Assembly: GCA_965262715.1 (NCBI GenBank)
Contig: OZ253553.1
Location: 800,001 to 864,000 of the forward strand
DNA from: Bdellovibrionales bacterium
GTDB taxonomy: Bacteria > Bdellovibrionota > Bdellovibrionia > Bdellovibrionales > JAUICD01
Length of the DNA: 64,000 nucleotides
Reading direction: 5' to 3'
A model generated the notes under the pieces. The model had not been told where the DNA came from and did not search any database. It saw nothing but the letters and a program-made list of their open reading frames with translations. Below are positions 1 to 64,000 of this stretch, in pieces (position 1 is the stretch's first letter; every line of letters begins with the position of its first letter). The translations under genes and the position numbers were made by a program.

Positions 1-124
1 TATTATGAGTTTCTGCTAAGATGTCTTTTCTTTTAGCAATCACAGCTCCTACAGGAACTTCTTTTTTTTCAAAAGCTTTTTGAGCTTGAATAAGAGCTAA
101 TCTCATGCCTTCTTTATCTTGCAT
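1..124 (-). CDS. tadA: tRNA-specific adenosine deaminase, 5' part (runs off window start; not in ORF track)
   Basis: Minus-strand translation from ATG 124 gives MQDKEGMRLALIQAQKAFEKKEVPVGAVIAKRKDILAETHN, matching the M..AL..A..A...EVPVGAV N-terminus of TadA deaminases (not the Tad pilus ATPase). Confidence 0.85.
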   Translation of the reverse strand, partial: MQDKEGMRLALIQAQKAFEKKEVPVGAVIAKRKDILAETHN

Positions 125-127
125 TAT

Positions 128-3100
128 CTATCTATTAAGGTTCAATATACTTCCTGGACTTGATGGTTCATTTTCAGGAGATATGGGTTGTTGTTCGCCA
201 GTATTATCCATCTGTCTTTCATTTTCTTGTCTCTCATATCTATCTGCCTGCGATTCCACGACTACACGGATATCATTATTTTCCACAATAAGTCTGGTAC
301 GAAGGCCTGATGGAAAAAAACCATCTTCATCAGTATAGGCATTAAGTTGCCTTTGTCTTTCAACATTCAACATCTGGACATAACCACGGATACCCCTAGC
401 TCCTTCATTATTTGCTGCTATTATTTCATAAACTTCATTGGCTTCAACAGTCCAGTTTCTATTTGCAATCATCAAACTTGCAATTTCAGTTAATTGAGCT
501 TTAGTTAATTCTGGTATATAGAAAGCTTTTTCGACCTGTACACGATCTTGGAAAGATTGTGGAGTATTTTCTTCTAACCACTTTATCGTAGTTTCTTTTG
601 AGTTTGCCTGCATTTTAGATGGATCAAGTTTATTAACTGGATTAAAATCGAAAATCCAATGAGTTTGTTCAAATGATACAACACGTCCTTTTTCATCTGT
701 TATTTTTCCATACTCGAGAATGCTTTCAAGAAGTTCTATTATGTTTGGCTTTAATCTATGAAATTCATTGACATAAATGATTGCATTAGGATATGCGCTA
801 ACATATCCGGTTAATGATTCTTTATCTACACGAGAGTCTTCTGATCTGCCTGGAATAGTTGGTTCTCCTAGTATTTTTGTTGAGTTAGTTTGATTATTAG
901 CATCTATATGAAAATAAGGCTTATCTAAATGAGGGAAAAGCCATCTTGCAATAGCTTCTATAAGTATAGTCTTTCCAGTACCAGGAGGGCCCCCTAAAAT
1001 TGTGATACTATAAGGACGAGCATTATCATCTCCTCCACTAGGTTTATTGGAGGAGAGTAAAATGCGTTCTAATATATCCATAATTAAACTGTTGTCTTGT
1101 ACAACTGTTTTCCTAACATGTTCTAAAGCACCTCTGGTATCTCTATAAATTGAACTGCCATTATATCCCACCGTTCCTTCTTTATCCCTCCTTTCTATAA
1201 TAATGGGCTGATTATTTAAAAAGCTTCTACTAATAATGGCATATAGTTCATTTTCTGATATTGTAATGTCTGATTGTCCATTCTGTCTTTTATTTTCCTT
1301 TAGTGTTTGAACTTCTTGAAAAACTATATCTGTTGTTGTCTGTAAATCTTTAAAGTAAGTTAATCTATGAGTGTTATATGTTTGATATAGATATAAAATT
1401 CCCTTAATGATCATTGCTTTTTCAATATTACTAATATTATTGTCATTATTCATTTCAATTCTTCTTTCAACCATAAATTCAAGAACCTTACCTATACCTT
1501 CCATATTAGGAGGGCTTTTTATAACTTCTCTAAAGAGCGTTCCAAGCGAGCTATCTTTGAATGCTCTATGTGTTGCTGGCTCTGTATATCCTAATATTTT
1601 TAATTGTCCTGGATATTGCTCTATAAGCCTTATTAATCCATCTCTCATCTGAGTGCCACTATCACCTTCTGTTTTTCCAAAATTCAATAAAGTGTTAAGA
1701 GGAGTATGAGAGATATGTAGTATAATCATAGCGTCTCTGTTATTAGATAATGCGTTCTCTATAGATTCTATAAATTGTTCTGTGTTTTTAGAGATAACAC
1801 CTACATACCTTGTTTCTCCTTCTGTCATAATCTTAGATGGGTCAAAATGAAAAACATAAATATTGACTGTGTTAGAAGTTGTTTGTTCCTCTGCATTAGG
1901 GGTTTCTTGTTCATCTTTCCTGTTTTCTCTTTGTCGGTGTTGTAATTCTATACTTTCAATACGGTGAGCTTGTGTTTGTTGTACTTCTCTCATCACGAGA
2001 GAACCTAGAGAGTGACGACCAGAGCCTATATCTCCAGTAATAACAATGCTATGAGAATTTATAGGGTTTATCAAGTCAGTAGCTAGTTTTTTATATAATG
2101 AAGGATCTAAAGGATAAAGATTTACTGATTGTGTTTCTGTTGGCCGGCTTGTGAAAGGAATATTTATTTCTGATGTTGTATTTTGTCTTTCTCTATTGGA
2201 AAAGAATGGAGGACGTGATACGTTTGAAGGGTACTCACTTGTTGTGATACCATCTTTTTGATCTTCTGATCTACTTATTTCAATGCCTTTATAAAAAGCA
2301 TTTTCTACCTCTTGTTGCTGCCTAGTGGAAAGATCATTAGAGAAATATTCTTTAAGCCACTGTATTCCAGTAGCATCTTTTGGAATACCTGCAAATATAT
2401 TTTGAAGACCAAGTCTAGAGATGCTTTGATTATTAATCATCGTGGTTAATGCTAAAAGAATATGTTCTGGGCTAATATATCGATTTACAAAGGATGGATT
2501 GCCGTTTTCTTGTCTATACTTAGCTTCTTTATTTTTTGCCTCTACAGCCGATATAAGTATACCTCTAGTTGCTGGTCCCCACTCTACATTTCCCCAGTTG
2601 ATAGAGTTGAAAGAATTATAACCACCCTCATGCAGTCTAAAAGTTACCCCTCCATCTTGCATAGTTTCTATTTCGAAAAGTTTTTCTCCGTCTGAAGATC
2701 TCACTGTCGTAACATTTGAAATTTCTTGAACGCTATCACTTCTTGTAATTAGGTTTTGATAACCTTCTAAAATTTTTTTAAAAAAGCTCTTAAAAAAATC
2801 TTTATGTGTATTTCTGGATACCCTGGAAAAAGTACCACCGGTATAATTATTATTTGGATTTGGGTTATGCGAGTTAGCTTGACCAACTTGATCAAAGAGA
2901 ACTTCTATTTCACCATTTTCTTTAACCCTTTCAACTTTTGCCATATGGGCAAGTAAGAAACTTTCTGGAGTTACAGTAATTCTTAAAGAGGTATCTCCAT
3001 TAGTTAGTTTTAATAGAGCTGCTATTCTAACAGCGAAATCGCTGACATCTTTTCCCTGTAATGTTTGTTCTAGGAAAAATGAGTGAGCCTTTTCAGAATG

Positions 3101-3217
3101 AGGATTATTAGAGCATATTCCTATTGCTTGATTTGGTAATAGAAAGGCGAATGCTATAATGATCCCAGCATTTAAAAGAAAATATATCTGAAATAAAGAA
3201 GATAAATTAATTCTCAT
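128..3217 (-). CDS. Divergent ClpA/ClpB-like AAA+ protein with N-terminal signal/TM segment
   Basis: Clp_N-like YISPEHILLAL; degenerate NBD1 (GDIGSGRHS); NBD2 GPPGTGKT, IIYVNEFH, GKITDEKGRVVSF, GARGIR; hydrophobic N-terminus from the likely start MRINL at 3217 (ORF track start 3295). Confidence 0.7.
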   Translation of the reverse strand: MRINLSSLFQIYFLLNAGIIIAFAFLLPNQAIGICSNNPHSEKAHSFFLEQTLQGKDVSDFAVRIAALLKLTNGDTSLRITVTPESFLLAHMAKVERVKENGEIEVLFDQVGQANSHNPNPNNNYTGGTFSRVSRNTHKDFFKSFFKKILEGYQNLITRSDSVQEISNVTTVRSSDGEKLFEIETMQDGGVTFRLHEGGYNSFNSINWGNVEWGPATRGILISAVEAKNKEAKYRQENGNPSFVNRYISPEHILLALTTMINNQSISRLGLQNIFAGIPKDATGIQWLKEYFSNDLSTRQQQEVENAFYKGIEISRSEDQKDGITTSEYPSNVSRPPFFSNRERQNTTSEINIPFTSRPTETQSVNLYPLDPSLYKKLATDLINPINSHSIVITGDIGSGRHSLGSLVMREVQQTQAHRIESIELQHRQRENRKDEQETPNAEEQTTSNTVNIYVFHFDPSKIMTEGETRYVGVISKNTEQFIESIENALSNNRDAMIILHISHTPLNTLLNFGKTEGDSGTQMRDGLIRLIEQYPGQLKILGYTEPATHRAFKDSSLGTLFREVIKSPPNMEGIGKVLEFMVERRIEMNNDNNISNIEKAMIIKGILYLYQTYNTHRLTYFKDLQTTTDIVFQEVQTLKENKRQNGQSDITISENELYAIISRSFLNNQPIIIERRDKEGTVGYNGSSIYRDTRGALEHVRKTVVQDNSLIMDILERILLSSNKPSGGDDNARPYSITILGGPPGTGKTILIEAIARWLFPHLDKPYFHIDANNQTNSTKILGEPTIPGRSEDSRVDKESLTGYVSAYPNAIIYVNEFHRLKPNIIELLESILEYGKITDEKGRVVSFEQTHWIFDFNPVNKLDPSKMQANSKETTIKWLEENTPQSFQDRVQVEKAFYIPELTKAQLTEIASLMIANRNWTVEANEVYEIIAANNEGARGIRGYVQMLNVERQRQLNAYTDEDGFFPSGLRTRLIVENNDIRVVVESQADRYERQENERQMDNTGEQQPISPENEPSSPGSILNLNR

Positions 3218-3612
3218 GATTATCTTGTATAACATAACTTGTTCATTTCTGATAGTGTAAAAGGCAATAAACATAACATTTTGTAAAAATAACAAAAGAC
3301 TGTGAAATTTTTACATGGTTAGCTGTTTTTCCAAAGATGGCTTTGCCTCTGATGATTTTCACTATCAGAAAATAGGTAATGCTTAGAAAAAATAGTCATT
3401 TTTGGGAGAAAGATACTCTCTGTTTTTTTACACAATGATACCATGTTTTATGATTTCAAACACAGCCTACTGACTGCTTTGACTGCCGGATTCCAGAACA
3501 AGGAAGGCCTAATTAGTTATAGGTTAAATTATAAGATTGATAATCTTAAAAAGAGTAAAAAAAATTAATCGTAAAAGTTAACTGCTTAAGATATTACGAA
3601 CCGATTTATTAC

Positions 3613-5127
3613 TTATGGTATCTCTTTTTGACAATCTACTGTTACGCCGTCAGCAGTACCTATACATTGCCATCTGTAATGAGTGTCTGTGTCTTCCAAA
3701 GCTGAATCATCAGCAGTTCCATAAACACAGCTATTTCTTATAGAGTTATCACAAATACCATTTCTTGCTCCTGCTGCTGATATTTCTATTTGACAATCTA
3801 TTGCAGTACTTCCACCACTTGATCCCTCACAATGCCATCTATAATGTGTGTTTGTATCTGCTATGATATTGTCATTAGCTACTCCAGAGGCACAGCCATT
3901 TTGGACAGAGTTATCGCAAGAACCATTGATAAGAACTCTTCCGGAATCATCTTCTTCAGATTGACATATATGATGACTTTGCCTTTCAGTATCAAGTCCA
4001 AGATAGCAATAATTACCATCTTGTGGGCAGTAATTATAATATGTTTGGGAGACTTCTTGTGAACCTGCTTCATCCGAAGCAGAAAGATTGATTGTTTCTT
4101 CAATACAATCAGAGCTTGAATCTAGGCTGATATTTATCAGATCGTCATGACAGGTAAAATCAGTTTTATCGTCTTCATCAATTTGATATTTGCAGGTATA
4201 GCCATGCAGAACCTCTATTTGTAGATACTGACTAGTGGCTCTTCTGTATTTATAAATATCATTATTTTCTAATGAAGTGGCTATTTCATCTGTGCCATCA
4301 GTGAGAATAACAGGATTGAAATGAGGATTTAAGCTAGAAGTTACATTAAAGTTTTGTCTTCTATATGTAAGGCATTCACTTTTTGACGGATCAGAACTTG
4401 TCGCAGAAGATTCAATCACTAACGCTCCTTCATTTTCATCAAATGAAAGTTCAATTGTATTTGCAGTTTCTTCTACAATATCCCCAGATGGAAAAGTGAC
4501 TTTCCATTTGGTAGAAGAAAAATTATCACTATCTTTTAAACTAAAAGTAGCAGAACTATCAGCTGTTAAAGAACCTGATAGGAGTTCTATTTCTAAGATA
4601 TCAGTAAGGTCGCAAGAGTCGCCGGCAACAAAGCGTTTACTCGCTGAATTTAAAAGTGTTTCATTTTGATAAGATTCAGTAAAAACATCATAAGCTCCTG
4701 ATTGAGAAAATGTTGTTTCATATGTATCTAAAGTGACAGGATCATTTGTCACAATAGATTCGAAACCTCTCGTTATTGTCCATTTGTAACTATCAGAATT
4801 AGAATGGGCATTTATAAATTTGAATTTTGTTTTAGAATCAATAGAAATGAGGCTGTCTTCTACCACATCTTCAGTTGCAATATCTATCTGAACAATATAA
4901 CCATGGCCTTGATCATAGGTTATAGGTTCAGAAGGTTCCTTATCAGTCTCCATAAATTCTGATGGGGAGGTATTGAGGTCATTTTTCCTGCAACCTTGAT
5001 AGGTCATAAGCAAAAAAGGGAGAGTAAAAATTGTGATGTAAACACAAAATTGACTGTTTGGCATTTTTTTTACAGCAAAGACAATATCTTGTAATTTATT
5101 TTGATAAAAAGTTTTTAATTTTTTCAA
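3613..5127 (-). CDS. Exported/lipoprotein-like acidic protein with beta-rich domains and two C-terminal Cys-rich repeats
   Basis: Hydrophobic stretch ending LMTYQGC; two ~45-aa repeats NGxCDNSxxNxC..G...D...DTxTHYRWxCxG...DCQ. Confidence 0.6.
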   Translation of the reverse strand: MKKLKTFYQNKLQDIVFAVKKMPNSQFCVYITIFTLPFLLMTYQGCRKNDLNTSPSEFMETDKEPSEPITYDQGHGYIVQIDIATEDVVEDSLISIDSKTKFKFINAHSNSDSYKWTITRGFESIVTNDPVTLDTYETTFSQSGAYDVFTESYQNETLLNSASKRFVAGDSCDLTDILEIELLSGSLTADSSATFSLKDSDNFSSTKWKVTFPSGDIVEETANTIELSFDENEGALVIESSATSSDPSKSECLTYRRQNFNVTSSLNPHFNPVILTDGTDEIATSLENNDIYKYRRATSQYLQIEVLHGYTCKYQIDEDDKTDFTCHDDLINISLDSSSDCIEETINLSASDEAGSQEVSQTYYNYCPQDGNYCYLGLDTERQSHHICQSEEDDSGRVLINGSCDNSVQNGCASGVANDNIIADTNTHYRWHCEGSSGGSTAIDCQIEISAAGARNGICDNSIRNSCVYGTADDSALEDTDTHYRWQCIGTADGVTVDCQKEIP

Positions 5128-5715
5128 AATAACTCCTTTTTATTTTTTTTCGACTTAAATATAGTTATTAAGTTATATTAATAGTCCATCATAATAATAA
5201 GTGTATAAATAAGGTTCGGTTGGAACTTCTTATAACATGAGAGAAAAATTGGATTTTATTGATAATTTTTCTTTAATTTGGAACATATTTAAGAAATTTG
5301 AACTTTAAACTAAAATAATCTATATTATAACTCTTAAAATGATTCAAATTGAGATAATAGAAAGTTTTTTATAAAAATACTTGATTTTTTTAAAAAGTAA
5401 GGTTACTATATTAATATAAAGCAAAGGTTAATATTATAATTAATTTCTGTACGTATCCTCCTAAGGCTTTCCGCCTTTTAAATAGCACGTCAAAAATACT
5501 TTCTTTTGTGTGTAAAAGCTCACTTAAAAATATGGTGTGATTTGTGTATGACTTTATCACCTAATCATATAAGTAAAGAGAGTTTTATGTAAAGGGATTG
5601 TTGGGTCTATTTAAGTAAACAGAAGATACAAACAAAAAGACTCTGGCAATATGGTTTAGGTATTTATTAATAGCTGCTCATAGGGCAGTTTAATCTAAAG
5701 TGTAAGGAGTTTATC

Positions 5716-5919
5716 ATGTTAAAGAAGTTAAATAAAAAGGTTAAAAACTTAGCTGTAAGAATTTGGAAAGATGAGTCAGCACAAGGTATGACAGAATATA
5801 TATTATTAGTTGTTGCTTTAGTTGTTGTTTTAACATTTTTTAAAGGTCAATTCGACTCAACAATTCGAGATGCAATAACTGGAATGACTGACAAAATCAA
5901 TGTTTTCATAGGTGGTTAA
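5716..5919 (+). CDS. flp: Flp family type IV (Tad) pilin
   Basis: Basic leader, DESAQGMTEYILLV Flp motif followed by hydrophobic helix; AAGGAG RBS. Confidence 0.9.
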   Translation: MLKKLNKKVKNLAVRIWKDESAQGMTEYILLVVALVVVLTFFKGQFDSTIRDAITGMTDKINVFIGG

Positions 5920-6027
5920 GGTTTAGATTTATCATCTCAGCTTATGAAACATAAAAACAACTTGAATTTACTCATATCATAAAGATTCAATTTGATACAT
6001 CAAAGGTCATGCATATCACAGATTTGG

Positions 6028-6060
6028 AAAGGCAAAGCAGGTAAGCTTTGCCTTTTTTTT
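6028..6060 (+). terminator. Rho-independent terminator after flp
   Basis: AAAGGCAAAGC-aggtaa-GCTTTGCCTTT followed by a T tract. Confidence 0.8.
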
Positions 6061-6179
6061 ATAGATTTAATATCGTTTTACTTAAAAGACCGAATTGAAA
6101 TCTTTGATCTATCCAAAATTAATATTGGTTCATGACACTTTAAAGTGATTCTTAAGGGTATTAACTTATTGTTATAATT

Positions 6180-6300
6180 ATGAAAAGGAGGTATTTTGTC
6201 CGTTCCCAATTTTCTTAAGGTGAATTTTAGAGAAATTAAGAGTTCAAGTGTTCTGGCATAACTTATAAAGATAAGCACCTAGCTTATTAGTTTCTTTTAT
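6180..6300 (+). pseudogene. Decayed IS1595-family transposase 5' remnant
   Basis: MKRRYFVRSQFS* then .NFREI, aligning with MKNKYFVRSRISEKKFREI of the 15095-15277 ORF; the IS3 left end follows at 6303. Confidence 0.7.
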
Positions 6301-6302
6301 GA

Positions 6303-7619
6303 TGGTCTGTACCCCATAAACTGGAGAGTTAAGTGATAAAGTAACTCACTTGAGATTCCTGAATTTTAGCTATAAAAAGCTATAAGATCAGGAGGAAGAT
6401 CATGGGCAAAGTAAGAAGACGATTTAATGTTGAATTTAAGGAAGCTATTTGTAAATCGATGCATGAAGGCAGATCTTTGTTAGAGATTTGCCGGGAGCAT
6501 CAACTTCATCGCCAAACAGTCTTAGAGTGGTTTAAGAAGTATCAACAAGGGACACCTTTGGGAAACCCTTCATCAAGGGAGAGATCTCTAGAGAGACAAA
6601 TATATGCTCTTCAGGCAAAGGTAGGACAGCTCAGCTTAGAAAACGAGTTTTTAAAAAAAGCCAAAAAGGAGCTTCAACAGAGGAAAAGCGTAGGATCGTC
6701 GGTAATCACTGGAAAGAATTTGGATCAATTTCAAAAACGTGTAAAGCGTTAGGGTTACCTTTAAGTAGCTACTATTACAAGAGAAAGATTTCACAGCAAG
6801 AGCGAGAGCAAAGGGATTTTGATTTGAAAGAGCAGATTGAGAGGATACAGTGTAAATACCCGATGTATGGAATACGTCGTATTCAATTGGAACTTGAGCA
6901 AGAGAAGAGTATTAAAGCCAACCACAAGAGGATTGCTCGCATTATGCGGAAATACGGTTTAAAGGCTTTGATTTACAAAGGTTTTAAGGTTTCAACCACG
7001 GATTCTAAACATTCAAATCGAGTTTATCCGAATTTAACTTTTGGCATTGAAGTGAATAGACCCAACCAGCTTTGGGTAACAGATATCACATACATTAGGA
7101 TTCAAGATGGTTTTGTTTTTTTAGCAGTGATTTTAGATATTTTTTCAAGGAAGATTGTAGGGTGGGCTATTTCTAGAGAGATCAACACAGAGCTTTGTTT
7201 AGGAGCTTTAGAGATGAGTTTAGAGCAGAGATCAGATACTAAAGGATGTATTCATCATAGTGATCAAGGTGTGCAATACACCAGTAAAGATTATACCTAC
7301 AAGCTTAAAGAAAAAGGCTTTAAGATCAGTATGTCGAGAAAAGCCAATTGTTGGGATAATGCATTTGTTGAATCTTTCTTTAGCTCTTTAAAACGAGAAG
7401 AGGTTCATCTGTGTGAATATAAAACTTTTGAAGATGTATTAAGAAGTATTCCAAAGTTTATCGAAGGTATGTATAATAAAAAAAGGCGACATTCTTCATT
7501 AGGTTACTTATCACCTAATGAATTTGAAGCTAAATGGAAAACAGGAGAATTAACAACAATGGGAATCTCAGCAGTGAGTAAAATATGGAACGGATCCTCC
7601 AAATAAAGGGTACACCTCA
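6303..7619 (+). mobile_element. IS3-family insertion sequence, apparently complete
   Basis: TG...CA ends with imperfect IR (TGGTCTGTACCCCATAAACTGGAG / rc TGAGGTGTACCCTTTATTTGGAG); orfA HTH and orfB DDE. Confidence 0.92.
6402..7606 (+). CDS. IS3 transposase OrfAB (OrfA 6402-6752; OrfB fused via -1 frameshift)
   Basis: OrfB WVTDITY, HHSDQGVQY, NAFVESFF motifs; A7G slippery site 6653-6660; -1 frame open (KSQKGAST...CKALGLPLSSYYY) into the 6824 ORF. Confidence 0.9.
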
Positions 7620-7848
7620 CTTCCTACTTGAATCCACCTAATAACAATGGGTTACTTTTTATTTTTATCTTCCATATCTAAAAAATCAAAACAACCTGCT
7701 TTTAATAAGTTATCTAAAGCTTCTTTAGCATTACTGAATATCTCCTTATCATTACTTTTTAAGTCAACTCCTAAGCAGTTTTTATTTTATTTAAAGGCAC
7801 CAAGCTCCTTCTGTTGCTTCTAATACAACAAATTTTTTAAATGCATCT

Positions 7849-8400
7849 TTATTTTATAAATTTATCTAAAAATGTTTTTGCCTTCTTCTTTAAAACATTT
7901 GTGCTTTTGTTAAGGAGTTGATCTCTAGCTTTTGGAACATCACCTCTTAGAGCGTTTTCAATAATTGTCTTTCGTTTTTTAGGCTCAAATTGATTGCGAT
8001 GGATTTTTTCTTTTATTTTACTTAACTTTTCTATTTTACAATTTAAGATACATTGAAGATCTTGTGTTTTATATAAAGCAAAATCTTTTCCATTACAAAC
8101 GACAAAAAGAGTAATATTTAAATTCAAAGCATAAGATCTTGCTTGGGCCATTATTTTTTTGTTTGAGATATTTTTAGTAGAGTCTTTAGCCTCAATGACA
8201 AATCTTTTTTTTCTATTAACCAATATAACATAATCAGCAAAGCATTTTTTGGGATCTCCACGACCAGCCTGAATATCTACTGGAAATTCTCTTTGAATAT
8301 TACTATCTTTATAGCCTAATTTTTTTAAGATTGCGTCAATCTTTACTCTTACATCTGCTTCTTTCATAATTCCCTCATCATCTAATATAATATCCTTCAA
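7849..8400 (-). CDS. Stand-alone type I restriction HsdR N-terminal (PD-(D/E)XK) nuclease-domain protein
   Basis: EADVR..IL..LGY, ADYV, VIEAK, QARSYA, CNG motifs. Confidence 0.8.
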   Translation of the reverse strand: MKDIILDDEGIMKEADVRVKIDAILKKLGYKDSNIQREFPVDIQAGRGDPKKCFADYVILVNRKKRFVIEAKDSTKNISNKKIMAQARSYALNLNITLFVVCNGKDFALYKTQDLQCILNCKIEKLSKIKEKIHRNQFEPKKRKTIIENALRGDVPKARDQLLNKSTNVLKKKAKTFLDKFIK

Positions 8401-8431
8401 ATATAATAGTCGTACCTATGGCAAGAAAAAG

Positions 8432-8647
8432 ATGAATAGTCAAACAGTGGATCACAAAAAAGAGTTAAAAACCATTGAGACCATCAAAAACCTTTATATT
8501 AAAGGCATCAATCCAAATACTATAGCTAAGGTATTAAGCACTATGAAAATACCTACTAAACAGCATAAAAAAGAGTGGCATCATCACACAATTATCAATC
8601 TTCTTAAAAGAGAAAATCTTTACAAACAAGTAAAATCAACAGCTTAG
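8432..8647 (+). CDS. Serine-recombinase 'Recombinase' DNA-binding domain fragment
   Basis: LY..G....IA..L....IPT.....W....I..LL pattern; no catalytic domain upstream. Confidence 0.6.
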   Translation: MNSQTVDHKKELKTIETIKNLYIKGINPNTIAKVLSTMKIPTKQHKKEWHHHTIINLLKRENLYKQVKSTA

Positions 8648-8656
8648 GAGGAAATC

Positions 8657-8830
8657 ATGGAAACATTCATTAAAATTATTATAAATACATCATTGTTATT
8701 TGGATCAGGTTATTGTGCTAAAAAGCTTTTATTTGATGTTGAAAAAATGGCTACTAACAGGATAGGAAAAGGACTTTCACCATCAGAAAGCTTTGCGAGA
8801 AAACTCACTGACACAAAGTTATCTTTCTAA
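8657..8830 (+). CDS. Small hypothetical protein (57 aa; not in ORF track)
   Basis: AGGAGG RBS, METFIKIIINTSLLFGSGYCAKKLL...KLSF*. Confidence 0.55.
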   Translation: METFIKIIINTSLLFGSGYCAKKLLFDVEKMATNRIGKGLSPSESFARKLTDTKLSF

Positions 8831-9087
8831 TGATTTAAAGAACAAAGGCACTAATATCATAATATCATGAGTAATATAATAAATTTTGTTTTTTATTACT
8901 TTTTTATAAGAAGTTCTATTGACTCTAAAAAAAAGTTACCAATATATATTATATATTGAAGTCCATAGCTTTTAAGGAAAGTGAATTTTCCCAAAAAAGA
9001 CTACTTAACAAAGAAATAATTTGCCGGAATTGGAAAAACTTTGGGAACAATACAAAGCAAAGGTTCTATCTCTAAACTAAACATCCC

Positions 9088-9300
9088 TATAGAATCCTAT
9101 CCCCTGATGGTAGGAACGAGAAGGCTCTATACACTAGCACTCCTTAAATCCCTCTCAGAAAGAATAAAGAGGACATAGGAAAAGGATTTGACCTCATTGT
9201 TGAGACAAATACACGAGGAATCATTGCTGCAGGACTTGTTGCTGGGTTAGAGATTGAAAAGATGATGGAGATTTATAGAGATAAAGGTAGAAGAATAAAG
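9088..9300 (+). pseudogene. Frameshifted patatin-like phospholipase (CBASS CapV-like) remnant
   Basis: Stitched frames read YRILSPDG.GTRRLYTLALL...DIGKGFDLIVETNTRGIIAAGLVAG...IYRDKG, i.e. decayed DGGG and GTSTG motifs. Confidence 0.65.
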
Positions 9301-9393
9301 GATTGGAGTTTTGGAGTTCGCCCTTTAGAATTTTCCATGAATGCTCAATTTCTCAGATTCAATTTTATGTGTGATTTTTAGCAAAAAAACTAG

Positions 9394-12300
9394 GTGAATA
9401 TGGGAAAAATTGATCCAAAGTCGACAGGAGGAGAAGGCTTCGATTTTGAAGACAAGATTGGTGCATATTTCTTATCTTTTCTCTTAGTAGGCAAAAACCC
9501 ATTCTCCTTATTGTCCTTGGGGCGATTTACAACTATAAAATTTCAGAGGAAAGTAGATGGTTGGGAGTTTGACGACATTATCCTTGAGTTCGATTCAGGT
9601 AACCTAGAAAAGAAAATTGCGTTTTCCGTGAAAAGCAATTCTCAAATCACAGCCAATAAGTTTCCACCTGATCTCGTGGAATCAATCTGGAAGCAGTTTT
9701 GTAAGACAGAGGGAAATCCTTTTAGGTCCAAACATGACTACTTGGGGCTTGTAACTTCAGGTACATCCACCGCGGCGATTGAATCATATCGCAAGCTTCG
9801 CAACTTTGCCTCAAACCACAAAGGAATGGATATGGAAATACATATCAAACAGCCAGAATTTACAAGTCAACAGGTTCGAAACCTGTTCGATAGTTTTGTA
9901 AAACCATCAGTAGTAGACTGCAACCAAAACATACAACGAGCCGAGATTATTGAACGATTAATTCACTTTGACGTAAATCTTGATGATCCAACGTCCCCTT
10001 ATTTGCAAAATGCATTTGGCAATTTAGCTTCGGCACTAGTCAGTGGTGAAGCGAACAACCTTTGGGTAAAACTTCAGCACATGGTAAAGACATCTCGTAC
10101 AGTTTCCGGTGAGATTACCTTTTCTATTCTTATTAAAGAACTAAATAATTCATTCAAAATTAAAGGCCACTACGATTTAGATTCCGATTTAGAAAAGCTT
10201 AAAGAGTTTCAAGAAACTGAAATTGGAAAGATAAAGTCTACAATTGGAAGTAGCTTTTCAGTTGAAAGAAAAATGGATTTTTCTGAACAGTTTAAAAAAG
10301 AACAAGTCAATGCCCTCATAGGAGAATCGGGAATTGGAAAATCTGTTCTCCTCAAACAATGGGTTTGTAAAGCTGGGAAACCCGTCATTTGGTTGCCGTA
10401 TTCAATCTTCAATGCCAGAACACTTGTCGAAGTTAATACTTTGTTAGGGATAAAGAATAATTTGTTTGACATCCTTCAATACGGCCCTAGTGAACAGATT
10501 ATTATAATTGATGCCGTTGATAGACTTACAAGTACGGAAAATCGCGAATTACTAAAGTCCTTCCTAGTAAAGTTCCAAAAAATTTCAAGAAATCGCCACC
10601 TCTGTATTATTAGCTCACAAGACCAGATTTGGAGTACACTAGTTGGAAACCTCTCAACACAGGAATTGCTTTTCAATGTAATTTCAGCACCAATGTTTGA
10701 GGAAGATGAACTAAGGATAGTTGAAAATAGATTCCCCAATCTCACAGGCATACTTAAAGAAAGGTCAACAAGAGAGATACTAAAAAATCTGAAATATCTC
10801 GATATTGCAATTCAAATGGCAGAGCGATCTTCACTCGATACTAGTAGATCCATTAGTGAACCTGTACTAATACGTGGATTTTGGAGTTTGCTCAGCGATG
10901 GCGGAGCCAACCAAAAGCAAGTTCTCCTAACAAAGTTGGCCATTGATCAAGCTGATAAGAATGACTTCCTTTCACCTTTTAAAGATTTATCTACTCCTGA
11001 ATCTCAGTTAGTGGACATTTTGGTACGAGAAGGGATTCTTAAAATCCAAGATGGTTACATACGATTCTCACACGATCTATATGGCGATTGGATACGACAA
11101 AGATTTTTACTCTCCCAGAGAACCAAAACAATTCATGAGATTCTTAAACGGAAAAATAACGTTTACTGGCAACAATCAATAAGACTTACGTCATTAGAGA
11201 TTCTAGAGTCAGATGGGTTCGATAGTTGGAAAAAAGAAATAGAGTCATTAAATGAAAGGGGAGATGATGTTCTAGTTGACCTATTTCTTGATATTGCTAT
11301 TACTCCTCTTAATCAAAGATTTATCCTAAAAACTATTAAGGAGTTACTTTTTTCTGACAACTTTAAGGTATTGGATCGATTTCTCAAACGATTTCTTGCG
11401 TATGCTACAGTTCCCAATCCTCAAATTATGAGTATGAGAGAAGAGTTTGAGCTGGATGAACTGACGGCAGCCCAAGTCGATCGAGTCCCTTTGTATACCT
11501 ATTGGCCAAATCTCTTGCAATTTTTGGCAGAAAATTTTGAGAATACAATTAGAGGCAGAGTTCAAATGTCTCAAATCGCTGAGAAATGGTTAAAATTTAC
11601 TCCCAAAGACTTCCCATTTCGTAAAGAGGCCGCAAAAATAGCACTTAATTGTACAAAATGGATTTTTGAGTTTAAAAGAACACCTTATAGCTACCTCGAA
11701 GACGACGCAAACAAGAAGTGCTACCAAGCACTATTGGCTGCATACCCCGAATTACCTAACGAAATAGAAGATCTTTGCCTCAAACTTATTGGCTTGCGTG
11801 AGGATGGTATTGAACGTCCTCCACTGACAGTAATTCCATCAAATTCAAAAGTTTCTCCGCCAATTAATACATTTTCGATCACTCGTAGAAGAATAGAGAA
11901 AAAAGTTCTTCCTAATGGTCCTCAATTTAAGAAAGATCGTGAATTTAGGGATGTATGTCTGGAAGGGCAACCTCTTTGTTATCTAATACAATTTAATCCG
12001 TCGTTAGCGTCTCAAGTTTTGCTTGCTTCAATAATTGATGCTCCCCAAGAATATGAGGATTTATATGATGACGGGCAAATGGATAAACAATTAGGAACAG
12101 ATTATACTCAGGAGTTCTATCCACCGCTTTATTCAAAAGGTCCTTTCATATATTTTTTTAAAACTGCACCTCAACAGGCTCTTGACGCCTTGATTTCCCT
12201 GATTTCACTTGTAACCGACCAATGGGCAGAGAGGGAAAAGAAGAGAGGAAATAACGTATTTGGATTCGAGATCGAAATCAACGGAAATAAAAAATTTTGG

Positions 12301-14619
12301 AGAGGAGATGCACAGGTATTTTTATGGGCCATGGATACGACACATTGTCCTAATGTAGTTGTAGCCTTTCTAATGGCTTTAGAAAAATGGTTTTATGAAA
12401 AGATTGACGCAAAAGAAAATATCGATTCTTGGATTGATCAAATTGTAGAAAAAAGTGATTCACTGGCATTACTTGGCATCTTGGTCTCTATCGCTAAGTA
12501 TAGTCCAAAACTATTTCTGGAAAAGCTTCAATTTTTATCAGTGCTTCCCTATGTAATATGGTGGGACCAACAGTTTTTGTCTCAGAATCGCTTATCAAAT
12601 GTTTATATGATTTCATGGTCTCTACAAGATCGTTTTATGACCAATTTGGCCGTAAAGTGGTTTGAGATGGTACATCGAAAAATCTCTCTCGAACAGTGGG
12701 CAATATATTTACTTTTAAATATTCCCAAAATGCAAAATTTTTTCGCAACTGCAAGGTTTAGTTGGGAAAAAAAATTACAGAAACAACCTAATCGACAACT
12801 AGAGGCACTCTTATGTAAGTTCAACCCGGACAACTATAAAGTTGGCCAACTACCGGATGGCACTCAAGTATGGAACTATACTGTTCCTTCATATCTTCTA
12901 GAGAAACACAAGAAAAGATTTGAAGAGGATGATGCTCAGATGAACATGTTTATGTTCCCAATGAATGTGGAAAAGCTTCTTGATGCCGATTCATTTTCAA
13001 GAGATGAGTTTGCAGTGTTAGTATCAACTATGGAGAATATTAATAATACAGTCAAAAATAAATCCAATGATCCAATATTAGCAACTCCAAAGGATTGTAA
13101 TCTTGCAATAGATGGACTAACGCTTATTGCTGTGAAAAGAAAAGTTATCTCGGTCGATGCTACAACCTTGAGTACAGCAAAGGAAAAGATCGAAAGGGCA
13201 TTAGAAAACCTTTGGAACGATCATGGAGTTACAGGTTACCCTTTTTCAGACCAGAAATATGATATAATTCTGGCAAAAGTAATTGGTCAATTAGCTGAAG
13301 GAAATGAAGAAGATATTTGGATAAGAACACAAGTAGCACGTTTGGTTTGTGGCCCACGGGCAAACTCGATAGCTGCTCTTATTAAGAGTGCAGTATCAGC
13401 CAAAGTTGAACATGCATTTCTCTTAGAGGTTATGGCACTTTTTTTTGAATATTCAAAAATTTGCACTGCTTGGCATAATGTTGATTGTGCTGAAAAGTAT
13501 CCTTATACCAACCAAAAATCGAATTTTATTAAAGCCTTCCTTTGCCGGAATAGTTTTCTCAGAACTAAAGTGTTTCGTGCTTACACACTTGAAGATAGAA
13601 GAAGCTTATTTAGAAATGAAGTTTTTCTTCTTGTTAAAAAGTTTATCAATGACAATTCTATTAAGGCATGGCCAGACTTGGGTTTTAACCCTTATGATTA
13701 CGAATTTACACATGGGCTTAAACTACCTAGAATTAAGAGAGATGTAATTCATCTAGAAGATTTCACTCAAGCTGCTTCATATCTTCCTCCAATAGAGCAG
13801 TGGGATGGTAACTTGTTAGCAGGATGGATTAACTTTTGCACTTCTAGCATGGACCAAATCTCTAGAAGGCTTTCAAAATCAATTGAAGAGTACGGAGATG
13901 TCAAGGATACGCCATATGAGCAGGATAGATGGATAATCAATGAGTTTGCTACTACCTATTATTGGCATGATGACGCAAGACTTGATCAGTCCTTGAGGAC
14001 ATTCTTTGAAGTTGGTGCAGATGGACATTACTGGATTGATGGTTTCGGCAGAAAGTTTTTCATATTAGGTCTTAAAAACACTAATCGCTGGGAAGAACTA
14101 AAATTCAAAATGCAGAAGATATTTGATCTTGCCCTTTCCGTAAAACAGCTACAATCTTCTCGAAGGTCATGGGATGCTGACAAAATTTGGTGTTCCTTGG
14201 TAGGATTGGATGGCTTCACCATTCAATATTTGCCAGACGACTCAAAGCCCTTAATAACAGATATCTTACCTCTTTATAAACGCCTAATTGAAACTCGAAG
14301 TGGCTCCAACGAGTGCCTTAGTCGATTTATCGCTTTATTGTGCAAAGGAGCTGCCGTGAATATTCGCTTAAAAGGACTTGCGATTGTAGCATCCGAACTC
14401 AAAGGGATTGATTATACCGACTACTGGCAAAAACGTTATATTTCAACATATTCATGCTTTTTAACTACTCTCTGGCACGAAAACCAAAATGAGTTGCGAA
14501 GTGATGAGATCGCCTTGGTTAACTTTCAGCAGATTCTCAACGGGTTAATTTCAGTTCAAGATCCTACAGCACTCGAGTTAGCGTCTCAGATCAACTCCTC
14601 GCGACTATCATCGGAATAA
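9394..14619 (+). CDS. Nuclease-STAND/NACHT-like ATPase with large C-terminal sensor (Avs/AVAST-like antiphage protein)
   Basis: N-terminal STGGEGFDFE...DDI...SVK PD-(D/E)XK-like motif; Walker A GESGIGKS; Walker B IIIIDAVD; >1100-aa C-terminal region; visibly more GC-rich than its neighbours. Confidence 0.75.
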   Translation: MNMGKIDPKSTGGEGFDFEDKIGAYFLSFLLVGKNPFSLLSLGRFTTIKFQRKVDGWEFDDIILEFDSGNLEKKIAFSVKSNSQITANKFPPDLVESIWKQFCKTEGNPFRSKHDYLGLVTSGTSTAAIESYRKLRNFASNHKGMDMEIHIKQPEFTSQQVRNLFDSFVKPSVVDCNQNIQRAEIIERLIHFDVNLDDPTSPYLQNAFGNLASALVSGEANNLWVKLQHMVKTSRTVSGEITFSILIKELNNSFKIKGHYDLDSDLEKLKEFQETEIGKIKSTIGSSFSVERKMDFSEQFKKEQVNALIGESGIGKSVLLKQWVCKAGKPVIWLPYSIFNARTLVEVNTLLGIKNNLFDILQYGPSEQIIIIDAVDRLTSTENRELLKSFLVKFQKISRNRHLCIISSQDQIWSTLVGNLSTQELLFNVISAPMFEEDELRIVENRFPNLTGILKERSTREILKNLKYLDIAIQMAERSSLDTSRSISEPVLIRGFWSLLSDGGANQKQVLLTKLAIDQADKNDFLSPFKDLSTPESQLVDILVREGILKIQDGYIRFSHDLYGDWIRQRFLLSQRTKTIHEILKRKNNVYWQQSIRLTSLEILESDGFDSWKKEIESLNERGDDVLVDLFLDIAITPLNQRFILKTIKELLFSDNFKVLDRFLKRFLAYATVPNPQIMSMREEFELDELTAAQVDRVPLYTYWPNLLQFLAENFENTIRGRVQMSQIAEKWLKFTPKDFPFRKEAAKIALNCTKWIFEFKRTPYSYLEDDANKKCYQALLAAYPELPNEIEDLCLKLIGLREDGIERPPLTVIPSNSKVSPPINTFSITRRRIEKKVLPNGPQFKKDREFRDVCLEGQPLCYLIQFNPSLASQVLLASIIDAPQEYEDLYDDGQMDKQLGTDYTQEFYPPLYSKGPFIYFFKTAPQQALDALISLISLVTDQWAEREKKRGNNVFGFEIEINGNKKFWRGDAQVFLWAMDTTHCPNVVVAFLMALEKWFYEKIDAKENIDSWIDQIVEKSDSLALLGILVSIAKYSPKLFLEKLQFLSVLPYVIWWDQQFLSQNRLSNVYMISWSLQDRFMTNLAVKWFEMVHRKISLEQWAIYLLLNIPKMQNFFATARFSWEKKLQKQPNRQLEALLCKFNPDNYKVGQLPDGTQVWNYTVPSYLLEKHKKRFEEDDAQMNMFMFPMNVEKLLDADSFSRDEFAVLVSTMENINNTVKNKSNDPILATPKDCNLAIDGLTLIAVKRKVISVDATTLSTAKEKIERALENLWNDHGVTGYPFSDQKYDIILAKVIGQLAEGNEEDIWIRTQVARLVCGPRANSIAALIKSAVSAKVEHAFLLEVMALFFEYSKICTAWHNVDCAEKYPYTNQKSNFIKAFLCRNSFLRTKVFRAYTLEDRRSLFRNEVFLLVKKFINDNSIKAWPDLGFNPYDYEFTHGLKLPRIKRDVIHLEDFTQAASYLPPIEQWDGNLLAGWINFCTSSMDQISRRLSKSIEEYGDVKDTPYEQDRWIINEFATTYYWHDDARLDQSLRTFFEVGADGHYWIDGFGRKFFILGLKNTNRWEELKFKMQKIFDLALSVKQLQSSRRSWDADKIWCSLVGLDGFTIQYLPDDSKPLITDILPLYKRLIETRSGSNECLSRFIALLCKGAAVNIRLKGLAIVASELKGIDYTDYWQKRYISTYSCFLTTLWHENQNELRSDEIALVNFQQILNGLISVQDPTALELASQINSSRLSSE

Positions 14620-15044
14620 TTTACGAATAGAGAATTATTTTAAATTTGAAAAGTTTTTGTCTTTTTTTCTCATTTATGGCTATTCCATTACTATCTTTTT
14701 TCCATTGAATTATATCAATCATTTTTGTCCTCCTGAACGTGGAGCGTATCCCATTTTTACTGTTTTGACAGCTATCCAAAACTTTAGAATATTGTTTGTT
14801 CATCTATTTGAGATAGTTAGTAGAAAGAGGTAAATAATTAGAGCTACACCCATCCTTGCTTTTCAAACTCTTCATAATAAGGTTTCATATATCTATCATA
14901 AATATTTTTTAAAAATGGATTACTTTTATATTTAGTATCTAAAGTGGATTCTTTAAATATCTTCAATAGATAATCTTTAAAAATGAAACATTTTTCAAAT
15001 GGTGATTTTGGTCTGTACCCATAAACTGGAGAGTTAAGTGATAA

Positions 15045-15324
15045 AATAACTTTCATCAATTTCAATTTCTCCTTTTGAAAAAACACTCTCTTTTTCACAA
15101 AACGCAGCTATTCTTAATCTTATTTTTTTTTAAGATGCGATTGATAGTATTGATGTTTAATTTTGTAAGATGAGCTATTTGTATAGCAGTTAAATCTACT
15201 GAAAAATAACGAATAATTTCTCTAAATTTCTTCTCAGAAATTCGAGAACGAACAAAATACTTGTTTTTCATAGTCATAACAATAAGTTAAACCCTCTGAA
15301 AGTCAACTTAAGTAGTTATGAACC
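15045..15324 (-). pseudogene. IS1595 (ISXO2-like) transposase 5' fragment with left end
   Basis: MKNKYFVRSRISEKKFREII...; after a frameshift in an A run it reads IRLRIAAFCEKESVFSKGEIEIDESYF (first DDE Asp motif), truncated at the IS3 IRL; end GGTTCATAACTACTTAA at 15324. Confidence 0.8.
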
Positions 15325-15566
15325 AAAAAATAAATCAAAAGATGAATGCTTACGCCTCGCATTAAAAGTAATATTTATCTTGAACTAAAAGTTAAAAGAT
15401 AGTATAAGTGACTCTTCTTAAAAAGAGTGAAAGATAATTATAAGGGAGGGGTCAAATATAAGTTTAGGAGGTAATTAAAATGAGTAAAGAAGATAAAAAA
15501 GCCATTTTAATAGGTGTAGGCATAGGTATCGGAATAGGTGTAGTTGCTGTTGCTACGGCCCCGGCT
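15255..15566. repeat. 312-bp direct repeat, left copy, flanking IS1634
   Basis: Identical by eye to 17523-17834; abuts the IS ends exactly. Confidence 0.95.
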
Positions 15567-17522
15567 CCTGAGTTTGACAGTTGCGAAAATAAAGTTAAGT
15601 TATTTTAGTTAGTTACAGTGGATGTGTGATTTTGTACCACTACATTTTGATTTTGTGGTAGAGATTTAAGAGATTGTTTGTAGGTCTAAGTAGATTCTAC
15701 TTTAAGTTGTTTTGATGGGATCTTTGCTCCTATAGCTTTAAATACATCAGCATTGTTACCGTTAATATCTGTTCTGATCCAAAGTGTCTTATCCTTTATC
15801 CTCACAGGTATAGCTCGTACTTCTTTCAGCTTTGACATAGCTTCTGCCACACTCAATGGCCTTGACTTTATTCTCTTGTCTGTAATTGCTTTATCTTTTA
15901 ATGTGATGTTTCTCTGATGTAACTTCTTTGAAAAATAAGCCTCACATAAGTAAGATAAAAAACACACAACTAAATGTCCTAAGATCCTCTTATCTGTCCA
16001 GTGGAACATAGGACGTGTCTTTAATGTACCTTTCAATTCTCTAAATGAATTCTCTACCTTCCATAATTGCTTATAGTTCGTTATAATCTCTTCAGAACTT
16101 AAACTATCTGTATTTGTAATGATTCCAAAAAAACCATCTGTCCTCTCTGATTGTTCTATGGCTGACTTATTTAAAGTAGGCTTGCCTTTACTCTTAGGAT
16201 GAATAATATACTTCTTATAATTGCTATTAGATACAAAATCCTTTGTGCTTGATGACGATTTTGAAAGCTTATCTTCTAACTTAGATAGAATATCTTCTCT
16301 TACTTTCTTATCTCGTTCTGCTCTCTTTCTTGACCAGGTAATTATACAACGATTATCATTATAACTCGTCTCGTATATAGCTAAATTTTCATTTATAAAT
16401 TTAAAATTCTTTAAATTGTATATCTCTGCATGACGATCCTTTAATAAACCTAGCTTTAATCCTACTATAAATTCATCTCCCTTTGCTTTTACAGATTGTA
16501 AATTCTCATTAGAAAATAAACCTCTATCTCCTACTAATATAAATCTTCTGATCTTAAACTTCTTTTTTAGTTTCTCCATAACTGAAGGTATGGTTTTACC
16601 TTCAAAGGTATTTCCAGGATAAACATCAAAGCCTAAGGGCATACCTTCTCTATCTACTAAAAGTCCAAATACCACCTGGGTACAATCACTCCTCTTCTCT
16701 TTGCTATAACCAAATCTTCGAAGATTATCTAAATCCTCTCGGGTACTCTCAAATCTCAATGTCGTTAAATCATACAAAATAACATCACACTCATTGAAAA
16801 AACTTAACTGAGACTTACCTTGTGTATAAAGAGTCTTCTCTATATCTTCCTTATGCTTACTTAGAATATCTAAAGAACGATAAATGTCTTGAAGATGAAG
16901 CTCCTCTTCTAAAAAATCAGGGTAAAATAACTTCTGCCAGTGTGAAAATACTTTAAGCTTAGAACATGGCTCTACAAAACGGCTTATAACCAATGTAAAA
17001 ATAATCTTAACAAAATCAAATTGTACTTTAGGGTGCTTTTGTTTTAAATCTGTTAATAATTCATAGAGATTTAATTGTTTGAAAATAGCATCTATTATAA
17101 GTAAGGGACCTAATATAAAAGTGTCTTTAACATCAATCTCTTTTAATAACTTACTAGCAGGAATTATCTCTAACTCTTTAGATAATACTTCTAGAAGCTT
17201 CTTCAAGTTAACTTCCTTATCCGCGGCTTTACCTAAAGACATTAGAATCCTTTGCTTCACTTGAGAACCTAATCTGTAGCTCTCAACAAGATGATAATAT
17301 ATGTCTCCTCTCGGATTTCTTGTAGACCTTATGAACATAAAAATACATTACAAGAAAAATATAAAAAATAAAAGAAAATAAGGTATATGACGCGTAGTTT
17401 ATGATAAATAAGTACACTACACTTTTTGACCAAAATACAAACACAATAACCGCTAATGACTATAAATACAACATTCCTTGAAAAAAATATCACGAAAATT
17501 CAAATTAAGTGTCAAACTCAGG
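15567..17522 (-). mobile_element. IS1634-family insertion sequence, copy 1
   Basis: Terminal IR CCTGAGTTTGACA / TGTCAAACTCAGG; single transposase; long flanking direct repeat. Confidence 0.93.
15686..17338 (-). CDS. IS1634-family DDE transposase
   Basis: YDLTTLRFE, GYSKEKRSD, GDRG, YKQLWKVENSFRELK, RPMFHW motifs. Confidence 0.95.
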   Translation of the reverse strand: MFIRSTRNPRGDIYYHLVESYRLGSQVKQRILMSLGKAADKEVNLKKLLEVLSKELEIIPASKLLKEIDVKDTFILGPLLIIDAIFKQLNLYELLTDLKQKHPKVQFDFVKIIFTLVISRFVEPCSKLKVFSHWQKLFYPDFLEEELHLQDIYRSLDILSKHKEDIEKTLYTQGKSQLSFFNECDVILYDLTTLRFESTREDLDNLRRFGYSKEKRSDCTQVVFGLLVDREGMPLGFDVYPGNTFEGKTIPSVMEKLKKKFKIRRFILVGDRGLFSNENLQSVKAKGDEFIVGLKLGLLKDRHAEIYNLKNFKFINENLAIYETSYNDNRCIITWSRKRAERDKKVREDILSKLEDKLSKSSSSTKDFVSNSNYKKYIIHPKSKGKPTLNKSAIEQSERTDGFFGIITNTDSLSSEEIITNYKQLWKVENSFRELKGTLKTRPMFHWTDKRILGHLVVCFLSYLCEAYFSKKLHQRNITLKDKAITDKRIKSRPLSVAEAMSKLKEVRAIPVRIKDKTLWIRTDINGNNADVFKAIGAKIPSKQLKVEST

Positions 17523-17834
17523 AAATACTTGTTTTTCATAGTCATAACAATAAGTTAAACCCTCTGAAAGTCAACTTAAGTAGTTATGAACCAAAAAATA
17601 AATCAAAAGATGAATGCTTACGCCTCGCATTAAAAGTAATATTTATCTTGAACTAAAAGTTAAAAGATAGTATAAGTGACTCTTCTTAAAAAGAGTGAAA
17701 GATAATTATAAGGGAGGGGTCAAATATAAGTTTAGGAGGTAATTAAAATGAGTAAAGAAGATAAAAAAGCCATTTTAATAGGTGTAGGCATAGGTATCGG
17801 AATAGGTGTAGTTGCTGTTGCTACGGCCCCGGCT
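17523..17834. repeat. 312-bp direct repeat, right copy
   Basis: Identical by eye to 15255-15566. Confidence 0.95.
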
Positions 17835-17927
17835 TGGTTACCTGCTGCACAAGCGCATGCTTTGCAAGCTGCTGCTGTAGAAAGTGCAAAATATTTATTA
17901 GCAAGTAGTGTCGTTAGTGCTGTTTAA
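17748..17927 (+). CDS. 59-aa Gly/Ala-rich hydrophobic peptide (not in ORF track)
   Basis: AGGAGG RBS; MSKEDKKAILIGVGIGIGIGVVAVATAPAWLPAAQAHALQAAAVESAKYLLASSVVSAV*; truncated IS-fused copy at 15480-15608. Confidence 0.65.
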   Translation: MSKEDKKAILIGVGIGIGIGVVAVATAPAWLPAAQAHALQAAAVESAKYLLASSVVSAV

Positions 17928-18336
17928 AAAAAGACTTTACATTTTGTGTTTTTAATATTGTGAAATCTTTCTTTAGCTCTCTAAAACGAGAAGAGGTTCA
18001 TCTGTGTGAATATAAATCTTTTGAAGATGTATTAAAAAGTATTCCAAAGTTTATTGAAGGAATGTATAACAAAAAAAGGCGACATTCTTCATTAGGTTAC
18101 TTATCACCTAATGAGTTTGAAGCTAAATGGAAAACAGGAGAATTAACAACAATGGGAATCTCAGCAGTGAGTAAATTATGGAACGGATCCTCCAAATAAA
18201 GGGTACACCTCATGAAGTTATAATGACCAATGATATCTAATATAGCTTGAACTGGTTTCACTCAAAATAAACCAACCTCTGGTTGCTTTCTGGCAATGAT
18301 CCTGACGGCTAATGCCCTCAGCAAATAGATCATTGC

Positions 18337-18615
18337 CTAGAAAATCTGTTTATTTTGAGTAAGAAGATACTCTTCATTTTTTAATACCATGTTAGGGAAA
18401 CTATTTAAGTTATATCTAAGTGACCCAAGACTAATCCTATAGAACTTTCTGCGTTCTTTAGCAGTTGGTTTAGCACTGCCTTCAGCTAAGTTAAGCACAA
18501 TACTTAGAGAAGCCCTATGGAACTGGTTTTTAAGGGGTTCTCTTAGATTTAACTTTCTAGAGTTACGATAAAAATTAATAGCTAACTGATAAGTTTTGAA
18601 TTTTTGCATCGTCAT
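18337..18615 (-). pseudogene. Four-helix-bundle (23S rRNA IVS-like) protein, C-terminus replaced by repeat sequence
   Basis: AGGAGG RBS before MTMQ; YQLA..FY, LKNQFHRASLSIVLNLAEGSAK....RRKFYRISLGSLR, then runs into the dispersed hairpin repeat. Confidence 0.75.
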
Positions 18616-19340
18616 AAAAATTTCCTCCTTTATAAAACCCGCCAGGGCTTGGGAGGAAATTTTTAAGGTGCAATAATTCAAATTATGGGTGCCGGACATT
18701 TTGATTCCGGGTACTGTTTGCCCGATTGCCAGATCCCGGAATAAAGAGGGTTTAAAGTGTCATGAACCTTAATATTTATACAATAATGCTAATGGATTTT
18801 ATAACTTTTGAGGGCTTTGTTGCACAAATATCAATTTTACTTTGTGTGCTAGAGATTTATATGCCTCCTTAAATCTTTCTAAAACAAAGCCATTTTTGAT
18901 GATAAAAACTTTTAAACTGTTTCATATTGATCCTGGATTCTGACAAACAGGCAATCGGACAACGGTTCCCGGGATCAGCTTGCCGGAATGCTTGACTCCC
19001 AGACCGTCAGAAGGGTGCATTTATATATATATATTGAGACATAGATAACAGTTTAAGATGATGCCTGATACTGATGCCAGTTTGCCCGACTGCCAGATCT
19101 CGGAATAATATGTACTGTACATTTTGAGACATTTTAATATCGAGTATTTAACCTATATTCTCTTTAAAGAAAGCTATAGATAAAGTTTAACTTTATCCCT
19201 CGAAATAACCGATAAATTAAGTACATTCATAATGTTTGTTCATATTAGATTAAACTATTTTTTGTTTAAGCGATGTGAACTGATTTTTTGATGTAAAATA
19301 TATGAATACTTATGAATTTAAATAAAGAGGAGTGTGATAT

Positions 19341-19559
19341 ATGACTATAGAAATGATAATCTTAATAGTCATTACAACATTTGTAGCATTTGGTCCTGAT
19401 GGTGAAAGTGGTATTTTTAAGACACCTTTAAATACTTTTAAAGAGGCAGGTTCTTATCTTGGAGGTCGAATTGAAAGGCAATTAGATACAGCTGCAGGGT
19501 TTCAAGAAAAAGCTCTTGATACTGCAAATCCGGGCAATCGGCTTAATTGGTCTAAATGA
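19341..19559 (+). CDS. Small pilin-like Tad-locus protein
   Basis: MTIEMIILIVITTF pilin-like N-terminus (E in hydrophobic helix); first gene of the tad cluster right of the island. Confidence 0.6.
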   Translation: MTIEMIILIVITTFVAFGPDGESGIFKTPLNTFKEAGSYLGGRIERQLDTAAGFQEKALDTANPGNRLNWSK

Positions 19560-19640
19560 AATGAAAGTAAGGAATATTAAGTTATTCATGGTTTTGGGTA
19601 AACTTATAAGATCTCATGAGTTTTATTTTATAGGATTATT

Positions 19641-20162
19641 ATGAATATGAATGAACTATTTATCTCTATATTACTTCCTTCTTTGATCCTGATTATAGGA
19701 GTTGTGGATGATATTTACTTTCGTAAATTTCATAATTGGTTATTTTTATCTCTTTTTGCATTTACTTTATGCTTTTCGATTTTCTTTAATGGATTTGATG
19801 GATTTGTAAAAGGAGCTTATGGACTCGCTCTTGTTTTTGCTCTTACCCTCCCTCTTGTTCTATTAGGCATTTTGGGAGGTGGAGATATGAAGTTACTAAT
19901 GGTTTTTGCTTTAGCCACAAATACACAAGCCGTTTTTAATGTTATTCTTATCTCTTTTTTATGGGGCGGTCTTATGGGCTTTATGTATGTTATTATCTCA
20001 GGTCAATTTACCGAGCTTTTATACAATTTAAAAGGATTGCTTTTTTATCAGATTAAACCTTTAAAGTCATCATTACATGTGATCCCATACACTGTTCCTC
20101 TGTGTTTGGCGTGGTTCACTTACCTTTCTCTAGAGTCTTATGGAGTGCAAATATGGTTTTAA
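19641..20162 (+). CDS. cpaA: Prepilin peptidase, A24 family (CpaA/TadV)
   Basis: Multi-TM; DD..RK..N and GGGDMKL motifs. Confidence 0.88.
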   Translation: MNMNELFISILLPSLILIIGVVDDIYFRKFHNWLFLSLFAFTLCFSIFFNGFDGFVKGAYGLALVFALTLPLVLLGILGGGDMKLLMVFALATNTQAVFNVILISFLWGGLMGFMYVIISGQFTELLYNLKGLLFYQIKPLKSSLHVIPYTVPLCLAWFTYLSLESYGVQIWF

Positions 20163-20221
20163 ATTTTATAAAACAATATTTTATGAATACATTATTATCT
20201 TTAAAGATAAAAAATTGTTTG

Positions 20222-20521
20222 ATGAAAAAAAATAACTACTACTCATTTTCAAATAAGAAAGGACAAGCTACAGTAGAGATGATTTTGTTATTATCTTTAT
20301 TTCTCCTTTTTTCAGCTACTATATCAACAGTTCTTAAAGATTCAGAAGTTGCAAAAACAATTATTGGCAAACCATGGAAGGTAGTCAGTGGAATGATAGA
20401 AAGTGGAACTTGGCAAGAAAACCCGGGTACCGATATACATCCTTTGCATCCTGCTGTGGATCCTGCTGTGGATTCTGCTGTGGATTCTGTAAAGAGGCGC
20501 TTATCTGTTGAGGGTGAGTGA
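20222..20521 (+). CDS. TadE-like pseudopilin
   Basis: NKKGQATVEMILL processing motif; likely start 20222 or 20183 rather than 20102. Confidence 0.75.
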   Translation: MKKNNYYSFSNKKGQATVEMILLLSLFLLFSATISTVLKDSEVAKTIIGKPWKVVSGMIESGTWQENPGTDIHPLHPAVDPAVDSAVDSVKRRLSVEGE

Positions 20522-20530
20522 GGTGATTCG

Positions 20531-21100
20531 ATGAAGTTTTTAAAAGATGAAAAAGGAGTTTTAGCTTTTGATTTTTTATTTGGATTAATGATTATGACAG
20601 GTTTTTTTATATTGGTCATCATGCTGAATTTTACACTCTCTGTTATAGAATCGATACAATATATAGCCTTTGCCACTTCTAGAACTTACTATGCAGCTGA
20701 TGAGAATGTTACTAAATCAGAAGAGGCTGCTGAAAAAAAGTACAATGATTTAAAAGAGGAAGGAATGTTAAAATCCTTACTTAGAGAAAAATGGTTTAAA
20801 ATGTCACCAAAACCGGTTTTTAAAAAAGATGGATCAACTAAGGGAGTACGTTTAGATGTTACAGCTAAGGTGTTGTCTTTTAATCTACCTTTTTTCTTAG
20901 GCAATACAGGAGAAGCTAATTCTTTTAAGACAAATGTGAACTCTTATATAGGAAGAGAGCCATCTATGCAGGATTGTATAGATTATAATGAAGTAATTAA
21001 GGATGAAATATTAAATCTTGATTCCTCATATCAGGATTCTACGATTTCTGGCCATATGAAGGCAGCACCTATAATGGCAGCAGGAGATAATGGATGTTAA
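20531..21100 (+). CDS. TadE/F-like pseudopilin
   Basis: DEKGVLAFDFLF plus hydrophobic helix, AFATSR, two C-terminal Cys; operonic. Confidence 0.7.
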   Translation: MKFLKDEKGVLAFDFLFGLMIMTGFFILVIMLNFTLSVIESIQYIAFATSRTYYAADENVTKSEEAAEKKYNDLKEEGMLKSLLREKWFKMSPKPVFKKDGSTKGVRLDVTAKVLSFNLPFFLGNTGEANSFKTNVNSYIGREPSMQDCIDYNEVIKDEILNLDSSYQDSTISGHMKAAPIMAAGDNGC

Positions 21101-21594
21101 AGACATGTATTTCAAAAAAATATTTTAAAAAGCAAAAAGGGATGGCCTCTATTGAGGCTGTGGTTTCTATTATACTTTACCTTGCATTGTTGAGTTTTAG
21201 CTTGGGATCTTTTGGTGTAGTCCACTCGGGGATTGTTAATTCTATTGCAGCACGTAATTATGCTTTTGATACCTTCAATAACCGAACATATCTTAAATAT
21301 CATAGAGATACCCTTTTTGGTGGTGGTCTTCACTCTCATAAGAAAAATGGATTTAGGTTGCACACTATTACATCAGAAACAAGTCCGCCAAATAATGAAG
21401 ATTTTATAGCTACAAAAAGATATATTGCTTTTGCAAAAGTACATAATGATAAAGAGAAAGGAAATAATAGTGATGAACATGAAAAAATGGTAGAAGATGC
21501 AAAAGATGGTGTCAATGAAGGTTATTCATTCAACCCTGTATGGGTCAAAGCAGCTTATGGCATTTGTTTAAATGCTAATTGTAAACCTGAATAG
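21094..21594 (+). CDS. TadE-like pseudopilin
   Basis: QKGMASIEAVV plus hydrophobic helix, AARNYAF. Confidence 0.75.
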   Translation: MLKTCISKKYFKKQKGMASIEAVVSIILYLALLSFSLGSFGVVHSGIVNSIAARNYAFDTFNNRTYLKYHRDTLFGGGLHSHKKNGFRLHTITSETSPPNNEDFIATKRYIAFAKVHNDKEKGNNSDEHEKMVEDAKDGVNEGYSFNPVWVKAAYGICLNANCKPE

Positions 21595-21608
21595 ATAAGG
21601 AGTACAAA

Positions 21609-22433
21609 ATGAACTCAAATCCAACAAGAACATTATTTTTATCTTTAGGTGCTGGTATTTTTGCGATGTTTCTTGTGTACAGTTATTCACAGGAGAAGAA
21701 AGCGGAATATGACAAAAAATATGGTACAACTAAACGTGTTGTAGTGGCCACAACAGAGATTGTAGAAATGCAAACTATAGATGATACAATGGTGGAATAC
21801 AAAGAAGTTCCTATTAGTTTTGTACAACCAGGAGTTGTCACCGACCCAGAAGAAGCGATCAATACTATTGCTGCTACAACTATTTTAAAGGGTGAACAAA
21901 TTCTAAAAACAAAACTCTTAGCCCCAGGGCCTATTACAGGTCTTTCTAGTCAAATTGCTCCTAATAAAAGAGCTGTTACTATTTCTGTGGATGATGTGAG
22001 AGGAGTGGCAAAGCTTTTAAGACCAGGTGATCGTGTTGATATACTGGCATCTTTAACCAGTGGTGATAGCAGAAACCGTAAGGTTGAGGTTAAAACTATT
22101 ATGCAAGATATTGTGATCTTAGCTACAGGCGTGAATATCACAAATAATCTTCCTCGTTCTCCAGAGTTGGAAAATGGAAATTTGATTGGTTTTAGAAATC
22201 TTAATGGAGATACCTCCTTTAGAACAGTGACTTTAGAAGTTAGCCCTAAACAGGCGCAAGATCTCGTGTTTTTGCAGGTGGCATCACCTGGAGGTATCTA
22301 CCTTATATTACGTAATGGGATTGATCGTCAAAACTCAAGGCCTCCAAAAAGTGATATGAATTCTTTATTGGGAAGAGTGGCTACGCAGGCTTATAAACGT
22401 CCACTTGAATCTTTAAAGAAAAGGAATAATTGA
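21609..22433 (+). CDS. cpaB: Flp pilus assembly protein CpaB
   Basis: N-terminal TM, SAF-like domain, RAVTISVD..RGVAKLLRPGDRVDI. Confidence 0.92.
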   Translation: MNSNPTRTLFLSLGAGIFAMFLVYSYSQEKKAEYDKKYGTTKRVVVATTEIVEMQTIDDTMVEYKEVPISFVQPGVVTDPEEAINTIAATTILKGEQILKTKLLAPGPITGLSSQIAPNKRAVTISVDDVRGVAKLLRPGDRVDILASLTSGDSRNRKVEVKTIMQDIVILATGVNITNNLPRSPELENGNLIGFRNLNGDTSFRTVTLEVSPKQAQDLVFLQVASPGGIYLILRNGIDRQNSRPPKSDMNSLLGRVATQAYKRPLESLKKRNN

Positions 22434-22439
22434 TTATTT

Positions 22440-24014
22440 ATGAAAAGCAAAACTATCATTCTTTTTTTACTTATCTGGGTATTTTCTATCGGAAATAATA
22501 CAGATTTTAAAACCTACCTCTCATCAAATTGGGTATCATTTAACTTTGCAAATGCTCAGCAGAATAATGAGCAAAAAAAAGATAGAAAATACATAAATCT
22601 TGTAGTAGGGCTTGATGAAAATATAAAAGTGCCTTCAATGCCAAGAGGATATAAACTTAAAGGAGATTTTAAAAGACTCACATCTGTAACATACGTCAAA
22701 AGTCTTGAAACTTTGCGTTTTTCACCAAAAAAAGTAGGTTCTGCTACTTTGACTATCGAAGATGCTAAAGGCCGTATTATTTCAGAACTTTTTCTGACTA
22801 TTAGAAATAGTGATCTTAACAAAGTGGCGAAGGAGATACAGCTACTTCTTTTTGAAATTGATGGTATCACAGTGAGAATCATTAACAATAAAGTGATTGT
22901 TGATGGACAGGTTTTACTTCCTAAGGAATTAGGCCGTATTTATTCTGTTGTTCAGCAATACGGGGATAAAGCATCTAACCTTGTAACTTTAAGCCCTATT
23001 GCTCAAAGAAAGATTGCAGAGTATATAGAAAGAGATATTAATAATCCACAAATCCATGTAAGAAATGTCAATGGTAAATTTCTTTTAGAGGGCATTGCAG
23101 ATATTGGTTCTACAGCAGAAAATGAAAGAGAAAGAGATCGTGCCGAGGCTATTGCCAAAGTTTACTTTCCTGATATAGAAGTTGTTAAAGGAGAAGGTAA
23201 AGTTATTAAGAGGATTTCATCTCAGCATGTTATTAACCTTATTAGAATACCTCCAGAAGAGCGACCAGCTGCTCAGAAAAAACCACAGGATAAGTTGGTT
23301 CAAATTATTGTTCATTTTGTTGAACTCAGTAAGGATTATGAAAAATTTTTTCGATTTGATTGGACTCCTCAAATTGGTGATAAAACAGGGTATGACTTTA
23401 AGACACAAGGTGGTAGTGGTTTAGGGGGAATTATTGGTTCTATTTCAGGAACTATTTCAAATCTTCTTCCTAAACTCAATTGGGCTAAACAACATGGTCA
23501 TGCCCGTGTCTTACATAGTGCCAGTGTCATGGTAAAAGATAAAAGTCCTGGTACAATCAATTCTACCTCAAAGATCCCTTTTGTGGGTATACAAAGTACT
23601 GGAAATGGTGGAGTAGTTCCTGGAAATCAATTTACAGAACCTGTTGGAATTGAGTCAGTTATTACTCCTAGAATCATAGGAGCTAACGATAATATTCAGC
23701 TAGAAGTGTCTTTTAAAGTTTCAACTCCTAGTTCAGGCTCACCTCCTACTATATCTACAAACTTAATAAAGACAGTTGTGATTGTGAGATCTCGTGAAAG
23801 TGCAGCTATTGGAGGTCTTGTTTCTCAAGTGAGTGCAACAGGTTATAATAAACAGCCTAGAAGCGGTGATAATCCGCTTATATCTCTTTTTGCATCAAAG
23901 GATTTTCGAAGAAGGCAAACACAGTTTGTTGTTTTTGTCACTCCTATCATCAAAGCTTCTGCCAGTTCTGGATCTGACCGTATCAAACATAAATTTCGCC
24001 TTTACAATAATTAG
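22440..24014 (+). CDS. cpaC: Tad secretin (CpaC/RcpA-like) with pilus-formation N domain and BON-like domain
   Basis: Follows cpaB; VQIIVHFVE, IGGLV, PLISLFASKDF, TQFVVFVTP secretin motifs. Confidence 0.85.
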   Translation: MKSKTIILFLLIWVFSIGNNTDFKTYLSSNWVSFNFANAQQNNEQKKDRKYINLVVGLDENIKVPSMPRGYKLKGDFKRLTSVTYVKSLETLRFSPKKVGSATLTIEDAKGRIISELFLTIRNSDLNKVAKEIQLLLFEIDGITVRIINNKVIVDGQVLLPKELGRIYSVVQQYGDKASNLVTLSPIAQRKIAEYIERDINNPQIHVRNVNGKFLLEGIADIGSTAENERERDRAEAIAKVYFPDIEVVKGEGKVIKRISSQHVINLIRIPPEERPAAQKKPQDKLVQIIVHFVELSKDYEKFFRFDWTPQIGDKTGYDFKTQGGSGLGGIIGSISGTISNLLPKLNWAKQHGHARVLHSASVMVKDKSPGTINSTSKIPFVGIQSTGNGGVVPGNQFTEPVGIESVITPRIIGANDNIQLEVSFKVSTPSSGSPPTISTNLIKTVVIVRSRESAAIGGLVSQVSATGYNKQPRSGDNPLISLFASKDFRRRQTQFVVFVTPIIKASASSGSDRIKHKFRLYNN

Positions 24015-24440
24015 AACCGGTCTCAAAAATAAAGATTTGATAAACATTTCCAGTGATTTATAACTTTATCTAACTACTTTCACTAAAATGCATCTGACCT
24101 CTCGAGGCGAGCCTCGAGAGGCTTGTCTTCTATTCATTTTGAGTAGAAGCAGGATGAAGGAAGTTTTCCTTAACATGATGTAAAAGAACGAAGAGATTCT
24201 CTCTACTTAAAATAAACGGATTTTTGAGGCAATCAGCATTTTCTTGAAGGCGAGAGCCTTCAGGCTGACTGGTAAACAACAATGATTTCCTTAACATTTT
24301 GTTAAACAACGAGGGTAGTCTCCCTCCTAAAAATAGACAAATTTTTTAGGCAATGATCATTTTACGAGGATGTTAGTCGTCGTGATCATTGCCAAAAAAC
24401 AGTCAGAGGCTGGTCTATTTTTAGGGAAATAGATATTAGA
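24012..24440. repeat. Cluster of dispersed hairpin repeats (family A), about 2.5 copies
   Basis: TTTCCTTAACAT...AAAATAAACGGATTTTTGAGGCAATCAGC... units at ~24164 and ~24286; CCTCTCGAGGCGAGCCTCGAGAGG palindrome. Confidence 0.8.
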
Positions 24441-24533
24441 AGCCATTTCTTTGGTTTTGCTTACTTTTTTAAGAGCTTGACAGGTCTGTAAAAATAAAGT
24501 TAAGTGAATTCAATTATTTACAAGGGTATCCTC

Positions 24534-25919
24534 ATGGCATCTGTAAAGACTGTTTTTGTTTGTCAAAATTGTGGAAGTCAAAGAAGTAAGTGGGAAGGTA
24601 GATGCACGGACTGTGGCCAGTGGAATACTTTTCATGAGGAAATTATTGATAAACAACCCTCAAAGCAAGGCATAGTGCTTGGAGGCAACACTTCTCAAAT
24701 TATAAAGTCTAGTCAAATACTTAAGGAAGTGGATATTGTTCGTTTTCCCTCTGGTTTTGCGGAACTAGATCGCGTTCTTGGGGGAGGTATAGTTCCTGGT
24801 AGCTTTGTTCTATTAGGAGGAGATCCTGGAATAGGAAAGTCCACATTACTGTTGCAAATGACAGGACATTGCGCAGCTAACAAACAAAAGGTTCTTTATA
24901 TTTCTGCTGAGGAGAGTGTTGGGCAATCTGCACTGAGAGCGCAGAGACTTGGCATCTTTGAAGATGATTTAGAGATCACCAGTGAAAGTAATTTAGATCA
25001 TATTATGACACTTGTTAAAAAGCGTCATCCTGTTTGTTTGATTATAGATTCTATACAGACAGTTTTTACACCTCACATACTTTCTGCCCCTGGTACAGTC
25101 TCTCAAGTGAGAGAATGCGCGGCTTCTTTGATGGGACTTGCTAAAAATGAGGGTATTGCTATTTTTTTAGTGGGTCATGTCACTAAAGAAGGGGAGCTTG
25201 CTGGTCCAAAAGTGTTAGAACATATAGTTGATACTGTATTGTCATTTGAAGGAGATAATAATTACCAATACCGACTATTAAGAACTCTTAAAAACAGATT
25301 TGGCGCAGCTCATGAACTTGGTGTTTTTGAGATGACATCTTCGGGATTACGTGATGTGCAAAACCCCTCAGAAATATTTCTGCAAGATCGCTTAGGAACA
25401 TCTATAGGTTCTGCAGTTATGGCTTCTGTCGAAGGAACACGTCCTGTTTTATGTGAAATACAAGCTCTTTCTGTTAGGTCTTATACGACTCTGCCGCGTA
25501 GAACTTCTTTGGGAATTGATGTCAATCGCTTATTTCTAATTCTTGCTATTTTAGATAAGTTTATGCATTATGATTTTTCCAGAAAAGATGTATTTGTTAA
25601 TGTCGTTGGAGGTTTAAGAATTAAAGAGACAGCTTCAGATTTAAGTGTTTGTGGAGCATTGATTTCATCAGAAATAGGTATTTCTTTGCTTTCCAAGTCT
25701 TGTTTTTTTGGAGAGGTGGGTTTAACAGGTGAAGTTCGAGGTGTAGCATTTGCTGATGTGCGTTTAAAGGAAGCGCAAAAATTAGGGTTTAAAGAATTTT
25801 ATTTACCAAAATCTAACTTAAAGCATATAGAAAAAGAAATAGTGAATAAAGCTAAAATACATGACTTAGATCATATCTCTCAATTAAAAGACTTATTAAC
25901 ATTTGAAAAACTTAAGTAA
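24534..25919 (+). CDS. radA: DNA repair protein RadA/Sms
   Basis: CxxC...CxxC Zn finger, GDPGIGKST, KNRFG, GEVGLTGEVR. Confidence 0.97.
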   Translation: MASVKTVFVCQNCGSQRSKWEGRCTDCGQWNTFHEEIIDKQPSKQGIVLGGNTSQIIKSSQILKEVDIVRFPSGFAELDRVLGGGIVPGSFVLLGGDPGIGKSTLLLQMTGHCAANKQKVLYISAEESVGQSALRAQRLGIFEDDLEITSESNLDHIMTLVKKRHPVCLIIDSIQTVFTPHILSAPGTVSQVRECAASLMGLAKNEGIAIFLVGHVTKEGELAGPKVLEHIVDTVLSFEGDNNYQYRLLRTLKNRFGAAHELGVFEMTSSGLRDVQNPSEIFLQDRLGTSIGSAVMASVEGTRPVLCEIQALSVRSYTTLPRRTSLGIDVNRLFLILAILDKFMHYDFSRKDVFVNVVGGLRIKETASDLSVCGALISSEIGISLLSKSCFFGEVGLTGEVRGVAFADVRLKEAQKLGFKEFYLPKSNLKHIEKEIVNKAKIHDLDHISQLKDLLTFEKLK

Positions 25920-25934
25920 AGGGAGACATTTTTA

Positions 25935-26498
25935 ATGGTAGATTTTTCTTTATATAAAAACCTTCCTAATTCCTTAACAATCATGCGTATTCTACTCACT
26001 CCGGTGATTGTTGTTTGTTTATATTTTGAAACAGGTTTTTGGAATAACATAGCTGTCTTCTTTTTTATCATGGCTTCTATCACAGATTACTTTGATGGTT
26101 ATTTAGCAAGAAGGTATCAACTCAAATCCACATTTGGACAACTGATAGATCCTGTAGCTGATAAAATCTTGATAAACAGTGTATTGATCATGTTAGTTGC
26201 ATTAGGACAGTTAGATGCTGCCATAGTTATTGTATTTATGATCAGGGATACTTTTGTGCAAGGAGTGCGCTCATGTGCTGCTGCTGAAAACTTGATCATT
26301 GAAGCTGTTGTTATTGGAAAATGGAAAACCTTATTTCAAATGATAGGATTAGTTGCAATCATTATAAATTTGCCATTTATTACGCTACCTCTTTACCAAA
26401 TAGGTTATGGTCTGCTTTGTCTTAGTGTTATCTTAAGTCTTATTTCAGGATATCAATATTGTTTTTGTTATTATAAGAATACATTTAAAAAAAACTAG
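25935..26498 (+). CDS. pgsA: CDP-diacylglycerol--glycerol-3-phosphate 3-phosphatidyltransferase
   Basis: LPNSLT.MRI, TDYFDGYLARR, FGQLIDPVADK, GKWKT. Confidence 0.93.
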   Translation: MVDFSLYKNLPNSLTIMRILLTPVIVVCLYFETGFWNNIAVFFFIMASITDYFDGYLARRYQLKSTFGQLIDPVADKILINSVLIMLVALGQLDAAIVIVFMIRDTFVQGVRSCAAAENLIIEAVVIGKWKTLFQMIGLVAIIINLPFITLPLYQIGYGLLCLSVILSLISGYQYCFCYYKNTFKKN

Positions 26499-26645
26499 AA
26501 GCGGTCTCAAAAATAAAATATTTGCATTTTACAATATCTCTATTCCGGGATATGGCAGTCCGGCAAACAGGCAATCACTTCCCGTCAAACTGTTTCACGG
26601 ATTGCCCGACTGCCAGATTTCCGGAATATTTGTACATATTGAGGT
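26496..26645. repeat. REP-like palindromic repeat (family B) with TAGAAGCGGTCTCAAAA terminus
   Basis: TTCCGGGATATGGCAGTCCGGCAA...TTGCCCGACTGCCAGATTTCCGGAA; related copies near 18705, 18932, 19075, 34235, 52395. Confidence 0.75.
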
Positions 26646-26651
26646 AACAGC

Positions 26652-26927
26652 TTATTTTTTAAGATATGATTCAAAGGGAATATGAGGGTCTTTTTGATTC
26701 CATACAGATGGACTTGATTGTAAAATAGATCTGAAAAGAAATCGGATATCTGTCCATTTATCGTTTAGAATTAGAGATAGAGGAACATGTACAACTCTTC
26801 TATCTTGAATAAAATGTAGATGTTGATCTTTTGCGATAACTTTGAATTTATCTAACTGAAAAGCATCTAAGATATTGCAGGCCATTTGTTTTTGCTGCTC
26901 TGTCATTTGGCTATCTAAACTGTTCAT
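26652..26927 (-). CDS. Hypothetical protein
   Basis: 91-aa ORF with AAGAGG RBS between two repeat blocks. Confidence 0.6.
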   Translation of the reverse strand: MNSLDSQMTEQQKQMACNILDAFQLDKFKVIAKDQHLHFIQDRRVVHVPLSLILNDKWTDIRFLFRSILQSSPSVWNQKDPHIPFESYLKK

Positions 26928-27009
26928 TTAAAAAAACCTCTTACTTGTTTGAAAATTATGTCAATGATATTTTCTTATCATAGTATCACCTTATTAACAA
27001 CTAGTTTAC

Positions 27010-27364
27010 TAGAAGCCATCTCAAAAATAAAGTTTTATATCACCCGTTCAGAAATAAAAGCATTTCCCTTAACATTGCGTAAAAAAATGAAAGATATCTA
27101 CCCTACTCAAAATAAACGGATTTTTGAGGTAGTCAGCATTTTACTGACAGGAATACATCCCATAGGAATAGATCCCGTAGGGATACATCCCGTAGTGTGA
27201 ATGGTCAGGCTGGTTACCCAAAAACAACCAAAGTTTCACCTCGGGAGGTTCACCTCGGGAGGTTCACCTCGAGAGGCTAGCCTCGAGAGGCCAGTTCATT
27301 TTTAGAGAAACAGGTTGTTTTGAAAAAAACATGGACATTAGAATTAATTTTGAAATGAGTTCTA
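27010..27364. repeat. MITE-like element containing a family A hairpin with expanded internal motifs
   Basis: Imperfect terminal IR TAGAAGCCATCTCAAAAATAA / rc TAGAACTCATTTCAAAATTAA; 3x GGATACATCCCGTAG-like and 4x CCTCGRGAGG. Confidence 0.75.
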
Positions 27365-27365
27365 T

Positions 27366-29210
27366 TTAAAATTGAGTGCTAATCCCTAACCATTTGGCTT
27401 GTAGTCTTAAAAGAGGTTTATAATTTTTTGATAAATCATAGGCTTCCTGAAAATATTCTTTTGCTGCAATGCGGTTTTGTTCTATTTCACTAATGCGAGC
27501 AAAACTGGTTTTGATTTGGAGTTGAAAAAGGCCTGATAGTAGTAAGTTGTCTAAAAGCGTTTTTCTAACTTCTATATCTTTTATACTAGTAGAATTGGTA
27601 CATAAGCGTTCTTGTAATAAGATTGCCAGATGATATTCATGTCGCTTGAGTATTCTGCAGGCTTGTTCCACAAAACCTGATTTATGATCTATATAAGCAG
27701 ATAAGGTTTGAATTTTTTGATTACTTTCGTCTAAATTAAGAGCTTCATTGATCTGATTTTTACCTTCTTGTTTATTTCCTGTTTTAAAATTCAAAAACCC
27801 GTAAACAGCAAGTAGAATAGGATCTTTTCCCCATTCAGCAAAATTTTTAATTTCATTAAAAATGAACATAATGGTATTTGACCAAAGTAATTCATCGAGA
27901 TAATAGTAAAGTGGACTGTGAAAATGCTGATCTGTTAAATCTAAGTCTAATTCTAAAATATCTTTTAGTAAGTCTTCACTAATGTCTGTCTCGCCTAATA
28001 GTAGCCGTAATAATGCTCTCATTATTAATGCTTCTAATTTGAAATCATAGGTTCTTTCTTGATATTCTTCTAAAGAAACAGCTAAATCATCTAAATCTTC
28101 ATCATTTATATCACCTCCTGAGTTTTGTTCATTGCCTTCTTCTTTAGCTTTTAAGCTCAAATAACTTTTAGCGGCATTTGCAGCTCGATGTAGTAGTAAG
28201 ATGCCCTCAAATTTAGAATAATCCTCAGGTGGAGTGTTAGCTGAAGTTATGATATCTGAACTGTATTGTTCTGCTGCTTTTTTATATTCTTCATTTAAAA
28301 AATAAAGAGTGCCTAGATTAATGATGGCAGGGAGAAAAGATGGATTTTGCTCGAGCGTATTATTAAGGTTTTGCATTGCTTTGGAAAGTTCTTTTGTTTG
28401 TAGATCGATCAAAGCCATATAGTGATATATACGATATTTTACATTTGATACTGTATTTAATGATTTATCATGTAGAAGTCTTCTGGCTTCTACATACTTT
28501 TTTTGAAGAATAAGAACTTCTATTAAATGGGAAAAAGCTTGCAGATGATTTGGTGCTGAACTTAAAATACGTCTAAGGTCTCTTAGTGAGTTCTCATAAT
28601 GCCCAAGTTTTATATTTATTGTAGATCGATCGAAGAGCATTTTATTTGTTTTTTCTGTTCCAGCTTTTTGCTGCACTATAAATTGTTGTTGAGAATAAAA
28701 TAAGTAAGCTCCAATTGATATAAGCCCTATCAGTAGAAGGAGTGGTTTTTGTATAGATTTATATTTTTTAAATAAAGTAGATGTTTCTAATATCTCTACA
28801 GGTTTTGGCTTTTTCTCTATTTTCTTTTTTTCAGCAACAGAGGCTTTTTTTCGAACGATTCTCTTCTTATCAATAGTGGTACTTGCAGGTAGCTTCTTAT
28901 AGGGTAATCTTGATGTTCCTTTTGGCTTTTGTACAGTGATGTCAAAAAAACCAGTAACAGAAGGGTCCACTTGGTCGATCTTTTCTGTGGCATCTGTGTG
29001 TTCTATTCTGCTAATTTCTGTATGATCACTAATTTTAAACAGAAGGTTAAACTCTTCACAATTTTTTAGAAATCCAAATCTTGAAAAAGGAGCGGCTATT
29101 TGATCTGTTTCTAAGATCTCTTTATTATTGATCTGAGCAATAATTTCTGCTTGATTGAAAGGACCAAGAATTTGTGATCCTTCCTTAATAATCCAAATTT
29201 TATCACTCAA
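27366..29210 (-). CDS. Membrane-anchored TPR protein with N-terminal GYF-like domain
   Basis: WIIKEGSQILGPF; one TM (LLLLIGLISIGAYLF); TPR-like helices (A..NLG..YF). Confidence 0.75.
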   Translation of the reverse strand: MSDKIWIIKEGSQILGPFNQAEIIAQINNKEILETDQIAAPFSRFGFLKNCEEFNLLFKISDHTEISRIEHTDATEKIDQVDPSVTGFFDITVQKPKGTSRLPYKKLPASTTIDKKRIVRKKASVAEKKKIEKKPKPVEILETSTLFKKYKSIQKPLLLLIGLISIGAYLFYSQQQFIVQQKAGTEKTNKMLFDRSTINIKLGHYENSLRDLRRILSSAPNHLQAFSHLIEVLILQKKYVEARRLLHDKSLNTVSNVKYRIYHYMALIDLQTKELSKAMQNLNNTLEQNPSFLPAIINLGTLYFLNEEYKKAAEQYSSDIITSANTPPEDYSKFEGILLLHRAANAAKSYLSLKAKEEGNEQNSGGDINDEDLDDLAVSLEEYQERTYDFKLEALIMRALLRLLLGETDISEDLLKDILELDLDLTDQHFHSPLYYYLDELLWSNTIMFIFNEIKNFAEWGKDPILLAVYGFLNFKTGNKQEGKNQINEALNLDESNQKIQTLSAYIDHKSGFVEQACRILKRHEYHLAILLQERLCTNSTSIKDIEVRKTLLDNLLLSGLFQLQIKTSFARISEIEQNRIAAKEYFQEAYDLSKNYKPLLRLQAKWLGISTQF

Positions 29211-29281
29211 ACTTTAAATTCCTTTAATGAGGTTAGGGTTTATAAGAAGAGTTTATAGAACAATTGTATAAAATTCAATTC

Positions 29282-30805
29282 TTAGTGTAGAAAATGTCTT
29301 TGTCCTGTTAGAATTAAGTTGATTTTCAGCTGTTTTGCCCTTTGAATAACTTGATGATCGTTGATAGATCCTCCTGGTTGCACGACCCATTGAATCTTCT
29401 CTTCAAATGCTTTTTCTATAGCATCAGTGAAAGGAAAAAAGGCGTCACTTGCTAAAATAACATCTTGTTTATCTTTGTGGCATAATTTCCAACGTGAAAT
29501 AGCATGGCAAAGGGCATCTATGCGATTTGTTTGCCCCATACCTAAACCTAGTGTTTGTTGTGCTGATGTGATGGCTATGGCATTACTTTTCAAACAAGCT
29601 ACTGACTTCCAGGCAAAGGCAATTGCCTTGCGAATTTCTTCAGATGGATCTTGACCTAAGACCTGCCAAAAATTTGACCAAGGTTGAATTTTATCTTCTG
29701 ATTGCAAAACATATCCACCAAAAATATCTTTTATAGACATTGTTGGAGGTTTATCTTCACACATTTGATCCCAAGCAAGGACTCTTAAGTTCTTTTTTTC
29801 TTGGAGTATCTTTTTAGCATCTGGTTCAACTTGAGGAGCGATCACACATTCTAAAAAGATAGATGTTAGCTTTTTTGCAATAGATGGAGTGATAGGTGAG
29901 TTTAAGGCGATGATACCTCCAAAAATACTTATAGGATCTGCAGACAAAGACATAGAAAGAGCCTTCATTGGGTCTGAATTTGTTGCAATGCCGCAAGGGT
30001 TATTGTGTTTTAATGAGATCACAGTTGTTTTATCTTTAAAAACTCTTAATGTTTTCACCGCAGCGTTAATATCTAAAATATTGTTATAAGACAAAGGCTT
30101 ACCTTGTAAGACTTGAGCTTGATGGAGCCCCCACTTTTCCCCTCTATATTTAAACCAATATCCTTTTTGTAGAGGATTTTCTCCATACCTTAAGGGTGAG
30201 TGTTTTTGACCTCCTTGACCCATTTGAGGAAAAACTTTTTGAGGAGCAAGTGTTTTAGCAATCAGCGCATCATAGGAAGAGACATGATGAAAAGCCTTAG
30301 CACTTAAATATCTTTTTTCTTCTAGTGAAAATTCATCTTGATTGAAAAGAAGATTATAATCTTCTGGGTTGCAAATGACCAAAAGAGACTCAAAATTTTT
30401 AGCAGCAGCTCTAAGCAATGCCACTCCTCCAATATCGATATATTCGCTTAATTGTCGGTAATTTATTTTCTCTTTTATATTTTCTTCAAAGGGATAGAGG
30501 TTGCATATCAATAAATCGAAAGCTTGTATATTCATCTCTTTTAAAAGGAGTTGATCTTCCTCATGAAAGTGGCGAGCAAGCAAAGGGATATGTATATGAG
30601 GATGAAGTGTGCGGACACGCCCATCCATAACTTCTGGAAACTCTGTTTGTTGAGAGACAGGTATAGCATTAATACCATTTTTTTTAAGATAGTTTGCACT
30701 GCCATCTGTTGCAACAATGCGAGTTTTATCTTGAGATAGTTTTAAGGCAAGATCTAATAGCCCTGTTTTGTCAGATACACTGATAAGCACGTTTTTAAAT
30801 TTCAT
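29282..30805 (-). CDS. purH: Bifunctional AICAR transformylase/IMP cyclohydrolase
   Basis: LISVSDKTG, IDIGG, LRYGENP, KHNNPCG, ASDAFFPF, RHFLH. Confidence 0.97.
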   Translation of the reverse strand: MKFKNVLISVSDKTGLLDLALKLSQDKTRIVATDGSANYLKKNGINAIPVSQQTEFPEVMDGRVRTLHPHIHIPLLARHFHEEDQLLLKEMNIQAFDLLICNLYPFEENIKEKINYRQLSEYIDIGGVALLRAAAKNFESLLVICNPEDYNLLFNQDEFSLEEKRYLSAKAFHHVSSYDALIAKTLAPQKVFPQMGQGGQKHSPLRYGENPLQKGYWFKYRGEKWGLHQAQVLQGKPLSYNNILDINAAVKTLRVFKDKTTVISLKHNNPCGIATNSDPMKALSMSLSADPISIFGGIIALNSPITPSIAKKLTSIFLECVIAPQVEPDAKKILQEKKNLRVLAWDQMCEDKPPTMSIKDIFGGYVLQSEDKIQPWSNFWQVLGQDPSEEIRKAIAFAWKSVACLKSNAIAITSAQQTLGLGMGQTNRIDALCHAISRWKLCHKDKQDVILASDAFFPFTDAIEKAFEEKIQWVVQPGGSINDHQVIQRAKQLKINLILTGQRHFLH

Positions 30806-31094
30806 TCGGCTATGCCTTTTTTATATGCCTTTTCTAACAAATATCGTTTTGAGTAAATATTATTTTTTTGATGTGCTCTATCAAATATGAAAAGTCATCA
30901 ATTGTCTACAATAAACTTAAAATAAAAAGGTTTGACTCATAACTAGGAGCGGTCTCAAAAGTGCTAGGGTTAGTATTTAAATTTACGATCTAGAGTTATG
31001 GCAGGCTTCTTACATAAGCAAACAGGCAACCCCCGCGCCTTGTATTGTTGTTATTTTATAATTTTATTATAGAATCAAATACTTTAATAAAGAC

Positions 31095-31330
31095 TTTAAC
31101 ATTTTGTTAAAAAACGAAAAGTATCTGTTCTACTCAAAATGAACGGATTTTTGAGGCAATGATCTGATGGCAAAGATAAAGTTCCTCTAACATTGTATCA
31201 AGAGATAAAGATATCCTCCCTACTAAAATGCATTATACTTTCTAGGCAGTAAGCTGTTTTGCCGTCGGGCATACTGCCAGAAAGTGGTCAGAGGCTAGCC
31301 TCGAGAGGCCAGACTATTTTTAGGGAGAAG
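31095..31330 (+). repeat. Family A hairpin repeat (one partial and one full copy)
   Basis: CTACTCAAAATGAACGGATTTTTGAGGCAATGATC; TTTCTAGGCAGTAAGC...TACTGCCAGAAA...GCCTCGAGAGGC. Confidence 0.75.
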
Positions 31331-31338
31331 CATCAATG

Positions 31339-34068
31339 CTATTTTAAGAAGTTAGAGGAGGTACTTTGTCCTCGTGCTTCACACTGCCTGGATAATCTCT
31401 CTGGTAAAATCACTTGGTTTATGCCATCTCCTAAAGGACTTTGATATTGACCCCAACAAAGGATTTCTCCACTTTTAGAGACACATGTCACATTTTTTTG
31501 AGCGTTCAGAGAGCTGTCATCAATATTTGCTAAAGGAATGTGTTTATCAGTACCAAATTCTAAAAGAACTGGTAATGCCTTATATTCAGGATCTCCCCTT
31601 GTTCCACCTCTTCCAAGTTGTGCGTCTGAGCTATCTCCCCAACAGACAACCTCATTTGTATCTTGTACAGAGCAAGATCTGACAGCGCAGGCATGGGTCC
31701 TTCCAGCTGTGATAAACTCCACATCAGCAAGATCACAGGTTTTCTTGTTGCACCCTTCTACATCGATAGAATCATCTGAACTTTCGATATCAACAAGTGT
31801 ATCAGTTCCATTACATGTTCTTATTGATTGTGGTACTCGAACATGGGGGTAACATTCTTTTTCAATTTCTGACTTCTTATTACCTCTCACATCTGGATTT
31901 CCCCAACATCTTATTTTAGAACCAGTGTTGTTATTTTGTTGGGTTATCTTTGCGCAAGTAAAATCCCCACCAACAGCAATTTGCCGAACTCCAGACATGC
32001 AGTAGTCTTTTGAATTTTCTTTGCATTTAGTTTTCCCTTCGTCGTTTTGATTGCTTTCTTCAATTGAGTTGTTTTTTACACGAAGTGGAAACTTAGGAAA
32101 AAAACCATCATTAGGACCAAGGTTAAGCTCTTCACAGCTTCCATGTTTTGCCTGTCCAAGCTGGCCTTTTAAATTATCTCCAAAACAAAACACTTGATCT
32201 TCAAAGTTGACTGCACAGGTGTGGTTAGAGCCAGCACTGACATGTCTATAAGTTTTAATAACATCTTCATCTTTTTGATTGAAGTTTCTTTGAACATATA
32301 CTCTTTCTAAAAGACTTGCCCATTTAGATTTTATAGATCTGCATTCTGCTTGAAGCTCTAAAATTTTTATTTCACATTTTATATCTACAGCTGCAGAAGC
32401 AGATAGGTGGCCGCAAATGATAGTTTTATAGTGATCTCTGAATTTTAAAGCATCTTCGTCACCACCGCTGCCATTTTCTGGGGTAGTTGCATGATCCACA
32501 TTATAGAATTCTTCACAGTCAAAGTTAGGTGGAACTCTTGGTAAATTGTAATCTCTTTCTTCTGTTTTATTTTCCCAAAACTTTTCTTCACCAGACTCAA
32601 TAATAAAATCTATTTTATCTTCACTTTCATCGTCATCATCATGTGCTCCTAACTTACAACCAAAAAAGCCTAATTTAGTATAGTCTTTATCACTTTCTTC
32701 ACCTTCTACTTCTGTCTCTTCTTCTTTTGGTCCCATTTGTGAGCAAGAGCTGCCAGGTTTGATTTTCTCTGCTTCAATACGCGCATTCAACTCTTTAACC
32801 AAGTCTTTATTTTTTAGTGGAGTTTCTGTCTGTGTTTGCGGGCATTTAGGAATACCGTTTTCACATACAGGAACTCCCCCGCCTTCACATGTAGGAAATT
32901 CTTTTTGATATGTATATGTGATATATGTGATACTATCCTTGGTTTTTTCTTGATATGTAATATAATTGTCACTATCTTCACAAAAAGGTATACTTTCGGA
33001 GAAAATATCTCTACAACTTGCTTCTTTACCACTATTAATATCACCGCATTTAACAGAAGTATTATTAGGAGGATCATAATCATTAGGTGTTGCAACTATA
33101 GCAATTTGGGTAGGCTCTGGGATGAAATCTTCATCTTCGTCGTACTCCCAAACAGGTGTTCCATCTTCTTCTATAGTCAGTTGAAATGGTATTCCTAATT
33201 GTCCTTCTGTGTTTTTACCCCAGCAAAAGATCCTTTCATCTCCTATATCTGCTAACAAACAATTGTGAAAATCACCAGCAGTTATATGTTTTATCTCCAC
33301 TTCACCTTCAATTTCTGTTTTTTTCTGTGGAAGCACAACAGCTACTGGAACTGAACTTGGACCTCCTTCTCTGCCCAATTGCCCTTGATCATTTTGTCCC
33401 CAACAAAAAATTTTATTATCTTCTAAAAGGGCGCAGCTATGGTCCACTCCCAGCACAACTTGTTTCACACCTTTTAATCTCTTATCTTCAGGTACAATCT
33501 CATCGTCATAACATTCTGTCACATCTTCATTGACCACATAATTTAAAAAGATATATTCATCTCTTCTATTAGAGCGGCATCCATTACCTAACTGTCCAGA
33601 AGTGTTATCTAGACCATAGCACTGTAAATAAGCTTCTTCATCGACAATAAAACAAGAGTGGTCTGATGAAACACCAGAGGTGATCATTTCTGCGCCAGCT
33701 TCTATACAGTGTTTGATACAACACATTCCTTTATCGCTATCAGAAATCTTAGAGGCTTCTATAATCTTTGTAATATAAAAATCTGAATCATCTATACAGG
33801 CATTGCCTTGATGGGCAGTAAGGCCAGGTTTTTCGGCAATCTCACGTTCTGCTACATCCTCACATGTAGAAACGGCTATAGGAGGATCAACTGGAGTGCC
33901 TCCGCCGCCAGTAGTAGTGGTGGTGGTGGTGGTAGTTGTACCACCTCCAATTTTATCATCCTCATTATCACTATCTGAACAACCCATCAATATGAAACAA
34001 CATATTAATAGAGGGAAATACTTAATTGTATCAAAGTAATCCGAGCTTCTTTTGCAAGATGTGTCCAT
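31339..34068 (-). CDS. RCC1/BLIP-II repeat lipoprotein with acidic Cys-rich insert
   Basis: Lipobox LMGC; poly-Thr/Gly linker; repeated G..HxCA, CWG.N..GQLG. Confidence 0.85.
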   Translation of the reverse strand: MDTSCKRSSDYFDTIKYFPLLICCFILMGCSDSDNEDDKIGGGTTTTTTTTTTGGGGTPVDPPIAVSTCEDVAEREIAEKPGLTAHQGNACIDDSDFYITKIIEASKISDSDKGMCCIKHCIEAGAEMITSGVSSDHSCFIVDEEAYLQCYGLDNTSGQLGNGCRSNRRDEYIFLNYVVNEDVTECYDDEIVPEDKRLKGVKQVVLGVDHSCALLEDNKIFCWGQNDQGQLGREGGPSSVPVAVVLPQKKTEIEGEVEIKHITAGDFHNCLLADIGDERIFCWGKNTEGQLGIPFQLTIEEDGTPVWEYDEDEDFIPEPTQIAIVATPNDYDPPNNTSVKCGDINSGKEASCRDIFSESIPFCEDSDNYITYQEKTKDSITYITYTYQKEFPTCEGGGVPVCENGIPKCPQTQTETPLKNKDLVKELNARIEAEKIKPGSSCSQMGPKEEETEVEGEESDKDYTKLGFFGCKLGAHDDDDESEDKIDFIIESGEEKFWENKTEERDYNLPRVPPNFDCEEFYNVDHATTPENGSGGDEDALKFRDHYKTIICGHLSASAAVDIKCEIKILELQAECRSIKSKWASLLERVYVQRNFNQKDEDVIKTYRHVSAGSNHTCAVNFEDQVFCFGDNLKGQLGQAKHGSCEELNLGPNDGFFPKFPLRVKNNSIEESNQNDEGKTKCKENSKDYCMSGVRQIAVGGDFTCAKITQQNNNTGSKIRCWGNPDVRGNKKSEIEKECYPHVRVPQSIRTCNGTDTLVDIESSDDSIDVEGCNKKTCDLADVEFITAGRTHACAVRSCSVQDTNEVVCWGDSSDAQLGRGGTRGDPEYKALPVLLEFGTDKHIPLANIDDSSLNAQKNVTCVSKSGEILCWGQYQSPLGDGINQVILPERLSRQCEARGQSTSSNFLK

Positions 34069-34353
34069 TAATAATATACTCCTATTACTTTAATTTATTC
34101 GGATTTCTGTAAAAATTTATTAAAATAAAATGACGAAAATGAGGGCTTAACTGTATCAAATGAAGACTGATATGCTTTTTATTAGAAGTGGTTTGGCAAA
34201 ATAAGTTTTGCATTTTGCAATATATGCATATGCTATTCCGAGATCTGAGATAGTGGTAAAACCGGCAGCTGTATCCGGAATCTGGCAGTCGTAATGAGAA
34301 AGTAAGTTGTTTCTCAAAATAAAAGCACTTTAGTGACTAGCTCTGATTTTTAT

Positions 34354-35913
34354 TTAACGAACAAGTTTTCTTTTATCTAAGTTATACTTTTCTACTTTCA
34401 TGATGAGACCTGCTCTGGAAATGCCAAGCTCTTTTGCTAATCTAGATTTATTCCATCCGGTTCTTCTCAAACCTTCTTTAATCATTTCTCTTTCTAAGTC
34501 TTCAAGAGCATCCTTGAGCCTGCTATTTAATCTAGAATTATTTATTTTATTATTCTCAGAGGATGCATCAGTAATTCTCTCTGAGATCATTTGAGCTGTG
34601 ACTTGCTCTTCGTTTCCAGAAAGCACAACAATCCTTTCTATCTCATTTTGAAGCTCTCTAATGTTTCCAGGCCATGCATAATCATACAATTTTTTGATAG
34701 CACTTTTGGTCATCATTTTTTTAACACCCATTTGTTTAGATGATTTTTCTAAAAAATGATCGATAAGGGCTGGAATATCTTCCCTCCTATCTCTTAAAGC
34801 TGGAACATGAAGATTAATGACATTTAAACGGTAATAAAGGTCTTCTCTAAATGACCCTTTTTCAACCATCTCTCTCAAAGGCCTGTTTGTTGCTGCAATG
34901 ATACGAACATTCACACTCTTAGGTTCAGTACCACCTACAGGCATAAAAGTTCCTTCTTGTAAGACACGTAGCAATTTCACTTGCATAGATGGAGATGTAT
35001 CTCCAATCTCATCTAAGAAAAATGTACCTTTATCAGCTGTTTCAAAAAGCCCTTTTTTATCCTTAATAGCTCCTGTAAAAGAACCTTTAACATGTCCAAA
35101 CAGTTCTGATTCTAAGAGGTTATCATTAAAAGAAGAACAGTTTTGAATGACAATAGCTTTGTTTTTTCTTGGAGAATTGTAATGAACTGCTTTTGCAATT
35201 AGCTCTTTACCTGTTCCATTCTCACCTTGAATTAAGACTGTGCTTTCAGTTGAATTGATCCTATCTAACATGGCATAAAGATTCTGCATGGGTTGAGACT
35301 GACCAATCATATTGTCATATTTATAACGACTGCCAAGTTCTTTGTTGAGTTTATTGATGCGGTCTTCTCTAGCAGTTATTTCTAAATGAAGCGTGATGAC
35401 CTCTTTAGCTACAAGTTCAGTCAGGTCTGTAAAATGTCCTCTCTGAGCTTGATTTAATGTTTTGATATGATCTAAGCTTTCTGCCACTTGAATTTCTGAT
35501 AAGTTAAGGTGTAATAACTTTTTTCTAACGTCTTCTAGTCTGTGAATTGTATCAGATTGATCTTTTAAGAAACCTAAAGCCACGACTGTGCCAGCAAGAT
35601 CATTATCAATAATAATAGGTACAACCAAGATATCATAACCAATCATATCCCATTGAACGACAGCATAGCGATCTTGTGTGTGTTTAAGATCCTCTAAAGC
35701 TTTAACTACAAGTTGAGTGAGGTTTTTTTGCACTTCTTCACTTCTAAATACGTAGGCAACTGCTGGATTAAATAAGGAAGGCGCACTAGAAGTAGATGAT
35801 TTGATAAGTCCTCTATCGTCTGTAAAAACCAAATCAATTTGCCACCATGATAGCAATATCTCTTTTAATTTTTTGATGACATGTATATGCTCAAAATCAC
35901 TCCAGTTGATCAT
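34354..35913 (-). CDS. Sigma-54-dependent enhancer-binding regulator with N-terminal PocR-like sensor and Fis HTH
   Basis: GENGTGKE, ESELFGH.KGSFTGA, FLDEIGD, WPGNIREL, C-terminal HTH. Confidence 0.92.
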   Translation of the reverse strand: MINWSDFEHIHVIKKLKEILLSWWQIDLVFTDDRGLIKSSTSSAPSLFNPAVAYVFRSEEVQKNLTQLVVKALEDLKHTQDRYAVVQWDMIGYDILVVPIIIDNDLAGTVVALGFLKDQSDTIHRLEDVRKKLLHLNLSEIQVAESLDHIKTLNQAQRGHFTDLTELVAKEVITLHLEITAREDRINKLNKELGSRYKYDNMIGQSQPMQNLYAMLDRINSTESTVLIQGENGTGKELIAKAVHYNSPRKNKAIVIQNCSSFNDNLLESELFGHVKGSFTGAIKDKKGLFETADKGTFFLDEIGDTSPSMQVKLLRVLQEGTFMPVGGTEPKSVNVRIIAATNRPLREMVEKGSFREDLYYRLNVINLHVPALRDRREDIPALIDHFLEKSSKQMGVKKMMTKSAIKKLYDYAWPGNIRELQNEIERIVVLSGNEEQVTAQMISERITDASSENNKINNSRLNSRLKDALEDLEREMIKEGLRRTGWNKSRLAKELGISRAGLIMKVEKYNLDKRKLVR

Positions 35914-36104
35914 TTTGGGATCCTTGTAAATATTTTATTATTAAAATACGTTTTTAACTTAATGGTGTTTATTATTTATCGTCAAAACTTTAAACATCTT
36001 TAATAAATCTATTAAAAAAAACTTTACTTTATAGGGGTTTGGCATTTTCCATACCTTTATACAGGATGTATAAACTTGTATGTTCATATATGGTTCAATA
36101 CTTT

Positions 36105-36375
36105 CTAGAGAAACCATCTTAAAAAATAAGCAGTTATCTATATCTCAATATGTACACACATTGTGCTATGTGCTACAAGGGATTTTGGCAGTCAGTATTT
36201 TGTTGACAGAGATACATCCCGTAGGGATACAGATCCCGTAGGGATACAGATCCCGTAGGGATATACATCCCGTAGTGTTATCGTCACGCTGACTGCCCAA
36301 AAACAAACAGATGCTCACCTCAAGAGGTTCGCCTCGAGAGGCTTGCCTCAAGAGGTTGGTTTATTTTGAGTGAAA
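36105..36375 (+). repeat. Family A hairpin repeat with 4 internal GATAC(AG)ATCCCGTAG units
   Basis: TTTTGGCAGTCAGT...GCTGACTGCCCAAAAA; 3x CCTCRAGAGG. Confidence 0.8.
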
Positions 36376-36448
36376 AGTTTGTGTGAAAATTCTAAATAGG
36401 TTAGGGTAGCATACGCTATAGTAGAAATTTTATGCAAAAGGAGGTTCT

Positions 36449-37756
36449 GTGCAAAAAAGAATATATATAGCAGATATCAAAAAAAACATGAACAAATACA
36501 AGGATCAACAGATAGAGCTTAAAGGATGGGTTTACTCTATAAGGTCTGCTGGAAAGCTTAGGTTTTTAATTTTTCGTGATGGAACAGGACTATGCCAATG
36601 TACCTTTATAAAATCAGAGATTGATTTAAAAACATGGGAAGATTGCTGTCAATTAGCCCAGGAGTCCACGGTCAAAGTTACAGGTTATCTTAGAGAGGAT
36701 CAAAGATCACCAGGCGGTTTTGAAATCACTGCAAAACATTTAGAGATTTTTTGTCATACAAAAGACTATCCTATTAGTCCAAAAGAGCATGGTGTGGATT
36801 TTTTAATGAATCACCGTCATTTATGGTTGAGGTCTAAACTTCAACATGCTGTTTTACGTATACGCAGTGAGATTGTTTCGGCTATTAGAGATTTCTTTAA
36901 TAGCAGAGATTTTACACTTATTGATGCCCCTATATTTACGGCAAATGCCTGCGAAGGGACATCTACACTTTTTCAGACTTCTTATTTTGATCAACAGGTC
37001 TATTTATCTCAAAGTGGTCAGCTTTATATGGAGGCAGCAGCAGCAGCATTTGGAAAAGTGTATTGCTTTGGACCTACATTTCGTGCAGAGAGGTCTAAGA
37101 CAAGAAGGCATTTGATAGAATTTTGGATGGTCGAACCAGAAGTCGCATTTAATGATCTTGTTGATAATATGGAGCTTGCAGAGCAGTTTGTAGAATATAT
37201 TATTCAAAGATGCCTCCAAAATAGAAAAGAAGAGCTGACAGTTTTAGAAAGGGATACATCACTATTACAAAAAGTCAAAGCTCCATTTCCAAGAGTTTTT
37301 TATAAGGAAGCAATTAAATTGATCAAATCACACAACCCTAATTTTCCTGAAGGTGATGATTTTGGAGCTCCAGAAGAAACCTTTTTAGGCAGTCAATTTG
37401 ATCGACCTGTCTTTGTGCACAATTACCCAGCTAATATCAAAGCATTTTATATGAAGCGTGATGAGAATAATCTAAATGAAAGTAAAAGTTGTGATTTAAT
37501 TGCTACAGAAGGTTATGGAGAAATTATTGGAGGAGGGCAGAGAGAAGATAATATTGATTTACTTCTAGAGCGTATAAGAGAACACAATCTCGAGCCAAAA
37601 GATTTTCAGTGGTATGTGGACTTAAGAAGTTATGGGGCTTTTCCATCATCAGGTTTTGGCTTAGGTGTTGAAAGATTTGTGTCTTGGGTATGTGGGCTTT
37701 CACATGTCAGGGAAACTATTGCCTTTCCAAGACTCTATGGCCGTATTTACCCTTAA
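36449..37756 (+). CDS. asnS: Asparagine--tRNA ligase
   Basis: RHLWLRS, ACEGTSTLF, YLSQSGQLY, FRAERSKTRRHLIEFWM, GGGQRE, GFGLGVER. Confidence 0.96.
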   Translation: MQKRIYIADIKKNMNKYKDQQIELKGWVYSIRSAGKLRFLIFRDGTGLCQCTFIKSEIDLKTWEDCCQLAQESTVKVTGYLREDQRSPGGFEITAKHLEIFCHTKDYPISPKEHGVDFLMNHRHLWLRSKLQHAVLRIRSEIVSAIRDFFNSRDFTLIDAPIFTANACEGTSTLFQTSYFDQQVYLSQSGQLYMEAAAAAFGKVYCFGPTFRAERSKTRRHLIEFWMVEPEVAFNDLVDNMELAEQFVEYIIQRCLQNRKEELTVLERDTSLLQKVKAPFPRVFYKEAIKLIKSHNPNFPEGDDFGAPEETFLGSQFDRPVFVHNYPANIKAFYMKRDENNLNESKSCDLIATEGYGEIIGGGQREDNIDLLLERIREHNLEPKDFQWYVDLRSYGAFPSSGFGLGVERFVSWVCGLSHVRETIAFPRLYGRIYP

Positions 37757-37946
37757 AAGTGTCATGAAACGAAAAAATTTTTAAAGCTTTGATTTGATAT
37801 TTTAAGCCAAACCTCGAAGTCAGCTGCTATAAAGCGGCGCACTCTGCAGAAGATCTCGTTTTTGGCTTAAAACATCAAACGTCAAGTTGCTATTATTATA
37901 AAGGTTTAGATGGATTTGAGAGAGAGAAAGAGAAAAATAAAGGGAA

Positions 37947-38587
37947 GTTTTCCTTAACATTTTATGAGAAAACGAGGAGTATCTATTCCACTCAAAATAA
38001 ACGGATTTTTGAGGCAATCAGCATTTTGTTGGGGAATACATCCCGTAGGGACATACATCCCGTAGTGTTAACCGTCACGCTGATTGCCCAAAAATGGTCA
38101 GAGGCCAGTTTATTTTTAGTGAGACAGAAACGAGAGGCATTTTTAGTGAGACAGATGTGATTAGTTAGGGAAAGGTAGTGGGAATAGCTGAAAAGTTTCC
38201 CTAACATTTCGTTAGAGAGCAAGGAGTATCTTCTTAGTAAAAATGCCTCATACTTTCTAGGCAGTAAGCTATTTCCTGAAGACATGAGTCTTCAGGCTTA
38301 CTGCCAGAAAGTCGCCGGAGGCGAGAGGTATTTTTAGTGAGACAGAAACGAGAGGCATTTTTAGTGAGATAGATGTGATTGGTTAGGGAAAGGTAGTGGG
38401 AATAGCTGAAAAGTTTCCCTAACATTTCGTTAGAGAGCAAGGAGTATCTTCTTAGTAAAAATGCCTCATACTTTCTAGGCAGTAAGCTATTTCCTGAAGA
38501 CATGAGTCTTCAGGCTTACTGCCAGAAAGTCGCCGGAGGCGAGAGGTATTTTTAGTGAGACAGAAACGAGAGGCATTTTTAGTGAGA
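37947..38587 (+). repeat. Three family A hairpins, including a 218-bp tandem duplication (~38112-38587, about 2.2 copies)
   Basis: Unit starts at 38113, 38331 and 38549; two substitutions seen between copies. Confidence 0.88.
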
Positions 38588-38593
38588 AATCCC

Positions 38594-39448
38594 ATGGATG
38601 ATTTTGTTGTAAAAAGGTATCAAGGCATTTTAGTACAATTCTTAGGTAGTGACGGACAGTCTTTTTTACAAAGGCTGACTTCTATAGATATCACAAAGGT
38701 TAAAGAAGGTGATATGGTGCTTTCTACCTTTTTAGACGCTAAGGCCAGTGTTATAGCTGTTTTTTATGTGTTTAAAAAGGATTCTCATTTTAGTTTACTT
38801 GTATCTGAAACTTATAAAATTGATCTGACAGGGTACATTGAAAAAATGCATTTTTCAGAAGACCTCAAGTTAAATGTTGAGGATGTGAGTTGGTTAGAGA
38901 TGAGGTATGAAGAACTTCCATCTCAGCTGAGTGATATGAATGGATACACACTAAAAGACTGGAGTGTAAATCAAAAAATAATCAAGGGTCAGATTTTATT
39001 TCGTACCGAAATGACTCATCTTAAAAAGGACATAGTGACTTTTTTAGAAGAAAGTATCAATAAGCAACAATTTAATCTTTTAGAGTGTCATGCAATAAGT
39101 CCAGGCATAGATTCAAATTTATTTCGTTATATTATGATTTTAGATGGTCCTTTTGATCATCTTTTATCTAGGGATAAAGGTTGTTATCCTGGTCAAGAGG
39201 TGGTGGAGAAGATTTATAATATTGGTCGTCGTCCTAAAAAAATGAAATGTTGTCAAATAGATACATCATTTATGTCTATAAAAATGCCTGAAGGCCTTTT
39301 GCTTGAAAATAAAAAAGTGGGAAAGCTTTTGTGTGTCTTTCAATTAAGTGAACAAGCATGTCTAGGGCTAGCCATTTTACGCTATACATGCCATGCCTTA
39401 GAAATGCTGACAGAACTCAAAAAGTATCAGGTGCGTGTCATTTTATAA
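38594..39448 (+). CDS. ygfZ: Folate-binding YgfZ/GcvT-like protein
   Basis: G.D..SFLQ, KGCYPGQEVV signature; likely ATG at 38594 (upstream codons lie in repeat DNA). Confidence 0.85.
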   Translation: MDDFVVKRYQGILVQFLGSDGQSFLQRLTSIDITKVKEGDMVLSTFLDAKASVIAVFYVFKKDSHFSLLVSETYKIDLTGYIEKMHFSEDLKLNVEDVSWLEMRYEELPSQLSDMNGYTLKDWSVNQKIIKGQILFRTEMTHLKKDIVTFLEESINKQQFNLLECHAISPGIDSNLFRYIMILDGPFDHLLSRDKGCYPGQEVVEKIYNIGRRPKKMKCCQIDTSFMSIKMPEGLLLENKKVGKLLCVFQLSEQACLGLAILRYTCHALEMLTELKKYQVRVIL

Positions 39449-39603
39449 CTTTTATATATAATTAAATATATTATGGTCTGGTATTTCTTGTAGATGGAGT
39501 TGCATTATTTTATTTTTATAGGCGTATAATACTTGTATAAGCTAGAATGTCATGTAAAATGATAGTTATAAGACATTATAATAAATTCAACATAAAATAA
39601 ATT

Positions 39604-40449
39604 TTGGAGGTTATTTTGGGATTTATAAAATCAATATCTATCAAAAAATTTGTATGTGTATTTTCAACACTCTTTACAGGATTGACTTTAGGATCTTTTC
39701 TATTAGTTGGCTGTTCTACGGCACCAGATGTAGGTCAACTCAAGCAAATTTTTGAGGAAAACCCTGATATATTAGCTAATGCTATCAAGAAAAATCCAAA
39801 GCCTATTATGGATGCTCTCAACGACGCAGCTCAGGAAGCGCGTAGAGAACAGGTAGAGAATGCGCAAAAAGCACAGGATGAAGCTCGAGTTGATGCACGT
39901 AAAAACCCTAGAAAACCTCAAATTGACGATGATCGAGTCATTTTTGGTGAAAACAAGAAAGAGGCTAAAATCACTATTGTAGAATACTCTGATTTCCAAT
40001 GTGGTTACTGTGCACGAGCATATAACACAATGAAGCAAATCTTAGATAAGTATAAAGATAAAGTGCGTGTAATTTATAAGCATCTTCCTTTAGACTTCCA
40101 TCCAATGGCAGATCCAGCAGCTCGTTATTATGAAGCTATAGCTCTTCAAGACCATAAAAAGGCAGCACAGTTTCATGATAAAATCTTTGAAAATCAGGGC
40201 AGCCTAACTTCTGATGGTGAAAAGTTTCTAGAGAAAACAGCTAAAGAAGTTAAAGTCAATATGGCAAAACTCAAAAAGGATTTAGAATCTGATAAAGTCA
40301 AAAACCGTGTTCAAGCTGATAAGAAAGAAGCTACAAAATTTGGCTTCAACGGAACTCCAGGGTTTCTTGTTAATGGTGTCCCTCTTAACGGTGCTCAACC
40401 TATAGATGCTTTTGAAAAAGAGTTTAGAGATCAAGGGCTTTTGGATTAA
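39604..40449 (+). CDS. DsbA-family thioredoxin-fold lipoprotein
   Basis: LVGC lipobox; SDFQCGYC; GTPGF cis-Pro loop. Confidence 0.9.
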   Translation: MEVILGFIKSISIKKFVCVFSTLFTGLTLGSFLLVGCSTAPDVGQLKQIFEENPDILANAIKKNPKPIMDALNDAAQEARREQVENAQKAQDEARVDARKNPRKPQIDDDRVIFGENKKEAKITIVEYSDFQCGYCARAYNTMKQILDKYKDKVRVIYKHLPLDFHPMADPAARYYEAIALQDHKKAAQFHDKIFENQGSLTSDGEKFLEKTAKEVKVNMAKLKKDLESDKVKNRVQADKKEATKFGFNGTPGFLVNGVPLNGAQPIDAFEKEFRDQGLLD

Positions 40450-40477
40450 TTATTGAGATTATACATAATTATGCTAT

Positions 40478-40514
40478 AAAAATAAGCCAGGAGTTTTCAC
40501 TTCTGGCTTATTTT
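40478..40514 (+). terminator. Probable intrinsic terminator
   Basis: AAAATAAGCCAG...CTGGCTTATTTT stem. Confidence 0.65.
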
Positions 40515-40535
40515 ATTTTAAATGAGAGATATTCT

Positions 40536-41453
40536 ATGGATACCTTAAAAGAAAGAGTGAAAGAAAGTCCTCAAAAGCCAAACTGGTTAAAGGTGAGAGC
40601 ACCTGTTTCTCATAATTACTTTAAGCTTAAATCTATGTTTAAAAAGCTGAATTTAGCCACAGTTTGTCAGGAGGCAAGGTGTCCTAATATTGGAGAGTGT
40701 TGGCTTGGTGGAACAGCAACTATTATGTTAATGGGAGACGTTTGCACAAGAGGTTGTCGATTTTGCCATGTTAAAACGGGCAATCCTAGAGGTTTGATAG
40801 ATAAAAATGAGCCAGAAAAAGTGGGTTTTGCTGTCACTCAAATGGATTTGGACTATATAGTTTTGACGAGTGTAGATAGGGATGATTTACCTGATGGAGG
40901 TGCAGACCATTTTGCTCGAACAGTAGAAACCATTAAGCAATATCACAGAAAGCTTATTGTAGAAGTTCTTGTGCCAGACTTTAAGGCTTATCCAGATCAT
41001 ATTTTAAGAGTTGTTAATGCAAAACCTGATGTTTTTGCTCATAATATTGAAACAGTTGAGAGGCTTTCGCCTGCTGTGAGAGATGCAAGGGCGGGTTATG
41101 GCCAGTCACTCTTTGTATTAGAAAAAGTTAAAGATTTTGATAATTCCAGATACACAAAATCTTCTATTATGTTAGGTTTAGGAGAGACAAAAACAGAAAT
41201 TCGTCAGGCTTTAAGAGATTTAAGAAATGTAGGCTGTGATGTTGTGACCTTTGGTCAATATCTACAACCAACAAAAAGGCATTTAGATGTTAAAGAATAT
41301 GTAAGCCCAGATGAATTTAAAGAGTGGCAAATGTTTGCAGAAGGTATGGGATTTCTTTATGTTGCTAGCGGTCCACTCGTTAGAAGCTCCTACAAAGCTG
41401 GAGAATACTTTATGAAAGGAGTTATAGACAGACAAAAAGCAAATTTGTCTTAA
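40536..41453 (+). CDS. lipA: Lipoyl synthase
   Basis: CQEARCPNIGEC, CTRGCRFC, RSSY. Confidence 0.97.
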   Translation: MDTLKERVKESPQKPNWLKVRAPVSHNYFKLKSMFKKLNLATVCQEARCPNIGECWLGGTATIMLMGDVCTRGCRFCHVKTGNPRGLIDKNEPEKVGFAVTQMDLDYIVLTSVDRDDLPDGGADHFARTVETIKQYHRKLIVEVLVPDFKAYPDHILRVVNAKPDVFAHNIETVERLSPAVRDARAGYGQSLFVLEKVKDFDNSRYTKSSIMLGLGETKTEIRQALRDLRNVGCDVVTFGQYLQPTKRHLDVKEYVSPDEFKEWQMFAEGMGFLYVASGPLVRSSYKAGEYFMKGVIDRQKANLS

Positions 41454-41688
41454 TAATTAATTATTTTGATATTTATAGCAAAGCCGAGTAGTCCTCGACA
41501 AGATTGCATTTCAGAAATCTTGTCTGCGGAAGAACTCGTCTTTTTGCTATAAATATCAAAATCTAATTTGCTAATACTCTTGACAAGGTGGTTATCCATA
41601 GGAGGATGAGACAGAAAAAGAGTGAAAGATAAAGAGAAGCAAATTCTTATATTTTGAGAAAACAAAAATGGAGAAGGAAGGAGTTAAG

Positions 41689-42912
41689 ATGTATGATATC
41701 AAGTTACCTGAGATTGGCGAAGGGGTTAATGAAGGTGAGCTATTAAAGTGGCTTGTCAAGGAAGGGGATGCTGTCAAGGTGGATCAGGGTCTTGTGGAGA
41801 TTTTAACAGATAAAGCATCTGTTGAAATTCCAAGTGCTGTGACGGGAACAGTGGAATCTCTTAAAGCTAATGTTGGAGATATGATTGAAGTAGGGCAGAC
41901 CTTAATGACTGTAAAGTTATCACAAGAATCTTCACAAAAAGTTGCCCAGCAAGTAACAAGCAATTATAAAGAAAGTTCTCAATCTGCTATTATTAAAGAT
42001 GCAAGAGCTGAAGATTCATCTGTAAAAAAGTTAAAAGACACCTCCGAGCAGGTATTGGCAACTCCTTCAACAAGGAGACTTGCTCAAAAATTAGATGTTG
42101 ATATCACTCAAGTTTCAGGTACAGGCAATATTGGCCGTGTGACACGAGAGGATGTAGAGAAAGCTTTCAAAACTGGTCATTCGCCGAGACAAGCTATTTC
42201 TGCAAAAGCAGATTTGAAGGACGAGGTGATTCCTTTAAGAGGTATTCGTAGAAAAATTGCAGAGAGGATGCAATTAGCTAAACAAACCATACCTCATTTT
42301 TCTATTATGGATGAGGCAAATGTCACTCAGTTGGTTCAATTAAGGGCAAAATGCAAAGAGCATTTTAAAGATGTTAAAATCACTTACCTACCTTTTATAA
42401 TGAAGGCACTTGTTTCTGCGTGTAAGGATTTTCCTATGTTAAATGCTTCTATAGATAAGGATCAAATTATCTATAGAAAGAATTTTCATATTGGCTTTGC
42501 AGCAGATACACCTGACGGACTTTTAGTTCCTGTGATTAAAAATGCAGATCAAAAAACCATTTTACAGATCAGTCAAGAAATAGAAGGCTTAGCCAATAAG
42601 GCGAAAGCAGGAAGACTCACATTAGAAGAGATGACAGGCAGTACTATCACTATTACAAATATTGGTAGTATTGGAGGCTCCTATGCTACACCTATTATCA
42701 ATCCACCTGAGGTAGCTATTATTGGCTTGTACCGCATAAAAAAAACACCAGTATTTAAAGATGGAGCTATTGAATCTGTTGATATGATGAATCTTTCATG
42801 TACAGCAGATCACAGATTGATTGATGGAGCGGTTGCTGCTAGGTTTTTGAAAACATTGATTCAGAAAATAGAAACCCCCGCTTTTTTAATAATAGATAAC
42901 TTAAGTATTTAA
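41689..42912 (+). CDS. 2-oxo acid dehydrogenase E2 (dihydrolipoamide acyltransferase)
   Basis: Lipoyl domain TDKA, E3-binding ATPSTRRLA, DHRLIDGA. Confidence 0.93.
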   Translation: MYDIKLPEIGEGVNEGELLKWLVKEGDAVKVDQGLVEILTDKASVEIPSAVTGTVESLKANVGDMIEVGQTLMTVKLSQESSQKVAQQVTSNYKESSQSAIIKDARAEDSSVKKLKDTSEQVLATPSTRRLAQKLDVDITQVSGTGNIGRVTREDVEKAFKTGHSPRQAISAKADLKDEVIPLRGIRRKIAERMQLAKQTIPHFSIMDEANVTQLVQLRAKCKEHFKDVKITYLPFIMKALVSACKDFPMLNASIDKDQIIYRKNFHIGFAADTPDGLLVPVIKNADQKTILQISQEIEGLANKAKAGRLTLEEMTGSTITITNIGSIGGSYATPIINPPEVAIIGLYRIKKTPVFKDGAIESVDMMNLSCTADHRLIDGAVAARFLKTLIQKIETPAFLIIDNLSI

Positions 42913-42964
42913 ATAATCTAAATCGTATTTCTCAGATTACTTCGATAAACTGAAAGGAGATATT

Positions 42965-44374
42965 TTGAAAGAGAAAACTTATGATGTTGTTGTTATCGGT
43001 GCGGGGCCTGGAGGCTATGTCTCTGCTATTCGATCATCACAATTAGGGTTGAAGACAGCTATTGTTGAAAAAAAGTATATGGGTGGAGTTTGTTTAAATG
43101 TAGGCTGTGTCCCTTCAAAAGCTCTTATAACTGCTTCTGAATTTTTTTATAAGTTAGCGCATGATGCTAAGGCTATGGGTATCTCAATCAATGGCTCTGC
43201 TTCTGTGGATATGAATAAACTGCAAAAGTGGAAAGAGTCTATTTGTAAAAAAATGTCATCTGGAATTTCTTCTCTGCTTAAAGGTAACAAAGTTGATATT
43301 GTTAATGGAGAAGCCTCATTTATTTCTCCAGAAAAGCTGGAAGTCAAATTACAAAATGATGATGTTCAATATATTCGCTCTAAATATTTTGTTTTGGCAA
43401 TGGGATCTTCTCCTATAGAGTTACCTCAATTTACTTTTGATGAAAAAAATATTTTATCTTCTACAGGGGGTCTTAACTTTCAGGAAGTTCCTAAAAGGAT
43501 TACTGTCATTGGTGGTGGTTATATTGGTTTAGAGATTGCAGGTTATTTGTGCCACTTAGGTTCCAAGGTAACTGTATTAGAAGCTAGTTCAGAGTTTTTA
43601 GGTGGACTAGCAGATAAAGATATAACTGAGGTGATAATAAAACATTTTAAAAAAATAGGTGTAACTCTTTTAACAAATTGCAAAGCACAATCTTGGAAGT
43701 CTAAAGGCGAAGATTTAATTGTAAATGTTGATATTCAAGGTCAAAAGCAGGATATATTAACTGATAAAATATTGATTGCAGTTGGAAGAAGGCCTAATTC
43801 TGATCAAGCAAATATAAAAGGAATTGGCTTAGAATTTGATAAAGGTTTTGTTAAAGTAGATAAGCAAAGGCGTACAAATATTCCTCATATTTTTGCTATC
43901 GGAGATATTGCAGGTCAACCTATGCTAGCGCATAAAGCAAGTTATGAGGGTATTTTAGTGGCTGAAGTCTTGGCAGGTAAAAAACGTATTTTTGATGCAA
44001 AGGTCATTCCATCTGTTGTTTTCACACATCCAGAATTTGCCTCTGTAGGCTTAAGTGAGAGAGAGTGTCAAGAGCAAGGATTATCAGTAAAGATAAGCCG
44101 GTTTCCATTTGCGGCAAATGCAAGAGCGTTTTGTTTTCAAGAGGTGAGCGGCTTTGTTAAGATGATTGCTGATTCTCGTAATGATTTGATTTTGGGAGTT
44201 CATATTGTAGGTCCTCAGGCAAGTCAATTAATCAGTGAGGCAGCACTTGCTATAGAGATGGGAGCGACATTAGAAGACATGGCATGTACTATTCATCCAC
44301 ATCCAACTCTTAGTGAAACTTTGATGGAGTCTTGTGAAGCGGCATTAGGGTATCCAATTCATATTTTACGTTAA
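42965..44374 (+). CDS. lpdA: Dihydrolipoyl dehydrogenase
   Basis: GAGPGGY, GGVCLNVGCVPSK, HPHPTLSE. Confidence 0.96.
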   Translation: MKEKTYDVVVIGAGPGGYVSAIRSSQLGLKTAIVEKKYMGGVCLNVGCVPSKALITASEFFYKLAHDAKAMGISINGSASVDMNKLQKWKESICKKMSSGISSLLKGNKVDIVNGEASFISPEKLEVKLQNDDVQYIRSKYFVLAMGSSPIELPQFTFDEKNILSSTGGLNFQEVPKRITVIGGGYIGLEIAGYLCHLGSKVTVLEASSEFLGGLADKDITEVIIKHFKKIGVTLLTNCKAQSWKSKGEDLIVNVDIQGQKQDILTDKILIAVGRRPNSDQANIKGIGLEFDKGFVKVDKQRRTNIPHIFAIGDIAGQPMLAHKASYEGILVAEVLAGKKRIFDAKVIPSVVFTHPEFASVGLSERECQEQGLSVKISRFPFAANARAFCFQEVSGFVKMIADSRNDLILGVHIVGPQASQLISEAALAIEMGATLEDMACTIHPHPTLSETLMESCEAALGYPIHILR

Positions 44375-44497
44375 TTTCTAGAATAGAATTTTTAATGGCT
44401 GTATTGTATAGAGAAAGATAGTTAAGTGTATAAAAATTTTATATTTTAGCTTATACGATAAATTATTCTTAGTATCTGTGTATGTAAGTATTATGAG

Positions 44498-45118
44498 TTG
44501 TGGTTTATGGGTAATGTTAGTTTGCAGTGTGTAGATTTAGGTTTGATTCCTTATAAGAAGGCTTTAGACTTTCAGTTGCAGTTGTTAGAAAAAGTGTATA
44601 AAAAAATAGCTGATGAAACATTGATTGTTTGTCGTCACCCTTTTGTATTAACTGTTGGGAGAAGTGCTAAGGAAAGTGATATTCAAAACTGGAATGGAGA
44701 AATTGTTAAGATACAAAGAGGTGGTGGAGTTACATTTCATGGACCAGGGCAGATTATCATTTATCCTATTTTAGATTTAAGGAAAAGAAATCAGGATTTG
44801 CATAGCTTTTTAAGAAAATTAGAAAAAAGTGTTATAGAAACATTAAAGTTTTATGATATTAAAGCATCTTGTAGAGATGGTGCAACGGGAGTTTGGGTAG
44901 GTGATAAAAAGATAACTTCTATTGGGATAGGAGTTAAAAAATGGATTTCCTACCATGGACTTGCCTTTAACTTTAAAAATGAATTCCTAAATCAAGGTAG
45001 CTTTAGTCCTTGTGGTTTTTCTCAAGATACTATGATAGGATTTACAGATATTGTAAGCGATGTTGACTTCGAAGAAGTTCAAAAAAAGCTTATTACACAA
45101 TTAAATAAGCTTTTTTAG
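44498..45118 (+). CDS. lipB: Lipoyl(octanoyl) transferase
   Basis: HP.V.T.G, RGGGVTFHGPGQ, HGLAFN, PCG. Confidence 0.92.
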   Translation: MWFMGNVSLQCVDLGLIPYKKALDFQLQLLEKVYKKIADETLIVCRHPFVLTVGRSAKESDIQNWNGEIVKIQRGGGVTFHGPGQIIIYPILDLRKRNQDLHSFLRKLEKSVIETLKFYDIKASCRDGATGVWVGDKKITSIGIGVKKWISYHGLAFNFKNEFLNQGSFSPCGFSQDTMIGFTDIVSDVDFEEVQKKLITQLNKLF

Positions 45119-45378
45119 AATTTCATCAGATAGTAAAATGACTAAAGGGTTTTCTTAGATTTCTTAGGTTTTTCTGGATAAAAGGACTCAACGTATCTAT
45201 TCTCGAGAGGTTTTTCATAATATGAATGAGTGTATTCATTGTAATGAGTATCATTACTTATAAAGTGACATCCATTCATCGCATAGAGTTGGTGTTATAG
45301 GCTCTTATTTAAAGTATATTAGATCATCAATAATAATAGTGCCAGTGTTTCCTTCTTCTACTACTTTCAATGGTTGTT

Positions 45379-45846
45379 TCAATGATTGTTGAAAAGGGTC
45401 CTTCTTATGTCTTCTATTCTTTCTATTATTCTTAGCTTGGCTTGTACTAAAGCTACTGTGACTCTATGAGTGTCGTCTCTATTCAAAGCTTCTGCAAGAG
45501 GTGTAATAGTTGTTTTTCTAAACCATCCCCTTTTAAACGATGGCATGCTAGGGTTTGCTCCAGCTTCCAATAAGGCTATAACAATTTCAAACCAATCATC
45601 GGAATCGTAGTTGTCATGAAAGGCATGTCTAACAGCTACAATTAATGGTGTATTGCCACCTTCATCTGTAATGTTGGGGTCTATATCTGCTTCTAATATT
45701 TCATCAATCCATGCTCGGTCTCCTAATGTTGATCTCATGTTATTTATTGTGGTTGTGGTCACTCCAAAACGTTGGGCAGCAGAAATTGTACCGGTCATTG
45801 ATATTAATGTAAAAATTGAAATAATTTTAAAATAAAAAGATGTCAT
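45379..45846 (-). CDS. Small secreted ankyrin-repeat protein
   Basis: Signal peptide; DPNITDEGGNTPLIVA...LLEAGANPS...TPLAEA. Confidence 0.8.
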   Translation of the reverse strand: MTSFYFKIISIFTLISMTGTISAAQRFGVTTTTINNMRSTLGDRAWIDEILEADIDPNITDEGGNTPLIVAVRHAFHDNYDSDDWFEIVIALLEAGANPSMPSFKRGWFRKTTITPLAEALNRDDTHRVTVALVQAKLRIIERIEDIRRTLFNNH

Positions 45847-46336
45847 TATAATTTCTCCTTGTAATTTAAGATTTAGATTTTTAATTAAATATTATTGTTA
45901 AAATTTTTTATCAAAATTATTATAGGCGCTAGAGGTTTGAGTTAGATATTTATCTAAGTCTTGTCAATAATAAAAACCAACAAACCACTAACACCCTAAA
46001 TAATTCATATTAAAGAGAATTGATCCATTCAAGACATGAGCTTGATACATCTACATCTTCTTCTAAACTTTATATCTTAACAGTGCTGCATTCTTGCAAG
46101 CTTTTAGTTGTATTTTAAGCAAATTTTGTAAACTTTACAGCATGTTGCATCAAATAATGTAAACTTTACAATGTTTCTTAGAAAGTAAAATTAGATTTGT
46201 AAAATATAAAATTTTAAGTTATAACCTCATTAACTTTAGTTTTAAGTTTTAGTTTAAATCTACCAATACAAACAAATGAAATGAAAATAATTTGTAAAAT
46301 AAAAATAAAAGTTTTTAATTTAGGAGGAAATAAATA

Positions 46337-47023
46337 ATGAAATTTATAAAATCAATAAGTTTAGCTGTGTTATTTACTATTTATGGAATAAGTGGAGCTT
46401 TTGCTCAAGATGATAATCCTGACTCACTTATTAAACCTAAACCTGTAGATCCCAGTGAGTTAAATCGTCTTTTGAAGCCTTTAGGAATGGAGCCTTATCC
46501 TTTTATTAAACAACCTGATCTAAGGATTATAAACTCTATGGAAAAAAACTATACTTATCCAACTTTGGAAAATGATTTTAAATATTTGACACATGAAATA
46601 GTAGAAGATGCCTATGTTCTTGTGTTTGGGAACTTTGGAGGAGAAGAGCAATTTTTTGATGGATATCTTCATGACAGAGATTTTCCAGAAGGAGTGCAAT
46701 ATAGCATGATTTGTGATCCTTTATTTTGGGAAGGAGATGAGGAGGATATAAACTATCTCAGTCGATCTGGTTTTTTAGATCAAGAGGCTAATTGTTCTGA
46801 ATTTGATGGTCGTAATGTATTTCCTTTAATTCATACAACTTCACAAGATGATAGAGTAGAACTTTTTGTTATTCCTCTTATAGATGGGCATTCACGAAGT
46901 AGAGTGATGGGAGCTGTTTCAGAAGTACAGGAATTACTAGATGCTGCAGAGAGTGGTGAATATATGACAGCTTTTGAAATAAGAAGCTTAATTGATGATC
47001 AATTAACTCGTTATGATAGATAG
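46337..47023 (+). CDS. Secreted hypothetical protein, paralogue 1 of tandem triplet
   Basis: Signal peptide ending AFAQ; VEDAYVLVFGNFGGEE; AGGAGG RBS. Confidence 0.8.
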   Translation: MKFIKSISLAVLFTIYGISGAFAQDDNPDSLIKPKPVDPSELNRLLKPLGMEPYPFIKQPDLRIINSMEKNYTYPTLENDFKYLTHEIVEDAYVLVFGNFGGEEQFFDGYLHDRDFPEGVQYSMICDPLFWEGDEEDINYLSRSGFLDQEANCSEFDGRNVFPLIHTTSQDDRVELFVIPLIDGHSRSRVMGAVSEVQELLDAAESGEYMTAFEIRSLIDDQLTRYDR

Positions 47024-47057
47024 AATTTTTAAAATTTTTTAAAGGAGAAAAAGAATT

Positions 47058-47753
47058 ATGAAATTTGTAAAATTAATGAGTTTAATTTTACTATTTATTA
47101 TTTGTGGAACAAGTGGAGTTTTTGCACAAAATACTTCTAAACCTATGCAAAGAGAGTTGATTGGATTACTGAATCTTGAATATCCAAACAACAACTCTCA
47201 AAGCCTACTTAATATCTATGAAGAAGTGAGGAGATGGACTGTCAATCTTAAACTTGAAGAGGCACGTGAAGCTTACGAAGAATCTAGAAGTAATGTTCTA
47301 GATAATACTCATACAGTGGAAGATGCTTATCTCTTAGTGTTTGGAAATTTTGGAGGAGAAGAGCCATTTTTTGATCAATATTTTGACCGATATCCTCATG
47401 ATACAAATATTTTAGTTCCTGAGGGAATACAGACTGATTTTGTTTGTTATGAGACATTTTGGTCAACTCTTAATGTAACCTATTTTCCTCGTCGTACGGA
47501 TTATGATTCAACTTGTAATCCAAATGAAAATCATAATCTTCTTTCCTTGTTTCATTCAGTATTAAGAGATACGGAAGTCTTTGTGATCCCTTTCCGTGGA
47601 AGGTTTTCATTGGATATCTTAAGATTAGCTGTTTCAATGGTGCAAGCTGATATGAGACATAGTGATGAATATCAGACAGCTCTACAAATAAAAAGTTCAA
47701 TCCTTGATTATTATGTGGCAATTATGAGAACAGAAGGTCAAGAGGAATTATAA
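47058..47753 (+). CDS. Secreted hypothetical protein, paralogue 2
   Basis: Signal peptide; VEDAYLLVFGNFGGEE. Confidence 0.8.
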   Translation: MKFVKLMSLILLFIICGTSGVFAQNTSKPMQRELIGLLNLEYPNNNSQSLLNIYEEVRRWTVNLKLEEAREAYEESRSNVLDNTHTVEDAYLLVFGNFGGEEPFFDQYFDRYPHDTNILVPEGIQTDFVCYETFWSTLNVTYFPRRTDYDSTCNPNENHNLLSLFHSVLRDTEVFVIPFRGRFSLDILRLAVSMVQADMRHSDEYQTALQIKSSILDYYVAIMRTEGQEEL

Positions 47754-47872
47754 ATTTATTTGTGCCATACTTAATTTGGCAGTTGTATTATAATATAGGA
47801 AAAGGCAGTTAATTGATGACCAATTAACTGATAGATAGAATTTTTAAAATTTTTTAAAGGAGAAAAAAAATT

Positions 47873-48577
47873 ATGAAGTTTGTAAAATTAATGAGTTTAA
47901 TTTTATTAGTTATTATTTGTGGAACAAGTGGAGCTTTTGCACAAAACTCTTCATTGACTCATCAGATTTATGAGTCATGGACTATTGATCCTAAGCTTGA
48001 AAAGATGTTTGAAGGTTATGAAACATCTTGGACTATCAATCCTGAACTTGAAGCAAGACTTCAACCTTATGAGACATCTTGGACTGTTATTGATCCTAGG
48101 TTTGAAGGTTATAAGTACAACCTTATAGACAATAATAGTACAGTGGAAGATGCTTATGTTGCTGTATTTGGAAATTTTGGTGGAAAAGAGATTTTATATC
48201 CTCCTTATGATGTTGATTTACCAGATGAGATGAGGGGCATTCCTATTGTATGTCATGTCTCATTTTGGGTAAATTTAAATGAAGGATATTCTCCTAATCT
48301 TGGCCCATTTTTTACTGAAATACATACTTGTCCTTCAGATATTATTGAAAGTTATGAGGTCTTTTCTTTATTCCATCCAATATCACACAGCCAAAATGGA
48401 GTAGGTTATTTTGTTATTCCTCTTAAGGATATTGGGCTTTCGCAAGATGTTTTGGAAGATGCCATTTTAATGGAGCAAGCTGAATTAATAAGCTCCATAG
48501 AAAGTGATGAATATATGACACCTCGTGAAATAAAGACTTTAATTAAGAAATCAATAAAGTTAACTATTGAGAGATAG
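47873..48577 (+). CDS. Secreted hypothetical protein, paralogue 3
   Basis: Signal peptide; three YE(T)SWT(V)I(D/N)P repeats; VEDAYVAVFGNFGGKE. Confidence 0.8.
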   Translation: MKFVKLMSLILLVIICGTSGAFAQNSSLTHQIYESWTIDPKLEKMFEGYETSWTINPELEARLQPYETSWTVIDPRFEGYKYNLIDNNSTVEDAYVAVFGNFGGKEILYPPYDVDLPDEMRGIPIVCHVSFWVNLNEGYSPNLGPFFTEIHTCPSDIIESYEVFSLFHPISHSQNGVGYFVIPLKDIGLSQDVLEDAILMEQAELISSIESDEYMTPREIKTLIKKSIKLTIER

Positions 48578-48748
48578 TAATTTCTTTCAGTATGGGCATT
48601 CATCATGTTGTGGAAGATCGTCGGTAATGTTAAACCATAAACATTTATCTTTAACAAAAATATGCTTTTCTGGTTGAATACCAATTTCATTATCAAATAG
48701 GCCTGCACTCATAAATATTCTATCAGGCTTTTTATGATAAAAGTAAAT
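48503..48748. repeat. 246-bp direct repeat, left copy, flanking IS1634
   Basis: Identical by eye to 50695-50940. Confidence 0.95.
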
Positions 48749-50694
48749 CCTGAGTTTGGCAGTTGAAAAAACAAAGTTGAGTAATTTTAATTACTTAAGG
48801 GCGCATTGGAATTTTGTGCCACTAGGTTTTTGTTTTGTGGTAGAGATTTAAGAGATTGTTTGTAGGTTTAAGTAGATTCAATTTTAAGTTGTTTTGATGG
48901 GATCTTAACTCCTATAGCTTTAAATACATCAGCGTTATTGCCATAAATATCTGTTCTTATCCAAATAGTTTTGTTTTTATATCTGACAGGTATAGCTCGT
49001 ACTTCTTTCAGCTTTGACATAGCTTCCGCTACACTCAATGGCCTTGACTTTATTTTCTTGTCTGTGATTGCTTTATCTTTTAATGTGATGTTTCTTTGAT
49101 GTAACTTCTTTGCAAAGTAAGCCTCACATAAGTAAGATAAAAAACACACAACTAAATGACCTAATATCCTCTTATCTGTCCAGTGGAACATAGGACGTGT
49201 CTTTAATGTACCCTTCAACTCTCTAAATGAATTCTCTACCTTCCATAATTGCTTATAGTTCATTATAATCTCTTCAGAGCTTAAATCTGTATTTGTAATT
49301 ATTCCAAAAAAACCATCTGTCCTCTCTGATTGTTCTATAGCTGACTTATTTAAAGTAGGCTTGCCTTTACTCTTAGGATGAACAATATACTTCTTATAAT
49401 TACTATTAGATAAAAAAGATCTTGTGCTTATGGACTTCTTTGATAATTGAGCTTCTATCTTAGATAGAATGTCTTCTCTTACTTTCTTATCTCGTTCTGC
49501 TCTCTTTCTTGACCAGGTAATTATACAACGATCATTATTATAACTTGTTTCGTATATAGCTAAATCTTCATTTATAAATTTAAAATTCTTTAAATTGTAT
49601 ATCTCTGCATGACGATCCTTTAATAAACCTAGCTTTAATCCTACTATAAATTCATCTCCCTTTGCTTTTACTGATTGGAGATTCTCATTAGAAAATAAAC
49701 CTCTATCTCCTACTAATATAAATCTTCTGACCTTAAACTTCTTTTTTAGCTTCGTCATAACTGAAGGTATTGTTTTACCTTCAAATGTATTCCCAGGATA
49801 AACATCAAATCCTAAAGGCATACCTTCTGTATCTATTAAAAGTCCAAATACCACTTGTGTACAATCACTCCTCTTCTCTTTGCTATAACCAAACCTTCGA
49901 AGATTAGCTAAATCCTCACGGGTACTCTCAAATCTCAATGTCGTTAAATCATACAAAATAACATCACACTCATTGAAAAAACTTAATTGAGACTTACCTC
50001 GCATATAAAGAGTCTTCTCTATATCTTCCTTATGCTTACTTAGAATATCTAAAGAACGATAAATATCATCGATCTTAATATCCTTCTCTAAAAAATCAGG
50101 GTAAAATAACTTCTGCCAATGAGAATATAACTTTAACTTAGAGCATGGCTCTATAAATCGATTCACAACCAATGTAAAAACTATCTTCATAAGATCGAAT
50201 CCAACTTTAGGATGCTTCTGCTTCAAATCTGTTAATAATTCATAGAGGTTTAATTGTTTGAAAATAGTATCTATAATAAGTAAGGGGCCTAATATAAAAG
50301 TGTCTTTAACATCAATCTCTTTAGCTATTTCACTGGCAGATACAACATCTAAATGACGGTTTATAAGTTTAGATATGTCTTCTAATCGAGCATCTTTAGC
50401 TCGGCCTAAAGACATGAGGGTCCTGTGATTACTTTTACCATCTTTCCAATAGCTTTCAGCTATGTGATAGTAAGTTTGGCCTCTGGAGTTTTTTGTCTTC
50501 TTTATGAACATAAAGATATACTAGAATGTAAAAATAAAAAATCAAGTAAAATAAGCGTATAATGCAATGTATATATAAAATTTATTTCACTAGGTTTTTG
50601 ACCAAAATTAAAAACCAATAACACCTAACTACTGTAAACAAAGCATTCCTTAAAAAAAATATCCCGAAAATTCAAATTAACTGCCAAACTCAGG
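48749..50694 (-). mobile_element. IS1634-family insertion sequence, copy 2
   Basis: Terminal IR CCTGAGTTTGGCAGTT / AACTGCCAAACTCAGG; long flanking direct repeat. Confidence 0.93.
48868..50511 (-). CDS. IS1634-family DDE transposase
   Basis: Close paralogue of 15686-17338 with a divergent N-terminus. Confidence 0.95.
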   Translation of the reverse strand: MFIKKTKNSRGQTYYHIAESYWKDGKSNHRTLMSLGRAKDARLEDISKLINRHLDVVSASEIAKEIDVKDTFILGPLLIIDTIFKQLNLYELLTDLKQKHPKVGFDLMKIVFTLVVNRFIEPCSKLKLYSHWQKLFYPDFLEKDIKIDDIYRSLDILSKHKEDIEKTLYMRGKSQLSFFNECDVILYDLTTLRFESTREDLANLRRFGYSKEKRSDCTQVVFGLLIDTEGMPLGFDVYPGNTFEGKTIPSVMTKLKKKFKVRRFILVGDRGLFSNENLQSVKAKGDEFIVGLKLGLLKDRHAEIYNLKNFKFINEDLAIYETSYNNDRCIITWSRKRAERDKKVREDILSKIEAQLSKKSISTRSFLSNSNYKKYIVHPKSKGKPTLNKSAIEQSERTDGFFGIITNTDLSSEEIIMNYKQLWKVENSFRELKGTLKTRPMFHWTDKRILGHLVVCFLSYLCEAYFAKKLHQRNITLKDKAITDKKIKSRPLSVAEAMSKLKEVRAIPVRYKNKTIWIRTDIYGNNADVFKAIGVKIPSKQLKIEST

Positions 50695-50940
50695 AGTGAT
50701 GAATATATGACACCTCGTGAAATAAAGACTTTAATTAAGAAATCAATAAAGTTAACTATTGAGAGATAGTAATTTCTTTCAGTATGGGCATTCATCATGT
50801 TGTGGAAGATCGTCGGTAATGTTAAACCATAAACATTTATCTTTAACAAAAATATGCTTTTCTGGTTGAATACCAATTTCATTATCAAATAGGCCTGCAC
50901 TCATAAATATTCTATCAGGCTTTTTATGATAAAAGTAAAT
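50695..50940. repeat. 246-bp direct repeat, right copy
   Basis: Identical by eye to 48503-48748. Confidence 0.95.
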
Positions 50941-51189
50941 AAGAGATGAACCACATTTAGAACAGAAAGACCTGCTAGCCCATTGACTCGATGGAAATAA
51001 AGTTTCTAGATGCTCACCTTTAATATATTTAAATTTATCTTTTTTCACTCCAACAAAGGGACCGAACGGACCACCGCTAAATTTTTGGCACATTTTACAG
51101 TGACAAAATGCAAAATCAAATAAAGTGCCAGTGTACTCAAATTGGATACATCCACACAAACATGAACCTTTTTTTACATTATTCATCAA
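50779..51189 (-). CDS. GFA/CENP-V family protein
   Basis: GSCLCG, CHCKMCQK, FCSKCGS, HIFV..K..W. Confidence 0.93.
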   Translation of the reverse strand: MMNNVKKGSCLCGCIQFEYTGTLFDFAFCHCKMCQKFSGGPFGPFVGVKKDKFKYIKGEHLETLFPSSQWASRSFCSKCGSSLIYFYHKKPDRIFMSAGLFDNEIGIQPEKHIFVKDKCLWFNITDDLPQHDECPY

Positions 51190-51346
51190 TCCCTCCTATT
51201 ATCAATAGTGATGAACTTTAGTTAGAAGTCATCTCAAAATTATTTCCTGTGCTCATGTTTTTAAAACAATAATTGCCTATTCTTTACAAAAGGTTTTTAT
51301 CAATACTATCTATCAAATAGGTAAAATTTTTATTACAGAGTTAATT

Positions 51347-52306
51347 TTACAAAAGACTTTCTTTACAAGCTCCATCAGTTGATATGTCAGGAGTAATTGG
51401 GATAGTGTTACTGGGTTTTGTTTCAAGTAAAGTGTTAGTGACTGCTTTATAATACTGCGCATAGTTTTTTTGAGTCATTAGGTCCAACGGTGTAAGACCT
51501 TCGTTGTTTCTCGCATGCGTATCAGATCCATTTTCTATCAAGAATTGAATAAATTTTATATAAGACATATAGTAGGAAAATAGAAAGCTTTTATCTAAGA
51601 CGTCTAGATTTGCTGAGAGAGAGGTTTGTTGAATATCTTCATTAGATAGTCCAGTCTTTTGAACTTCTGGCAAACGATGAGTAAAAACGCGATAAAAAAA
51701 CGGAGGTTTTTGGTCAAGAAAAATAGCATTTTTAATGGCTAAATGAAGTGGTGTATCTCCATCATCATTTTTTGCATTTATATCTGCATTGTTTTTTAAT
51801 AAAAACTCAATTGTGGATCTATAATATCCAAAAAAGTTCTCTGTAGTGTTTGTTAATGGAAATTTGAGGCATGCACTGCACGATTTAATAATTTCATGCA
51901 GTGGTGTATTACTATCACTATTTCTTGCATTCACATCTGCGCCTTTAGATAGCAAGGTGGCTATATCAGGTATGTTATTGTTAATAACAAGTCGATGCAG
52001 CATTGTCCATGGTCGACCATCTAAGTGGGCTCCTCCATGTCTTATCAAAATATCTATAATAGCGGCTCTTTTTTCTTTTAGAGGACTTGGCTCTTCTTCG
52101 TGGTAGAGTTCAAAAGCTGTTTCTAATGGTGATATTGGTATTGATGGCACCGCATAACCTGCATAGCGATTATTTATGATATGCCTTACATCTTTCAAAT
52201 CAGCTGTTTTAATAGCTTCTATCAATAAGAAATCTAATTGAGGTGACTGCCCTTTTGCTATGGATGTTAAGCTTAAAAGAAATGAAAATATCAATATTAT
52301 TCTCAT
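51347..52306 (-). CDS. Secreted ankyrin-repeat protein
   Basis: Signal peptide from M at 52306; GADVNAR...NTPLH, ADINAKNDDGDTPLHLA. Confidence 0.88.
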   Translation of the reverse strand: MRIILIFSFLLSLTSIAKGQSPQLDFLLIEAIKTADLKDVRHIINNRYAGYAVPSIPISPLETAFELYHEEEPSPLKEKRAAIIDILIRHGGAHLDGRPWTMLHRLVINNNIPDIATLLSKGADVNARNSDSNTPLHEIIKSCSACLKFPLTNTTENFFGYYRSTIEFLLKNNADINAKNDDGDTPLHLAIKNAIFLDQKPPFFYRVFTHRLPEVQKTGLSNEDIQQTSLSANLDVLDKSFLFSYYMSYIKFIQFLIENGSDTHARNNEGLTPLDLMTQKNYAQYYKAVTNTLLETKPSNTIPITPDISTDGACKESLL

Positions 52307-52897
52307 ATATTGTAAATACCTTTTTATTATTAGAACTGGTCTCAAAAACTATAAATTTATTATAAATAAATATATTACCAAGTACATCTTCAAGCAATCC
52401 GGCAAGCCGGGAGCAACTCCCGGTTTGCCGGGTTGCTTGAATGCCAGATCCTAGAATAACGGTGACTTGCTATTTTAACTTTTAACTCACAAAAGCAAAA
52501 TACAAAATATTTATTGATGAAGTAAAACCTTTAAGTCCGGTTAATAGGCAACTTGACATTAACCTGTGAATGCTCATCCTACAAATCCATTATTATTTAA
52601 GAAAGTATGTATTGTATAAATAAAAAAAGTTTTAATAACAACTATTTTTTATAAATTATGTAATTTTGTAGTGGAAATATAAAAACCTTACTACTATAAT
52701 AAACTTAGCAAGATATTGAGGATGATCTATATTATTTCTAAGAACATGATATGCTGCTAAAACGGCTTCTAAAGAGTCATGTTAGGAGATGACGCAATCT
52801 ACTATAATTTTAAATATGTACTGAAACCTCAAAATTGATATCTGTGCAAAAAAAATCCTTAATTTCACTAAAATATGGAAATGATCAGAGATATTTG

Positions 52898-53890
52898 CTA
52901 TGTAAGGCTGTCCTGGCAAGCCCTATCATTATTAGGGGTACCATCAGATTTTGTTTCAAGTAAAGTGTTAGTGACTGCTTTATAGTACTGTATGTGCTCT
53001 TTTTGAGCTAGTAGATCTATAGGTGTTAGTCCATCATTATTTTTTGCATAAATATCAGCACCATTTTCTATTAAGGTTTTAATAAATTTTATATAATGTA
53101 TATAGTAGGAACTTAAAAAGCTTCCATCTAAAATATCTAAGATGGAGATATTTATTGGAAGAGATGTTGATGAGGTATCCTTGTTAAACGCTCCAGCCTC
53201 CTGGGTTTTTGAAGAATGACGGATGAGAGTACGATAAAAAAATGGAGGTTTTTGGTCGAGGAATACAGTATTTTTAATAGCTAAATGAAGAGGTGTATCG
53301 CCATCATTATTTTTTGCATTTATATCTGCGTCGTTTTCTAATAAAAACTCAATTGTCACTCTAGCACTTCTAAAAGAGTGTCTTTCACTATTTTTCAATG
53401 GAAATCTAAGGCATCTACTGCACAATTTAACAACTTCATGTAGAGGTGTATTTCCTGATATGTCCTTTGCATTTATATCCGCATTTTTATATTTTAAGCT
53501 CTTCATATCTTGCACATTATGTTCACTAGCCAGCTGATGCAATATTGTCCATGGTTGACCATTTAAATGGGCTCCTCCATGTTTTATCAAAATATCTATA
53601 ACTTTGTGATTGTTTGCGTACCTGTCTGCCGGATTTGATATAAGTCCTTGTTCTGGTCTATTGTAGAGCCTGAGTGCCAATTCTAGTGGGGATATGAATG
53701 TCGATGGTGAGATGGGAATATAACTTTCTTGAACATTAGCTCCCTTTTCTATTAAGTCATTTACGGCTTCTGGATCACCTACTTGGATAGCATCTATTAA
53801 TAAAATATCTAACTGAGGTGATTGTCCTGTTGCTGTGAAAGTTACATTTAAAAGAAATAGAAATGTTAATATTGCTTTTATATACAGCAT
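52898..53890 (-). CDS. Secreted ankyrin-repeat protein
   Basis: Signal peptide; several TPLH ankyrin repeats; paralogue of its neighbours. Confidence 0.88.
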   Translation of the reverse strand: MLYIKAILTFLFLLNVTFTATGQSPQLDILLIDAIQVGDPEAVNDLIEKGANVQESYIPISPSTFISPLELALRLYNRPEQGLISNPADRYANNHKVIDILIKHGGAHLNGQPWTILHQLASEHNVQDMKSLKYKNADINAKDISGNTPLHEVVKLCSRCLRFPLKNSERHSFRSARVTIEFLLENDADINAKNNDGDTPLHLAIKNTVFLDQKPPFFYRTLIRHSSKTQEAGAFNKDTSSTSLPINISILDILDGSFLSSYYIHYIKFIKTLIENGADIYAKNNDGLTPIDLLAQKEHIQYYKAVTNTLLETKSDGTPNNDRACQDSLT

Positions 53891-54242
53891 AAATAACTTT
53901 TTATTATTAATAATTTTTTAATGGTTTATCGCAAGGTGTTCATATGATAGGTATTTTTTTCACAAATTTTACTGTTGGGCTGGCTTTTAAATTCAGCTTT
54001 GTATAAAAATTGCGTGATTATTTATTAATAATATAAACTTTTTTAAAAGACAATAAGAATTGATGAATACAGGTACAATAGGCGAGGCTTAGCAGACCTA
54101 AAGTTGTTAGAAGATTTTTTATTTTACGAGGGTTTTGGTTGTATAAATTCCAGGAGTTTACGATCTGACACAGTTTTTATGAGATATAGAAACCTATGTT
54201 TGAAGTCAATATTTTTGACAAGTTGTCAGATAAATTAAGTAT

Positions 54243-55268
54243 TTACGAAAGACTATCTTTACAAGCTTTATCATTAGAGTCTTCATTAGTTCTTAAGTCA
54301 TAAGGATAAACAATATCATAATATTTAATTGAGGTGTCCTTAGGTTTTGTTTCAAGTAAGGTGTGAGTGAATGTTGTATAGTATTGCGAATATTCTTTTT
54401 GAGCCATTAGGTCCAAAGGTGTCAAGCCATCATTATTTTCTGCATAAACATCAGCACCATTTTCTATCCAAAGTCGAATAGAAGATAGATAATGTATATA
54501 GAGGTTTGTAAAAGAACTATCCAAAACAGCTAAAGTCATAGTATTTAAAAGAGTGGTTAATTGAGCACTTCTTTTTTCATTAGACGATACAGGTTCTGGA
54601 GTTCTTACTAAATGGCGAGCAAAAGCGCGGTAAAAGAATGGAGGCTCTTGATCAAGGAAAACAGTATTTTTAATGATTAGATGAAGAGGCGTATCACCAC
54701 TATCGTTTTTTGCATTGATATCTGCGCCTTTGTCTATTAAAAACTGAGCTGTTTGTTTATTATATTCGAAGAAACGTTTTGTAACGTTATCTTTCAATGG
54801 GAGTTTTAGAATTTTATATGGACTGGCAATTCTATGTAGTGGTGTATTTCCAAATATATCTCTCGCATTTACATCTGCGTCTAAAGATAGCAAGATAGCT
54901 ATACCTTGTATGTTATGTTCACTAGCTAATCGGTGTAATATTGTCCATGGCAAATTATTTAAGTGGGCTCCTCCGTGTTTTATTAAAATATTTACAATTT
55001 CGTATCTACTTGCAGAGCTTGATGTGGCTCTTTGCCCTGTTCTAATGTAGGAGTTAATGGCAAATTCTAATGGTAGTATTGCTGATGGTCGTATCGTATA
55101 ACTTCCATAAACACTAGCCCCTTCTTTTATTAAATTGGTTACAACTTCTGAATCACCTCTTTGAATAGCACTTATCAATAAAAAATATAAAGAGGGTGGT
55201 TCTTCTTTTGATCCTTTTGATATAGAAGTTAAACTTAGAAGAAATAAAAATATCAATATTGGTTTCAT
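54243..55268 (-). CDS. Secreted ankyrin-repeat protein
   Basis: Signal peptide; TPLH ankyrin repeats; shared FLDQ.PPFFYR. Confidence 0.88.
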   Translation of the reverse strand: MKPILIFLFLLSLTSISKGSKEEPPSLYFLLISAIQRGDSEVVTNLIKEGASVYGSYTIRPSAILPLEFAINSYIRTGQRATSSSASRYEIVNILIKHGGAHLNNLPWTILHRLASEHNIQGIAILLSLDADVNARDIFGNTPLHRIASPYKILKLPLKDNVTKRFFEYNKQTAQFLIDKGADINAKNDSGDTPLHLIIKNTVFLDQEPPFFYRAFARHLVRTPEPVSSNEKRSAQLTTLLNTMTLAVLDSSFTNLYIHYLSSIRLWIENGADVYAENNDGLTPLDLMAQKEYSQYYTTFTHTLLETKPKDTSIKYYDIVYPYDLRTNEDSNDKACKDSLS

Positions 55269-55523
55269 GTGTAATGCAAATACCTTTTTCTTATTAATAA
55301 CTTTATATTTTCATAATAATAAATTCTTGTTTATCTCGCTTCGATTGTAGAAATTTAGTAACTTTTAAATTGTTAATAGCTATTTAAAACTTCATTTTTT
55401 ACTACTTAATTTAAAAGGGTATATCATAGAAATTATAACAACACAATAAAAGGGTTTTAATAATGGCTATTTATTATAAACTATGTAAATTTTACAGTAA
55501 AAATATAGAATCTCTACTCTACT

Positions 55524-57425
55524 CTACTCTACTGTAACAGATTTAGCGAGGTTTCGAGGACGATCTACGTTGTTTCCAAGGGCATTAGCTGTGTAATAAG
55601 CAATAAGTTGTACTACAATGGCTTCTAAAATAGGTAATGTTGAAAAATGGGTTTTTGGTAAAATAGAGTAAATGTTGTCTTTAAAAAGTTGGTTTTTTTT
55701 ATCTTCAGAAAGATCCTCACCTGTTGTTATTTCAATAATTTTACCTTTTCTAGCTTGAATCTCTTTTAAGTTATTTCTCATTTTATAATAGATATGATCA
55801 TCTTTTGGAATAAGAGCAATCACTTTTGTTTTCTCATTTATCAAGGCGATAGGACCATGTTTCATTTCTCCTGCAGCATAACCTTCCGCATGAATATAAG
55901 CAAGCTCCTTAAGTTTTAAGGCCCCTTCAAGGGCAATAGGAAAACTTATTCCACGTCCTATATATAAAATGTTTTGAAGATTTTTAATTTGACTGGCAAT
56001 CTCCTTTAGATGATTGCAGTGAGAAAAGAGATATTCTATTTGAGATGGTAAAACAGTTAAAGCTTCATAAATATCTTTTTCCAACTTGAGTGGTTGCTTA
56101 TCAGAAGTAGTTAACTTTTTTAATCCAAGAGCAAGTATATTGAGAATAGCAATTGTGTTTGTAAATGTTTTTGTACTTGCAACACTCACTTCTATCCCAG
56201 CAGACATGTCAATACAGGCATTTGCCTCTCTGTCAATCGTAGAATGAGGCATATTACAGATAGCAAGTGTGTATTTTCCCATTTGCTTTGCTAAACGTAG
56301 GGCAGCTAAAGTGTCAGCTGTTTCTCCGCTCTGGGAAATAAAAAGAAAAAGGGTGTGGTCAGGAAATACGAAGTCCTGATAACGAAATTCACTAGCAAGT
56401 TCTACCTTTACAGGGATGTGAGCATGAGCTTCGAGAAGATGTTTACCTACCAAACCTGCATAATAACTAGATCCACAAGCAATAATAACAATATGTTTTG
56501 TATCTTTTAAAATATGATGAAAAGATTTTGACTTTGTATTTTGGTCTTCTTGATGGGAGTTCCTGATTTTAAAGTCTAGAGATTCTAGGCGTAGAGTTTG
56601 TGTAGATGGATTTAAAAAATGTAAATTTAACCTTTGAAGACAGGCAGGTTGTTCAAATATTTCTTTAAGCATAAAGTGAGGGTAATTTTTTTTATCTATG
56701 ATTTTTACTGTTTCAGGTAACGTCACAGGCTTTCTATAAATTTGGCGTGCTTTTTGATCAAAAATTTGATAATCCATGTTTTTAATTTTTACAACTTCAT
56801 CATCTTGAAGATAAATGATTTGATTTGTGTGTTTTATCAAAGGCTGAATGTCGCTAGCTACAAAAATTTCTGATGGATTGATTCCAATTACTAAAGGTGG
56901 ACCTGATTTGAAAGCCACCCAAGTATCAGGTTGCTTTTCATTAATAGCAAGTACAGAGTAGACTCCTTTTAGACAAGTTACAATTTCTAAAACAGCTTGC
57001 AGAATATCTTGTGTTTTATCAAAAGCTGCAGAAAGAAGATGAGCTATAAGCTCTGAATCTGTTTCAGAGTGAATTTTAGCTCCTGATGTTAAAATCTGTT
57101 TTTTCAACTGAAGGTCATTCTCGATAATACCATTATGAACAATACTAAAATCTCCTACACAATGAGGGTGAGCATTTTTTTCAGAGACAATACCATGAGT
57201 GGCCCAACGTGTGTGACCTATGCCGAGATTTCCATCAAAATCTATGTTTTCTAGCTCTTCTTGCAATCCCTCAAGTGCGCCTTTTACACGCACTTTTTTA
57301 ATTTTATTTTTGTGAAAGATAGCTACACCTGCGCTATCATAACCCCTATATTCTAGGGCTTTTAAGCCATCAAGTAAGACTTCTTTGGTGTTTTGAAAAC
57401 CTTGATATCCAATAATTCCACACAT
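55524..57425 (-). CDS. glmS: Glutamine--fructose-6-phosphate transaminase
   Basis: MCGIIG, LEYRGYDSAG, GHTRWATHG, SQSGETADT, PRNLAKSVTVE. Confidence 0.98.
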   Translation of the reverse strand: MCGIIGYQGFQNTKEVLLDGLKALEYRGYDSAGVAIFHKNKIKKVRVKGALEGLQEELENIDFDGNLGIGHTRWATHGIVSEKNAHPHCVGDFSIVHNGIIENDLQLKKQILTSGAKIHSETDSELIAHLLSAAFDKTQDILQAVLEIVTCLKGVYSVLAINEKQPDTWVAFKSGPPLVIGINPSEIFVASDIQPLIKHTNQIIYLQDDEVVKIKNMDYQIFDQKARQIYRKPVTLPETVKIIDKKNYPHFMLKEIFEQPACLQRLNLHFLNPSTQTLRLESLDFKIRNSHQEDQNTKSKSFHHILKDTKHIVIIACGSSYYAGLVGKHLLEAHAHIPVKVELASEFRYQDFVFPDHTLFLFISQSGETADTLAALRLAKQMGKYTLAICNMPHSTIDREANACIDMSAGIEVSVASTKTFTNTIAILNILALGLKKLTTSDKQPLKLEKDIYEALTVLPSQIEYLFSHCNHLKEIASQIKNLQNILYIGRGISFPIALEGALKLKELAYIHAEGYAAGEMKHGPIALINEKTKVIALIPKDDHIYYKMRNNLKEIQARKGKIIEITTGEDLSEDKKNQLFKDNIYSILPKTHFSTLPILEAIVVQLIAYYTANALGNNVDRPRNLAKSVTVE

Positions 57426-57510
57426 CTTCTACCTTATTTATTTTAAGCTCAAAACTGTTTGATTATTTTTTTTGGGTTAGCTTCATTTTAGATATAAACT
57501 GATTATGTTT

Positions 57511-58050
57511 TTAATTTAAATTTTGTCGTATTTGGGCAACATAAGGTAAGTTTCTAAAATATCCTTGATGTTCTAAACCATACCCTGAGACACATTGTTC
57601 TTTAATCTCAAAACCCGCATAATCTATATTGATGTTTGCCTTAAGAGTGGCGGGCCTTAAAAGGAATGTTGCTGTTATTAAAGATTTTGGTTTTCCAATA
57701 TTTATAAACTTTTTCAAATACTCCAAACCAAATCCAGTTACGACAATATCTTTTATCAAAAGAACATGTTTATCTCTAATAGACTCAGAAAGGTCCAATG
57801 TAAATGTATGAAATTGACGAGTTGTATCTTCCAAATGAGTGGACATGTCAATGAAATCACATTGAATGTCTCTATTGATAGAGCGGATTAAGTCAGAATA
57901 AAATACAAAAGATCCTTTTAAAGCGCAAATAGCTGTGAGGTCTTCATCCGGAGGAAATCTTTTAGAAATTTGCGCGCCAAGCTCCTTTATGCGATTTTTG
58001 ATTTGTTCTTCAGAAAAAAGGACTTTAAAATTTTTTGGGTGAGGTAACAT
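57511..58050 (-). CDS. Hypoxanthine phosphoribosyltransferase-like protein with altered active-site motifs
   Basis: LKGSFVFYSDL, GYGL...RNLP; PRPP loop reads LLIKDIVVTG instead of the canonical (I/V)EDI(I/V)DTG. Confidence 0.75.
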   Translation of the reverse strand: MLPHPKNFKVLFSEEQIKNRIKELGAQISKRFPPDEDLTAICALKGSFVFYSDLIRSINRDIQCDFIDMSTHLEDTTRQFHTFTLDLSESIRDKHVLLIKDIVVTGFGLEYLKKFINIGKPKSLITATFLLRPATLKANINIDYAGFEIKEQCVSGYGLEHQGYFRNLPYVAQIRQNLN

Positions 58051-58164
58051 TTTATAATATCCTTCTAGGGTTAGATCTTACGATTTTGCCTGTTTGATCA
58101 ATAAGTCATATTATAAAACCTAAATAAAGTAAAGGCAATTCATGAGTTTAGCTTAAAAAGAAGA

Positions 58165-58255
58165 TGGCGGAGGGGGAGAGATTCGAACTCTCGGTACTGA
58201 AGACCAGTACGACAGTTTAGCAAACTGCTGGTTTAAGCCACTCACCCACCCCTCC
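58165..58255 (-). tRNA. tRNA-Ser(GCT)
   Basis: GGAGGGGTGGGTGAGTGGCTTAAACCAGCAGTTTGCTAAACTGTCGTACTGGTCTTCAGTACCGAGAGTTCGAATCTCTCCCCCTCCGCCA: long variable arm, GCT anticodon, encoded CCA. Confidence 0.95.
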
Positions 58256-61235
58256 TTTTTCACTAAAATGCATCTCGCCTCTGGCGATTTTCTGACAGTC
58301 AGCCTGAAGGTTCACACCTTCAGAAAAAGCTGACTGTCTAGAAAAACTGATGCATTTTAGTAGGAAGAATCTTCTTGTTTTTTTTAAACATGTTAAGGAA
58401 ATCATCCCCTTTTCAGTCTATTTATCTTCCAAAGCTAATATTTGTGCAACAGATATTTTTTTTGTTGTTCCCACATTCAAGTTTTCTCTGAAAGAAAAGA
58501 TAAAAAATAATAGAATGTCTTTGGCCTCAAAATAAGCTTTATCTCTTTTCATTTATCATTGTTTTTTGAAATAACCGTTAGTGTTATTTCAAAAATAAGA
58601 GATACAGCAATGAAAAGAGACCGGAGGGCTTATTTTGAGGGAAACAGCTAGCAAACTGCTGGTTTAAGCCACTCACCCACCCCTCCTTTTTCACTAAAAT
58701 GCATCTCGCCTCTGGCGATTTTCTGACAGTCAGCCTGAAGGTTCACACCTTCAGAAAAAGCTGACTGTCTAGAAAAACTGATGCATTTTAGTAGGAAGAA
58801 TCTTCTTGTTTTTTTTAAACATGTTAAGGAAATCATCCCCTTTTCAGTCTATTTATCTTCCAAAGCTAATATTTGTGCAACAGATATTTTTTTTGTTGTT
58901 CCCACATTCAAGTTTTCTCTGAAAGAAAAGATAAAAAATAATAGAATGTCTTTGGCCTCAAAATAAGCTTTATCTCTTTTCATTTATCATTGTTTTTTGA
59001 AATAACCGTTAGTGTTATTTCAAAAATAAGAGATACAGCAATGAAAAGAGACCGGAGGGCTTATTTTGAGGGAAACAGCTAGCAAACTGCTGGTTTAAGC
59101 CACTCACCCACCCCTCCTTTTTCACTAAAATGCATCTCGCCTCTGGCGATTTTCTGACAGTCAGCCTGAAGGTTCACACCTTCAGAAAAAGCTGACTGTC
59201 TAGAAAAACTGATGCATTTTAGTAGGAAGAATCTTCTTGTTTTTTTTAAACATGTTAAGGAAATCATCCCCTTTTCAGTCTATTTATCTTCCAAAGCTAA
59301 TATTTGTGCAACAGATATTTTTTTTGTTGTTCCCACATTCAAGTTTTCTCTGAAAGAAAAGATAAAAAATAATAGAATGTCTTTGGCCTCAAAATAAGCT
59401 TTATCTCTTTTCATTTATCATTGTTTTTTGAAATAACCGTTAGTGTTATTTCAAAAATAAGAGATACAGCAATGAAAAGAGACCGGAGGGCTTATTTTGA
59501 GGGAAACAGCTAGCAAACTGCTGGTTTAAGCCACTCACCCACCCCTCCTTTTTCACTAAAATGCATCTCGCCTCTGGCGATTTTCTGACAGTCAGCCTGA
59601 AGGTTCACACCTTCAGAAAAAGCTGACTGTCTAGAAAAACTGATGCATTTTAGTAGGAAGAATCTTCTTGTTTTTTTTAAACATGTTAAGGAAATCATCC
59701 CCTTTTCAGTCTATTTATCTTCCAAAGCTAATATTTGTGCAACAGATATTTTTTTTGTTGTTCCCACATTCAAGTTTTCTCTGAAAGAAAAGATAAAAAA
59801 TAATAGAATGTCTTTGGCCTCAAAATAAGCTTTATCTCTTTTCATTTATCATTGTTTTTTGAAATAACCGTTAGTGTTATTTCAAAAATAAGAGATACAG
59901 CAATGAAAAGAGACCGGAGGGCTTATTTTGAGGGAAACAGCTAGCAAACTGCTGGTTTAAGCCACTCACCCACCCCTCCTTTTTCACTAAAATGCATCTC
60001 GCCTCTGGCGATTTTCTGACAGTCAGCCTGAAGGTTCACACCTTCAGAAAAAGCTGACTGTCTAGAAAAACTGATGCATTTTAGTAGGAAGAATCTTCTT
60101 GTTTTTTTTAAACATGTTAAGGAAATCATCCCCTTTTCAGTCTATTTATCTTCCAAAGCTAATATTTGTGCAACAGATATTTTTTTTGTTGTTCCCACAT
60201 TCAAGTTTTCTCTGAAAGAAAAGATAAAAAATAATAGAATGTCTTTGGCCTCAAAATAAGCTTTATCTCTTTTCATTTATCATTGTTTTTTGAAATAACC
60301 GTTAGTGTTATTTCAAAAATAAGAGATACAGCAATGAAAAGAGACCGGAGGGCTTATTTTGAGGGAAACAGCTAGCAAACTGCTGGTTTAAGCCACTCAC
60401 CCACCCCTCCTTTTTCACTAAAATGCATCTCGCCTCTGGCGATTTTCTGACAGTCAGCCTGAAGGTTCACACCTTCAGAAAAAGCTGACTGTCTAGAAAA
60501 ACTGATGCATTTTAGTAGGAAGAATCTTCTTGTTTTTTTTAAACATGTTAAGGAAATCATCCCCTTTTCAGTCTATTTATCTTCCAAAGCTAATATTTGT
60601 GCAACAGATATTTTTTTTGTTGTTCCCACATTCAAGTTTTCTCTGAAAGAAAAGATAAAAAATAATAGAATGTCTTTGGCCTCAAAATAAGCTTTATCTC
60701 TTTTCATTTATCATTGTTTTTTGAAATAACCGTTAGTGTTATTTCAAAAATAAGAGATACAGCAATGAAAAGAGACCGGAGGGCTTATTTTGAGGGAAAC
60801 AGCTAGCAAACTGCTGGTTTAAGCCACTCACCCACCCCTCCTTTTTCACTAAAATGCATCTCGCCTCTGGCGATTTTCTGACAGTCAGCCTGAAGGTTCA
60901 CACCTTCAGAAAAAGCTGACTGTCTAGAAAAACTGATGCATTTTAGTAGGAAGAATCTTCTTGTTTTTTTTAAACATGTTAAGGAAATCATCCCCTTTTC
61001 AGTCTATTTATCTTCCAAAGCTAATATTTGTGCAACAGATATTTTTTTTGTTGTTCCCACATTCAAGTTTTCTCTGAAAGAAAAGATAAAAAATAATAGA
61101 ATGTCTTTGGCCTCAAAATAAGCTTTATCTCTTTTCATTTATCATTGTTTTTTGAAATAACCGTTAGTGTTATTTCAAAAATAAGAGATACAGCAATGAA
61201 AAGAGACCGGAGGGCTTATTTTGAGGGAAACAGCT
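58218..61235. repeat. Tandem array, 7 x 431 bp, each unit = trmD 3' tip + intergenic DNA + tRNA-Ser 5' half
   Basis: TAGCAAACTGCTGG recurs at 58218, 58649, 59080, 59511, 59942, 60373, 60804; copies look identical. Confidence 0.97.
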
Positions 61236-62010
61236 TTTTGGCATCTTTTGGAAGACCACAAGTTTCTCGTTCTTTTTCAGATAGATCCCAATAAAACTCT
61301 TCAATAGCCTTTTTTTCCTCAATAGAAATTTTATGAGCTTCTAGAAGGTGAGGTCTGCGAAAAAATGTTCTTAAAGTAGCTATTTTTCTCTCCCAGTCAG
61401 CGATTTCCTGATGATGGCCACTCAACAATACTTCAGGAACAGATCGCCTATTAAATACTCTAGGACGGGTGAACTGTGGTGGCTCTAAAAGTCCTTTTTC
61501 ATCGAAAGAATCTTTCTGTGAAGATACTTGATTGCCTAAAATTCCATGTTGCAACCGGACAATAACATCAATGACAACCATAGCAGCTAGTTCTCCACCG
61601 CTTAGAATATAGTTTCCAATAGACAATTCAATATCTATATCATCACAAATAACTCTTTCATCGATTCCTCCATAACGACCACAAATTAATATGAGTTGAT
61701 TTTTTTCGCTCAAGTCTCTAGCTAAGTCTTGAGTGAGAAGATGGCCTTGAGGACTCAAATAAATAGAAAGAGATTTAGGATGCCTTTTTATAGACCTGAT
61801 GGCCTTTGACAAAGGCTCTGGTCGATAAATCATTCCGTCACTACCTCCAAATGGGCGGTCATCTACCTGTTTGTATTTTTTGTCAGAAAATTGACGCAAA
61901 TCTATAGGATTTAGACAAATTTTATTGTCTAAAATTGCTTGCCCCACAATTCCTTTAAAGGCTGTTGACACAAAGATGTCTGGAAAAATTGTGACTATGT
62001 CAAGTTGCAA
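61216..62010 (-). CDS. trmD: tRNA (guanine-N1)-methyltransferase
   Basis: VDDRPFGG, YLSPQG, CGRYGGIDER, SIGNYILSGGE. Confidence 0.96.
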   Translation of the reverse strand: MQLDIVTIFPDIFVSTAFKGIVGQAILDNKICLNPIDLRQFSDKKYKQVDDRPFGGSDGMIYRPEPLSKAIRSIKRHPKSLSIYLSPQGHLLTQDLARDLSEKNQLILICGRYGGIDERVICDDIDIELSIGNYILSGGELAAMVVIDVIVRLQHGILGNQVSSQKDSFDEKGLLEPPQFTRPRVFNRRSVPEVLLSGHHQEIADWERKIATLRTFFRRPHLLEAHKISIEEKKAIEEFYWDLSEKERETCGLPKDAKKLFPSK

Positions 62011-62677
62011 AAAGATTCGCCTTTTTTCTGCCTTTGAAAGATTTATTTTTTGAAAGAAGGAGATTTTTCATGTTTTTATTTGGTATTTCATCTAAAAGAC
62101 CTTCTGGCAAATCCATGTAGACGTGTTGAGCTTGCCAGTCAATTTGAACTAGAAACTCTCTTACAAAAGGAATATCATAAATGTATCCATCTTTTTTGAC
62201 TTGAATGAGGTCTTGATGGCCATTAGAAGAAAAACTAACAATAGGTCCTATTTGATGGCCTAAATTGATCACTATAAAATTCTTAAGTTCAATGAGGTAA
62301 ATTTCTTCGCCTGATTGACTGGTAAAGCTAGATATAGGAACACTTACAAAAGCCCCATGCCACTTTTCAGCTTCTGAGCGGTCATCACAACCTTGAAATT
62401 TTACAATATAGCCTTCTTTGTGATTTCTAAAATAGTCAATATTAAAAGTAGAACTCAATTCTGCTTTCAAATTTACAATAGATTGAGGAGATTTGCCCTG
62501 TATTAAAGCATTTGTTTTCCTGTCTTTTATTAAAGTAAGTTCAGAGAGGTTATAAATCCATTTGGCCTGTCGAGTAAAAGGAAGAATAAATAGCTCTCCT
62601 TTGATACCATAAGCTCCTTTTACTTTGGCAAGTCTTATACTCTCTTTAAATTTGTTATTTGTTCTTGTCATTAGCAA
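62000..62677 (-). CDS. rimM: Ribosome maturation factor RimM
   Basis: AYGIKGEL, DRSEAE, IPFV, PEGLL; overlaps trmD start. Confidence 0.9.
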   Translation of the reverse strand: MLMTRTNNKFKESIRLAKVKGAYGIKGELFILPFTRQAKWIYNLSELTLIKDRKTNALIQGKSPQSIVNLKAELSSTFNIDYFRNHKEGYIVKFQGCDDRSEAEKWHGAFVSVPISSFTSQSGEEIYLIELKNFIVINLGHQIGPIVSFSSNGHQDLIQVKKDGYIYDIPFVREFLVQIDWQAQHVYMDLPEGLLDEIPNKNMKNLLLSKNKSFKGRKKANLFAT

Positions 62678-62943
62678 TATCTTTCATTATAAGTTAGTTA
62701 TATTGAGTAACTTTGTATCCATTTTGAATCAAATAAAGGCCTTGTATTGTTAAGTTTATTTGTAATCCATAATTTTCTATGTTATTTGTCAACCATTTAT
62801 AATACAATAAAGACAAAATGTTATGACCATATCTTAATGTGTGAGTTTCTCTTATATTTACCTAAGAGGGATGCATTTTACATACAAATGTTATAATTTA
62901 CAAACTTAAAAGCTACAAAGCTATAAATAAATAGGTGATCCTT

Positions 62944-64000
62944 ATGTCTGAAAAATTCAAATCCCAAGCTTCTTCACCTGACGAAGTTGAAAAGTCTGTG
63001 TTAGAAACACAAAAAGGTAAATCTCACCGCAAAAGTAACATCAATTTTACATGGAAAAAAGGTCTTTTTTACTTTTCTACCGTAGGTTTGATCTCTATAT
63101 GTTTAGTATTGGTTTTAGTGGCTCTTTACATATTTTTTCTTTCTACCACTCTACCTCATCTTGTCACGGCAGACGCTTATAAACCTCGTCTTGTTTCTGA
63201 AGTTTTTGATATAAATGGTGAAAAAATTGGAGAATTTTTCAGAGAAAAGCGTAAGCTTATTGCGATTAAAGATATTCCTGAAAAACTCATGCAAGCCTTT
63301 ATAGCAGCAGAAGATGCTAGATTTTATGAACATCAAGGCATCAATTATCTAGCTATTTTAAGGGCTTTTATGGTGAATTTAAGAGAAGGCCGTAAAGTAC
63401 AGGGAGGGTCAACAATCACTCAGCAAGTGGCTAGATCCTTACTGCTAACCCGTGAAAAAACCTATACTCGTAAACTCAAAGAAGTTCTACTGGCCTACAA
63501 AATGGAGGCCCATCTCACAAAAGAAGAAATTCTTTATCTTTATCTCAATCAGATATATCTAGGATCTGGAGTTTATGGAGTTGTGGTAGCTGCTGAAGTT
63601 TACTTTCGCAAAGACATTAAAGATTTGGCTTTAGAGGAGATAGCTATTTTAGCAGGTCTACCTCAAGCACCTAGCCGTTATTCTCCTATTATCAACCCTA
63701 AAGCGGCTAAAAATCGCCAAAAGTATGTTCTTGAGCGTATGGAAGACCAAGAATTTATTTCTAAAGAAGAAAAAGAAGAAGCACTTCAAAAAAATGTTAA
63801 AGTTTATTTTCGTAAAAATTATGAACAAGCTGCTCCTTACTATGTAGAAACTATCCGTCAGCAACTTGTCAAAGAATTAGGAGAAGATACTGTATTGGAC
63901 CAAGGCGTAAAAGTTTATACAACTATGAATCTTAAAAGGCAGATCATTGCTCAAAAAAGTCTTAAAGCAGGGTTAAGGCAGATTGATAAGAGACAGGGTT
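62944..64000 (+). CDS. mrcA: Class A penicillin-binding protein (PBP1A), 5' part, runs off window (not in ORF track)
   Basis: TM anchor, EDARFYEHQG, GGSTITQQVAR, RKLKE, KEEILYLYLNQIYLG transglycosylase motifs. Confidence 0.92.
   Translation, partial: MSEKFKSQASSPDEVEKSVLETQKGKSHRKSNINFTWKKGLFYFSTVGLISICLVLVLVALYIFFLSTTLPHLVTADAYKPRLVSEVFDINGEKIGEFFREKRKLIAIKDIPEKLMQAFIAAEDARFYEHQGINYLAILRAFMVNLREGRKVQGGSTITQQVARSLLLTREKTYTRKLKEVLLAYKMEAHLTKEEILYLYLNQIYLGSGVYGVVVAAEVYFRKDIKDLALEEIAILAGLPQAPSRYSPIINPKAAKNRQKYVLERMEDQEFISKEEKEEALQKNVKVYFRKNYEQAAPYYVETIRQQLVKELGEDTVLDQGVKVYTTMNLKRQIIAQKSLKAGLRQIDKRQG

Follow-up and report, generated by a model that had tools for sequence, protein, structure and literature searches.

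Mobile DNA nested in the Tad pilus locus of a Bdellovibrionales bacterium: a 729-bp IS1595 cassette enclosing an IS3-bounded transposon with an Avs4-like gene

The window analysed here, a 64,000-nucleotide stretch from the genome of a Bdellovibrionales bacterium (positions 800,001 to 864,000 of contig OZ253553.1; other loci of this genome are given below as G000 coordinates), contains a Tad pilus locus in which a 12.6-kb element of mobile DNA is lodged. To its left lies an intact flp1-like pilin gene (5716-5919, + strand; Pfam Flp1_like E 4.6e-6, below cut-off), homologues of which are found directly upstream of cpaA in seven of eight relatives examined. This gene is followed, 58 bp before the insertion site, by a predicted intrinsic terminator (6028-6060, + strand) consisting of an 11-bp stem and then a T run (fold z -5.5, with 0/200 shuffles as good). 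The stem, which also follows flp1 in the sister species (G001), is absent from the list of a consensus scanner whose promoter and terminator predictions were at chance level. To the right, and likewise outside the element, a predicted FliA (sigma-28)-type promoter with an exact -10 box at 19209 (19187-19214, + strand) precedes a run of + strand genes (19341-24014), all with open frames: flp2-like (19341), cpaA (19641), three probable Tad accessory/minor pilin genes, cpaB (21609) and cpaC (22440). The box, found with the same spacing before flp2 in the sister species, has a 17-nt spacer rather than the 16 nt of the published FliA consensus (PMC3627812), and across the genome that spacing shows no enrichment, being present at 10 sites where other spacers occur at 5-18. 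In the sister species, where flp1 is 487 kb away, the hairpin and the FliA-like box are both conserved. The Tad locus, which the sequence-only reading saw as split, is thus split by position only: every Tad frame is open, and flp1 was apparently transcribed on its own even before the insertion.

The outer limits of the element are unambiguous. An exact 8-bp duplication, TTAATATT, stands at 6119-6126 and again at 18769-18776, and immediately inside it are 18-bp terminal inverted repeats (IRs) that are exact reverse complements of each other (6127-6144, + strand, and 18751-18768, - strand) and whose 18-mer occurs exactly twice in the 2.94-Mb genome. The perfect repeats and flanking duplication described from the letters alone are therefore confirmed and, judged by target duplication, the two IRs pair only with each other. 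Among the 35 inward-facing pairs no more than 40 kb apart that can be formed from 94 end-like motifs, exact 8-bp flank matches are found in five and one-mismatch matches in none, against 0.065 exact matches expected by chance from distant pairs (4 of 2155). Just inside the left IR, the interior of an IS1595 left end with a decayed transposase start (6145-6238, + strand; ATG at 6180) aligns with other left ends, with the intact IS1595 and, as initially proposed, with the IS1595 end at 15324 (76% over 91 nt). A functional IS1595 transposase is absent from 6127-18768, which holds only this decayed start and a truncated inner fragment, and deleting 6303-18215 in silico leaves 729 bp. The shell is a 729-bp non-autonomous (transposase-less) IS1595 cassette of the MIC type, so the earlier assignment to a non-autonomous IS1595 derivative holds. 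The 12.6-kb element is not an IS1595 transporter IS (tIS), a kind that has both its own transposase and passengers.

The ~730-bp cassette had been thought to carry a four-helix-bundle gene; the size was right, but the gene is dead. It is a pseudogene in three pieces, all on the - strand: a 5' piece (18416-18612; PF05635/TIGR02436, 43.7 bits for TIGR02436) that is 98% identical over 65 aa to an intact copy at G000:2560799, a middle piece (18213-18253) and a 3' piece (6244-6302). At codon 66 the gene is interrupted by a ~160-bp palindromic dispersed repeat (18255-18415; fold z -7.5) with 313 merged BLAST loci in the genome, an insertion that is present at the same point in sister cassettes.

Searching the genome for further ends and for an intact transposase, as had been suggested, revealed three sister cassettes of 543, 646 and 982 bp and, at G000:2850675-2851573, one intact IS1595 (228-aa transposase, NF033547 140.9 bits); all four are flanked by exact 8-bp duplications. 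The duplications of the sisters differ from one another, which corresponds to several insertions at different sites, and the cassette is 88-90% identical to them. Its IR matches the end of the intact IS1595 at 14 of 17 bases, the first 12 being identical, and this IS1595 has a single close relative (98.8%), which carries a deletion. Both IRs of each of the five elements flanked by a target site duplication (TSD) share the same core variant. Compared with its two closest sisters, our cassette has two altered IR positions, the same two at either end, although the adjoining interior is 84-87% alike. That all five TSD-flanked elements have perfect duplications despite ~10% divergence between cassettes suggests that the last jump of the shell was fairly recent. 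None of 34 lone right-type ends has a partner end with a duplication within 3 kb. Relatives that keep both IRs but lack the island were not seen: the end motif is found in neither G001 nor G002, and its few occurrences in G003 and G004 are all far from cpaA. Of 38 metagenome matches, two (L077 and L106) are IS1595 elements of 741 bp in which the transposase frame is full-length and the left IR matches that of the cassette at 17/17 bases.

As defined in PMC3129680, a MIC is bounded by IS ends and carries a passenger gene but no functional transposase, its cognate IS being located at another place in the same genome. The cassette resembles MICs (such as the IS231-derived MIC231) and MITEs in its IS ends without a working transposase, its passenger and its cognate IS elsewhere. 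It differs from MIC231-type MICs in having IS1595 ends, a second transposon inside and a passenger that is broken; among the cassettes the four-helix-bundle gene is whole only in the 646-bp sister. With MTnSag1/tISSag10 and tISCpe8, IS1595-family transporters as described in PMC5704250, it shares an 8-bp duplication, an AT-rich target and a passenger between IS1595 ends, but those elements have their own transposase, 25-bp IRs and a length of 1.7-2.0 kb, whereas the cassette has ~60 bp of transposase remnant and an 18-bp IR. IS1595 is not a general carrier of four-helix-bundle genes, since only three of the 19 TIGR02436 matches in this genome lie within TSD-flanked pairs (two more are beside a single end) and the sister species has 14 such matches with no IS1595 end motif and no transposase match; an end-like match was found at one of 20 four-helix loci in G001 and G004. 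The literature searched (titles and abstract openings, with few subscription papers) holds no IS1595 cassette with such a gene.

The 11.9-kb interior is one composite transposon, bounded by IS3 and flanked by a separate 3-bp duplication, TGA. It landed within the four-helix-bundle gene, which was by then already broken by the palindromic repeat. The last three + strand bases of the 3' piece (6300-6302) are the left copy of the duplication and those that open the middle piece (18213-18215) the right copy, and the site is uninterrupted, with a single TGA, in two sister cassettes (G000:320592-321134 and 922773-923754), which show four and five mismatches in 90 nt across it. The left arm is a complete IS3-family element (6303-7619, + strand; orfA 6402-6752, orfB 6824-7606; NF033516 289.9 bits), identical to the copy at G000:869567-870883 except for one difference in 1317 bp. 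The right arm is a 255-bp right-end fragment of a diverged variant (17958-18212, + strand); against 11 other right ends, the number of differences ranges from 10 to 18. A 43-bp inner IS3 left end whose IR is short of one base (15009-15051, + strand) is the left end of an older mini-IS3; a 3-bp match of its flank to the right flank of the IS3 at G000:184270 gives no continuous gene and was taken as chance. Transposition of the IS3 family is copy-out, via a circle, and composites of this family have arms in direct orientation around their cargo and a 3-bp duplication outside the pair. In the contigs of four runs, a joint between 18212 and 6303, such as a circle would have, was not seen. The composite resembles them in its direct arms, cargo and outer duplication, traits matched by other copies here, but differs from the usual case in that its right arm is only the 255-bp end of an older variant with a damaged left IR. 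Neither arm singly has a 3-bp duplication; the pair is flanked by one, which points to a single IS3-driven arrival. A build-up of defence genes on a landing pad, as the sequence-only reading had it, is not supported.

The cargo comprises an Avs4-like nuclease-STAND gene, an HsdR_N gene and an IS1634, the two genes being single-copy in the genome. The HsdR_N (restriction-enzyme N-terminal domain) gene (7849-8400, - strand; 183 aa, PF13588 E 1.4e-9) is followed by a + strand module (8401-8830) made of a recombinase-domain tail (8432-8647; PF07508 E 3.7e-7) and a 57-aa ORF (8657-8830); the module recurs at other island loci of the genome and the ORF at 18 loci. Downstream of the nuclease-STAND gene, an IS1595 left end with a truncated transposase (15043-15324, - strand; over 54 aa, 67% identical to that of the intact IS1595) meets the inner IS3 end in 9 bp of microhomology (15043-15051). 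The IS1634-family element (15567-17522, - strand; transposase 15686-17338, NF033559 370 bits), which differs from the G000:294211 copy at two places in 1956 bp, made a 312-bp direct repeat (15255-15566 and 17523-17834), in whose right copy the IS1595 left end recurs at 17592. Repeats of 50-312 bp flank 11 of the 21 IS1634 copies in the genome, and no difference was found from the long variable direct repeats (8-514 bp) reported for IS1634/IS1549 in PMC2266710. A 59-aa hydrophobic ORF, single-copy and without a family (17748-17927, + strand), completes the cargo.

The main cargo gene (9394-14619, + strand) encodes a 1741-aa nuclease-STAND NTPase, also single-copy, with conserved nuclease-like and Walker A/B motifs. 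Although a single-sequence fold was unusable (pLDDT 36.5), a model of the N-terminal part with pLDDT 86.8 has Avs4 as its best structural match (8dgf, E 2.4e-15) and Avs3 as the next (8dgc), the fold match spanning residues 1-667. The protein resembles Avs4/Avs3 (AVAST) in its N-terminal nuclease-like domain followed by a STAND NTPase and in its ~1700 aa. It differs from Avs4 in sharing 14% identity, in matching no Avs profile model (nor any sequence in a PDB search) and in falling short of the curated cut-off; eight of 13 homologues match the NCBIfam Avs4 model, far under its cut-off (best 632 of 1500 bits). The nearest named genome with a homologue (L036) has the gene in common, not its surroundings. 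The NTPase is predicted to be an anti-phage sensor-effector; Avs4 itself recognises the portal protein of phages and confers protection.

The nested structure is real and leaves every pilus gene unbroken; mobile DNA of familiar kinds is stacked here in an ordinary way. Most likely it was built in place by successive jumps, the 11.9-kb transposon arriving inside the 729-bp cassette, rather than moved whole. First, an IS1595 transposase acting in trans would have inserted the small cassette, carrying a captured four-helix-bundle gene previously broken by the palindromic repeat, into the AT-rich gap after the flp1 hairpin, with 8 bp duplicated. Second, at a donor site with a fresh IS3 7.4 kb upstream of the old mini-IS3, whose left IR is short of one base, transposase may have used the left end of the fresh copy together with the right end of the old one, delivering the 11.9-kb unit (~9.6 kb without IS1634 and its duplication) into the dead gene, duplicating TGA. 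Third, before or after the second step, IS1634 inserted, with 312 bp duplicated. We infer the order of the first two steps, since neither an empty site nor a strain with the 729-bp form was found at the locus (the 6126-to-18777 joint is absent from the four contig sets, out of six listed runs, compared with it). IS3 and IS1634, 99.9% identical to other copies, are younger than the cassette, which is 88-90% identical to its sisters. Weighing against this account are the perfect duplications of all five TSD-flanked elements, the flank swapping by recombination among IS3 copies described below and the fact that the genome holds no donor copy of the cargo. As a predicted net effect, the host acquired an anti-phage gene of the Avs4-like kind in a neutral position, and both flp1 and the flp2-cpa operon retained their own signals.

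It is unlikely that the nest, assembled elsewhere, jumped whole into the Tad gap as one IS1595 unit of 12.6 kb, with the cassette a working carrier of the defence gene. The perfect IRs (18/18), the exact duplication, the presence of an intact IS1595 transposase and the two shared IR deviations, which suggest that the ends were kept matched, would fit such a jump, but the genome holds neither a second copy nor a donor scar, the other TSD-flanked members are just 543-982 bp, and the only intact IS1595 matches these ends at 14/17 and has but one close, deleted sister. Movement in trans, which the sequence-only reading allowed for, is conjectural: the ends of the one intact IS1595 differ at three of 17 bases, and neither an empty site nor another copy of the 12.6-kb form was found. 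Equally doubtful is the broader notion that the IS1595 cassettes of this lineage are live shuttles, their ends re-matched jointly upon a change of cognate transposase and the whole 12.6 kb movable, so that new sites in a predatory bacterium would receive an Avs4-like system belonging to an unnamed subfamily.

Less probable still is a lone IS3 that made the TGA duplication and was joined later by a cargo circle, through homologous recombination in the 255-bp IS3 right-end homology. This would yield the same gross layout, and flank swapping by recombination does happen in this genome, since five of nine other complete IS3 copies have no duplication (the other four have one of 3 bp, perhaps 4 bp in one case). 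Yet mosaic arms would be expected, whereas the left arm is resident-type throughout (its final 255 bp are identical to the G000:1020563 copy) and the right arm variant-type to base 218, with 10 differences up to there, hence no crossover mosaic; a crossover would be confined to the last 36 bp. A 6298-to-18212 joint in contigs of runs X2 and X3, considered as excision, is explained by two paralogues 94-96% alike over the junction. That the cassette is a hotspot collecting defence genes one by one is very improbable: the interior has several layers and another IS3 adjoins a related four-helix remnant at G000:2519259, but the cargo is enclosed entirely by a single IS3 pair that has a single duplication, defence genes are lacking from all three sister cassettes, and the recombinase-tail module links the cargo to the island family of the genome, not to the cassette. 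Least probable of all is an assembly chimera of joined repeats: although five repeat families meet here and no single contig examined spans the whole stretch, the three nested sets of target duplications are mutually consistent and contigs cross both outer and two inner junctions without differences (X2/X3: 3000-6271, 18635-21500, 7593-8551 and 8704-15076), X2/X3 being probably the source sample and so not independent support, and X1/X6 contigs hardly covering the flanks either, so that the missing cargo there shows nothing.

Since Bdellovibrio bacteriovorus requires its Tad system for predation, the fact that this insertion leaves the system unharmed is of importance. In B. bacteriovorus as at this locus, flp1 comes first, then a trimmed flp2-like pilin and the Tad machinery, but where PMC5430801 has a flp1-flp2 operon under FliA, the FliA-like box in this genus precedes flp2 rather than flp1 and a hairpin follows flp1. 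That flp1 has apparently become uncoupled from the operon is a separate lead to follow, and the Avs4-like protein is a candidate for phage assays. The capture of a four-helix-bundle gene by IS1595 is secondary, the sister species having 14 such genes and no IS1595 end found there. The locus offers a worked case of how a likely predatory, IS-rich bacterium may gain a defence gene, a fresh IS3 and an old IS3 end together dropping a fragment of an island into dead DNA.

The 12.6-kb insertion lying between flp1 and the flp2-cpa genes is a real, well-bounded stack of known element kinds. Several claims of the sequence-only reading about its outer ends hold, that is, (i) the 18-bp terminal inverted repeats (IRs), 6127-6144 and 18751-18768, match each other perfectly, (ii) the 8 bases outside each IR are identical and (iii) a decayed IS1595 transposase start sits at the left end. 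The last of these was found to align with an intact IS1595. This 18-bp sequence has no other exact copy in the genome under study (G000), and the genome-wide search that was proposed for further IS1595 ends and an intact transposase found both. The 94 end-like motifs catalogued in G000 form 35 inward-facing pairs no more than 40 kb apart, of which five have an exact 8-bp flank duplication (0.065 would be predicted from distant pairs) and none a one-mismatch version. These are the 12,642-bp element, three short "sister" cassettes (543, 982 and 646 bp) and an intact 899-bp IS1595 (G000:2850675-2851573), whose 228-aa transposase scores 140.9 bits against NF033547 (cut-off 75). The two ends of IS1595 elements seem to change together. 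Within each of the five (the element, G000:320592, 922773, 2560605 and 2850675) both IRs share a core variant, with four variants in all and interiors that group differently from the IRs, and the element differs from its two closest sisters at two IR positions, which are the same in both of its IRs.

Other IS1595-type sequences were also seen. About 34 loci in G000 (e.g. 391368, 889422 and 1257207) have lone right ends followed by short-repeat hairpins resembling the leader of the four-helix genes, and neither a partner end nor a duplication was found within 3 kb of them. At G000:2434831-2435882, the transposase frame of an IS1595 with the cassette's IR type continues without a frame change into a C-terminal part that is unrelated (338 aa). 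In X1, the contig set of one sequencing run from another study, a single contig (depth 87) has a joint 15283-18752 in which an IS1595 left end, its 17-bp IR exactly that of the cassette, is followed by a transposase start.

The outer shell is itself a recognisable cassette. Removing 6303-18215 leaves 729 bp, in line with the ~730 bp expected, which align at 90% with 550 bp of the 982-bp sister and at 88% with 361 bp of the 543-bp one, both alignments crossing the junction uninterrupted. Its passenger is, as proposed, a four-helix-bundle gene (TIGR02436), but not an intact one, being cut by a palindromic repeat and again by the IS3 unit. The repeat interrupts it at codon 66, and G000:277622 and the 982-bp sister show the same interruption. 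In the 543-bp sister the repeat and the 3' piece of the gene are retained, and only the 646-bp sister has the gene whole. The association of this gene with IS1595 is secondary, since only 3 of 19 family matches in G000 lie within duplication-flanked IS1595 pairs, and the genome of a sister species (G001, 90% complete) has 14 matches, yet no IS1595 end motif or transposase was found in it.

The interior reads as one IS3-bounded unit whose two arms point the same way: the left one is a complete IS3 (6303-7619), the right one 255 bp of an IS3 right end (17958-18212). TGA lies directly outside each arm, paralogues have a single TGA, and individual 3-bp duplications flank 4 of the 9 other complete IS3 copies in G000. 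The right arm's sequence variant is unique (10-18 differences from the 11 other right ends compared), whereas the right end of the left arm matches the G000:1020563 copy without a difference. A third IS3 end (15009-15051) has lost one IR base, and a 9-bp microhomology links it to a truncated IS1595. The stretch 15009-18212 can therefore be read as an old mini-IS3, damaged at its left end, whose right end would have paired with a fresh IS3 lying 7.4 kb upstream. Insertion of a fresh IS3, on a circle, beside the old IS3 end would be an equivalent route. Recombination as the origin of this layout is disfavoured, as it demands a crossover within the last 36 bp. An IS1634 (15567-17522) generated a 312-bp duplication, and 11 of the 21 IS1634-type copies in G000 have duplications of 50-312 bp, a known trait (PMC2266710).

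Between the arms lies cargo that is probably a piece of an island, since the 57-aa ORF of the module at 8401-8830, which also has a recombinase tail, is found at 18 loci in G000, six of them in the 70 kb that follow the tmRNA gene. Many of the 18 adjoin toxin-antitoxin, restriction-type or other defence-like genes (frames read by eye, two verified by family scan). A 183-aa cargo gene consists of an HsdR_N domain and nothing else. The largest product, a 1741-aa STAND NTPase, has conserved nuclease-like and Walker A/B motifs and probably functions as Avs proteins do; its named homologues come from Bdellovibrio sp. and from a Bdellovibrionales MAG. A structure model of residues 1-667 (27-sequence alignment, pLDDT 86.8) best matches Avs4 (E 2.4e-15), then Avs3, although the protein itself matches neither the NCBIfam Avs4 nor the PADLOC model and thus falls outside Avs4 membership. 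Among 13 of 31 homologues scanned, the former matches eight, every one below cut-off, and the latter seven.

As for mobility, the IS3 unit is the likelier mover because its transposase and outer ends are intact. Shell movement would need a transposase in trans; the resident IS1595 transposase's own ends match the cassette ends at 14 of 17 bases, and the exact 17-bp left IR is borne by a truncated IS1595 at G000:2435882 and by full-length elements in 2 of 38 metagenome matches. A search of contigs from four runs, a weak test, found no empty site or circle junction. G000 (2.94 Mb, single contig, 33.6% G+C; the window is its 800001-864000) probably belongs to a Bdellovibrionota bacterium, judging by the named homologues of the NTPase and the flp1-flp2-Tad layout. 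It is rich in mobile DNA, with one IS3 in 10 complete copies, 21 two-ended IS1634-type copies and the palindromic repeat at 313 loci. Both IS families were recently active, as seen at G000:869231-872506, where an IS3 is nested in an IS1634, each almost identical to its counterpart in the element. Passenger-bearing IS1595 with 8-bp duplications are known (PMC5704250), and the standard categories include MICs, MITEs and solo IRs that are activated in trans (PMC3129680); our literature search, of partial coverage, found no paper on an IS1595 cassette holding a four-helix gene.

Elsewhere in the window, we noted a second IS1634 (48503-50940), diverged (86% to that of the element) and with a 246-bp direct repeat; a 431-bp unit in seven identical tandem copies (58218 to ~61100), each with the dispersed palindromic repeat inside; short tandem repeats of 17 bp and a tandemly duplicated 218-bp segment adjoining the dispersed repeat (36204-36289 and 38011-38546); three related blocks (51416-55134, spaced ~1.4-1.5 kb, with 32-nt internal repeats) that are probably paralogous repeat-protein genes; and a 1055-aa Clp-like AAA+ protein (128-3295, minus strand) whose N-terminus resembles a signal peptide and which has a long stretch lacking Pfam matches.

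What the insertion means for the pilus depends on flp1 and flp2, both reported to be required for predation in B. bacteriovorus, where FliA drives the operon from upstream of flp1 (PMC5430801; 10.64898/2026.07.08.737194). Seven of the 8 relatives compared have flp a short way upstream of cpaA, four of them with flp ~40 bp before the flp2-like gene; the flp1-flp2 gap in G000 would be 771 bp without the element, and in G001 flp1 lies on the opposite strand at a distance of 487 kb. For 6 of 7 other relatives, the ~450 nt preceding flp1 contain the exact FliA -10 box (consensus from PMC3627812; 0.034 expected by chance per 450 nt); the same region lacks it in G000 (5266-5715) and G001. Two points count against a FliA reading of the box before flp2: its spacer is 17 rather than the published 16, and spacer-17 sites show no genome-wide enrichment in G000. 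G000 and G001 share a terminator-like stem 3' of flp1 (in G000 a strong hairpin with a T run, z -5.5) and an exact -10 box upstream of flp2 (19187-19214 in G000). The uncoupling of flp1 thus probably predates the element, whose insertion was probably neutral for the pilus, and this genus may have a rewired Tad locus.
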